NCBI GenBank assembly: GCA_020137815.1
Contig: CM035360.1
Location: forward strand, 4,216,001-4,280,000
DNA length: 64,000 nt
DNA from: Hormiphora californensis
Taxonomy: Eukaryota; Animalia; Ctenophora
Reading direction: 5' to 3'
Below, piece by piece: positions 1-64,000 of this stretch. Numbering within the stretch: position 1 is the first letter of the stretch; each line of letters opens with the position of its first letter. Both the position numbers and the translations under genes were made by a program. The notes beneath the pieces are model-generated. The model saw only the letters and a list, made by a program, of their open reading frames with translations. It had not been told where the DNA came from and did not search any database.

Positions 1-155
1 ACTTAGAGAGAGTTTCAGTTATAGGGTTGCTATTATTGTTCACTATTTCCAGAGTTGGTAAATCTCTTTATAATATCATGTAGACTACTCAACAAAAAAG
101 ACCGCGATATGATTAAATTCTCTAATCTCTCTGCTAATATATATTATGCACCTAG

Positions 156-1932
156 GTCGCCCAGCAGATCTCGGACCCTCAGCTGCGAGAGTGGTGGTGA
201 CAGGGAGAGCAAGTTAGTTGCCCAAACCATGGCCTCACAGACTAACACCCACGTGGACAGATTGGCCCGATCTGGATCTGCTGCCAGCCTTGCCGTCGGT
301 AAGAGCTGGGTGGGTATCAGGGCAGGAACCGACCGAATCAGGAAATACTGGTCCCTGATTGGCTGATAACCAGTCACGTGACCTAAATAATGAGTTCCGA
401 TTGGTTGTTTACTTGTTTCGGTCGGTTCCTGGTACAGGCCGGGTGCAAGTATCACATGGGTATCACATGGGGCTATACACATAAATTAATTAATATCAAT
501 ATATTATTTTTAAGTTAATTCTTGTATCTAACCAGCCCGTACAAGTAGATTATGGGTACCATTCAGAGTAACAAAACATAACATGTGCAATACGGCGCTA
601 AAAAACACAAGCTATCTTATTTGAACTCCATGCATGCATGCATTGTTAATATCATCATGCCAAAACACTAAAGTTTCAAAAGTAAATACTCTGACTCAAC
701 TGTATATATTCTTCTGTGGAGCTGCTGCAGTGGAGGGTGATTTCTTAGAAAACCATGTGACCACCACTACCACCATATCTCCCATGAACTCTCTCTCTAT
801 CTCTCTCACACTCGTATGCTAATAGCATACGGGTGCGAGAGAGAGAGATTAATAGATATGGAGGTGGTGGTCACATGGTCTTCATAAGAACTTTGAGAAA
901 AATATAGCATATCTATATTAAAGTATTCAAGTTCAGGCTGAATGTAGACAATCAAATTTCGAAAGTAGCCAGGGCCCCACTATTTTGTGTTTGAATTTGA
1001 TTGCAATACCATTGCAATTTCAGGGCAAATTTCGAGTAGGTGGTAAAGCTTATTAAGGAATTAGAACACGAATAGCCTACAACACAAAACCTTATTTCTC
1101 TCAAAAAGTAAACCTCAGTTTACAATTCTCCTCTATTTCACAGTGTGACACACACTAAACCTCAGTTCACACATTCTCCCCCGTACATTTCACACTACTA
1201 CACCTCAATTAATTCTCCCCTGTATTTCACACTAAACCTCAATTAATCCCCCCCCCCGTGTTTCAGTGATGGCAAGTACCTACCCTAACGGGGGAGATGC
1301 TAACTTTGACTTGGAGGGAACAGCAGCCCGGATAAGTGAGGTCTGCAAGAGTTTGGGAGGCAGTGAGAGCAACCTCGCAACACCGGTTAGTGATTTGGTT
1401 AAAGAAATGAGGGCTGAATATCAATCTAATTACTACATATACACAAAATAGTACAACATATTGCTATTAACTCAACTCCCTCAAACAACTCTTTTCTCCC
1501 CCTACGAGACTCACAATGTTCTGGCAAAGAGATGGTTCCCCATCATCTTCCGTGCAACCTAGTCTGATCCCCTACAATAGAACTCCCTTCTCCTCTCCCC
1601 TCTCTCTCTCTCTCCCCAAAAACTGGCTATCAAATTCAACCATCACAAGATCATCAAATACCAATCCTGACTAAATCTCAGTCACCCTGAGATAGAAACA
1701 GTATAGGAACACGTGGAACCTAACTCGTGTGCCCTACAGAAATTGGGAGTACAAAATATAGAATAAAAAACCGGCACAGATCTCTGCTAGTATTTATATT
1801 ATAAGTAGCTGTCTCACATACCTGCCTTGGAGAGGAGCAAATCTCTTGCGCTCTCTCCATTCTTCGCTCCCCTGTGCAACTACTAATATATAGTTAGAAA
1901 TGGGGAATTTATGAATATATAAATTATAATCA

Positions 1933-2028
<96 letters not shown>

Positions 2029-4943
2029 CAATACAGTTTGCAGCAGCTAGTATAACAGCTGCAATAGCTAACAACACTAATGTTGTAATAGTAGATAAGA
2101 AGGGGTGGCAGCTTACTCAACAATGCATATATGGGAAGTTCTCTGCAGCTGTACTGTTTTTACTCCAAGAGAGAACGATATATACAATATAGTGTTGAGG
2201 AATAATATTTCTGGAATATATATATATATATATTCCTGGACATAACTTATGACTAAACAAACAAAAGGCCTGAGGGGAAATAATAGTATGGATAACAGCT
2301 CAAACAACCATTAGTCAAGGGTAAGCGGTAAATACTCACTCGGTTCTTCACATTTTTTGGACGTTTTTGGCCATAACTCAGCCATTTCTTGACCGATTTG
2401 CAAAATCTTAGGCTCATTGGAAAGAAGACATTAAGAGCTTTCCAATGAGCCCTAGAAAATGAAAATCGGCGCAAAATGCGCGGCGCTATGGCGAAAACGC
2501 GCATTTTACGCCATAACGCCGCGCATTTTGCGCCGATTTTCATTTTCTAGGGCTCATTGGAAAGCTCTTAATGTCTTCTTTCCAATGAGCCCAAGATTTT
2601 GCAAATCGGTCAAGAAATGGCTGAGTTATGGCCAAAAACGTCCAAAAAATGTGAAGAACCGAGTGAGTATTTACCGCTTACCTTAGTCAAGACTCTATCT
2701 CCATCTCCAGCTCTTTCAGCCTTTTTCTCATTTCTCATTCTTTCTTTCTCACTCTTTATTTCTTACTCTCTCTCTCTCTCTCTTTCACTCGCTTTCTCCC
2801 CATAGATTAAGGGGTGTGGTATAGAGCAGTGCCAGATCCCAATTTGATTCACCAGACAGTAAATTAACAAAATGCTAATTAGGTATAGCCTAACTATAGG
2901 ATGGTGAAGAAAGTGGTAAATTTTCAGAGTAAACCAAATCTCTAAACTTTTAAAATTCTCTAATAACTACATTGAAAATGCATTCATGGCAGCTTGACTC
3001 ACGCTACAGCTTTGCCCATTTTCATCAAACTTTGTCTTCGTAGAACTGAAAAATCGAAACAGGGAAGAGTTTTTCGGCTGTAATGGAATGTCGTAAAAAC
3101 CAGGTTGTTCGCCTTGAGAAGACGCAAATTTTGGTGTATAATAAATCTTATTTTGGTTTACATCTGCAGCCACAGGAGCCAAATACGTATTTGCAGAGTG
3201 GCCATCTTTGATGGGCCACAGTAACGAGAGCTTTTGATTAAATCACACAAACCCGGGACCAATTTGTAGCAAATCGATTGTATTTTATTAGTCTAGAAGC
3301 ACAAGATCATATCTTGTAAGGAAATATTTTTAAAATCTCTAGAAAGCGTAAAAAGTCGATAATCGCTGAAAAATGACAGTTTTTGCCGTTTTACGCAAAA
3401 ACGGCTACGTTTTCGATTTTAATTTTATGTTTTTCGGATTCCTCGGTCAAAAATACGTAATCTAGGTCCGGTCTCCAAAAAACTGTATCTAGTCGAGGTT
3501 TCACCGTGTAAACCGTTTACTAAACGTATCTGTATATTATACCGACACGTTATAAACTTCAGATTTTTATAACTTTTATTACTTTAGCTTGTAACCATGC
3601 CATACCATTTCCAGCCAAGACCACTTCTGATAACTGATTGTTATTCTTTCAGACAGTGAAGGTAACAAGAAGCCGCTCCATTAACTCTGCTTTGAATGTG
3701 ATACACTCTCCTGAGGCCAAGAACTCCCCTCGGCCATTCTTTATGAGCCAGGAGGGGGCTCCCCTCAAGATTAGAGTTACACCCGAAAAACGTTAGTTAT
3801 GAGTTAGTTTTTCAGCTATCAGGGCCGATATAACTGTCTAGCGGCGCCAGACCCCGATTAATCTAAGCGTGCGACAGTGCGCTCAGATGGGGTTTGTGGG
3901 GCCAGGCAGAGCCGATATATTTATATACGTTACATGATACATACGTATCCAAGTCAAGTCATACTACCCCCATTACCCCAATTATTTGCAGGTATGGGTG
4001 AACCACTAAAAGCCAAACCATCCCTACTGAGCTACAAGGAGCTGAAAGAACTGCAAGAAAAACTGAAAACAGCTGAGCTTGGTAGCTTTATCTCATACCG
4101 AGATTTGATCACCTGCCCCCGAAATAGGCTACCGTCCCATGTTGACAAACAGCAACTAGAGGTAAAACAGATACGAATTAGTTAGCGCCTAACTATAGCG
4201 GCTTTAGACTTAGCTTTGATTAATTGTAGTGCAAATGTAAACTTAACATTTGTACTACTAGCTAACTACTAAGTAAAGGGATGGTTAGAACATAACAAGT
4301 AGAAAGCTGTTGAAGGGTTAGCTACTACGAGTCCAAATCCCGGATATTGTGAACATTCTCACATGACAGAGACGAAAAAGTAGCTGAAACTTAAAAGGAG
4401 CTATGAAAAATCCTCCCCCGCGAACAAGAAAAATCCCCCGGTATATTGAATCAAATTTTCTAAAGACTTCTCCCACTTTATTTCTCCACAGAATTTAAAT
4501 TTTTGACAAATTACGCAAAGAAACTAGATTACATCATAATGTGGAAGACATTTTCTCCCAGTCTCAGGGCACTAAATGGTTCATACAGTCGGATCCCGAT
4601 TTACCTGGAATACTCCGGGGAAGTATATCCTTCCGGTATATCGGGGAATTCCGGTAATTCGGGGCCGGGTAAATCGGGGTCCGACTGTATTATAATTTGG
4701 GCGAATTTAAAAACTCGAGAAGATTTGAAGGCGCTATATTCCTTCCGTCGACACTGATCGATTCCTAACCAATTTCTGTTTTTTAATCCCTGGCCCATGG
4801 CTACGAACTAACTCAAACCTCTTTTCAGGACTACCTCTCAGGACGCCGAATTTGTGGACGTATTCCAAATGAATCGATCTGATTTTGACTCGCTGGCAAA
4901 ATGGAAGCGAATTCAACTGAAAAAGGATGTGCTATTGTTTTGA
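156..4943 (+). CDS. Villin-headpiece (VHP) domain protein, 3' portion; exons 156-298, 1267-1385, 3653-3791, 3992-4161, 4829-4943 (one extra G at 4841); 5' end outside window
   Basis: Phase-compatible GT-AG exons. The C-terminus reads LPSHVDKQQLE-DYLS-DAEFVDVFQMNRSDFDSLAKWKRIQLKKDVLLF*, matching the villin/dematin/ABLIM headpiece consensus (LP..VD...LE.YLS..EF..VF.M....F..L..WK...LKK...LF). Confidence 0.85.
323..431. mobile_element. Short MITE-like element in intron
   Basis: Terminal inverted repeats CAGGAACCGACCGAA / TTCGGTCGGTTCCTG; no clear TSD. Confidence 0.5.
743..887. mobile_element. Hairpin/MITE-like element
   Basis: Imperfect inverted arms ACCATGTGACCACCAC..CCATATCT / AGATATGG..GTGGTGGTCACATGGT. 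Confidence 0.45.
1937..2025. repeat. (CT)n microsatellite
   Basis: Direct reading; explains the spurious poly-ER ORFs. Confidence 0.95.
2320..2682. mobile_element. Palindromic foldback/Mutator-like non-autonomous DNA transposon
   Basis: Almost the whole 363 bp is an inverted repeat (GGTAAGCGGTAAATACTC...GAGTATTTACCGCTTACC), flanked by the 9-bp direct repeat TTAGTCAAG at 2311-2319 and 2683-2691. Confidence 0.85.
4586..4687. mobile_element. Tc1/mariner(pogo)-type MITE, short copy
   Basis: TIRs CAGTCGGA(T/C)CCCGATTTA..., TA on both sides; same family as 40649-41499 and 29896-32268. Confidence 0.8.
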
Positions 4944-5255
4944 AGCTATTTATCGAAGGAAGATAATAGAAGGAAGAGACTGCAAATGCACACTATAGAT
5001 TGAGATATTTTCATTATGTGAAACAAAAGAAACATGTAGCAAGTCTTATTTTGGGCTGTTATTGAAAATGAAAGTCGTTGCCTAACGAAAAATACCCTAT
5101 TAGTAATGTTGAGTTTAGTTTATTTTGTTATTAACTACGTTAATATGTGAGTACCGTGTTATTGTGTAAATAATCTTATTATTTTCCCCCAAACAAAACA
5201 TTAGACAATTTTAAGTTTGAATTAAAACGGCAAATAAATTGGAATTTAAAAATCT

Positions 5256-6503
5256 TTAAGCCTTGTTAAGGTGGGACATTCCATCAAATGCTGCAAAGAT
5301 GTGCTGGTATTGAGTCTTCAGCTTCTCTTTGGCTGCATTTAGCACCAGTTCAGGGTCACACTTGGCCTGTCCAGCCTCGATCTTTTCAATCAAAGCCTCA
5401 ATAATCAGTTTCTCGGCCTGTACAACTACCTTGCTGAAATCTGAGGTTCCCTTAATGCTAGCCAGGAAGGCGTTGGTACACTCAGGAAGATAGGGACAGG
5501 GCTTCCAGACTATCTCGTTGGCTTCGAACTTGTTCAGCTCCTGCTCTCGGGCCTTCAGGCTCGCTTCCAGGGAAGCGAGGTGGAAAGACTGCTTCCTGGA
5601 TTTTGTGGGGGATCCGAAGAAGTTCTTTTTGGCCAGGGTGAATTTCTTGGGTGGGCTGACACTGCTCAGTCCAAGGGCGGCCAACTCATCATCAGAGTCT
5701 GAATCAGATTGGACAATTGGATCAGCAAAGAATGATTTCTTGATCTTGGGCTTGAAGGGCGAGGGTGCCTTGTAGGGTGAGGGGGATTTGCAGGGAGAGG
5801 ACAACTTGCAGGGAGAGGCACACTTTGAGGGGGAACCAAAGAAGTTCTTTTTGGCCAGGGTGAATTTCTTGGTTGGTAGAGGGACATCTTCATCACTGCT
5901 ATCAAGATTGATATCACCGAATTTCTTGGGAGAGGCTAGAGCAAACATGGCCTTTGCAACAGCCTGTTTAACCTCAGGTGCCTTATAGCCAGCTGATTTG
6001 ATAACTTTCTTGGGGGATGGAACTTTCTGCTTGAGGGGAGATCTGGTAGGCTCATCAGCTCCAGCAAGGAGCTTCCTCAGCTTCTTCTTACCCTTGGCTT
6101 TCTTGGCAAAGGCTCTGATGAAGGCCAGCTCCCCCTCATTGTTGAAAACAGTCAGGGATGGAGAGCTCATGAAATCATCGGTCTCATAAGAACTGATACT
6201 CTCAACCAGAGAGTCTGTCTCCAGGTTTAGTTTCCTTGTAGCAGTCTTGTACCCTTTCATCAGCTGAGCCTGAGCCCGGGGGGTCATGGCTTCTTTCTGC
6301 TGTTCGGCCAGCTGCTCAGCCTCGGCTTCAAGTCTCATGGCCTTGAGAACGGGATCTTCAGCGTAGAAGTCGTCTTTTTCAGCCATGTACTTGTGGTGAT
6401 CGTAATCTCCTTGGTCGTCTTCCCAGCCCATGGGAGTCATGTATCGGTAACTGCCGGCAGGTCCGGGGGTGAAACACTCGTCGATAGATTCGCTGTCAGA
6501 CAT
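5256..6503 (-). CDS. Uncharacterised 415-aa protein: acidic N-terminus, Lys/Ser/Pro-rich middle with many S/T-P-x-K sites and a duplicated KKFTLAKKNFFGSP motif; intronless CDS
   Basis: Long ORF starting MSDSESIDEC at 6503. It is preceded by a 5'UTR intron (gtgagt ~6621 to cacag ~6524) and a TATA-like CTATAAATA at ~6692-6700 on the minus strand. Confidence 0.8.
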   Translation of the reverse strand: MSDSESIDECFTPGPAGSYRYMTPMGWEDDQGDYDHHKYMAEKDDFYAEDPVLKAMRLEAEAEQLAEQQKEAMTPRAQAQLMKGYKTATRKLNLETDSLVESISSYETDDFMSSPSLTVFNNEGELAFIRAFAKKAKGKKKLRKLLAGADEPTRSPLKQKVPSPKKVIKSAGYKAPEVKQAVAKAMFALASPKKFGDINLDSSDEDVPLPTKKFTLAKKNFFGSPSKCASPCKLSSPCKSPSPYKAPSPFKPKIKKSFFADPIVQSDSDSDDELAALGLSSVSPPKKFTLAKKNFFGSPTKSRKQSFHLASLEASLKAREQELNKFEANEIVWKPCPYLPECTNAFLASIKGTSDFSKVVVQAEKLIIEALIEKIEAGQAKCDPELVLNAAKEKLKTQYQHIFAAFDGMSHLNKA

Positions 6504-7238
6504 CGTGGTGAGGTGTAGTGGACCTGTGAGATGAGAAGTGTGTGTGAGAATCAAAGCTGAATTGTGTTAAGTTGATTGGATGGGACATGGGAAGTGAAGT
6601 GGTAAAACTAAAAGGTACTCACCAAATGTGGTTGAACGGAGAGCGTGGAAAATAAAATCTCGGGAAGTGGCGCTCGCCAGAACTGCACGGGTATTTATAG
6701 ATCTGTTCACTCCGTTGCAAAGTTATTTTCAACAGAGGGTGTCACACGTGCAAAAAGGGCGATCTGGGACGAGAAACCATGGTGACCTGAGACACCCCAA
6801 TTGTATGCTTCCTTCCATGACTGTCTGGCGCCACCCATGACATTGTACTCTGATCGGATCGGCACCGCCAAATACTGTCTGGCAGACAGTCCCACAATGA
6901 CATCAGTTAACATTAAAAGGACTGTCAAGTTTCAAGGAAATCTCCTTTCTGAGAACAAAAGGAGAAAATCGGTACTTTTCTCTTGAAAGTTGAAAGCCCC
7001 TTCTACCAACAAATTATAAAACGCAGCAAATTATGTTTTTGTAAAAGGGTTGAATATACACTTTTTACATGGTACAAACACTTACACACGCACACCAACA
7101 TATGGTCTCTAAAATTGCAAATATATAGCTTTCTAAAGTGTCCGTACTCTTTCATTCTCGCCCCTTTTAATTCTGTCTCCCTTCTCACATCTTGTCTTCA
7201 TCGGTTCCAGACCTCAAAACACTTTAAACCTTTAAAAC

Positions 7239-9949
7239 TCTGAAAAGAAGGATATTGTTGTTTTAAGTTCGGATATAGAAAGAAAATAAGTTAACTGACC
7301 AATTCGAGTGCAATTAACACCAACTTACCATAATTTGTCCGCATGGATTGCTCGGATAGATTCGATCGTCGAGGCAGGGTATTTCGAAGCGTTTGCCTCA
7401 AGATACTTCAAAACGTACAAGTCACAATCTGAAAAGAAAAAGCAGGGGTCAGAAATTATGTCGAGTGTACAAAATGTATAAAATGTGTCAATAATTTGTG
7501 TATAGCAGCGCGTGTGAAGTACTGTTGCCAAGGGAACGTACACAAATAGAGCTGCAAACAGTGCTGGCGCGGTGATGTTTCATCTTGCGCGCGGATCAAA
7601 TAACTAGTGATAGCCGCGCACACGCGACTAGCAAACGTAAAGCTTACAGTCGAGGGAGTGGGGTATCAAATCACAATTTTCACTTACCAACAATCTTGAA
7701 TTTCCGAGAGAGAATTTCGATCGTTGATCCAATTGCAAAGTCGGCGGGGGTATAGTACTCCGGGTTATCAATTGAAGTTCCTGGTTTTCGAACTTGACAG
7801 TACTCCATAAATCGGCCCTCGATAATACCAGCATTCCTAAAGAAGAAATCAATCAAATTTCGGAACTCTCACTGCTGAGATTTAGAAAGCAGAGATAAAA
7901 CATTTAAAAACAACAATTAGTACCTTTGGTGAGGCTCATAGATCTGCATCTCATCTTTAGCGAGACTGTAGGAAATGATAAACTTCCTGTTTTTGTCTTC
8001 AGGGGTGGGGAGATTCCTGGGGAAGGGTCAGTTTTAGAAATCTACTTGATCTATAATGCTTTTAAATGAACAGGAAATGAAATCTATTTTGTTTCTAACT
8101 TACCATGACAGCAGCATATCGCAGGATCTTTAGTCCATTCTCCAACATCTTCATAACATCTTTTTTGGGTGGGTGAGCAATAAGGGACAGGCAGTTCTGT
8201 TTTGAATCCTGAGGACTACCGAAACCATTATAAGGAGGAATCTCCCTCTTAACCTCAATTTTCCTCTCCCCAAGTTCCACAGGAACGGGGTTAAAGGTGA
8301 TTCCGTATTGTTGTTGGAAGTAGTAGTGGGTGAAATCGTCACAGCCATACAGGAAGAATGGTCGATCCATGATGTTCACTGTTTCTCCAACTTTGAGATC
8401 TTTGTCAGTGATCCATTCGGTGATTTCGTGCTCGGAAATCTCCATCACAGCGCTTGGGAAGTTGCCTGCAAAACAAGTATTATTAGTTAAGCTAATTCAG
8501 AATAATTAAAAGAAAATAGAAATATCTTTTGAGAGAGAAATAGCCGATGTCTTTTGAGAGAGGGTGTCGGGAGAGGGAAGAAAGAGCTCTTACCAGGAAT
8601 AGATCCTCGACATCTGGGGATCTTCTTTCGGCCAATCAGCACAGGGAACGGATCATGTCCATCATTGGGATTCCTCTGTTCCCTCACTTCAATGGTATCA
8701 TCAACCCTGGGGGAAATCGGTGTTGTCAAAAAAGTAAAAACATGATAATTTAGGGAGGTTATAATGGTCTCGATTTTTGTGTCAGGTTCCCCCCCCTCCC
8801 CCTTCAAACGAGTGACCTAACCTGTAGTAATGGAGAGTATAAGATCGCATCTCTCCGAACATGTTGTTCCTATCATCCCACACGGCATAAAACCTCAGAA
8901 CCTGTCTATCCAGTGTGATAAACTGCTTCAGCTTATCAAAGGTAGGAGGGGTGACGTAGGAATGTTTGGGTTCATTCCGTGAGAGGGTGTAGGGATCGTG
9001 TGGACAATCTTCATCAGGGTTCAGCATTATACCCTCACTCTGCATGAATTCTTTGGTATAGTTGTTGCAGTTGCAGATATGGAAGGTTTTCCCGTAAAAT
9101 ACCTACAGTCATTTCCAATGTTCAAGTCTTTCCATAACCAGTGCTCTCCTGATACAATGGATTGTTAGTTTTGTTTGGTCCCGTTTAGACTACTCATTGA
9201 TGGACTGCTATCAGTATATTACCCCTATATCACACAGTCAATTAATACCGATGTACATAGCAAGCTGAATCTAGGTAAAACCTCTTACCCTGATCGTTCT
9301 TGGGGAGTCGTTGCCGTTTGATGAGTTTTCCTTGTGGAATTCCGCTGTTTTCCACAATTGGCTCCACAACACTGATACTATCATCCTCAAGGTAGTAGTA
9401 AATCTTGACAGGTCGAACCCGGAAATACTCCTTCTCACTTTCGTTCAGGTTTTGTTTAAAGTAAGCGTTAAACAGAAGAACCTGGGAAGATGGTGTACTA
9501 GTGAAACTGGGGGTCTAAGTAAAAGGATATTAATATTATGAATGAGATCTGATCAGGATTAGGTTACTCAAAATATCAATCCTGAGTAACCAGGGAAACT
9601 ATCCCTTACCTTTTTATCAAAAGCAACATGGGCTGGAACAAAGGTTTGAGGTGGCTCGGGTTTGGACTGTCCGTATGTTAGGCTAGGGTTCATATTGGCC
9701 AGTTCATCAATATCGGCATCAGTCAGACCCGCGACATCGCCCGATTTGGGAACCGTGAATCCATTCTTGTAGGTTAGAGTTTGACTCCTAGTCAGGGAAC
9801 TTTGGGTTCAGTACTGCTGCACTAGGAGCGGAATCAATTTCGATAAAACATGAAAAATTAAAGTCTTGTTACCTGTGAAATCGGGACTTTGCGGGGTCGG
9901 TGAAGGTATACCCGGGAAGAAAAGGTAGGGCTGTCGAGGAATCACCCAT
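7239..9949 (-). CDS. EFHC1: EFHC1/Rib72 ciliary microtubule inner protein (three DM10 domains), multi-exon; two extra bases at 9107 and 9103
   Basis: Spliced translation gives [106 protein letters not shown]: the hallmark EFHC1 DM10 motifs. Confidence 0.93.
7524..7537. promoter_or_regulatory. Candidate RFX X-box in EFHC1 intron
   Basis: GTTGCCAAGGGAAC fits the X-box consensus GTTRCC-N2-RGNAAC and lies in a GCGC-rich patch. Confidence 0.4.
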
Positions 9950-10247
9950 GCTATGTAGAAAGAGGGTTATTTAGGGGATGAACGCAGTAAGATAATAAGG
10001 GGATAAGATAGGATGTAGGGGATTATATTTAGCAGGGAATTTGAGAAATGTCTATTCATGGCGTGAATGAAGGTCTCGCTTCTAAAAACATAAAACAGTA
10101 GCACACGCACACACATTTGAACATATTTGTTGATATTTACAGTGTCTCATCATTATTATCATTCTCAAATTTCCTTCTAAACCCACCCCCGGGCAGCTCC
10201 CTCCTTGTCTCATGTCTCTCTCCCATATCCCAACTGGAGATGTGATT

Positions 10248-12080
10248 CTAGTGAGTAATGAGCGATGTTTGGGGCTTCATTGCCCGTCTGGCGACCTCGT
10301 TGATGTACTTTGTCGGTACTCCCGCTCCCTGGAGCTCATCCAGCTTCTTCTTTTTGATCTCATCCAACCTCCTCCTTCTCTCCTGGGCTTCCTGGTCCAA
10401 CTTGATACCCTCCTCGAAGAACATCTGCCGAGAGTGGATCATATCCTTTTCTTTTTCCTTGATCTGCTTCCTCACCTCCTCTGCATGGTGGAGTTTCTTG
10501 GACCGGGCGTCACGGTCCTTCACCTCTTCCTGTCGCTGTCCCTCCTGTTGAACAGCTAGCACTCGTTCGAACTCCTGGCGCTCTCGTTGGGCCTCGATAG
10601 CAAGGAAGTGTTCACGCATTTGAACCTGTAATGGAAAGTTGTTAAAACTATTTTTTTATTCTAAGAGGTCTGAGCGTGTATAAAAATGCTGATATTACAT
10701 TATGTGACGTCACAACGACATCTTACCTGGTGATTTCTGGCCTTCTTCAAATGTGCCTCCGTCTCAGACTTTTTGTGTGCCACCTCCTTGTCCTTCTTTC
10801 TCTGTTCTCGTTCAACCTAAAACCGGGGGTAGTTCGGTTAAAATACTAATCAAGAATTTAAAAAGGAGGCGGTAAAAAATTATTGCTGAAATTCATGATT
10901 ACTACTACTCCAGGATTTAGTATCAACAAACAAACAAACAAACAAACAAGTACCCACCTCTTCCTGAATTCTCTTGGCCCTCAGAGCATCCTTCTCAGCC
11001 TGCTGATCCTTAGCACGCTCCTGGAGAGCCCTCATGTGTGCGATCTCCTTCTCTTTCTCAATCTTCTGCTTCTCAAGCTCAGTCTGGTATGCAATCTCTC
11101 GGGCCTCCTTCTCCTTCAGATATTCCATAACCTTGAGTTCTTGGAGTTTCTCCTGACGTGACCTCTCATCCTTCTGTCGTCTGATTTCCTCGTTAGCAGT
11201 AGCAACATCTGCCATTATCTTCTGCTGGCTATCCTTCTTCTTCTCCAGCTGTGAGATATCCTCCATTTGGAGTTTCTCAAGATACCTCAACATTGCGAGT
11301 TTCTCTTGTTCCCGTTTCTCGTCCTCTAAAATCCTGCGTTGTTCATTTTCATTGATCTGTTTCTTGATGATATTAGCACCCTCCACCTGTTTGTACTGTC
11401 TCTCCATCTCCCTCTTCTCATAGTGTTGCATCTTCCTCAACCGGTCTATTTCCATCATCTCATCGAGACGTTTGTTTTCCAGCTCTAGTTCACCTTGAAT
11501 TTCTTGTTTTTCCCTCAGTTGAGCATCTCGGATGGCATGACACTTGGCATTCAGTATGATCTCGTTTAGTTTTTTGATCTCATCCTCCTGTTCGTTCAGC
11601 TGCTCCTCGGCCTTGGCCAGTAGGACCTTGCTCTTGTCCTTTCCTTCTTTCTCCAACTCTGAAGGCTTCTCTCTCTTCATCCTTTGGGCCTCCATCTCGG
11701 ACATGAAATTCTTCCTGCTCTGAGCGGCACTCTGGTCTGCTTCCTTCTGGGCCTTGATGGCCCTCAACCTCTCCTGCTTTCTCTGCAGCAGTTAGCACAC
11801 GAGATGCCTCCTTAATCCTGTCATACTGAACTGTATTTAGAATGATGCTTCTCTCGGTGGGGTCCTTTTCCGGGACCTTGATTTTCCTGATAAGATCCTT
11901 GGTAATCACGGACACCTCAGGTTTTTTGGGTGCCGCAGAGGGCTTGGAAGCCTTCTTGGATTTCTGGGGTGAACCGAATAGGGTCTCGTCGACGCCGCTG
12001 TAACGGGATACGGTTCGGTAACGGGCGGTTTTGACGTTTCCGCCCGCCGACCGCATGGACTCTCGGGATGCTAAAGACAT
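10248..12080 (-). CDS. CFAP45: CFAP45 (CCDC19), trichoplein/TPH coiled-coil axonemal protein; exons 12080-10958 (extra base 11777), 10816-10727, 10625-10248
   Basis: Motifs RYRT..S.VDETLFG, VITKDLIRKI, EQEDEIKKLNEIILNAKCHAIRDAQ, QQAEKDALRAKR, KKKLDELQGAGVPTKYINE; GT-AG phase-0 introns. Confidence 0.93.
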
Positions 12081-12101
12081 GACTGGGGGATCTAGTTCAT
12101 G

Positions 12102-12129
12102 CTAAAGAGAGGGGGAGAATGTGTTAGTA
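12102..12129 (-). promoter_or_regulatory. Unpaired 3' splice site (candidate trans-splice acceptor) upstream of CFAP45
   Basis: TACTAACacattctccccctctcTTTAG, very similar in layout to the CC2D2A acceptor. Confidence 0.5.
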
Positions 12130-12529
12130 AAACCGATCCTGGAGGGGTATGGATTAATAGTTAATAGAGGGGGTTAGGGATTCTATAGTTGGGGATAGAG
12201 AAACACAGATTGGATATATGAGCATGGTCAATAAAAAACTTGTCAAATATAGCTGAAATCATTCCGCACACATAATTACACACGAACAGACTGCAAAAAA
12301 ACACACACACACACACAAACATGATGAATCCTGCACCAATACACTTTCACTCAACAATTCCCACAATTACACTCAGCGAACACAGATACATATCAAAACT
12401 AAACGTTGTCATAATAATTATACCAAAAATGGTATGCAGTGTCTAATAAAGGAAATAATACACAACTGTACAAAACGCAACCGTATACCAGCAGTCAGCA
12501 GCTTAAAAACATTGCCTAGAGTCCCGAAA

Positions 12530-15500
12530 TTAATACTTTTTCTGTAAAGTAGCCACATAAATCCACACGGACAGCACATTGTTGGGGTAAGGGTGAATAT
12601 ACACGGACAGCGCAAACTCAACCGCTGGATCCTCCGCTACATGTACATTAGTACTAAATACACTCTCCACAATCGTCTTTGCGTCTGCATATCTCATGTT
12701 CATGGGGAAGCCAGTGACATTATGAGAGTTTAACAACTCAGCCAGGGTCGACTGTTCCTCGTCTTCCGTCATGGTTCCCATTTCAAGTCGTGGCAGGATC
12801 TGCTTCATGAGGACCCGACAGTGCCTGTTCCACCTTGTCACATGTCTCTCTCGCCACTCCATCACCTTGTCCATCAGCATCTTCTCAAGGTTGCTCTCCA
12901 AATTTTGGACTGCTTCCAAGTTTGTCTCGGGGTATTCCAGTCGGGATACCTGGACGGTGGACAGCTTTGGAGATGAGCGGGTGAAGAATGGCTCCCAACA
13001 ACGTTTGTCCGTCAGGTTGAATTTCATCCTTGGAGGATCGTCAACGTTCTGGATATTGGCCCAGATGTTTTCGTGGTTGAATACATAACTGACAGTAACG
13101 AGAGAATGGTAGGGCTTATTTTGGGGGTGATCATGGCCTGTGGAGGGATTCCACAAGATCACTCCATCCAGTTGGTTCGTCATGACATAACATGTTTTAC
13201 CCTCAGGAACACCAACACCAACCACGACATACGCATCCACCCCCATGTACAGGAAATAGTTACACAGGAGCACCGCATGTTCCTCTTCGTCACCAGTAAG
13301 CATCTTCAGGAACCAATCAGATGTTATCCAGATATCACATGACCCGTTGAAGGCGATACTATCCTGGTAGTACGGGATACGGGATACAAACTTAGCTATC
13401 TGTTTCATAGCGGGGAGTGTTGACATAGTGGGGCCTCGTTCAGGAGGGAGAAGACCCGCTGGAGGATTCTGGGGTGTTATGAATCGGTTCACAAAGATCT
13501 GCTTTCCATTCACATCAGTTACCAGAATTCTAAAGTTTCGACTGGGGAACTTTTGTTTTAGCTTAGCATCCCAAATCTGGGAAGCCCGGACAAGTCGGGC
13601 GTCCTCGTTGGAGTTGAAGGCCTCGCGGAGGGGCGGCTGGGGAGCGAGGGGTGGTTCTACAGTGATGAAAATGGAGAGATAACTGTTTCTATCAGCTGGA
13701 GCGGATGTCAGGCTCATGAGAGAAGCCGGGTCAGCCAGTAACTGGGGTTGTAGGGTATGATCCTTGTTGTACCCTATTAGGGCATGAGGGACATTCAGCC
13801 TAAACTTTCCCTCGACTCTGGAGTTGATGTAGATGGTAGAAAAGGGAATGGAGAAACTGCCCAACCACCTCCTCTCGAGCCGCTGGTGAATGTTGGTATC
13901 CCTCAGCCGGCTATCCTCCAAGATATCCACTATGACCTCATCAAACACATTGAAGTAAACCTCGTCGCTAATGTGTCGGAGATTAGTAGCCGAGTAGTCA
14001 TTGTTTAGCACGTTGAGAGGTAGGAATGAGCTCTTGGTTCCAGTGTGGATTAGGTCCATCTGCTACATGGGTTACCTTGCTTTGCCGTTGGAAGGATACC
14101 TCCACAAACTGGCCGGAGCATGACAGCATACCTTGCGATGTTAGTGTCACTTGTCATTTGGGTTGTGGATGTGACGGGTTTACGGCGGACAGGCAGACTC
14201 TGGGCAGTTGATATGTTGATCATTAAGGAGACATTAGTGATTCCAACGGCCTGGTTGGTCACCTTCTTTCGTTCCTTTCTTTGTGGTCGGAGGGGATGTC
14301 GTGGTTCCAATAACTTTGCAATGCTCCTGCCTAGAGTGCTAATATCAGGGACCTGTTCCTCCATTACCACATCACTGAGCTCGTGAGAGACCCGGACCTG
14401 ACGAGACCTATTTGCTATCTTCTGCTGAACCTCCTTCAAAAACTTGGTGACCGCGGCTCTTTGTTGATCAAACACGTCTCCCTCCTCTTTCGCGAGGACC
14501 TTTTCTGTTTCCTTGTTGTCCGCTAAACAGAACTCAAAGTTTGTCATTTCGGAGGGGTACAGTGGTACCATCTTCATGGGTTTGTACTCCGGAACCCCCT
14601 GGTTTCGGAGAGATAACAGCTGGAACCTTCGATTATTTTCCAGCTCCTCCGTCGTTCCAAAATAGGTTTGTTTCTCGAGGTGATCCAGACGGAATGCCCG
14701 GACCTCGACCGGCCCACCGCCGCCTGGCCTGTTCATCAGATGGAGCAAGGGTGCATTACGGGGATCATTCGGATCAAGTTTAGCATCAGATATCCATTGA
14801 CTCACTTTTTCCATGTCGTTTAAACTTTTAACCCCGATTGAGTGTATCGGATCGGCCCGCCCAAATGTGACCTCTTTTTGGGCAGGAGCCAAGATTTTCC
14901 CGGTGTTGCTATCACGAACCCAGGCGGTTGAGCAAGACAATTTCCCGCTGGTCACATGGATTTTGTTGTCTTCTGCACAGGGCACCCCACTCCCAACGGC
15001 GCTGGACCCCGAATACGATGACTTTTGATTTGAACTGAACTCAAATTTATCGACCTCAACGCACCCTGTGTGCCTGTCATTCGAGGGAATTTCAAGGAAA
15101 ATGTCCGACAATTTTTCAGATGCAGCAAACAGCTCAAACCGAATACTCTCAGGCCAGTGAACAACTTGCATGCACACACTTTCAGAGAAACTAACCGTGA
15201 AATCTGAGGTAAGATGAACGGACGGTGTCTTGGTTACCTCAGAGTTGTTGTAGAACAGTTTCCCATAGTAAACAGACTTCTGGATATCTTTTCTCCGTTT
15301 TTGCTCCGGTGCTGGACATTCCTCAAGTGGTGTTATGACGACCGAGTGGGTTATCTCCAAGGTGACGATGGGATCCCCTGGTACTTTCCGACATCGCATA
15401 TCCTCCATCTGAATCTCATCCAGCAGGGCATCCAGTTTGGGCTTCACTGGAGCTGCTGGTTTTATTGGAAGTTCAACCATCTCTTGCTTGCTTTCCTTTT

Positions 15501-17154
15501 GCTTCTTTTTTAGCTCTTTCACTTGGAGTTTCCATGCAGCCATCTCATTTTTGTACCGCCCGTATTCGATATTCCATGCCCCCATTATTTCATCTTTCTG
15601 TTCAGTAAACGTGTGTTTGACCCTCCGCTGCCAGGCTTTATCCTCGGCCGCGTAGTCGCCCTGACTTTTGTGAATCAGAAGCTGGATGTTAGTATTAGTG
15701 TAGCCATTAGTTTCACGTAGAGTCTTTATATCACGCCATACCGTGAGAATGCTTTTTAGCATCTGTTTCTCTTTCAACCACTCCACATTCACCAGCTCCC
15801 TCACGTTCCTAATTTCCTCCAAATACTCATCCAAATTTTCCTTTCCCTCCCGATTAAACTGTTTCGTCATGTCCCAGGGTTTCGGTCCCAGAGTGTCCCT
15901 GATCTCCTGTACAGCATCCCGGAGAGATTGTAACCGAGAATCCAGGTGACTTGCTAGTTGTTGTCTTTGGAGGATCTGAAATCGTTGGTAAAGTTCCCGC
16001 AGCTGGGCCACTAGGACGTGCTCTCGGGAGAAAAGGGGGTGGTGGGTGAACTCAAGTTGGGCAACTGTGACGTGAAGCTGGTTGACGGTGCTGCGACCTA
16101 TAAATTTCCCATGTGAGGCGGTACATTTAGCAACTTGTTGGACGGTGCGGTCAACCTCAAAGTTGATCATTGGCCGTGATGAGATCTGTTTGAGGGGGTC
16201 AGGTGTCACCAACATACTACCATCAATACCAAACCATCTCTTTCCTCGATCCGTCTGCAGGAGACGACTCTCCATTTTGTTCCAGTTGGATAAGTTGACA
16301 CTAGGTGGCTCCCCGACATAGATACCCTCGTCCTCCAGAAAACAGGGCAAGCCACCGTGTAATGTTGTGGTCTCTACTGTCGAGGAGTCAGGGTAGAATG
16401 TCCGGCCATCTGGAACTGAGGACTTCATCTGTGGTCGGGCGACTACATACAAATTATCAAACTGAGAAAGAGCCCCATCGCCAGCGTCCACACGGTTAAT
16501 TTCAGTCGTCTCTTTTTCCGAAGGAGGGTTGTAAACTTTAGTGAAAAACGCCCACTCATCCACCTCTTCCTCTTGCTGGTGTAGACTCTCGATTGTATTT
16601 CTCTTGGCCATAACTTTCCATCTTAGACTAGTGCTCCTTTCCTCAGAAATATCCTGACCCGTGTCATCCTCTTCTATCCCACCACCTCCAGGACCACTCG
16701 TATCCGCAGTAATGTCGAACCGAGTCTGTTGCTCTCTTGCTCGGAGACCCCGTAGTTTCCTAACAGGTTCCTCCTGCATTGCACCCTCCTGGGACTTCTT
16801 GGCCTGTTCTTTGAGTCTCCAGCGGATGGAAGTACTCAGGTTTACTGACTGGGAGGCACTTTTCGGGTCCTCCTCTGTAGCATCCCCTAACATGGGTATC
16901 ATCTCAATATCATCACCAGACTGTTTCCCCACCCCGAAACTCTGATCAAGGGTCTGTTTCCGGATTTCACGGCGCTTAGCAATGCTTGTCATTAGTCTGG
17001 ATCCGTCTAAATTCCGGGAATCCCCATCCTCCTCTATGAGGGTGTCAGCTGGGATTGTCGTGTTTGATGTCATGTTCAGGTCTTTCCGTCGCTGGGATAT
17101 CTGTCCTCGGAGCGATATGTTGTTATCTGATGGTCTTTGTTGAAGTTGTAACAT
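12530..17154 (-). CDS. CC2D2A: CC2D2A (MKS6) transition-zone protein; apparently intronless, split by extra bases at 14109 and 14024
   Basis: Motifs LEDEGIYVG, FTHHPLFSREHVL, LDPNDPRNA, LLEPRHPLRPQRKERKK, RPFVEVSFQ...DGPNPHWNQEL (after repair), GDEEEHAVLLCNYF, C-terminal EFALSVYIHPYPNNVLSVWIYVA. ATG at 17154 follows a splice acceptor. Confidence 0.95.
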
Positions 17155-17156
17155 TG

Positions 17157-17186
17157 CTAAAGAGGGATACAGAGGATTTGTTAGTA
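17157..17186 (-). promoter_or_regulatory. Unpaired 3' splice site (candidate trans-splice acceptor) 2 nt before CC2D2A ATG
   Basis: TACTAAC branch point + pyrimidine tract + TTTAG|caATG; no canonical donor seen between it and the LRRC6 stop. Confidence 0.55.
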
Positions 17187-17382
17187 TTTGGGGAAGAGTT
17201 AGGATGGCGATTGAGGGCGCTTGGCCTTGGGTGAAGGGAAGAAGGTAAGAGGGTGAGACTGAGAGTTGGGATATTGGGAATTGGGCAGGTGAAAAAACAA
17301 AAATATCTATCCACAACACGGAAGAAAAACAGTCAACAGTAAAAACAGAAATTAAAAACAGCCCCAGAAAAAAAACATAGTT

Positions 17383-18741
17383 TCACATCAGTGGTGGTAC
17401 ATCAGGGTCATCTTCAAATCCAACTGGTACTTGTTTCACCTTCACAACAGGCTTGGTTTTGGTTACCATGGGTGCACCCTTCGAACCATCTGACTTAACA
17501 ATTTTACTGAAGTCCAAGTCTGGCTTTTTATCATCAAACTCCAAGAAATTGTTCGCATCCTTTTTCTTCTGTTTCTCCTTCAAGAATTTGGAGTTTTCAT
17601 CCCGGAACGATGGCCTAGAAACAGATTTAGTCGATTGCCATTGTTGGTTTAGTGTAGGCATGATTATTTGTAGCTTGCCCGTCATTTGAGATCTCTGACA
17701 AGAACTTGTATCCGGACAAACTTCCACGGGCAGAGTAAGCTGAAATGTCCGTCCCTCAGCGACTATTTTGATGTATGTAGGCTGAACGTCCATATCAATG
17801 TTGTGAGTTGAGAGATACTTTGGGACAGACACCTCAAGAGTTATCTCCCGACTATCACTAGAGTCATCTAACAGGAAGGGCCATTTCCCCTGATTGAGAT
17901 TGAGCCGTTTGCCCTCTCGTTCTAGAACTGTTTCTCTCTTAGGAACCTTGTTTGTCCGCACATTCGACTGAGCTGCCTCCCTCTCCAATCTCTCTTCCTC
18001 TAGTTTAGCGTGGATCTGTTTTCTCGTATCAGGGGTGTTTTCAACAGGGGTGTTCCAAAAATCGTCTTTGTTGTTTTTAGGTTTCTTTACCTCATCTCCC
18101 TCCTCATTTTCCTTCCCTATCTCTTCTATGGTAGCTTGAGGAGATTCCTCGGCGCCAATATCGGTGTACCATCGGCCACCCTTTCCCTCCTTTTTCTTCC
18201 GCTCTTTGATAAAGTAATCCTCCTGTTGCCACACAATGGATTTCCGGATCTCCTCCAGGTTTTGGGTCGCCTCAAGCCTTTCCGTGTTTGTAATGTCAAT
18301 GCCGTCAAGCCGCTGGAGTTGCGGCAATGTCCCTACAACGAAGTCACGGTAGTGCTCGAATTTCGCCGCTGGATTTCCTGTCATGTACATTTCATGTAGG
18401 AACTCATTGCATCGGAGTGATTCTATTGATGTTAGCTCAGCAATGAAGTTCACCGTAAGATCAAGCTTGTTGAGATTCTCGCACTTTTCAAGGTTTTCCA
18501 CTTTCTGAATGTTGTTCAGGGCGAGATTGAGATATTCCAGCTGTTTCAGCTTACTGACATTTTCAATTTTGTCAATAAGATTGCTCTGAAGGTAGAGGAT
18601 CTTGAGATCGCGACACCATTTGTCAATATGCTCGATCTTCTCTATGTCACTCTGATGTAAACTAATCTCTTCCAGTGAGAAAATGAGTCCTTCGTTATGC
18701 TCCGCCCGTTTCCGGATAAGGGCTTCAGAGATTTGAACCAT
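17383..18741 (-). CDS. LRRC6: LRRC6/DNAAF11 dynein axonemal assembly factor (LRR + LRRcap + CS domain), intronless CDS
   Basis: MVQISEALIRKRAEHNEGLIFSLEEISLHQSDIEKIEHIDKWCRDLKILYLQSNLI...; CS-like DVQPTYI; C-terminal FEDDPDVPPLM. Confidence 0.96.
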   Translation of the reverse strand: MVQISEALIRKRAEHNEGLIFSLEEISLHQSDIEKIEHIDKWCRDLKILYLQSNLIDKIENVSKLKQLEYLNLALNNIQKVENLEKCENLNKLDLTVNFIAELTSIESLRCNEFLHEMYMTGNPAAKFEHYRDFVVGTLPQLQRLDGIDITNTERLEATQNLEEIRKSIVWQQEDYFIKERKKKEGKGGRWYTDIGAEESPQATIEEIGKENEEGDEVKKPKNNKDDFWNTPVENTPDTRKQIHAKLEEERLEREAAQSNVRTNKVPKRETVLEREGKRLNLNQGKWPFLLDDSSDSREITLEVSVPKYLSTHNIDMDVQPTYIKIVAEGRTFQLTLPVEVCPDTSSCQRSQMTGKLQIIMPTLNQQWQSTKSVSRPSFRDENSKFLKEKQKKKDANNFLEFDDKKPDLDFSKIVKSDGSKGAPMVTKTKPVVKVKQVPVGFEDDPDVPPLM

Positions 18742-18866
18742 AATAGGGTTGCTAGAAGGTTTTAGATCTGAGGTCAATCAATGAAGAACAATTGAGTGCT
18801 TACTACGTACACGAGGCTATCAAGACAACAAATTGCAAAGCTAAGCTGCCGTATCCATCCAGGTCG

Positions 18867-18880
18867 GTTGCCCAAGAGAT
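18867..18880. promoter_or_regulatory. Candidate RFX X-box ~130 bp upstream of LRRC6 ATG
   Basis: Minus strand reads ATCTCT-TG-GGCAAC (strong GGCAAC half-site), inside a GCGC-rich promoter-like patch and upstream of a short 5'UTR intron. Confidence 0.4.
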
Positions 18881-19535
18881 ATTCATCCAACGCGATATTT
18901 TGAATCATTCCAAATATCTTCGCGCGCACGTCGAATTGAGTTGCACAGCGCGCAATTTTTGAAAATCTCTTTAAAATGGATTTGCGCGTGCAAAGAGTGA
19001 ACCTCGATTCGTTACAAACTTCATCGTCAAATTTCGATGTAAGCAAGCCTTTTCCTTACTAGCTTGATTCCCAACTACCTCATCAGGAACTAAACTGGCT
19101 AAAGTAAAGCTTAAATTCCGTTAATATGTACTTGTTGCTAAACAGAAACCCAAATGGAAAACACATTTGGTTTGCGGGGGAAACACAATTGAATTTTGAC
19201 AACACTCAAATATTAAACCTTCACATTAACATAATTCCAGGCAACAGGTACCAATTATAGATTTAACCAGCTAAATTGGGGCTGAGCTGCAGAGAGAAAT
19301 TGCTAAAAACGGGGATATTGAGAAATGTAAATATTGTGACCAAGATTTGAGCGAATGAGCAAATTCCATCTCCACGCCATCAAATTATTAACGTTGTTGT
19401 TATGAATAGTTAAAATAAGTAATGTACAACATCGTTATAGTTGTGTGTGTGTGTGTGTCCCATAAATAGACAGAAAATACAGTCCATACAACAGATAACT
19501 CTGATTGTTGAATTGGAATGTGAAGATGACAGTTC

Positions 19536-22500
19536 CTATTCAGTTTTCTTGCACTCAGTTTCCTCGACAGCAGCTGGGGTCTCCTGTTGCTCCTCGTCGT
19601 ATGCAATCACAGATGAGAAATCTCCTGTAAAGATATAGGGTTGTTGGAAAAATCACAACGTTTACTTGGAATTTCTAGAAATAAATTTTTAGTATTGTCC
19701 CCAATTGGGCGAAATAGAGAGATATGTCTAATTCAAAAAAGAGATCTACCCAATTATTCCCCAATAATGTACCTTTGATGAGGCTAATGATGAGGGGGAT
19801 TCCGACACAGGTAGGAACAAGGTATAGCAGGGCAGGTTGGGCAGCATTGAAAATAGTCAGAACTCCAATAGTCATCCCCATACCAAGCACATAGGACATG
19901 AAACTAACCCAGAAGTAGAACTGGGAACCTTCACCCTTGCTATAAAAGAGAGGGAGTTGTGTATTAGTGGGGGGGGGGGGGTTAGTGGCGAATATTAGTG
20001 GGTAGTGTTAGTGGGGAGATTAGTCAGTTATTATCACGATTCTTTCATAATTCTGACCGGGGCGATGATTGATTTAATTCTCCAACAAACCTGGCATCAT
20101 ATCGGAGTAGAAGGGCAATGAAAACACCAGGTAGGACAATATCACCGAGGCCGAGCATGGCAAAGTTGGAGCCGAAGATTCCTTTGTCGAGAAAATCCAT
20201 GGGGAAGAGAACTGTAAAGGGGGTGGGGGAGTTAGTGACACTGTCTGGTTCGAATATATTACGTGCTAATTAATTACTTGTTGTATCAAACAAAGATTAA
20301 TTAATTATCAATTAATTATTTGTCAAATTACAGATGAATTACCTTTGATGGGTGCATCAAGATTCTTCGCAACCATGACCATAACCTCAGTCCCAAACAC
20401 CCAGAAAATATCGTAGAAGAACAGAAGGGAGAGAAGGATACATCCGTTCTTAACACTGAAAAAAGGTCAGTTTTTATTATAATTATTATTATGAATAAAC
20501 TTTGGTGGTATTGGTCATAGCTAGAGAGGTCGGAGATGGATAGATTGGTAAAGATATCCCGGAATTATCATTTATCCCTATTGTGGATTCTATTGTCTGT
20601 TTCCGGGCTAAATATGGTGATCTATTGTCAGCACTCACCTTCCTAGAGAAATCATCTCAATACCGTTGATGGAGAATGCTAGACCAAACACATTGTTAGC
20701 CAACCAATGCTGAAAGAGGATAGAGAGATGGCTATTATACTATTTCACTAAGTTGGTGTTTCTATCTAATAGGTTACTGTGGTAGGGAAGGGAGCTCTCT
20801 GTGGTTTGTGAAAAGGGGATGTGTGATAGAACGATTACCCCCCCCCCCCCCCCCATTATACCACTCCGATTGTGCAACTGTCTGTTGAAATGATCCCCCC
20901 GCGCGCGCCATCTGACGCAAGTCTGCTGCTGACCATGAGATAATTTGGTATGTTTGAGACGCCGCGCGTGCCATCTTTTCCCCTGTCATACGTGGAAGGG
21001 GACAACGTGAATTTGATTCACGGTCCTTTTATAAAATAAGGGATCTGGGATTATTCAATTAATTTTTCAGGTACTCTACCTTTTTGAGGATATACCAGAC
21101 TCCAAAGAGAGCTGAGAGAGCAAGGGAAACGACGTAGAGAAGATCAAACTTGCACTCGAAATAAACTGAGGGACGGGGGTGTTAACAATTTTACTTGAAT
21201 TCGTGAAGACACAAGGTACAATTAATATAGTTAAGTATACTGTTAAGTATACTGTTTTGGAAATGTAATATGGAATGTAATATGGAACCAAGATTGTTCC
21301 TAAATCACGAGCCGCTCATACCAACCAACCAACCAACCAAGATTGTTCCTATCCCTTGCCCTCAACTACCCCCCAACTAAGCAGCCCTCATCATCAGCAG
21401 TGGTAATTTTTAGGGGATAGGGTGACATAGCGAACTAATTTATTTATTTGGTTTTTGGACAAAATTTTGACATATTTGGATTTCAAGGAGCACAGATTGG
21501 CAGCGAAATCGCCCAATATCTACCCTAACGAAGCACTTGCAGCACACTACCAATCACAACACAATGGAGAACCCCCTGATTTAGAGTTTGACATATTGGC
21601 AACTGGCTAGGACCAGCCAGTCAGACGAAAAGTCACGGAGGCGATCCTAATCAAATCTCTTAAACCTACTACATACTTAACAAACCTACTAATTAACAAA
21701 CGAGAAGAGGGAGAAAAGATCGAACAATTTATTATCTGATACAGTATCTGATTTTCTGATTCCTAGTTTGCGTGTGATGTATATATTGTACCTCGACCAA
21801 AACGCGGAGTTTTTACGTCAGCCGACCCGAAACCTGATTAAATTTTGCCACCCGCTGGTCTCAGGGCCTCCAAATATGTCTAAATATTATATGTCTAAAA
21901 TATGTCTATATTGTCATTTGGGGTCATTTAGACCTTTTAATTACATGTAATTACCCTTTAATTACATGTAATTACATTTTAATTACATGTAATTACTTCC
22001 AATTACATTCCAATTACTTCAGCACGTCGAGAGCTTTCGAACGCACCCTAGAACACCTTTCTACTCCTTCTAATTGCCGAGTTCTGTATACCCCTTATTT
22101 TGACTGTTTTTCGCGTCCTACCCCTTATAAATTTGGGTATGGCCATCGCCACACCCCCTATACGTCGCGGGACCTCGAGACCTTTCCAACGAGCCATAGA
22201 ACACCTCTCTACTACTTCAGGGGGCTTCAAAACTTTCACTCTAAAAATATCTATGGTTTTATGGTTATGGTTTATGGTTTTTTTTTCATCTGGTATTAAG
22301 GGCCTGTCGGCTCGGCCCCGTTGTTTTAGTTTTAGGGGGGATGTTTTAGGGGGGATGGGTTGAGTTTGGGTTATATTCGGGTCGGGGGGCCTTGCCAGGC
22401 CCCGAATAGTTCCTATTTCGTGTATTTTAGATATTAGACATTAATTAATGTGACCTTATTTTTAGCAGCCTGATGATGTCGATGTTCGACGAAACCGTCG

Positions 22501-25500
22501 TGTAATTTATTTCCTGCAATAAAATCATTGTCTCAGTTGTCCATATACTGCTATCAACTACTGAAGATGAGACTAATATCAAGCGTGGCAACACATGAAC
22601 TTTATAAATTTTGGATGTAATTGTAAGTAATTACATGTAATTAAAATGTAATAACATGTAATTAAAGGCTCTAAATGACCCCAAATGACTTTGACGTATT
22701 TAGATGTCCTGAGACTAGCGGGTGACCAAATTTAAGCCGGTTTCGGGTCGGATGACATAAATACTCCACGTTTTGGTCGAGAAATATCCAGTAACATTAT
22801 ACGCGATAGGACTGGGTACACGATAGGACTGGGTACACGATAGGACTGAACCATTCGGCTCACTTTTCAATATGCGTCTACTCATTTTGTTACTTCTCTT
22901 GCTCCTTCAGGTAATTGAGATAGTTTTTACTGTAAATAAATGAAATTTACATTGTATTAATTAGTTTCATTTTACCATTACTGAAATCAATTCTTTCTCT
23001 CCAGGTCCAGAACCTTGAAGCACGTGGGACATTTGAGATACAGTTTCTGGAGTATAGTAATCCTGATTGCAGTGAGTCAGGTGGTTGCGACTTTTACTTC
23101 AAAGACTTTCAACTCGGCGTCAATGGAATCTTACATGACTATGAATATTATATAGATCTTCCATATAATACAAGCGTTGTGGATTTGACAACTATTTACT
23201 TTGGAAGTTACAATTTTTCGTTCGAATTCCCAATGAGAGCAACAGTTAGTACGAGCTGGGAAGTTTGGGAATATGATGATGGGTCGATGGTCGGGGATGA
23301 TAAAATCCAAGACATCAACATTTCCATCCCTCTCTCAAACTACACAGCCTCTTCAGTTTGGCAGACTAGAAAATATTCTGGGACAACAGAAGAAGGAAAC
23401 ATAGCTGTTCTGTCGCTTAAATTCCGTATATCAAGTTGTGATTCACACTTTAAAGGAAAGGGATGTGATGATTGTAAGGAAAAGTGGGAAGGAAGCATTT
23501 GTGATATTTGCAGAGGAAACTGGAAGGAACCTGATTGTGATATCTGTGATATTGGCTGGGACATTGGGACAAACTGTACGACTTGTGCTGGCAACTATTA
23601 TCCAGCTGGAAACTGCTCTCTACACTGCATCCCTACTCCCGAAATGTCAACCTGTACTGACCAGGGACAGTTAGTCTATGAAGATCACGTCATAGGAGAT
23701 ACCTGTGACACCTGTGAAACAGGGTGGGATATTGGGACCAACTGTAGCTCCTGTTTTCCACATTTCTATCCAGCTGGGAACTGTTTGGTAAAGTGTGTCT
23801 CTGTCCAAAACATGTCTTGGTGTGATGATCAGGGGAATCTGGTTTGTAAGCCCCACGTCACTGGGGACATCTGTGACCGTTGTGCAGTAGGTCGGGACAT
23901 TGGGACAAACTGTACGACTTGTGCTGGCAACTACTATCCTGCTGGAAATTGCTCTCTACACTGCATCGCGGATCCTGGAATGTCAACCTGTACTGACCAG
24001 GGACAGTTAGTCTGTGAAGATCACGTCATAGGAGATACCTGTGACACCTGTGAAACAGGGTGGGACATTGGGACCAACTGTAGCTCCTGTTCTCCACATT
24101 TCTATCCAGCTGGAAACTGTTCAGTAAATTGTGTCTCTGTCCCAACCATGTCTTTTTGTGACAGCCAGGGTGCTCTAGTTTGTGAGCCTCATGTTACAGG
24201 GACCAACTGTGACAAATGCCTAACAGGATGGGACATTGGGACCAACTGCACGAGCTGTGAGGAGGATTGGACAGGCGAGAAATGCGACTCTTGTGCAGAT
24301 AGCTTCTATCCAGCCGGGGATTGCACTGTTCACTGCCTGTCTGATGATAACTTTGCGTGCACTACTCAGGGAGTTCGGCTGTGTAAAATAGGAAGTACTG
24401 CAGAGGAATGTGTTTCCCACAACAACAACTTGGTCGGGAAGGCTATCCTAGGTGGTATGATATCTGGTCTCACTGTGGTTCTACTCGCCGGATTGGTTGG
24501 GATAATCGTGGTTACTATTAAATATAAAAGGAGGAGGAATACTACCGCTGAACCGATTGTTCATCAAGGCCCAACAACCCAGAAGGAACATGATTATGTG
24601 GAGATGGACGACGTCACAAACAAGCCCATCTAGCACCTGAACCCGGGGTATAATGACTAAGGAGATTAGACTTTCACCATAATTGGTTTTGAACTGTGAG
24701 ACTAATATAATCGGCTTTAATATAACTAGAGCCCAACGTTTTCAATAATAACAACGGCTGATACACAGGGATTCGTGTGTTGAAAAATCAATGTTTTTGA
24801 TGTTCATTTTGAGCATAGGGAGGATATGAATTATGAGTTTAGCCATTTCCATTTTCCGCCAAAAATTGGCCGGATTTGGGGCAAAACTGTTTTCCTGGCT
24901 ATTTGAAAGACTTTTCGGAAACATTCACTGCACCAAGCACATGTAACAAAATTCAGATTTCAGACATGGAATAGCTCTGTACAACCCTTTTCTAACTATT
25001 CCATGTCGAAAATCTCGGTTTCGTGGACGAATTGAGGGAAATACGGCTGTTTCAAATTAGCAGACTAAGGCGGGCTAATTGAAACACCAAATTTGGATAA
25101 ATATCACGTGACCCTGACCCCGGAAGACAAAATGAGACATCTCAAACCACTTCAAAAACTACCCTGGGACTGTCTCGGTAAAATAGGGTGAAACAATTTT
25201 AGGTTTGACTTGATTTGTAGACACACAAAGGAAAAAAGTGAAAAACTGTTTCAAATAGCCAGTGGCTACCCTATCCAGGCGCGGCTCAGGAAAGTTGGCA
25301 GGTCGGTAGAACTTCGACAGAATTTATGGCAGGTCTGAATTTAGGGCATCTCTGAATTTAGGGCGGGTCTGAATTTAGGGCAGGTCTTAATTTAGGGCAG
25401 GTCTGAATACTCAGAGTGACTGAGAGTTAGTAGTCGGATGATAGGTATTTGATGATCTTATGATGGTTGAGAGTGAGTTAGGAGGATACAAATATTTAGG

Positions 25501-28500
25501 AATTCGTTGGGGGAGATTTAATATTATTTACTTGTTACAATAGTTATGGAGAGATAAGAATTTGGGTCAATGTTTTAGATGAGTAGGAATAGCGAGTAGC
25601 CGCATACAAGTGATTGTGTGACGTGCCGAGAGGAGAAGCTGCCACGTCAGCCTTGACTGGCGTGGACCGCGTGATTTGAGAAAGAGGTGACCAGGGAGCG
25701 AGATATGAGAGGAGAGAGTTCTGTTTTAGGGGATTAGAATCTGTTGCTCGGGAGATGGTGGGAAACCATTTCTCTCATATATATATATATTGGCTTTGCC
25801 CGAGTTTTGTGAGTCTCGTAGCATTTACACCACAATGCGCACCAGTGGTGCGCATTGTGGTGCGGCACCACATATTTCATGAAAACGTGTCAAAGAAGTG
25901 GTTTATGAAGGAGCATGAGCAGTTGCATAGCAGGTAGCGGTGGACATTTAATTATCCTTCTACCGAAAAAAAACATAAATTTAGTCCAAAACCAATTAAA
26001 TAAATTAGTTTCGATGCCCGAGCCAACAATTTAATATTCCATTATCTATGACAGTAGCTTAAAGGTATTATACCCGTATAGTAACACCACATGGGCCCAA
26101 ACTAATATATTTACTTTTGTTTTTTTGGACTAAACTTTGACATATTTGGATGTAATTGGAAGTAACTACATGTAATTAAAATGTAATTAAAATGTAATTA
26201 AAATGTAATTAAAGGCTCTAAATGACCCCAAGTGCCTAGTTAAACAAACTTTGGCGTATTAGGATTACCTGAGACTAGCGGGTGACCAAATTTAAGCCGG
26301 TTTCGGGTCGAATGACGTAAATACTCAACGTTTTGGTCGAGAAATATCCAGTAACATTATATACGCGATAGGACTGGGTACACGATAGGACTGGGTACAC
26401 GATAGATACAGTTTCTGGAGTACAGTAATCCTAATTGCAGTGAGTCAGGTGGTTGCGACTTTTACTTCAAGCACTTTGAAATCACCGTCGAAGGAAACAT
26501 CGATACGACAATAAATAGAATAGATCTCCCAATTAATACCAACGTTGTGGATTTGACTACTGTTTTGGCGTGTAAAAGAAACGTTTTTTTCCCAATGAGA
26601 GCAACAGTTAGTACGAGCTGGGAAGTTTGGGAAAATGATGGGTCGGTGCTCGGGGGTGATAAAATCCAAGACATCAACATTTATATCCCTCTCTCAAACT
26701 ACACAGCCTCCCCGGTTTGGCAGACTAGAAAATATTCTGGGACAACAGAAGAAGGAAACACAGCTGTTCTGTCGTACAAATTCCGGATCTTTTGTTATGG
26801 AAACTTTCAAGGGAAGGGATGTGATGATTGTGCTGACAACTACTATCCTACTGGAAACTGCTCTGTACACTGCATCCCACCTTCTGGAATGTTGACCTGT
26901 ACTGACCAGGGACAGTTAGTCTGTGAAGATCACGTCATAGGAGATACCTGTGACACCTGTGAAACAGGGTGGGACATTGGGACCAACTGTACGACTTGTG
27001 CTGACAACTACTATCCTGCTGGAGACTGCTCTGTACACTGCATCCCACCTTCTGGAATGATGACCTGTACTGACCAGGGACAGTTAGTCTGTGAAGATCA
27101 CGTCATAGGAGATACCTGTGACACCTGTGATATTGGCTGGGATATTGGGACCAACTGTAGCTCCTGTTCTCCACATTTCTATCCAGCTGGGAATTGTTCG
27201 GTAAAGTGTGTCTCTGTCCCAACCATGTCAACTTGTGACAGCCAGGGGAATCTGATATGTGAAGATCACGTAACAGGGACCAACTGCACGAGCTGTGAGG
27301 AGGATTGGACAGGCGAGAAATGTGACTCTTGTGCAGATAACTTCTATCCAGCCGGGGATTGCACTGTTCATTGCCTGTCTGATGATAACTTTGCGTGCAC
27401 TACTCAGGGAGTTCGGCTGTGTAAAATAGGAAGTACTGCAGAGGAATGTGTTTCTCAAAACAACAACTTGGTCTGGAAGGCTATCCTGGGTGGTATGATA
27501 TCTGGTCTCACTGTGGTTCTACTCGCCGGATTGGTTGGGATAATCGTGATGACTATTAAAAGGAGGAGGAATACTACCGCTGAACCGATTGTTCATCAAG
27601 GCCCAACAACCCAGCAGGAACATGATTATGTGGAGATGAACGACTTCACAAACAAGCCCATAACATCTGAACCCGGGGTATAATGACTGAGGAGATTAGA
27701 CTTTCACCATAATTGGTTTTGAACTGTGAAACGGCTTTAATATACGTGATGATCGCAAAAGGCGTACCCTCGTCCTTGTTTCGTTTTGGCAATATGTAAT
27801 TCTTGTTGATTAAGAAAATTTAATGATCTTCCGAAAAAACTTTTCCTAAAATTTCAAAAATTCATAGTCAATTGTTCGTATAATTTATGTTTAAGAATAT
27901 AATGTGCATTATTTCTCTTCTCCCGAAAAAAGTTTTTACTGTCAAAAATGACTAACAACTGAAATGAATCCATGGGTTGTTTTGCATTGAATTCTTTGGT
28001 CTAGAAACTATCGGATAGAATCATTTTTAGAACTTTTTTCTGGATGTCACCCTAAAAACCACCCTGTCGACAGAGGCCCCACCCCACATTTTCTCCCTCT
28101 CCCTACCCAAGGTGCCCCTGTCCCTAGCACCCCAAACCCTCTCCTTACCCAAGGTGCCCCTGTCCCTAGTGCCCCCAACCCTCTCCTTGCCTTGTCCTCC
28201 CTTTTATAGAATTAAAAAAAGGGTTTGAACAAAACAATCCTCTCCACCCCGCCCCATACAGCCAACTCCACAGATTCTCACTCTACTTACCTAAGCTACC
28301 CTTGTCCCCAGTGCCCCCAACCCTCTACTTACCTAAGCTACCCTTGTTGAACTTCATGTGGTAGAGGTACTCACTCTACTTACCTAAGCTACCCTTGTTG
28401 AACTTCATGTGGTAGAGGTACTCACTCTACTTACCTAAGCTACCCCTGTCCCCAGTGCCCCAACCCTCTACTTACCTAAGCTACCCTTGTTGAACTTCAT

Positions 28501-31500
28501 GTGGTAGAGTTCCTCACTCTACTTACCTAAGCTACCCTTGTTGAACTTCATGTGGTAGAGGTACTCACTCTACTTACCTAAGCTACCCTTGTTGAACTTC
28601 ATGTGGTAGAGGTACTCACTCTACTTACCTAAGCTACATTGGGACCAACTGTACGACTTGTGCTGACGACTATTATCCAGCTAGAGACTGCTCTCTACAC
28701 TGCATCCCTACTCCCGAAATGTCAACCTGTAATGACCAGGGACAGTTAGTCTGCGTTCCCAATAGAAAAGGTTTGAATTGCGATATTTGTGTAGATAACT
28801 TCTATCCAGCCGGAAATTGTTCAGTAAAGTGTGTCTCTGTCCCAAACATGTCAACTTGTGACAGCCAGGGTACTCTGGTTTGTGAGCCCCATGTCACAGG
28901 GACCAACTGTGACAAATGCCTAACAGGATGGGACATTGGGACCAACTGCACGAGCTGTGAGGAGGATTGGACAGGCGAGATATGCGACTCATGTGCAGAT
29001 AACTACTATCCAGCCGAGAATTGCACTGTCCACTGCCTGTCTGATGATAACTTTGCGTGCACTGCTCAGGGAGTTCGGCTGTGTATAATAGGAAGTACTG
29101 CAGAGGAATGTGTTTCCCACAACAAGGCTATCCTGGGTGGTATGATATCTGGTCTCACTGTGGTTCTACTCGCCGGATTGGTTGGGATAATCGTGATGAC
29201 TATGAAAAGGAGGAGGAATACTGCCGCTGAACCGATTGTTCATCAAGGCCCAACAACCCAGAAGGAACATGATTATGTGGAGATGGATGACGTCACAAAC
29301 AAGCCCATCTAGCACCTGAACCCGGGGTATTCATGACTGGAGAGATTAGACTTTCACCATAATTGGTTTTGAACTGTGAGACGGCTTTAATATACGTGAT
29401 GATCGCAAAAGGCGTACCCTCGTCCTTGTTTCGTTTTGGCAATAATTCTTGTTGATTAAGAAAATTTAATGATCTTCCGAAAAAAATTTTCCTAAAATTT
29501 CAAAAAGTCATAGTCAATTGTTCGTATAATTTATGTTTAAGAATATAATGTGCATTTAATATTTCTCTGTCAACAAGAATAAATACATTATGTTTCATAA
29601 TGCTATGTTTCCCTGCCAACCTTTCATTTCTAACACGAAGGCGGGACAGACATTTCGGATCATTTATAAATCAACCAAACAGTATAGAACAAATCCTTGT
29701 GTTTTAGTAACACTAAATTGTGTGCCACATTGCGGAATTGCGCGGCACACAATTCCTGAAAACGTGTCAATGAAGTGGTTTATGAAGGAGCAGGTTGTTG
29801 TTGTGTGTGCGGCTCTAGTTGCTACATGTCGCCCCTCGCAACCTGAAACGGGACAAGAGAGCTGACTTGCTACACATAGTCACTATATCCGTGAAGGCCC
29901 CGATTTAGTGGCCCCCGATTTAGTGGCACCCCCGATTTTGTGGCACCCCCAAAAATTTTTTGTGAAATTTTTTGTGAAATTTTTTGAAAATTTTTCAAAG
30001 AAACACCAGCCATGTCCGAATCGTTTTTCGAATCAGTGAATCTTATCGCATGTCCTGCTGCTAATAAGGAACCATAATAAAGTTCAAGAGCCTCCAAGAG
30101 CGCACCCCATCCAAGAGAGACCAAAATCAAGAGCGCACCACAATCAAGAGAGACCAAAATCAAGAGCACACCACAATCAAGAGAGACCAAAATCAAGAGC
30201 ACACCACAATCAAGAGAGACCGAATCAAGAGCACACCACAATCAAGAGAGACCAAATCAAGAGCGCACCACAATCAAGAGAGCTCCCTATCCAGAAGATA
30301 CCAGATGTGGTGCGCTCTTGAATTTGGCCTCTCTTGATTGTGGTGCGCTCTTGATTTGGTCTCTCTTGATTGTGGTGTGCTCTTGATTTTGGTCTCTCTT
30401 GATTGTGGTGTGCTCTTGATTTTGGTCTCTCTTGATTGTGGTGCGCTCTTGATTTTGGTCTCTCTTGGATTGGGTGCGCTCTTGGAGGCTCTTGAACTTT
30501 ATTACGGTTCCTTATTAGACGGTTCGGAACGAACCGATACGTGATCCCCATGGGGCCATTGAATCACAAGTTCACCAAGCGTCTAAATTTCGATTCGATG
30601 GGGATCACGTTTCGATTCGTCCCGAACCGTCTAATTAGTAGCAGGACATGCGATAAGATGCACCGATTCGAAACAGGATTCGGACGTGGCTGGTATACCT
30701 TTAAAAATTTTTTTTGCAAAATTTTATAGTAAGATTGCCAATGCTTTGATCGGTGCTCCCCATAAATTTTGAGAGAAAAAGTTATTTTGAAATTTTGATA
30801 CTTCCTCACCTGCTTAGGGTGCCCTAATTCGGCATGGTATCACGTATCGGTTCGTTTCGAACCCGCTAATTAGACAGGATATCCAGTAAGCTGCACCGAT
30901 TCGAAACACAAATTGGACGGGCCGGTATAACTTTTTTTTGGGGGGGGGGGGGGTGGCGGCCAACATCGGCCTGAATATAAATACGTGTAGACACTTAACA
31001 ATGATAAAAACTGTAATAAATTAAATATAAAATGAGTCTATTGCCCCACTTGATATAGCTGCTCGTCCCTGCTGCCCTCGCCCCTCAATCTACCCCGATG
31101 CCCCCTGATGGAAACAGTTATTGATCGCACCATGGCGAAAGATAGTCTGAGTCGAAGATAACGGATGCATTGGTCGTAGGTGTATCCCGTTTTCTTAGCT
31201 TTCTTATCGGCTAGCTGTTTCAGTGTATTTTTGAATTCCCGACCGAGACCCCCCGTCGTGGACATTACCAGAGGTGTAAATGAAGATTTTTCCACTTCAA
31301 TGACCCGATGAAGGTAGCCAGTCTTTTTCTCCCTCTCATGTTTTTCATACACTTTAGAGATTGCCTGGTTAGAGTTGGATGCCACCCTAGGATTAAATAC
31401 CCTCACATCAAAATAGGTGTTATCCATGCTAGACCAGAAATCACGTGTACTGATATCTAGGCGAGCTCCATCCGCCGTAATAGTTCCCTCTGGGAGACTC

Positions 31501-32493
31501 ATTCCTCGTACATTTAGCAGATGGGGTTCAAATTTCGTGTCATGACACACATTACTGAACTCACTTGCAATAAAGTCTCTCACGTTGTTGTGGCGAAAGC
31601 ATACAAAACCGCCGATCTTACATGAGATTGAGTGATCGATACTATTTTCCTCTCCACACACGCAGTTGGTAGGCAGTGCTTCTCCTGTCAGCGTCAGGTT
31701 GTATCGTGCAGACAGAGCATCATGCCACTCTTGTCTGTTCAGGGTAAAGTTTAATGCTTGGAGGGGAAGACAAGTAAGCCAAGAAGATGCACCTTTCTCA
31801 GACAGGAGATCAAGGTTCCTGCTTTCGGCGCTAGTCATTTTGCTTCGAATCTCCTCAATTTTCTGATGATGAATGTCATTTTTGGTACGGCGAATAATTG
31901 ATGATTTCTCAGTTTGTTGGTTTTTGTCAACCTGAAATGTTTCGTGTTGGCCAAGAACCGCTGCAGACAAGTCTTCTGTGATGAACTTAGAAAAGCTGTA
32001 CTCCGAATCCGCCGGTATAACTTAGAAAATTTTCACAATTTTTTGAAAAAATTATTTTATAGTTTTCTATTTCTAATCAGAAATGATCATGTCAACAATA
32101 CATGAACATTGCATATAACAGTTAGAGGTGTCTTTAGTTTTAGTATAGCATTTTGGGCATAAAATAGGTTTTTATTGGCCAAATATGGCTCACCTCGATT
32201 TAGTGGCACCCCGATTTAGTGGCAGGATTTTTTCCCCCCGAGGATGCCACTAAATCGGGGTCCGACTGTATTTGCATGTAGTTGGAAGTAATTGTACATG
32301 TAATTAAAATGTAATTAAAGTGTATTTACATGTAATTAAAGGCTCTAAATGACCCCAAATGACAAGTTAAACAAACTTTGACGTATTTGAATGTCCTGAG
32401 ACTATACTAGCAGGTGACCAAATTTAAGCAGGTTTCGGGTCGGATTCATCATGATGTTAATGCTCCACGTTTTGGTCGAGACATTATATCCAG

Positions 32494-32557
<64 letters not shown>

Positions 32558-35500
32558 GGGGCCTGGCAAGGCCCCCCGACCCGAATATAACCCAAACTCA
32601 ACCCATCCCCCCTAAAACATCCCCCCTAAAACTAAAACAACGGGGCCGAGCCGACAGGCCCTTAATACCAGATGAAAAAAAACCATAACCATTCGGGGCC
32701 TGGCAAGGCCCCCCGACCCGAATATAACCCAAACTCAACCCATCCCCACTAAAACATCCCCCCTAAAACTAAAACAACGGGGCCGAGCCGACAGGCCCTT
32801 AATACCAAATGAAAAAAAAACCATAACCATAACCATAAACCATAAACCATAAAACCATAGATATTTTTAGAGTGAAAGTTTTGAAGCCCCCTGAAGTAGT
32901 AGAGAGGTGTTCTATGGCTCGTTGGAAAGGTCTCGAGGTCCCGCGACGTATAGGGGGTGTGGCGATGGGTGTGCCCAAACCCATAAGGGGTAGGACGCGA
33001 AAAACAGTCAAAATAAGGGGTATACAGAACTTGGCAATTAGAAGGAGTAGAAAGGTGTTCTAGGGTGCGTTCGAAAGCTCTCGAGGTGCTGAAGTAATTG
33101 GAATGTAATTGGAAGTAATTACATGTAATTAAAATGTAATTACATGTAATTAAAGGGTAATTACATGTAATTAAAAGGTCTAAATGACCCCAAATGACAA
33201 TTCAGACATATTTTGACATATTTGGAGGCCCTGAGACCAGCGGGTGGCAAAATTCAATCCGGTTTCGGGTCGGCTGACGTAAAAACTCCGCGTTTTGGTC
33301 GAGGTAACCATAAAACCATAACCATAGATATTTTTAGAGTGAAAGTTTTGAAGCCCCCTGAAGTAGTAGAGAGGTGTTCTATGGCTCGTTGGAAAGGTCT
33401 CGAGGTCCCGCGACGTATAGGGGGTGTGGCGATGGCCAAACCCAAACCTATAAGGGGTAGGACGCGAAAAACAGTCAAAATAAGGGGTATACAGAACTCG
33501 GCAATTAGAAGGAGTAGAAAGGTGTTCTAGGGTGCGTTCGAAAGCTCTCGAGGTACTGAAGTAATTGGAATGTAATTGGAAGTAATTACATGTAATTAAA
33601 ATGTAATTACATGTAATTAAAGGGTAATTACATGTAATTAAAAGGTCTAAATGACCCCAAATGACACTTCAGACATATTTTGACATATTTGGAGGCCCTG
33701 AGACCAGCGGGTGGCCAAATTTAATCCGGTTTCGGGTCGGCTGACGTAAAAACTCCGCGTTTTGGTCGAGGTATATATATATATATATATATATATAATA
33801 GCGATAGGACTGAATCATTCAGTCTGAATGCCATTCATTCATATTGAAAAGTGGGCCGGGAAACCTTGTGTGACGTGTCTGTCATTCACTGAATGACACA
33901 CAGGTCACACGAGCCGGGTGCCCGGCTCACTTTTCAATATGCGTCTACTCATTTTGTTATTTCTCTTGCTCCTTCAGGTAATTGAGATAGTTTTTTAATT
34001 TAAATTAATGACATTTTACTTTGTATTAATTAGTATAATTTTCCCGTTCCAAAAATCATTTCTCTCTCTCCAGGTCCAGAACCTTGAAGCACGTGGGACA
34101 TTTGAGATACAGTTTCTGGAGTATAGTAATCCTGATTACAGTGAGTCAGGTGATTTTTACTTTTACTTCAAAGACTTTCAATTCGGCTTCAATGGAATCT
34201 ATGATTGGGGTGCAAATTATATAGATCTCCCAATTAATACCAACGTTGTGGATTTGACTGGAATTGATTGGGCGTGGATAAACCATGTTGGTTTCCCAAT
34301 GAGAGCAACAGTTGGTACGAGCTGGGACGTTTACGTTTACGTTTGGGAAAATGATGGGTCGATGGTCAGGGATGATAAAATTCAAGACATCAACATTTCC
34401 ATCCCTCTCTCAAACTACACAGCCTCTTCAGTTTGGCAGACTAGAAAATATTCTGGGACAACAGAAGAAGGAAACACAGCTGTTCTGTCGCTTAAATTCC
34501 GTATATCAAGTTGTGATTCGCACTTTGAAGGAAAGGGATGTGATGATTGTAAGGAAAAGTGGGAAGGAAGCATTTGTGATATTTGCAGAGGAAACTGGAA
34601 GGAACCTGATTGTGATACTGGCTGTGATACTGGCTGGGATATTGGGACCAACTGTACGACTTGTGCTGACAACTACTATCCTGCTGGAGACTGCTCTGTA
34701 CACTGCATCGCGGATCCTGGAATAACGACCTGTGATGACAAGGGACAACCGGTCTGCGTTCCCAATAGAAAAGGTTTGCAATGCTACTTTTGTGCAGATA
34801 ACTTCTATCCAGCCGGGGATTGCACTGTTCACTGCCTGTCTGATGATAACTTTGAGTGCACTGCTCAGGGAGTTCGGCTGTGTACAATAGGAAGTACTGC
34901 AGAGGAATGTGTTTCCCAAAACAACAACCTGGTCGGGGAGGCTATCCTAGGTGGTATGATATCTGGTCTCACTGTGGTTCTACTCGCCGGATTGGTTAGG
35001 ATAATCGTGGTTACTATTAAAAGGAGGAGGAATACTGCCGCTGAACCGATTGTTCATCAAGGCCCAACAACCCAGCAGGAACATGATTATGTGGAGATGG
35101 ATGACGTCACAGACAAGCCCATCTAACATCTGAACCCGGGGTATAATGACTGGAGAGATTAGACTTTCACCATAATTGGTTCTGAACTGTGAAACGGCTT
35201 TAATAATTAATATACGTGATGATCGCAAAAGGCGTACCCTCGTCCTTGTTTCGTTTTGGCAATAATTCTTGTTGATTAAGAAAATTTAGTGATCTTCCGA
35301 AAATTTTTTTCCTAAAATTTCAAAAAGTCATAGTCAATTGTTCGTATAATTTATGTTTAAGAATATAATGTGCATTATTTCTCTTCTCCCGAAAAAAAGT
35401 TTTGACTGTCAAAAACAAATTTGACTGTCAAAAATGACTAACAACTGAAATGAATCCATGGGTTGTTTTGCATTGAATTCTTTGGTCTAGAAACTATCGG

Positions 35501-37779
35501 ATAGAATCATTTTTAGAACTTTTTTCTGAATGTCACCCTAAAAACCACCCTGTCGACAGAGGCCCCACCCCATCCCACATTTTCTCCCTCTCCTTACCCA
35601 AGGTGCCCCTGTCCCTAGCACCACAAACCCTCTCCTTACCCAAGGTGCCCCTGTCCCTAGCACCCCAAACCCTCTCCTTACCCTAAGTGCCCCTGTCCCT
35701 AGTGCCCCAAACCCTCTCCTTACCCAAGGTGCCCCTGTCCCTAGTGCCCCAACCCTCTCCTTGCCTTTTCCGACCCTCCCTTTTATAGAATTAAAAAAAA
35801 AGGGTTTGAACAAAACAATCCTCTCCACCCCCCCCCCCATAGAGCCAACTCCACAGATTCTCACTCTACTTACCTAAGCTACCCCTGTCCCCAGTGCCCC
35901 CAACCCTCTACTTACCTAAGCTACCCTTGTTGAACTTCATGTGGTAGAGTTCCTCACTCTACTTACCTAAGCTACCCTTGTTGAACTTCATGTGGTAGAG
36001 GTACTCACTCTACTTACCTAAGCTACCCTTGTTGAACTTCATGTGGTAGAGGTACTCACTCTACTTACCTAAGCTACCCCTGTCCCCAGTGCCCCCAACC
36101 CTCTACTTACCTAAGCTACCCTTGTTGAACTTCATGTGGTAGAGCTCCTCACTCTACTTACCTAAGCTACCCTTGTTGAACTTCATGTGGTAGAGGTACT
36201 CCCTCTACTTACCCAAGCTACCCTTGTTGAACTTCATGTGGTAGAGGTACTCACTCTACTTACCTAAGCTACCCTTGTTGAACTTCATGTGGTAGAGGTA
36301 CTCACTCTACTTACCTAAGCTACCCTTGTTGAACTTCATGTGGTAGAGTTCCTCACTCTACTTACCTAAGCTACCCTTGTTGAACTTCATGTGGTAGAGG
36401 TACTCACTCTACTTACCTAAGCTACCCTTGTTGAACTTCATGTGGTAGAGCTCCTCACTCTACTTACCTAAGCTACCCTTGTTGAACTTCATGTGGTAGA
36501 GCTACTCACTCTACTTACCTAAGCTACCCTTGTTGAACTTCATGTGGTAGAGTTCCTCACTCTACTTACCCAAGCTACCCTTGTTGAACTTCATGTGGTA
36601 GAGTTCCTCACTCTACTTACCTAAGCTACCCTTGTTGAACTTCATGTGGTAGAGCTCCTCGTCAACCAGGAGGGAAGATCCGGGGATCATACCGAGAACG
36701 GGACGGACAATGAAGGAGAGGGCCCAGGTACCGATAATAAAGAAATAGGAGGCGATGACAAGATTTAGGTGTTCGGCAGATAGGTACTAGAGGGAGGGGT
36801 TGGAGTTATTTGGAGGGAGAATGAGATTATTGGAATTTGTTAAAGTCAACCTTGAAATGGTCTGAGGACTAATTTAAATTTAATTAGTACTAATTAAATA
36901 TGTACCTTGACAATAATGTAGATACCGAATAGCATTCCACTAGCCATGATCGGGAACATATACACATCTTTAGTAGACATTACCTCTATCTGGGTACCAC
37001 TCTCCTAAAAAGTGGGAATTAGGGGAAGAGGGGGCTGGGGAGAGGAGTGGGTGGTTAGGGGAGGGAGTGATTGGGGGAAGAGGGGGATGGGGAGGTGAGT
37101 GGGTGGTTAGGGGAAGATGGGGCTGGGAAGGTAAGGGGTCAGGGGAGTGATCATCAGACTCTGCTTCCAAATCATTTACCATTTCCTTACGTTAGTATCT
37201 CGATGATACACAAAGCTGGTATGTGATATGCATCCTACCTTTGTTATGCTCTAACTCTCCTTTACAGAGTCTAGCTAGGCAATCCTACCTTAGATTTCTT
37301 GTGGTACGTGATGCAATGCATCCTACCTTTGATTTCCTGTGGTACGTAATGCAATGCATCCTACCTTTGATTTCCTGTGGTACGTGATGGATCTGAAGGA
37401 CCCCCAGATGATGGGCACAATCGCCATCATGAAGAGGCTGAAGTAGGCCAGGGCCAATCCCTCAGTGCTCGCTACTGCCCGGCCCGTCAAGTTCTTAACC
37501 ACCTGAGAGGAAGTGGGAGCTGATTAGTAACAACTGAGGAAGTGGGAGCTGATTAGTAACAACTGAGGAAGTGGGAGGTTGATTAGTAGTGAAGTACGGG
37601 GTTTGTGTTACGAAATAATGAGCGATGTATGGCTGAAGAAAAATCTGAAAAACACCAAGTGTGTTGTTGAGTATCACTAATCTCTCATATACTTTGTAAA
37701 TTACAATTTGTACAAATATAATAATTACCTCTGGTAAAACCTCTTCAGGGGCTGTCACGGGTACTTCTACATCTGCCAT
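19536..37779 (-). CDS. HM13: Signal peptide peptidase (HM13/SPP); exons 37779-37729, 37502-37365, 37004-36906, 36786-36621, 21165-21080, 20709-20639, ~20455-20343, ~20211-20091, ~19939-19773, 19624-19536
   Basis: STEGLALAYFSL, HWLANNVFGLAFS, catalytic FYDIFWVFGT and LGLGD, QPALLYLVP, C-terminal KKTE ER-retrieval signal. Exon phases join across the 15.5-kb intron 21166-36620. Confidence 0.95.
21480..21740 (+). mobile_element. Penelope-like element fragment (GIY-YIG endonuclease C-terminus), degenerate
   Basis: Translates FKEHRLAAK...ALAAHYQSQH...LEFDILATG*...RRKVTEAILIKSLKPT..INKREE, typical of the PLE GIY-YIG end. Confidence 0.7.
21789..22408. mobile_element. Non-autonomous repeat with terminal hairpin (possibly Helentron/DINE-like)
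   Basis: Near-identical inverted copy at 32552-33773. One end has the hairpin TATTCGGG...CCCGAATA; internal AATTACATGTAATT repeats. Classification is a guess. Confidence 0.6.
22463..22506 (+). ncRNA. Degenerate minimal type I hammerhead ribozyme motif (Penelope-associated)
   Basis: CTGATGA (22470-22476), stem II GTCGA-tgt-TCGAC, GAAA, CCGTC; lies downstream of the PLE fragment. Stems I and III are imperfect. Confidence 0.5.
22872..24633 (+). CDS. Delta-like type I membrane protein, copy 1 (signal peptide, MNNL/C2-like domain, ~5 DSL-like repeats, TM, short tail); exons 22872-22910, 23005-24633; nested antisense in HM13 intron
   Basis: MRLLILLLLLLLQ|VQNLEARGTFEIQFLEYSN; WQT...LSLKFRISSCD; repeats CxxNYYPAGNCSxHCxP...TCxDQGxLVC...GxxC; TM ILGGMISGLTVVLLAGLVGIIVVTI followed by KYKRRR; tail HDYVEM. 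Confidence 0.85.
25248..25410. mobile_element. Fragment of the foldback family seen at 57103-58473
   Basis: GGCAGGTCGGTAGAACTTCGACAGAATTTA plus GGCAGGTCTGAATTTAG subrepeats. Confidence 0.65.
26404..27683 (+). pseudogene. Delta-like copy 2: lacks signal-peptide exon and intron, ~4 DSL-like repeats, altered C-terminus
   Basis: Upstream GATAGGACTGGGTACAC repeats join directly to ATACAGTTTCTGG (deletion with GATA microhomology). ORF otherwise open; a 2-nt deletion removes the normal stop. Confidence 0.7.
28275..28637. repeat. Duplicated copy of the HM13 donor-derived 51-bp tandem array
   Basis: Same unit as 35861-36660; part of a segmental duplication of ~35140-36070 at ~27700-28637. Confidence 0.9.
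28637..29312 (+). pseudogene. Delta-like copy 3, 5'-truncated (DSL-like repeats, TM and tail only)
   Basis: Begins abruptly (AAGCTAC|ATTGGGACCAAC) after the 51-bp array; C-terminal half nearly identical to copy 1. Confidence 0.75.
30066..30513. mobile_element. Palindromic foldback element with internal tandem subrepeats (CAAGAGCACACCACAATCAAGAGAGACCAAAAT)
   Basis: Inverted arms AAGGAACC...GGTTCCTT; inserted into GCTAATTAGAC of the host MITE. Confidence 0.8.
30934..32010 (-). mobile_element. 5'-truncated CRE-clade non-LTR retrotransposon (zinc knuckle + restriction-like endonuclease; ORF 31038-31970)
   Basis: SEKGASSWL..LPL, CVCG...DHSISCKIGG..RHNNVRD, ARLDI...FDVRV, HEREKK..Y, FTPLVMSTTGG; TSD GCCGGTATAACTT at 30921-30933 and 32011-32023; 3' C-run plus short A tail. 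Confidence 0.88.
32552..33773. mobile_element. Second, internally duplicated copy of the 21789-22408 element, flanked by (TA)n on both sides
   Basis: Sequence identity to 21789-22408 in opposite orientation; (TA)n at ~32497-32555 and ~33772-33797. Confidence 0.75.
33939..35126 (+). CDS. Delta-like type I membrane protein, copy 4 (~2 DSL-like repeats); exons 33939-33977, 34074-35126
   Basis: MRLLILLFLLLLQ signal exon, same intron position as copy 1, open ORF ending HDYVEMDDVTDKPI*. Confidence 0.8.
35861..36660 (-). repeat. 51-bp minisatellite (~15 units) made of the HM13 exon 3' end plus donor site
   Basis: Minus-strand unit GAGxxxCTCTACCACATGAAGTTCAACAAGGGTAGCTTAG|gtaagtagagt; the first unit is the true exon end. 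Confidence 0.92.
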
Positions 37780-38842
37780 GGTCTCTCTGCTGCAGCTAAT
37801 ATGAGGGGTTATGTTAATACGGTATGTATAGCTTACAAGGTTTTGCGGTTTGTTTCCGGGTTCGGTGTGGGCTGTGGGGGTTGATATGGGGGGTTGGTTC
37901 GGTATGGGGGTTGATAGAAACATATAGATATTGTGAAAATCGTGCAATCACTGCGCTGGCAAGCGCAAAGGTTGCCATTCCCCCTCCCCCAAACAGCAAA
38001 GCGCCGCCAGAAACGCAGTTATACGTTTTATGGGTGTTTTGACTGAAAACCCAGATTTCAGAAGGCTATAGCATGGCTCCCATTCATCCGTTTGACTTGA
38101 AATTTGGAATGTATACCCGGCTCGGGGTAATTAACTTAAGTTCAAAATTTCAAGTCTCTATCTCATCTGGAACTGAAGTTACAGACAGGTCCCATTTGCC
38201 CTAGATTCAGTGTAACACATATGCGCGCGCGTACGCGCATAGGAGAGACGCTTTTTATAAACCATATTCACGCCAAACGAAAAGAGATAGAAACTTCTCG
38301 TTTTCACAGCTGGTAGATCTACTGGATGTGTGTGCATTAGTCGATGTGGCGTCCCTTTTCATCGCCAGGAACGTCCTACAGAACGTCTTAAAATCGTCAT
38401 TTTTCAGACTCTGACCAGAATTCTTTGAGCTCAATTTACAGCCTGAAGACGGATTCTAATCGAAAAACGAAGACTATATCATGGAAAGAGAATTGTCTAA
38501 ACTTTCAGAAACTATATTGCGAATTTTCAAAACCAGACGTATAAGGGTCTTAAAACGCGTCTAAAGTATTATGACTGCTTAAAATTAGATATGACGATAA
38601 GGGGTTTTTCACCATAGCAGACTCAAATCTCATCTAATCAATCTCAAACTTGGTCAGTATCTTCATCTAAATAATCCCGATGATATGACGTCAAAATTTT
38701 GACGTCATGACGTCGTGACGTCATTTTATGACGTCAAAATGACGTTAAAAATGAAAAAAATCAACTTAGCGATTCCATCCTCTCCGTACTTGTTCTATGT
38801 GCTACATCTAAATGGATAAAAAAATCCCAAAAATGATGCAAA

Positions 38843-39046
38843 TTATACCAAAACTAATTGAAATTAGTAGGCCGGAAAGGTTGCCCTATGATTTGAGCTA
38901 CCTTTGCCACCGTAACATTCACAGGGTAAAAACAGGGTATAACAGATGCTTCGTCTATCTTCAAAAGGAAGTGTACTGGTGCCAAAGGTAGCTCAAATCA
39001 TAGGGCAACCTTTCCGGCCTACTAATTTCAATTAGTTTTGGTATAA
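38843..39046. mobile_element. Palindromic MITE-like element
   Basis: ~70-bp inverted arms ATTATACCAAAACTAATTGAAATTAGTAGGCCGGAAAGG... Confidence 0.75.
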
Positions 39047-39303
39047 TATATAAATACTTTTTATAAAGGTTATTTACAGCAATAAAAAGTCATACAAATA
39101 ACTAGAAATAAATAGCTGTCAGCACTTCTACCGACTATATCTGGTAGAAATGTGAAAACTGAAATGTGAAAACTGAAAAGGGGTCTAACAAATTAGAACA
39201 CGCCCCTCTCAAAACACATTCCTATTGTAATGTTCCCCTCAACTCTAGGAACCGGCTATAATATCAGATCGAATAGAAATATCGGAGTAGTAGTTCCTCT
39301 TCC

Positions 39304-42300
39304 TCAACACCCGACGGGTATCTGGCCAGAGCAATCAATGTTCAGAAGAACAGCCTTGAGGTTGGTCCTAACTAGTCCAGGACACTCTGTAACCAACCTC
39401 CTAAATAGCGGCACTGCCTGCTTCAATCTCCATCTCGCTCCCACCAACACCACTTAACCGCTGAAGGAGGATGGAGATACTGGCAAGAGAGGCCATGTCC
39501 TCGCTGTCGGAGAGGATCTCCTAGAAGGGTTGGCAGTTGGCCAATTAGAGTTGTGACGTCATCTGACAGTAGGACCAGGGTCGTTAGGACGGAGGGTTGG
39601 AGAAGGGGGTCTGTTAGACAGTCAAACAGGATCTGTGAAAGAGAAGGGGGGGTGTTAGACAGTCAAACAGGATCTGTGAAAGAGAAGGGGGTCTGTTAGA
39701 CAGTCAAACAGGATCTGTGAAAGAGAAGGGGGTCTGTTAGACAGTCAAACAGGATCTGGGAAAGAAAAGGGGGTCTGTTACACAGTCAAACAGGATCTGT
39801 GAAAGAGAAGGGGGTCTGTTAGACAGTCAAACAGGATCTGTGAAAGAGAAGGGGGTCTGTTAGATAGTCAAACAGGATCTGGGAAAGAGAAGGGGGTCTG
39901 TTAAACAGTCAAACAGGATCTGTGAAAGAGAAGGGGGTCTGTTAGATAGTCAAACAGGATCTGGGAAAGAGAAGGGGGTCTGTTAAACAGTCAAACAGGA
40001 TCTGTGAAAGAGAAGGGGGTGTGTTAGATAGTCAAACAGGATCTGTGAAAGAGAAGGCGGTCTGTTAGACAGTCAAACAGGATCTGTGAAAGAGAAGGGG
40101 GTCTGTTAGACAGTCAAACAGGATCTGTGAAAGAGAAGGGGGTCTGTTAGACAGTCAAACAGGATCTGGGAAAGAGAAGGGGGTCTGTTAGATAGTCAAA
40201 CAGGGGGGTGTGTTAGACAACAGCATCTGAAATAAGAGATACAGCTCTTTTCAATAAACAGTCTCCGGATAACAATTAACTCGTCCCATAATGTGACACG
40301 TCTGACTTCCCATATAAAACCTCCCAAGAAAATATTGCTCTTTATAATAAAGAGCCTTTATACCCTAACAAACTATATCTCTACCCATTATACCCTAACA
40401 TTTCTACCCATAATACCCTAAAAAACTATATCTCTACCCATAATATCCTAACATCTCTACCCATTATACCTGGTTAGCATTGTTGTCTGTTAAAATCTCC
40501 CTCGCCCCATCTCCCTGTATATCAGCACCCAGCTGCTTCAAAACACGCTGTTGAACTGGCAACTGAAGAGAGGAGAATAATTGTTTAAAGTAAACCTCTT
40601 TTAAAATACAAATTAAAGTATTCAACATATATGTTGAATACTTTAATACAGTCGGACCCCGATTTAGGGACCCCCGATTTAAGGACACCCCGATTTAGGG
40701 ACAGGATTTTTTTCCCCCAAAAATTTTTGAGTTTTTTTGGGAAATTTTTTGTGAAATTTTTCAAAAAGATTCCAGCCATGTCCGAATCGTGTTTCGAATC
40801 GGTGCATCTTATCGCATGTCCTTCTGCTAATTAGACGGTTTGGAACGAACCGATACGTGATCCCAATGGTGCCCATTGAATCACAAGTTCACCAAGGTCT
40901 AAGCGTCAAAATTTCGTTTCGATGGGGATCACGTTTCGATTCGTTCCGTCTAATTAGCAGCAGGACATGCGATAAGATGCACCGATTCGAAACACGATTC
41001 GGACGTGGCTGGTATACCTTTAAAAAATTTTATAACTTTTTTGCAAAATTTTACAGTACGATTGTCAATGCTTTGATCGGTGCTCCCCATAAATTTTGAG
41101 AGAAAAAGTTATTTTGAAATTTTGATACTTCCTCACCCGCTTAGGGTGCCCCGATTCGGTATGGTATCACGTATCTGTTCGTTTTGAACCCGCTAATTAG
41201 ACAGGATATCCAGTAAGTTGCACCGATTCGAAATACAAACCGGACGGGCTGGTATAACTTAGAAAATTTTTCACATTTTTTTGAAAAAGAATTATTTTTT
41301 AATCAGAAATGATCATGTCATCAATACATGAATATTACATATAACAGTTAGAGGTGTCTTTAGTCTTAATAATATAGCATTTTGGGCAATAAAATAGGTT
41401 TTTTTGGGTCAAATATGGCTCACCCCGATTTAGTGGACACCCCGATTTAGTGGACAAGACCCTTTCCCCCGAGGGTGTCCCTAAATCGGGGTCCGACTGT
41501 ATATGCATACCATTCACTATGTCAAATTAAGGAATCAATAATCAGAGGGCCAGGGGTTATCTATCACTGGTCGCACATAATTGGCAGTGAAATGAGCCTA
41601 CCTCAGAGGTGGATCGTAAAATCAGACAGCAACTAAGCACTCTACAGTGAAGGTGGGGGCTGGTTAGATATTGACCCTGCACAGACATCAGAATCTCAGT
41701 TAACCTCCTAAAGATAGCTTTAACTGTTGAAGTGTGCTCCGTCCCCATGGCGACCACACATTTCACCGTTAACCGGAGAGCGGGGTATTGTGTCAGCACG
41801 GTTTGGTTTGTTGCCTCCTTGAGGTAGACCGTTAGGGAGGCGAGGAGAGAGGTGAGGTGAGAGGGTAGGTTGTCCGAGAACAAGGCGGTAAAGTGTTCCG
41901 AATCAAGATGTGACATAGACCGTAGAAGAAGGGATGTTAGCTCGGGATTTGTTGAAGAAACTGCTGGTTTTGGTTTTTTAACTACTTTTAGTTTTTCTGG
42001 TTTATTTTCCTTGTTCTCTTTCTCGTCAGATTTTATTTCCCGTTTTACCTCCGACAACTTGATCAGATTTTTAACCCTCCCATTCGCGCTGTTCAACTGC
42101 TTCTCCAACCGGGCATTTAGCGAGTTCACGCCCTCACACTCGACCTTCAGCTCCCCGTGGCTTCGAGAGAGGTTCCTGAATGACTCCTTTAACCTCTTAT
42201 TCTCACTTTTCAAATCAGAGATAATGGTTTGGAGATCCACAACAACCTTCTGAGTCCCCGCCTTCCAACCGTCCCATCTCTTCATCAACTCTCTCCTTAA

Positions 42301-42568
42301 TCACCTCCAAATCTCTCTCCCTCATATCTAAATCTAACTGCCGTTTACTCGCCGCTTTCTCTCCCTCCGCAAGCTTTCTTTCCTTTTGTTTCAACACATC
42401 CAGAAGATCCTTGACCTCACTGCTCACACTGCTCATCTCCGCTATGAAGCTCTGCTGGATGAACTCATCAGGGGAGGGTCTACCCCAGAGCAGGCCAGAC
42501 GTTGCTATGACGTCAGAGTGGATGGTGGGGGAGGAGGGTGCGGTCGAGTGGTGGAGAGAGGAATACAT
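39304..42568 (-). CDS. CCDC138: CCDC138-like coiled-coil protein; exons ~42568-41602, ~40562-40470, 39632-39304; extra bases at 42268, 39521 and ~39445; start codon uncertain
   Basis: KSENKRLKESF..L...NL coiled coil, YLTSPHLHCRVLSCCLILRS, SISILLQRLS and TNLKAVLLNI match recalled CCDC138 motifs (ETKRLRSSF, LSIILQKLS, INLNSTLFNL). Confidence 0.7.
39601..40218 (-). repeat. 41-bp minisatellite (~15 units) made of the CCDC138 last-exon acceptor plus exon start
   Basis: Minus-strand unit cccccttctctttcacag|ATCCTGTTTGACTGTCTAACAGA; the last unit is the true acceptor. Confidence 0.92.
40649..41499. mobile_element. Tc1/pogo-type MITE, intact ~850-bp copy in CCDC138 intron
   Basis: TA|CAGTCGGACCCCGATTTAGGGAC...GTCCCTAAATCGGGGTCCGACTG|TA. 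Confidence 0.9.
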
Positions 42569-42720
42569 CCTGTAACACAACATATAATAATAGGGGGATA
42601 TAAATTGCAAAATAGAGGGGGAGCTGCAGACAAACTGGAGAGAAACAAGGGAGATTATTCATAGAAACTGTCAAATAAAAAGTTAAAATACAGTAAAAAT
42701 ATGAAAATAGGATAAATATA

Positions 42721-44111
42721 TTACTTATAATTAAACCACTCAAAATGTCCACACCGTGCATTCGGATCCCCGGACACCCCAATAGGAAGCTGGCAACCAT
42801 AAAACCTTTTACCCATGTTCTCGCCCTGTTTTGTCACAGTTTTCAGGACACACGGTTTCTTGTGACCCTTACACAGGGGCCTGGGAGGTAGACCTGTTAG
42901 AAGGGATTTGGCTGAAACTAGCTGTTTTCCTGGAACACTATTGGTAACAGTTGGGATTACAGTTCAATAACCGGCCAGGGGGTGATGCTGACTGGTGGTG
43001 GAATAGGTTTTATTGTGCAAGATGATGATTTGACAACTCGTTTTACACCCATCAGAGTCATCTGTCTCGGTTTTTTGTTCCTTTGTTTAGAATCACGAAA
43101 TTTCTCCTGTGATGGTCTCTTACTAGCCTGATTTTCCTCTTGTTTCATGTTTTCCCGATGGTGATCCTCCCCCTCCTCTTGTGAGGGTCTCTTGTTTGAC
43201 CTTCCAAGATGGGCCAGGAGGGAGGTTTGTTTGCCTCTCAACTCTGGGTAGTGGACACTGCCCTCACGAGGCACTGTCCCACAACCTATCACCTCAACAC
43301 CATCCAACTCGCACACAACCGGGCAGTGATCAGACCCATACACCTCCGTTAAATGTGAACTGGTTAGCAGATAGGGCTCAAGAGACGATGAAATTAGGAC
43401 GTAATCTATTCTGGTTCCGTAGTTGTTCGTCCGGGCATTTAGACCTGTGTTCCAGCAGGTATAGCTGTGTTTTATTAGCCCGTGGAGGTGTCGAAACGTG
43501 TCAAGGAGAGGAGTTGTGGTCAATATCTCGTTGAATAATACTCTATCAGGGCCAGAGGACCATTCCTCAAGGAATTCTCGCTTCTTTTTCTGTTCAGAAG
43601 CTTCTGCACTGTCCAAAATAACCGATTTCACGTTTAAATCACCGACAACAATAACATGACACCCCTTGTTCTGATACCTTCTCACCAGATCCTGAAGATG
43701 GTTTAGGAACTGCATCTTGTTCTCGAACTTGGTTTCATCCTCACCTTGATATCCACAGGGTGCGTACAAATTAAATAACACCATAGTCTTCCCATCTGTC
43801 ATATCGAAACGTGTAACAAGGGACCTGCCCTCCCGTTCGCTATCGAGGGTTTCTGAGCAATATCCAACTGAGCGGGGGCAAAAGGATTTCTTTACGTAGG
43901 TAGCAACTCCGGCATAACCGATTTTAGAGCGAGAAAAGTTGAAAAAAGTGTAATGAGTTGCCATTTTCCCGAGGGTAGTGTCAACTTGTGAGCGGCTGAG
44001 TTTTATCTCTTGGAAACAGCATATATCTGGATCTCCCAGGTCATTTTGTAAAATGTCAGGGAGGTTTTTGAGGGTTCGAAGACCATTTACATTCCATGTC
44101 ACAATCTTCAT
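42721..44111 (-). CDS. APEX2: AP endonuclease 2 (EEP domain, PIP-like motif, Zf-GRF); extra bases at 42977 and 42964 separate the GRF finger from the main ORF
   Basis: MKIVTWNVNGLR, CFQEIK, GYAGVA, GDLN, GTRIDY, GSDHCPV, QTSLLAHL; downstream frame PLCKGHKKPCVLKTVTKQGENMGKRFYGCQLP...RCGHFEW. Confidence 0.93.
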
Positions 44112-44146
44112 TTTGCCATGAAGCTGCTGCGAAAAAATGACATTGG

Positions 44147-44497
44147 TTAGGAGTGAAGGGCATCCTGTATCGCAACAAGTTTATCAAGCGATCCACCTCC
44201 CACTTTCCCATCCCATCCCCAAGTTGTAATCTTGTCAAAAGTGGATCGGACAGATATCTCTTGCTCCTCCGAATCAGTGGTCACTTCATTTTTCTTCATT
44301 ATCACTCCTACATATCCATCAGGGATAGCCATTTCCCCAGAAACCAGCTTTTTCCCCCGGAACGAAGACGTTCCATCCTTTGCTTTGCAAAACATTGTGC
44401 TCACATTGGCAGGTCCGGAATAATCGATCTTACAGGGTAGTTTGTGGATTTCTCCAGAGGATTTGGGTTCTCCCCATGTGACAGGAATAGGATCCAT
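44147..44497 (-). CDS. RNASEH2C: Ribonuclease H2 subunit C
   Basis: IHKLPCKIDYSGPANVS..F, SFRGKKL, P.GYVGVI, FDKITTWGWD, AIQDALH: Pfam RNase_H2_suC pattern. Confidence 0.9.
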   Translation of the reverse strand: MDPIPVTWGEPKSSGEIHKLPCKIDYSGPANVSTMFCKAKDGTSSFRGKKLVSGEMAIPDGYVGVIMKKNEVTTDSEEQEISVRSTFDKITTWGWDGKVGGGSLDKLVAIQDALHS

Positions 44498-46146
44498 AAC
44501 TAAAAAAACTGGTGTTAACTGTAACAATTTTTGTTCAAAACTCAAATGTTTAAAGTCCGTTTCAAGCGACTTGACCCGTAATTCTTGGAATTTGGCACAT
44601 TGCGTGTGTATTTACAAAGGGGAAATCCTGAATTTCCAGGAATCTCAGGTCAAGTCGTTTGAAACGCACTTTAATCGTTACAGGACATTATGGAAGTTGC
44701 ATTTTGTTATTTGTTCTATGACTGTAGGTGTCGGGGTAATTATGCTGCATGGATAGCTATGTTGATATTAAATATCTTAAGGGGAGTCAGAAAAGACGGA
44801 AAATGAAGGAAAACAAAGAAGGGCGCCGTTACGATCTGGGTGTTTGGAGGCCTGTTTACAGGTGCGCGCTGCCAAAAAAGTTGATTCACTAAAATAGCTC
44901 TAACCGCCAAACCACTCAACCGTTTTGGCTGATTCAAAATTTATCTGGTAGGGAATGTCAAGGCCTAACCCCAACCCAAACCCTAACCCTACTTTAGCCC
45001 TAACCCTAAAAAACCGTTTGTCAGCACTCCCAAAACACCCAGATTTTTGGCATACGTTGCAGGCCCCTTATAATATAATATAAGGGGCCTGGAGGGAATA
45101 CCGCGCTAGGGGGGAATACATAATCAATCATATCTCCGGTTCCAGATAAGGTACAGAAATCGTTTTGGTAGCGTTGGAAAGAGGAAGATAACAGCTTTCA
45201 AATGCAACCGGTTTCAGGTCTCTATCTTATCAGGAACAGGAGATATGAACCAAACTCCGCAAAATCGAGTGCGGTAAAATCAAAATTTGAATGAAATTTT
45301 AAAAAATGTGTCCCTGCAAGAATCTGTGACGTCACTTTTTGAAAACAACCCATCTTTCAACGGCTATTGCTCAGCCTCCTTAAGTCCAATTAACTTCTCT
45401 CAAAAACAGCAAGGTAGATAATCGTCAGATCTAACAACTGGTGAAAGAATCAAGTCAAACGGCCTTCAGGAGCCAAAGTTATAAGCACCGCCGTTTTTTC
45501 GACCGCAAAGTTATCTTCGACCCAGCCGGGATCAGGCCAAACGCGCGCGCGGCATTCCCTCCAGTCCCCTCGTTGCGGGGGTGCGCGCATGAGGGGGCTG
45601 CAGCGCATTCCAACCCAGATTTTAACGCTGGCCAACAAAGAAAGAAGCGAAAATTAAAAAAAGACGGCGCGAATATAAAAAATCAAAAAAGCGCGCGGCG
45701 TGCCACGCTGTAAATCAAACGCCGCCGCGCCGCGCGCGCAGTGTTTCAAAACTTTGAAAAAATAAAAAACGGCCGAGAAAAAATTTAAATTCCCCAAAAT
45801 TTCGCTCTCGAAACATTTGAAAAGCGCTGCCTTATCCCGCGCTGCGCGTGGCGCAGAACAGGGATAAGGAGGGAACACCGCGCATGTACAGGATCCTGTC
45901 CCAAGTCATTTTGACCATGTTCCGGAGGCCCTACGATCACCAAATTTTGGGAATTGGTAGCATTTGACATGAATTTGATGACTCTCTTTTCAATTTTGGA
46001 AATCGATCACTTTTGCACGCGCAAATGTAGAGCCGCGCACACTATTTAATATTGCTAACGCGCATGTGTTAAAGTGAGCCGCGCACCAATTTCAAATGAT
46101 TCTGGAAAAAATATCATTCGATTTCCACTGGTTCGACCCAAATCCA

Positions 46147-46444
46147 ATAGGGATCCCTAAAAAAGTTCAGTATTTACCCAGAGTTTACACAGTCTTTACT
46201 CAGTCGTTACACCCAGAGCGCCCGCGCCGCTCTGGGTGTAACGACTGCGTCTTTCGCACTCGATTTGCAGCGTTTTCGGAAACTTTTTTCGCCGCAGCGC
46301 TCAATTTTGTCAATTGTGCAGCACACAATCCAATATTTTCTTGGAAAAAGCCACTGTGCGCAGCACGCGCCGCTCTGGGTGTAACGACTGAGTAAAGACT
46401 GTGTAAACTCTGTGTAAATACTGAACTTTTTTAGGGATCCCTAT
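46147..46444. mobile_element. Palindromic MITE
   Basis: ~70-bp inverted arms TAGGGATCCCTAAAAAAGTTCAGTATTTAC... Confidence 0.8.
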
Positions 46445-47639
46445 ATGGCCGACTCTCAGTTAGCGAAAACCCAAAGAAAATTGTTATGAGTTGATTTGAA
46501 TAGAGTACTTACTTCCTTCCATGTTATGTACTTCATGAGGGCAAAGATAAATTGCCTTACCTAATAAGGATATGCTCCAATCCGTTAATATTTAGCTTAA
46601 TCAAGTTCTACGGTGAGTTTTAGGACAGATGCACCAACCGGGAGGTTATGCTACGCCAAGAAAGTGTGTCAGAGTTGTCACTGAGTCACTTTGCCGGCAG
46701 TATATTTCGTCTCTTGCGGTGGGACGTCTTTGGAAGATGTCGCCAGAGGTGCAACTGCAAGGGATGTCGTGACGGTTCACGGTTCCACTGCTTATACATA
46801 AGAATGTCCATCTGATGGATCGAAGTGAATTGGATAGTTACAAGTTAAACCGTTCATTGATTAAGATGACCACTGAGATAGACCTCCGGCTATCGCGATG
46901 AGTCCAAAGTCTCTATTGTTTGAGTGTGGTGTTGAACTGGACTCAACTTTCCACAAGCTGTTCCAGTGTACTTCGGCAGGAGCTGTTTCGGCTCTAAGGG
47001 GACAGTGTCAGCCTCTATCTGATTGTACTGCCAACTTTCACATTCCACTCATATTCTCTAGAGATAGGAATCTTAAACAGAAGTTTCGAAATCTAGTTAA
47101 TGAGGTATCCGCCAACCTTGAATTTGGGGAAGAGTTTTTAAACCATTAGCTTACTAGTCTTTAATTCTCTGTTTTTAGATATGTAATTTTTCTAGCTGTA
47201 CCTAGTCTCACATTTGTTTAGCATTAGCTCACTCACTTTGTTTTATCATCCTATCTTTCACCCTTACTCCTCACTCATCGTTTGACTTAGCTTCACCCCC
47301 ATTCCTTCAGTATTTTTTTTAAGCGTTAATATTTTTACTCTTTAACTTATTCTTCTCTTATCACTTTAATCACACTTTAATTTATTCTTATCTTATCACT
47401 TTAATCTCAATTTAATTTAATTAATTAACTTTAATCACTATTTTATACGTTTTATACGTTTTATATTTTATAAGGCTATCTATATAGTTCTAGTACATAG
47501 TGCTAATCTACTCATCTATATAATCGAGAATCTTTATGATAATCCTATTTTGCTCACAAAAAGGAGTGTGTGTATGTTGATTTTGCCAATGTATACAATA
47601 TAGATTTAATAATAATAATAATCTATTGTTTTTAAAAAC

Positions 47640-50120
47640 CCTTCTCCCCCAGGAATCAGATAGAACGGCTGAAAATGTGACACTGTAAATTGATGGTGTA
47701 TTCATCAATCTAAAAGGAACTCCCGGTGATGCATCATTGATCATGTAGATACTATTACTGATTACTGAAATAAATGAAAAATAAGCCCTGGGGAAATCTC
47801 GGTGAGGGCTCTCTCTATCTGAACCATCTCCATTCCGTATCAATCTGCCTCTTTTCGCTAAAGTAAGTGAAATTCCAAAACATCCTCCCCTCTTGCCATA
47901 CAACCTCCCGGCTCCCCACCCTCATAATCTACCCACACAAACAAGGGAAAGATAGGGACGGTCTTTCCTCCTTCATTAGACCCCTCTCTATCTCTACTCC
48001 TCTTCAACCTCCCCTTGATCCTCCCCTTAATATTCCTCTCCTCCATAACTTGTCCGTATCTACTATCCCCATTCATCTTCCTCTCCTTCATCTTCCTCGG
48101 AGTCTAAAGTGCAGACTCCCCCGAGTAAAGTGCAGTATCAATTTAGTCTCTCTCATACTAACCCTTCTTTACCTCTCCCAGGATTCCGATAGAACAGCTG
48201 AAAGTTTGATACTCTGAATTGGTGGTGTATTTATCAATCTAAAAGTAACTTCCAGTGACTCGAATTCATCATGTGGACACGATTACTGATTACTGAAGTG
48301 AAGACAAGCCCTTGGGCACTCTCGGTGAGGGCTGTTTCTGTATCTGACCATCTCCGCTCCATATCCATCTGCTTCTTTTCGCAGTAAGGCCGGGTCCAGA
48401 CGAGTGGTAGGTAGCTACTATGGTAGGCTACCATGGTAAGCTACCATGATAGTAGCTGGGAACTGTCCAGACGAGTGTTAGCAAAGCTACAGCTATGGTA
48501 GGCTAGCTACCACTCGTCTGGCCACCCTCTGACACATCTACCATGATACTTCTGTAATCATCGGGGTATCAAATTTCTTATGCCCCACAGTAAGATGTGA
48601 TAACAAGTTACAATGGTAGGCGGTCAGAGGGTGAACAGACGAGTGACCACCTACTATAGTAGGCGGTTATACCTCGACCTATAACCGCCTACCATAGTAG
48701 CTTATGGTAGATATAGGCGTACAGACGAGTGGTAGCTGTGGTAGATATCTACCATAGTAGCCTACCATAGTAGCTACCTACCACTCGTCTGGACCCGGCC
48801 TTATTCTAAACAGTTTTCTCCTTCTACCATACAACCCCCGCTCCCCCACACCCACATAATCTACCCATACTTTATACCCGCCCCTCCGTCACATCCTTCT
48901 ACATTCATTACCCCTTGGCCTTTATTCCTCCCCTCCATCTCCCCCTTTTTCCTTCTCTCCTTCTTCCTCTACTCATGCATTCCCCTTCATCTCCCTCTCC
49001 ATCCGTTCCTTCATTCCCCTTTTATCCTACCACTTTACCCCCCCCCCCCTTCGACCTTCGTCCACGCTTTCTAGATAGTAGATACCCATTCATTTCCCAC
49101 TTCATCCCCCATCTCCTTCATTCCCCCTTTATCCTCTCCTCCATTTCCCCCTCTCCTCCATATCCCGTCCGTATCCACTATAAGATCGAGTAAAATGTGT
49201 ATCAATTTAGTCTCTCTCATTTGTACTAACCCTTCTTTACCTCTCCCAGGATTCCGATAGAACGGCTGAAAATTTTATACTCTGGATTGGTGGTGCATTT
49301 ATCAATCTAAAAGTAACTTCCAGTGACTCGAATTCATCATGTGGACACTATTACTGATTACTGAAGTGAAGAAAAGCCCTGGGGCACTCTCGGTTATGCA
49401 TATATGGCCTTTTCTCTCTGAACCATCTCCGCTCCATATCCATCTGCTTCTTTTCGCAGTAAGTCAGCCTCCCTTATTCCAAACAGTTTTCCCCTTCTAC
49501 CATACAACCCCCGCTCCACCACACCCACATAATCTACCCATACTGTATACCAGCCCCTCCGTCACATCCTTCTACATTCATTTCCCCTTGGCCTGCTATT
49601 CCTCCCCTCAAATCCCCTCCATCTCCCCCTTTTTCCTTCTCTCCTTCTTCCTCTACTCATTCATTCCCCCTTCATATCCCCCTTCCATCCGTTTTTTATT
49701 TCCCCATTTTATCCTACCCCTTCATCCCCCCGTCGACCGTCGCCCTCCTTCGTCCACCCTTTCTAGATGGTAGATACCCATTCATCCTCCATCTCCTCCT
49801 TCATTCCCCCTTTATCCTCTCCTCCATTTCCCCCTTCGTTCCCCTCTCCTACTTCCTCTATTCTCATTCCACCACTTCATCCTTCCCATCTATCTCTCCA
49901 TTCATCTATATCTCCTCCTTCACCCCCCCCACCTTTATCCTCCCCCGAACTAATCTTTCATTTTCTCCACTCTTTCTCTCCCGAGCTGGCAGCTCCCCTC
50001 CATCATTCTCCTCTTTTTGGTTACGAAGAGCTGTTGCGGAGGGGTTAGGGGTAATTTCATTACCAACTCCTTTCATATTACTGAAGCCCTGGGGACCATA
50101 GGTGAGGGATTTCTCTATCT
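47640..50120 (+). repeat. Three diverged tandem copies (plus a fragment) of an exon-like ~200-nt unit embedded in C/T-rich spacers
   Basis: Units start near 47653, 48182 and 49250 after cccag| and end at gtaag; partial copy near 50077. Confidence 0.7.
48388..48800. mobile_element. PIF/Harbinger-like MITE
   Basis: TIRs GGCCGGGTCCAGACGAGTGGTAGGTAGCTAC flanked by TAA/TTA; internal TACCAT/GGTAG subrepeats. Confidence 0.75.
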
Positions 50121-51019
50121 GAAGTTCAGATTGTGAACCTTGTGTAGCTCAGACTGGATTTCATTTCATAATCTGCGATGGTTACAAAATAACCCCTTTA
50201 AAGTTTAAAGGGGTTATTTCGTAACCAAACTCACTGTGTGGTGTATGCACTATGATCCACCCCTTCATTTGGCCAAATTGATACCTGAGTGAGATCGACG
50301 TCGCGCGCGACTGAGATCGATCTCAGGAGCGAGAATAGGTTGCAATGGAGCCAACCCCTTCATCTAACCCCACCCTCATCTACCTCTCTTTCTTCATTTG
50401 TTCCCTTCATTCTCCTTCGCCATTTCCTCCTTCTATTCATTCCTCCGGTCCTGCTTCATGCCCGTCCTGTACTCATCCATCTCCCTCTCTATCTCAACCT
50501 CGTCTCCCCCTTCATCTCTAGCTTCATCCCCCCTTTATCGTCCTCTGCCCCTTCATCCCCTTCTCCATCTTCCTCTCTTCTGTCGGTTACAAAGAAGTAA
50601 AAGTGGCTACGAGACATGTTCTTGCGGCGAGTACTAGCAGATAAATTTCCACTGCGAGAGTGCGAGGTCCCTGTTAAGTTGGTGACGCCGTCACCTCTCT
50701 AGAGACTTACAACGCTTTGCGGGCTTCGTTTTGGCACGCTACGCAAGCGAGTTGTAAGGGTGACTGCGTCACCAACCTGCTAAGAAGAAGGCGAAGAAGA
50801 GGTAGTGTTGTGTTCGTTTCCTTGGGGTTAGTTTGGTAGCCCGCAGTATGGTAGCCCGCAGTATGGTACATGTTCACAATTTTCATTTACATTTATCTCC
50901 TTCATCTTCCCATTCATCTCATTCAATCCTCTCCTTCTTCATTTCCTCATTACATCCTTTAAATCTAGTCATAATCTAAGACATCTCCCGAACCTCGTCC
51001 TGTCTTATCTCCAAAGTAT

Positions 51020-51520
51020 CAAACCTCACCCAGTCATCAGCTCTTCCAAACCTCACCCTGTTTTCTCTCCCAAACATCACCCTGTCTTCTCTCCCAAACG
51101 TCATCCTGTCTTCTTTCCCAAACGTCACTACGTCTTCTCTCCCAAACATCACCCTGTCTTCTCTCCCAAACCTCACCATGTCTTCTCTCAAAAACCTCAC
51201 CCTGTCATCTCTTCCAAACCTCACCCTGTCTGTTCTCTCAAACCTCACCATGTCTTCTCTCCCAAACCTCACCCTGTCTTCTCTCCCAAACGTCACCCTG
51301 TCTTCTCTCCCAAACGTCCACCATGTCATCTCTCCCAAACGTCACCATGTCTTCTCTCCCAAACCTCACCCTGTCTTCTCTCCCAAACCTCACCCTGTCT
51401 TCTCTCCCAAACCTCACCCTGTCTTCTCTCCCAAACCTCACCCTGTCTTCTCTCCCGAACCCCACCCTGTATTCTCTCCCGAACCCCACCCAGCACCCTG
51501 TCTTATCTCCCAAACCTCGC
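51020..51520. repeat. 24-bp minisatellite (CTCACCCTGTCTTCTCTCCCAAAC)n, ~20 units
   Basis: Direct reading; produces repetitive ORFs on both strands. Confidence 0.92.
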
Positions 51521-52970
51521 CCCATATTCTCTGCCGAGTGTTCTGTTTGTCACTGTAATCTGGATACCACAGTAGCTAGGGTATTTTGTGATCTCATCTC
51601 TCTCCACCTCTCAGGTCCCTGGTCCCAGTTTAATGATTGGTTACGATCCGAACCTGGGACAGATTGCAGTTAAATGCCGCATTCGTTTCGGTATACATCG
51701 GGTTGTCGTCAAATAAATAGATGAACAATAGTGTTGATACTGCTGATATGATAGACTATCTTTGGTGATATTTGTGATATCCCGGTGATATTTTATAAAT
51801 CTCTGTGGGCTAAAGAAAGGAGTAGGGGTTGATTATGCCACTTCCCAATTGCTGGCAGTCAGGATAAAATATTATTTACAAATTACATCTCATGTATTAT
51901 TTTGTTGCTTTGTTGTATTGACCACTAAAAACAATTTGTATCAATTTATTTCCGGCATGGTGGGGGATTCAAACCGCCCCTCGTCTTTGATTCAAGGTCA
52001 AAGATACAAGGTTTAGGGATCGCTCGCCTAATTATGTAATTGTCACAAAATGGGACTCTGTCTCAGTTCACGAACATGCTTTGTGTAGCGCGCGGGATAG
52101 GTCTAATGGTGAAATGAATCCTGCGCGCGCCGTCAGTAATGGGCTCTGACAAGCGGTTTTCGGCAAGGGTGCGCGGGATAGACTACTGGCCCCTATCGGG
52201 GGCCAGCAACGTTTGCCAATCGAAACATTCTGGACAGCCAAATCGGTGTGATCTTGTGTCAAGACTGAGTTGAGATATATTTTAGATCTATTTTAATACG
52301 CCCCTGGTCCCAGACCGTGCTCCATGGCTACCAAACGGTCCATAAAACAGTTCAAATGCATCCAGGTGACAAACGGGAGACTCGCCATCACTCGAGAGGA
52401 CGGCGACCAGTAGCTGGAGACACCCCTGACCCCGACAGCACACTAGCGACACCTTCAGCTGCAGGTGACATCCCAGTATCAAGCATGGAGTTCATGTGTG
52501 TCTCATGATATCGGGGTCTCCTGTCTGTCAACTGTCAACTGTCAACAAGGGCAATATTGACAGTGTCATGTTATTGTAAACAGATTTAATAATACATAAT
52601 AAACTGTCAACTGTGAGTTAAGGGTTTCCTAGAAGACTTCTTACCAATAGCTGTACAGTGGTCGGGCTTTTAAATATCCTGCCAAGTAACGTGAACAGTG
52701 TTCACTGAACACAGGACCTCGCCTCATTCACAGTTCTCAGCTGACGAGATTCACATGCAGACTGTCATCCAACCTAGGAGCGGTGCTTGGTTACGAATTC
52801 ACCCATTTGGCATTTACTTGTGCCCCGCCAGGACGCTTGCACAGAGAGGTGATTTCATTAGTAGGTATCTTGTTCCAGCTTTTGTGCCGTTTTGTGAGCT
52901 CCCTTATCAGTCAAGTTCGCAAGCATCTCTCCAATTGTAACATCCTGTGCTCACCTCGTGCTCACCTGTC

Positions 52971-54194
52971 ATGAGTGGTAGTACTGCTTCTGGAAACAGC
53001 TTTTCTAACCGACTCAGAGTGAACAGTGATGAAAGAGTGACAAAGGTGGTATACCGTGAGGTTCAGAGTGAAGTTGTGGACCTAGTGCGAGAACTGTTTG
53101 TTCATGTGAAGGAGGCAGATTCATTCCCCAAGAAATGGTCTGCTAGTTCAGCTTCCTGTTTCTGGGACAATCTGAAGTGTCCTAGTAAGAGTAAGATCAA
53201 GACAGTGGGAAAACCTGAACTTGCTGAGTTTGCTGAGAAGGCCTGTCGCTTGCTGGTTGAGCGTTGTTACCCGGCGATTGACAAGCTGTCTATTGAAACT
53301 GAGGAGTGTGAGAGGAGAATAATTAACTGTCAAGAGGAGCTTATCACCGCACAGCGATTGTTGGTTGAGGCCCAGGACCGATTAGTCAAGCTACAGTGTG
53401 AGCTGTTGGAGAAGAGAGACGGTGAGATCATTGCCGTGCAGTCTACCGCTGAGAAGGAGATTAAATCTTTTGCTGGTGTTCTCCAGAAAAACTGTGAGAC
53501 TGCCCTAGCACCGCAGCGGGTACGTCATGCTATTGCTGTAGCGACAGAGGACAGGGCGAACAATGTTATTGTGCATGGTCTGTTTGATGACCGGGCTGAG
53601 AATGATGAGGATCTGGAGAACGAAATTAAGCGAGTGTTTAACAGTTTGGGTGCGTGTATTACTGGTGTTTCCAGTATGAAGCGACTTGGGAAATATAAGG
53701 ATGGCTCTGACCGGCCTGTAAAGCTACGTTTATGTGGCAAAGACTTCCGAGATCAAGTACTGTCCAGTAAGAAATCTCTGAAGAACTCTGATAGGCACAA
53801 AAGTGTCTACATTTCCCCTGACCGTTCTCCAGAGGAGAGGGAGGAGAGGAGGAAGCTGGTGGTAGCGTTGAAGGAGAGGAAGGATGCGGAGCCGGGGAAG
53901 ACATTTGGGATTCGAGGTGGCAAGGTGGAGGAAGTGTGAGAAACAGTATGTGACTGCTGTGTTTGAGTTTGTGTGTTGATTTAAATTAAGTTAGGTTTTT
54001 GTGACTGGACTTTTGAGCATCAGAGCACCGGACTTTTAATTTGGAAAAAGAACATTATTTTTACTTTATATACTCTAGATATATTTGCAATGGTGAACCG
54101 CTCTGATTGCCGTGTAGTTTTCTAGTTATTTTTTCTAGTTACCTATATGGTATGAGCGTGTATACAAGTACGGATATTATTATTATTATTATTA
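52971..54194 (+). mobile_element. ORF1-only CR1/L2-type LINE derivative (coiled coil + RRM-like ORF1p, 52971-53939) with (TAT)n tail; 5' boundary upstream, not defined
   Basis: EDRANNVIVHGL, RLGKY...RPVKLRL, VYISPDRSPEEREERRKLV...IRGGKV are typical LINE ORF1p motifs; no ORF2 before the (TAT)n tail at ~54175-54194. Confidence 0.75.
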
Positions 54195-54304
54195 TCCAAT
54201 AAACACAACAACTCAATTGGAGCGTGTGGTAGTAACTATACTTCTAGTTCCAACAACAGCTAATTAGCTCACTATCACTGCACATCAGCTGCCACGTTTC
54301 AGTA

Positions 54305-55672
54305 TTGACTTAGTTACTTGACTTAAGGCGAGTGGTATTCTCGAACGCTGTAGGTCAGATTTCGCCAAGGATCTCGGCCAGCCATCATTGAAGATATCTC
54401 TGCTACGTTTTTACTCCAGTATCTCTTCGTATGGTGTCCACGAATGTAAGGTTTGGTCTCCCTCTCTTAGTTTTACCGTGGGAGGGTTCCCATAACAATT
54501 AGTCAGGGCATATGATGTCAATTTCATGGTGATTTTCGGCATAATTGTTATAAAGCTAATTCCACTTCTAGGAGGTCCTATTGGGTCCCTAGAACCACCA
54601 AAAAAAATGGTCGCGGTTTGTCGGATGAAGAAGTTGGGTTTCCGGGCCGCGCCCTTATACCTGTATTTTCAGGCTGTAGCCAAAAACATAAATCTTCTTA
54701 GAATAGGAGTAGAGAAAAATCCAGGGGCACTAAAGTGATCAGCGTCCTCGCATTAGTGGGGGTAGGTGCCGGAATTAAGTCTCTATCTCATCTGGTTAAT
54801 TAGATAATTGGATAATTAGGTTTGCGCATAACCGTTTTTTGGCTATACGGCTATAGCCACTTAGGAATGGTATAGAGACTTTTCACTGGTGCCATTTTGT
54901 TCAGAAAGAAATTTTAATCTAAGAGTTGTGGAAAAATTTAGGGCCTATCTCTTACCGTTTTGGCGTTATGTGCGGTAAACGAATGCCAAATTAGTCGAAA
55001 AAGCCAAAAATTGAGTTAATTGGCATTCGTTTACCGCACATAACGCCGAAACGGTAAAACATAGGCCCTAAATTTTTCCACAACTCTTAGATTAAAATTT
55101 CTTTCTGAACAAAATGGCACCAGTGAATAGTCTCTAAACCATTCCTAAGTGGCTATAGCCGTATGGCCAAAAAACGGTTATGCGCAAAACTAATTATCCA
55201 ATTATCTAATTAACCAGATGAGATAGAGACTTAATTCCGGCACCTACCCCCACTAATGCGAGGACGCTGATCACTTTAGTGCCCCTGGATTTTTCTCTAC
55301 TTCTATTCTAAGAAGATTTATGTTTTTGGCTACAGCCTGAAAATACAGGTATAAGGGCGCGGCCCGGAAACCCAACTTCTTCATCCGACAAACCGCGACC
55401 ATTTTTTTTGGTGGTTCTAGGGACCCAGTAGGACCTCCTAGAAGTGGAATTAGCTTTATAACAATTATGCCGAAAATCTAACATCATATGACCTGACTAA
55501 ATACTGAGTGTTAGCTATGGGTGTCTAAACGCGTGGCCAGCATGTCTCATGCGTCTCTCTGCTATTTCGAGGCTGAGAATCGGTAGGTCACCATACAGCT
55601 CGCAGTTGGTCATCCTCAGGAGATACTGGTTTTTATTCAGTGCCATCCTAAGCATTCGAGTGTAGGTGCCGT
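54305..55672 (-). mobile_element. Degenerate RTE/RTEX-like LINE 3' fragment interrupted by a 1-kb palindrome
   Basis: NGTYTRMLRMALN..MTNCELYGDLP..RRMRHAGHAFRH | LLWEPSHG..RG..TFVDTIRRDTG, then a short AAGTC/AAGTA repeat tail. Confidence 0.75.
54502..55497. mobile_element. ~1-kb near-perfect palindromic foldback element
   Basis: Arms GTCAGG(G/T)CATATGATGT... mirror each other to a centre near 55000; TA flanks. Confidence 0.88.
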
Positions 55673-55979
55673 TTCAGTATGGGGTATCCCATTTGAAGTT
55701 AACAATTAAGTGGTCACATAACCTGTCTATCATCCTGACTATTCTCCTAACGACGTCTTGCTGAGCACAGTTTTGAATAGTCTCACTTGTTGTCACTCCC
55801 GAATCCTTAAGTTACCTGCAACTAAATAACCTCACACACCTTCAAGGGACAGGTAGCGAGCTACCACCGATCTAAAACATATTACTTCTATTTAATTTGT
55901 TGTTTCACATTGTTATATGATCAGGGAGCAAATTAACATTTTCCATCCTTGTTAGCGTACCCCATTTCTCTAAAACAAC

Positions 55980-64000
<8,021 letters not shown>

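Follow-up and report, generated by a model that had tools for sequence, protein, structure and literature searches.

Organization of the locus

The window, a stretch of 64,000 nucleotides of contig CM035360.1 of Hormiphora californensis, contains four related tandem units of Delta-like membrane-protein genes on the + strand (Table 1). The last repeat, the transmembrane (TM) segment and the DYVEM tail are near-identical in all four units, which bears out the four paralogues proposed in the first-pass annotation. The antisense nesting that had been described for the array is also correct, since it lies within intron 4 of a signal peptide peptidase (HM13-like) gene on the minus strand. An RNA contig extends from 21165 into letters matching the end of host exon 4, and thus the host intron is spliced across the array. 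We dropped the nesting as a special feature, because 2357 nested intronic genes are reported for a related ctenophore (PMC8527503).

The array was thought to have four members, but two of these are broken. An ATG and a signal exon are present in copies 1 and 4 only, and inspection of their spliced translations gives proteins of 555 and 363 amino acids, respectively, each with a signal peptide and a single TM segment. In copy 2 a deletion of 194 bases has removed the start codon, exon 1, the intron and the first codons of exon 2. The deletion joint is also present in DNA run X1, and copy 2 is likely a pseudogene, judging from its sequence. Rescue through the signal exon of copy 1 is not supported; such splicing would be in frame, but it has no pyrimidine tract and would leave out half of strand 1. 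Copy 3 starts inside the Cys-rich region, is fused to the minisatellite, and lacks the whole N-terminal domain.

At its 3' end the duplicated unit consists of the 51-bp minisatellite at 35906..36660. Self-BLAST found stretches related to the high-copy repeat upstream of copy 1 before copy 2 (26145-26405) and before copy 4 (33564-33797). In one DNA run, contig depths are 1258-1544 for conserved family pieces vs 136-479 for host-gene pieces; these depths, which are no copy number, hint that the close subfamily has about 8-10 haplotype copies.

No splicing of the copy 1 intron was seen in RNA, and no spliced transcripts of copies 1 or 4 were seen in four RNA runs, which does not imply their absence. 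The same reading applies to the single runs: X8 has nothing on copy 4, X17 has no cover on copy 1, and X19 has traces only. Three low-depth contigs of related genes occur in one of the four runs, which also holds repeat DNA.

Table 1. Features of the receptor array and its host gene (positions within the window)
Feature	Position	Strand	Remarks
Host gene (HM13-like), exons 1-4	37779-36621	-	
Host gene, intron 4	21166..36620	-	spliced RNA pieces, loose end at 21165
Host gene, exons 5-10	21165 to about 19540	-	
End of a high-copy repeat, immediately before copy 1	22610..22843	.	self-BLAST; very high summed depth
Copy 1, whole unit	22872-24633	+	
Copy 1 exon 1: ATG and hydrophobic signal peptide	22872..22910	+	GT donor at 22911; signal peptide by eye
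Copy 1 intron, phase-0 GT-AG	22911..23004	+	sequence; 85% identical to copy 4 intron
Copy 1 exon 2: C2, 5 DSL-like repeats with short Cys units, TM, tail, stop	23005..24633	+	
Copy 1 Delta-type C2 domain	23026..23439	+	AlphaFold pLDDT 76; C2 fold matches; profile match to 7alk
Copy 1 V1: end of beta2, hairpin, beta3	23104..23151	+	aligns with Delta Notch site-1 loop
Copy 1 V2: loop 3-4 and beta4, indel-rich	23191..23226	+	
Copy 1 TM segment	24442..24519	+	hydrophobic stretch, then basic residues; by eye
YVEM tyrosine motif, copy 1 short tail	24595..24606	+	common to all four copies
Copy 2: 425-codon open frame; C2 domain lacking its start, then 4 DSL-like repeats, TM and tail	26406..27683	+	
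Copy 2 V1	26472..26519	+	
51-bp minisatellite, second copy, behind copy 2	28277..28637	.	
Copy 3: remnant truncated at its 5' end; 3 DSL-like repeats, TM and tail	28638..29312	+	
Copy 4, whole unit	33939-35126	+	
Copy 4 exon 1: ATG and signal peptide	33939..33977	+	38/39 bases same as copy 1
Copy 4 exon 2: C2, 2 DSL-like repeats, TM, tail	34074..35126	+	
Copy 4 V1	34173..34220	+	identical piece in DNA run X1
51-bp minisatellite, 15 units	35906..36660	.	made of host exon 4 end and its splice donor

A predicted C2 domain of the Delta type and a stalk of DSL-like repeats

The N-terminal segment had been likened to the MNNL/C2 domain of Delta and Serrate. Pfam MNNL (PF07657) matches none of the four copies, but a C2 fold is predicted and a profile match to Delta is found. 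A profile built from 10 family C2 domains gave four matches in the PDB, the best of which is the Drosophila Delta C2 domain (7alk, E=2e-4); Jagged1 is at E=0.87, and intracellular C2 domains are absent among the four. The predicted C2 structure matches DLL4 (5mvx; Z 10.9, rmsd 4.1, 128 aligned, 20% identity) and 7alk (Z 10.1, rmsd 3.4, 128 aligned), whose identity of 23% is the highest among the matches listed. Together, these comparisons of profiles and predicted folds show homology of the N-terminal domain to the C2 domain of Delta. The model predicts that the two variable segments, V1 and V2, lie on the beta2-beta3-beta4 edge. In the ESM Atlas, residues 1-250 of copy 1 first match MNNL+DSL clusters (0.82-0.84), and the C2 domain of copy 4 alone matches unnamed or C2 clusters (0.86-0.88); all scores are below 0.9 and serve as leads only.

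The likeness of the repeats to DSL domains holds above the PF01414 cut-off for copies 2 (42.8 bits) and 3 (39.7 bits) and for relatives, but not for copies 1 and 4 (14 bits, E about 0.06), whose repeats align with the above-cut-off DSL repeats. Compared by eye, the DSL loop is shorter and lacks what we take to be the Notch-binding motif of Jagged1, Arg203/Phe207. Short Cys units stand between the C2 domain and the first DSL-like repeat. Pfam searches of the copies found no canonical EGF repeats (no PF00008 match and only partial laminin-type EGF matches) and no Ig family matches. Against the PDB, phmmer with copy 2 gave no match, and a profile of 10 DSL repeats from the window found no solved DSL domain and one chance match. 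A single-sequence fold of the copy 2 C2 domain with two DSL repeats (pLDDT 41) was set aside, and a homodimer prediction for the copy 1 C2 domain (score 0.04) carries no weight for or against.

With the Delta/Serrate/LAG-2 ligands (Drosophila Delta 7alk, DLL4 5mvx/4xl1, Jagged1 4cbz) the proteins share a signal peptide, a type II C2 (MNNL) domain at the N-terminus whose loop 1-2 carries a cysteine pair, a repeat of the DSL type, one TM segment and a short tail. As had been noted, both cysteines of this first loop are missing from the sequence of copy 4. Unlike Delta, in which a single DSL domain comes straight after C2 and EGF repeats follow, the copies vary in repeat number as claimed, with 2-5 DSL-like repeats plus short Cys units; they lack the disulfide-stapled beta2-3 loop and are hypervariable at this site; and they form a tandem multigene cluster whose relatives have tyrosine-motif tails.

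Relatives in other ctenophores

A representative search gave 14 matches, of which six were kept as family and eight set aside; of these eight, six were scanned and match unrelated or repeat families, and the other two are P0015 and P0017. All named relatives are from ctenophores: six proteins of Pleurobrachia bachei and two models of Mnemiopsis, one of which fuses three tandem units with the same architecture. In the P. bachei and Mnemiopsis proteins, which Pfam MNNL misses, a C2 domain homologous to that of Delta is combined with DSL repeats. In a C2 tree of 13 rows, the three Hormiphora copies group together (96/98) and the three Mnemiopsis units lie apart; the base of this tree is poorly resolved, with long branches and no canonical Delta to root it.

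The tyrosine tail proposed for the family is rich in motifs in the relatives, many of which have long tails; in the cluster it is short with one tyrosine. Among the tyrosines of 11 relative tails, 51 of 94 have L/I/V/M at +3, vs a background of 0.18. An endocytic YxxPhi signal is an equally possible reading of YVEM. P. bachei P0001 combines the TM segment and tail of the Hormiphora cluster with another C2 clade, and P0024 joins a long tail to the C2 domain of the cluster, which it carries in a shifted frame. From their sequences these appear to be tip/tail swaps, though they could be draft-assembly chimeras.

Variation is focused on V1

The variable segments quoted in the first-pass annotation for copies 1, 2 and 4 are correct. 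Amino-acid change is concentrated in V1 and V2, and variable columns are unevenly spread, as expected there: 14 of 16 columns are variable in the densest stretch vs 48 of 135 overall (permutation p=0.0005). The variable segments were expected on loops, and in the AlphaFold model this is true in part, since strand ends and a hairpin are also included. In V1, pN is 0.31-0.57 and pS 0.03-0.19, and in the rest of the C2 domain pN is 0.05-0.06 and pS 0.07-0.16. None of 1500 neutral simulations reached the non-synonymous excess of the best stretch, also with longer branches, and M2a is favoured over M1a (2dl=25.1 without V2). In pairwise comparisons, all 16 single-base codon differences in V1 are non-synonymous, vs 26 of 44 elsewhere. 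Against a neutral hot spot, the excess at codon positions 1 and 2 of V1 is borderline (26/32, p=0.054). All of these selection tests use three C2 sequences only, one of them from a broken copy, and the codon-model tests are inflated by multi-base and indel changes in the second half of V1 and in V2. Aromatic residues make up 9 of 28 positions of V1 and V2 in copy 1 and 8 of 27 in copy 4; the other 11 rows have 1-6.

The expected excess of dN over dS is seen in V1, though gene conversion or a mutation hot spot may have produced it, and the framework shows little purifying selection. With an overall omega of 0.99, C-terminal dN about equal to dS, V2 saturated at both site classes and carrying indels, and two of four copies broken, the units could be young, relaxed or decaying duplicates, in which V1 and V2 differ because of gene conversion (a homogenised rest or patches imported from distant paralogues) or a local mutation hot spot. 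The scattered Cys, Trp and TM substitutions fit this explanation; among such changes, the Cys-to-Tyr change in the first DSL repeat of copy 1 and the Gly-to-Arg change in the TM segment of copy 4 could be decay, and many divergent family members are possible donors for conversion. We nevertheless consider it unlikely as an account of the cluster. Synonymous change is not raised in V1, all four frames run without stops or frameshifts over 224-542 codons, the architecture is conserved in Pleurobrachia and Mnemiopsis, and the variable segments lie on the face through which this fold is known to bind.

In a second individual, four contigs over V1 of copy 4 each differ from it by 18-31 bases and none is identical, in a contig listing that is incomplete. 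Such differences, together with a constant frame and a variable tip in a tandem cluster, would suit tags of cell identity or of self and non-self whose variable C2 edges bind homotypically, in the style of Dscam, protocadherins or Alr. However, copies 1 and 4 differ by 16-37 bases over the same ranges, and so the contigs may come from paralogues and not from alleles. For cell identity, moreover, a few genes make a small repertoire. Individuals of Pleurobrachia, Bolinopsis and Mnemiopsis are reported to fuse readily, which has been read as reduced allorecognition (PMC11565835), and the earlier suggestion of allorecognition fits poorly with this report for Pleurobrachia. We regard tags of this kind as highly improbable.

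The Notch-binding site of Delta and its counterpart in the cluster

In Delta, the beta2-3 loop is site 1 for Notch (EGF12), and it is described as long and held by a disulfide (10.1101/101394). By profile alignment, V1 aligns with Delta from the KHYQ motif through this loop. The two cysteines of the Delta site-1 loop are both unmatched in the family profile, and the AlphaFold model has a two-residue hairpin at this position.

This bears on whether the cluster members are the missing ctenophore Notch ligands or modulators, with a C2-DSL tip that would bind the Notch of a neighbouring cell while endocytosis through YVEM pulls. The C2 and DSL parts are homologous to Delta, copy 2 has KHF where Drosophila Delta has KHY, and Notch, Su(H), presenilin and Mindbomb-like genes are reported for Mnemiopsis, in which no ligand has been accepted (10.1101/2025.09.30.679519). 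Yet both staple cysteines are absent and the loop is short, no canonical EGF repeats are present, and the short Cys units split the C2 domain from the first DSL repeat. Site 1 is the least conserved part in the cluster, unlike in human ligands, for which conserved Notch-binding residues are described (10.1101/101394). We give the Notch-ligand explanation a low probability for these genes; the ligand could still be another member of the family, better conserved and encoded at a different place in the genome.

Discussion

Because the tip changes fastest where Delta grips Notch, we favour, with confidence and doubt in about equal parts, that the cluster is a birth-and-death family of Delta-homologous diversifying recognition receptors rather than ordinary Notch ligands. 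The diversifying family proposed in the first-pass annotation draws support from the Delta-type parts, the focused change in V1 and the tails of relatives, which are rich in tyrosine motifs; the two broken copies and an omega of about 1 count against it. In such receptors the DSL stalk would lift the C2 tip off the membrane, and the variable, aromatic-rich edge, which lies where Delta contacts Notch EGF12, would bind a changing partner such as a microbe, a parasite or a cell-surface molecule. The tail tyrosine would then recruit an SH2 protein or the endocytic machinery. Unequal crossing-over between the flanking repeats and between DSL repeats could produce new copies, stalks of other lengths and new pairings of tip and tail, and the same process would also kill copies.

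Clustered variable receptors with tyrosine-motif tails include Hydractinia Alr, the vertebrate paired receptors and CED-1/Draper/MEGF10. Like the cluster, these have a variable distal domain, a repeat stalk of variable length, short or long tails with tyrosine motifs and tandem birth-and-death, but they use Ig, lectin or EMI/EGF domains. The resemblance is, as an analogy, one of design and not of descent. It is possible, though doubtful, that ctenophores keep the C2-DSL family as a variable receptor system, in which the Notch-binding loop has turned hypervariable and tips, stalks and short or long tyrosine tails are swapped in the manner of paired immune receptors. On this reading, general recognition may have been the earlier role of the C2-DSL module, with one copy fixed as the Notch ligand only later.

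Multi-DSL genes without EGF repeats are already known. Genes with 1-11 DSL domains and one MNNL+3xDSL gene are reported in Nematostella (PMC2770060), and tandem-DSL, EGF-less genes in bivalves (PMC8166818). Deltas without EGF are reported in Amphimedon (PMC2770060, PMC10970066). The Nematostella and bivalve genes are like the cluster in architecture, one having an N-terminal MNNL, which does not imply orthology. The available parts of these reports state no function for them and describe no TM segment with a tyrosine tail and no hypervariable C2 domain (PMC2770060, PMC8166818).

A 2025 preprint reports no Notch ligand in Mnemiopsis and suggests that a Delta might exist which standard searches miss through its divergence (10.1101/2025.09.30.679519), and a 2025 survey reports Delta in only one of four ctenophores, its available part listing none for Pleurobrachia or Hormiphora (PMC12166595). 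We found no prior description of a C2-DSL receptor family of ctenophores in the papers searched, among which subscription journals are thinly represented. If it is a diversifying receptor system, the family adds a component that is missing from lists of ctenophore recognition or immunity; DSL, Delta and Notch do not occur in the main text of the paper on the immune repertoire of Mnemiopsis (PMC11797021). The family also provides named proteins as candidate Notch ligands of ctenophores, which are often said to have no Delta. Since C2+DSL proteins occur in P. bachei and Mnemiopsis, their supposed lack can no longer be used to argue that the pathway is absent.

Two ctenophore genes with DSL domains have been reported, the Mnemiopsis 'MlDelta-like' gene ML21438a, which was dismissed as a sequencing error (10.1101/2025.09.30.679519), and a Delta candidate of Beroe forskalii (PMC12166595). 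The accessible portions of these reports describe no C2 domain, family or diversification. From their descriptions, both probably belong to the family of the Hormiphora cluster.

Coordinates of features in and around the tandem DSL-type array (window positions)
Feature	Position	Strand	Structure or content
Copy 1	exon 1 22872-22910; exon 2 23005-24633	+	GT-AG intron; 555 aa
Copy 2	26406-27683	+	425-codon open frame; no start codon, no signal exon
Copy 3	28638-29312	+	begins within Cys-rich region; joined to minisatellite
Copy 4	33939-35126	+	exon/intron structure as copy 1; 363 aa
Host exons 1-4	37779-36621	-
Host exon 5	start 21165	-
51-bp minisatellite	35906-36660; again behind copy 2, 28277-28637		15 units; 3' end of host exon 4 with GT donor
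38-bp repeat	37282-37389		2.8 units; copies end of host exon 2 and donor
Very high-copy element	21777-22411; 32687-33786		opposite orientations, flanking copies 1-3
327-codon open frame	31038-32021	-	Cys/His knuckle, nuclease-like motifs; flanking repeats recur at 40657-41508
Inverted repeat	54499-55500		1012 bp, 94%
Inverted repeat	2320-2682		364 bp, 98%
Inverted repeat	57834-58054		221 bp, 92%
Inverted repeat	30061-30518		491 bp, 84%
Very-long-exon genes	5256-18777	-	several, head to tail, closely spaced
1110-codon frame	14050-17382, continuing at 12530-14062	-
LRR protein	17383-18777	-

A C2-multi-DSL family in ctenophores

The array proposed in the first-pass annotation is real and matches that description in part. 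There are four related units on the plus strand, but they are not four equivalent paralogues, as copy 2 has neither start codon nor signal exon and copy 3 starts inside the Cys-rich region. Copy 2 lacks 194 bases relative to copy 1. Since the identical deletion joint occurs in DNA run X1, this is not an assembly slip. A pattern search finds five, four, three and two DSL-like repeats in copies 1, 2, 3 and 4, respectively, with short Cys units between them. The Pfam DSL model passes its cut-off in copies 2 and 3 and stays below threshold in copies 1 and 4, while MNNL and canonical EGF have no Pfam match in copies 1-4. Thus, the expected DSL assignment holds by HMMER for two copies and that of MNNL for none. 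The TM segment of copy 4 carries an Arg codon at 34998, a position at which every covering contig from three DNA runs has the Gly base; either the change is private or the base is wrong.

The annotation saw a resemblance of the N-terminal domain to that of Delta/Serrate, and this is probably right. From a five-row alignment, AlphaFold predicts a beta-sandwich (pLDDT 76 for the best model; 69, 44, 38 and 31 for the other four). Foldseek and VIA-align return only C2 domains among the matches listed for it. By Z score, Notch ligands (DLL4 10.9, rmsd 4.1, 128 aligned) are level with intracellular C2 domains, and cPLA2 reaches Z 10.4 (rmsd 3.4, 123 aligned). Identity to the predicted domain is 16-23% for Notch ligands and mostly 5-16% for intracellular C2s. 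A profile of ten family domains has the Drosophila Delta C2 (E=2e-4) as the best of its four matches in the PDB, the others being Jagged1 (E=0.87) and two chance ribosomal matches. Because of these profile and structure matches, and because the domain is extracellular and followed by DSL repeats, we consider homology to the Notch-ligand C2 highly probable.

The species-labelled homologues are all from ctenophores, with six Pleurobrachia bachei models (P0001, P0003, P0004, P0007, P0008, P0024) and two from Mnemiopsis leidyi (P0023, P0027); six further ENA proteins also belong here. In its last repeat, TM and tail, P0001 hardly differs from the window copies, which points to a pleurobrachiid as the likely source of the window. 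The model P0023 fuses three units in tandem, and two of these have the full set of C2, DSL repeats, TM and tail. In the C2 tree, the three window domains form their own clade and so do the three of Mnemiopsis, which indicates separate tandem expansions. DNA run X7, labelled as a second species, contains the family at mostly <95% identity.

The variable surface and the Notch-binding position

In copies 1, 2 and 4, 48 of 135 columns are variable, and these are clustered (p=0.0005). In the predicted model, variable segment V1 covers the end of beta2, the hairpin and beta3, and V2 covers loop 3-4 and beta4. The idea that the variable segments map to exposed loops may fit the hairpin and loop 3-4, but the beta2 end, beta3 and beta4 are strands. 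In type II C2 domains, beta3 and beta4 lie on one and the same edge of the sandwich. In the HMMER alignment, V1 falls on the part of Delta that starts with KHYQ and includes the beta2-3 loop, and we take the KHY motif to correspond to His64 and Tyr65 of DLL4. Aromatic residues make up 9 of 28 positions of V1 plus V2 in copy 1 and 8 of 27 in copy 4; the other 11 rows have 1-6.

The disulfide-held beta2-3 loop of Delta is described as site 1 for Notch EGF12 (10.1101/101394), and DLL4 His64 and Tyr65 as contacting the Notch O-fucose (PMC7922208). Since V1 lies over this loop, the surface conserved elsewhere for Notch binding is the most variable one here. Neither cysteine of the site-1 disulfide is present in the family. 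That the window proteins are themselves Notch ligands is thus unlikely in our view, given the missing disulfide and the variability of this very surface. Canonical Delta has a C2, one DSL and EGF repeats. As the family differs in domain order and has no counterpart of the site-1 disulfide loop, both Delta-defining features, we do not class it as Delta.

The family shares its multi-DSL, EGF-less layout with genes of Nematostella, one with MNNL (PMC2770060), and of bivalves (PMC8166818); these genes are described without a function. An MNNL+DSL protein is reported from a choanoflagellate (PMC6040629). For ctenophores, one preprint found DSL domains in ML21438a and then dismissed this gene, leaving possible a Delta too diverged for detection (10.1101/2025.09.30.679519), and PMC12166595 lists Delta only for Beroe forskalii. 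DSL, Delta and Notch are all absent from the main text of PMC11797021; PMC5882950 and PMC10970066 served as background only. Our literature search found no description of a ctenophore C2-multi-DSL family. We would describe it as a ctenophore family of putative membrane proteins that combine a C2 domain with several DSL repeats and change rapidly on the surface where Delta binds Notch, a variant of a known multi-DSL architecture. The main interest is that the ctenophore Notch-ligand question becomes directly testable with it.

Selection and the receptor reading

In V1, pN is 0.31-0.57 and pS 0.03-0.19 among copies 1, 2 and 4; outside V1 and V2, the C2 domain has pN 0.05-0.06 and pS 0.07-0.16. 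The intron differs by 15% between copies 1 and 4. V2 is saturated at both site classes and has indels. With V2 excluded, scan-corrected neutral simulation reached the excess of the best scan segment in 0 of 1500 replicates for each of two branch-length sets. The M1a/M2a comparison gives 2dl=50.3 (25.1 without V2), with multi-base changes in the second half of V1 being a bias for such codon models. Among pairwise codon differences that involve a single base, all 16 within V1 are non-synonymous, versus 26 of 44 elsewhere (p=0.035, halved counts). Against a mutation hot spot, the excess at codon positions 1+2 of V1 is borderline (26/32, p=0.054). A local rate excess is thus established, and an adaptive cause seems likely. 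The dN/dS expectation seems to hold for V1, but omega is 0.99 for the entire C2 domain, and the tests cover three sequences only. This omega, together with dN ~ dS in the C-terminal region, favors decaying duplicates, an alternative to which we give a small chance.

The window copies have tails of ~35-40 residues with a single YVEM. In copies 1-4, a stop or frameshift cuts off the tyrosine motif that P0001 has at its end. The tail is 130-300 residues long in most relatives. In 11 tails of relatives, with boundaries set by eye, 51 of 94 tyrosines have L/I/V/M at +3 (background 0.18). Such a pattern characterizes SH2-docking or endocytic motifs and would suit a receptor. The P. bachei member P0024, with a window-type C2, has tandem YxxL motifs nine residues apart, presumably ITAM-like. 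P0001 combines a window-type short tail with a C2 from another clade, and P0024 a long tail with a frame-shifted window-type C2 (55% identity, 65 residues). Unless these draft models are chimeras, tips and tails thus appear to be interchangeable.

Diversifying recognition receptors, as the annotation suggested, are the most likely reading, with about an even chance of being right. The V1 rate excess and the tyrosine-motif tails of relatives speak for it, though adaptation is likely rather than proven. Like-to-like or allorecognition tags, which would be one use of a variable surface, are very unlikely; the reported fusion of Pleurobrachia individuals (PMC11565835) weighs against allorecognition.

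In run X1, V1 is covered by one contig, identical to copy 4. In run X5, another sample with the same species label, at least four contigs lie over V1 after filtering that drops some contigs, and all four are 18-31 bases off copy 4. Copies 1 and 4 are themselves about this far apart, and the variants may be alleles or paralogues. Three contigs in RNA run X20 come from related genes and lie over the repeats, the last DSL and the region of the stop; their depth is 3-5 versus 20 for the host gene, and repeat DNA is also found in this run. Run X19 has traces of the family, X8 and X17 have no family contig, and none of the four RNA runs has a contig across the family intron.

Host gene and origin of the array

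The antisense nesting in an HM13 intron is confirmed. The minus-strand host is a signal peptide peptidase, with PF04258 at E<=4e-10 in two of the six exons scanned and a weak match in another one, and spliced RNA pieces cover exons 5-9. Since an X20 contig passes from 21165 into letters matching the end of exon 4, the cluster lies within a spliced 15.5-kb intron. With 2357 nested genes reported for a related ctenophore (PMC8527503), nesting calls for no special explanation. Ends of high-copy repeats lie upstream of copies 1, 2 and 4. Because of this, and of the minisatellite behind copy 2 and at exon 4, the duplicated unit likely ran from the repeat end to the minisatellite.

The minisatellite forms ~15 decoy donors in series, the first of which is used in the one RNA contig seen. 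With the 38-bp repeat at exon 2, exon-end duplication occurs twice in the host gene. The very high-copy element has a summed depth of ~600,000 in run X1 versus ~150-300 for single-copy DNA.

Other features of the window

The 327-codon frame has no meaningful Pfam or PDB match; we take it for the C-terminal region of a non-LTR retrotransposon of the RLE type. The four long inverted repeats are probably foldback elements. Among the very-long-exon genes, the 1110-codon frame is presumably CC2D2A-like and the LRR protein, we assume, a dynein assembly factor.
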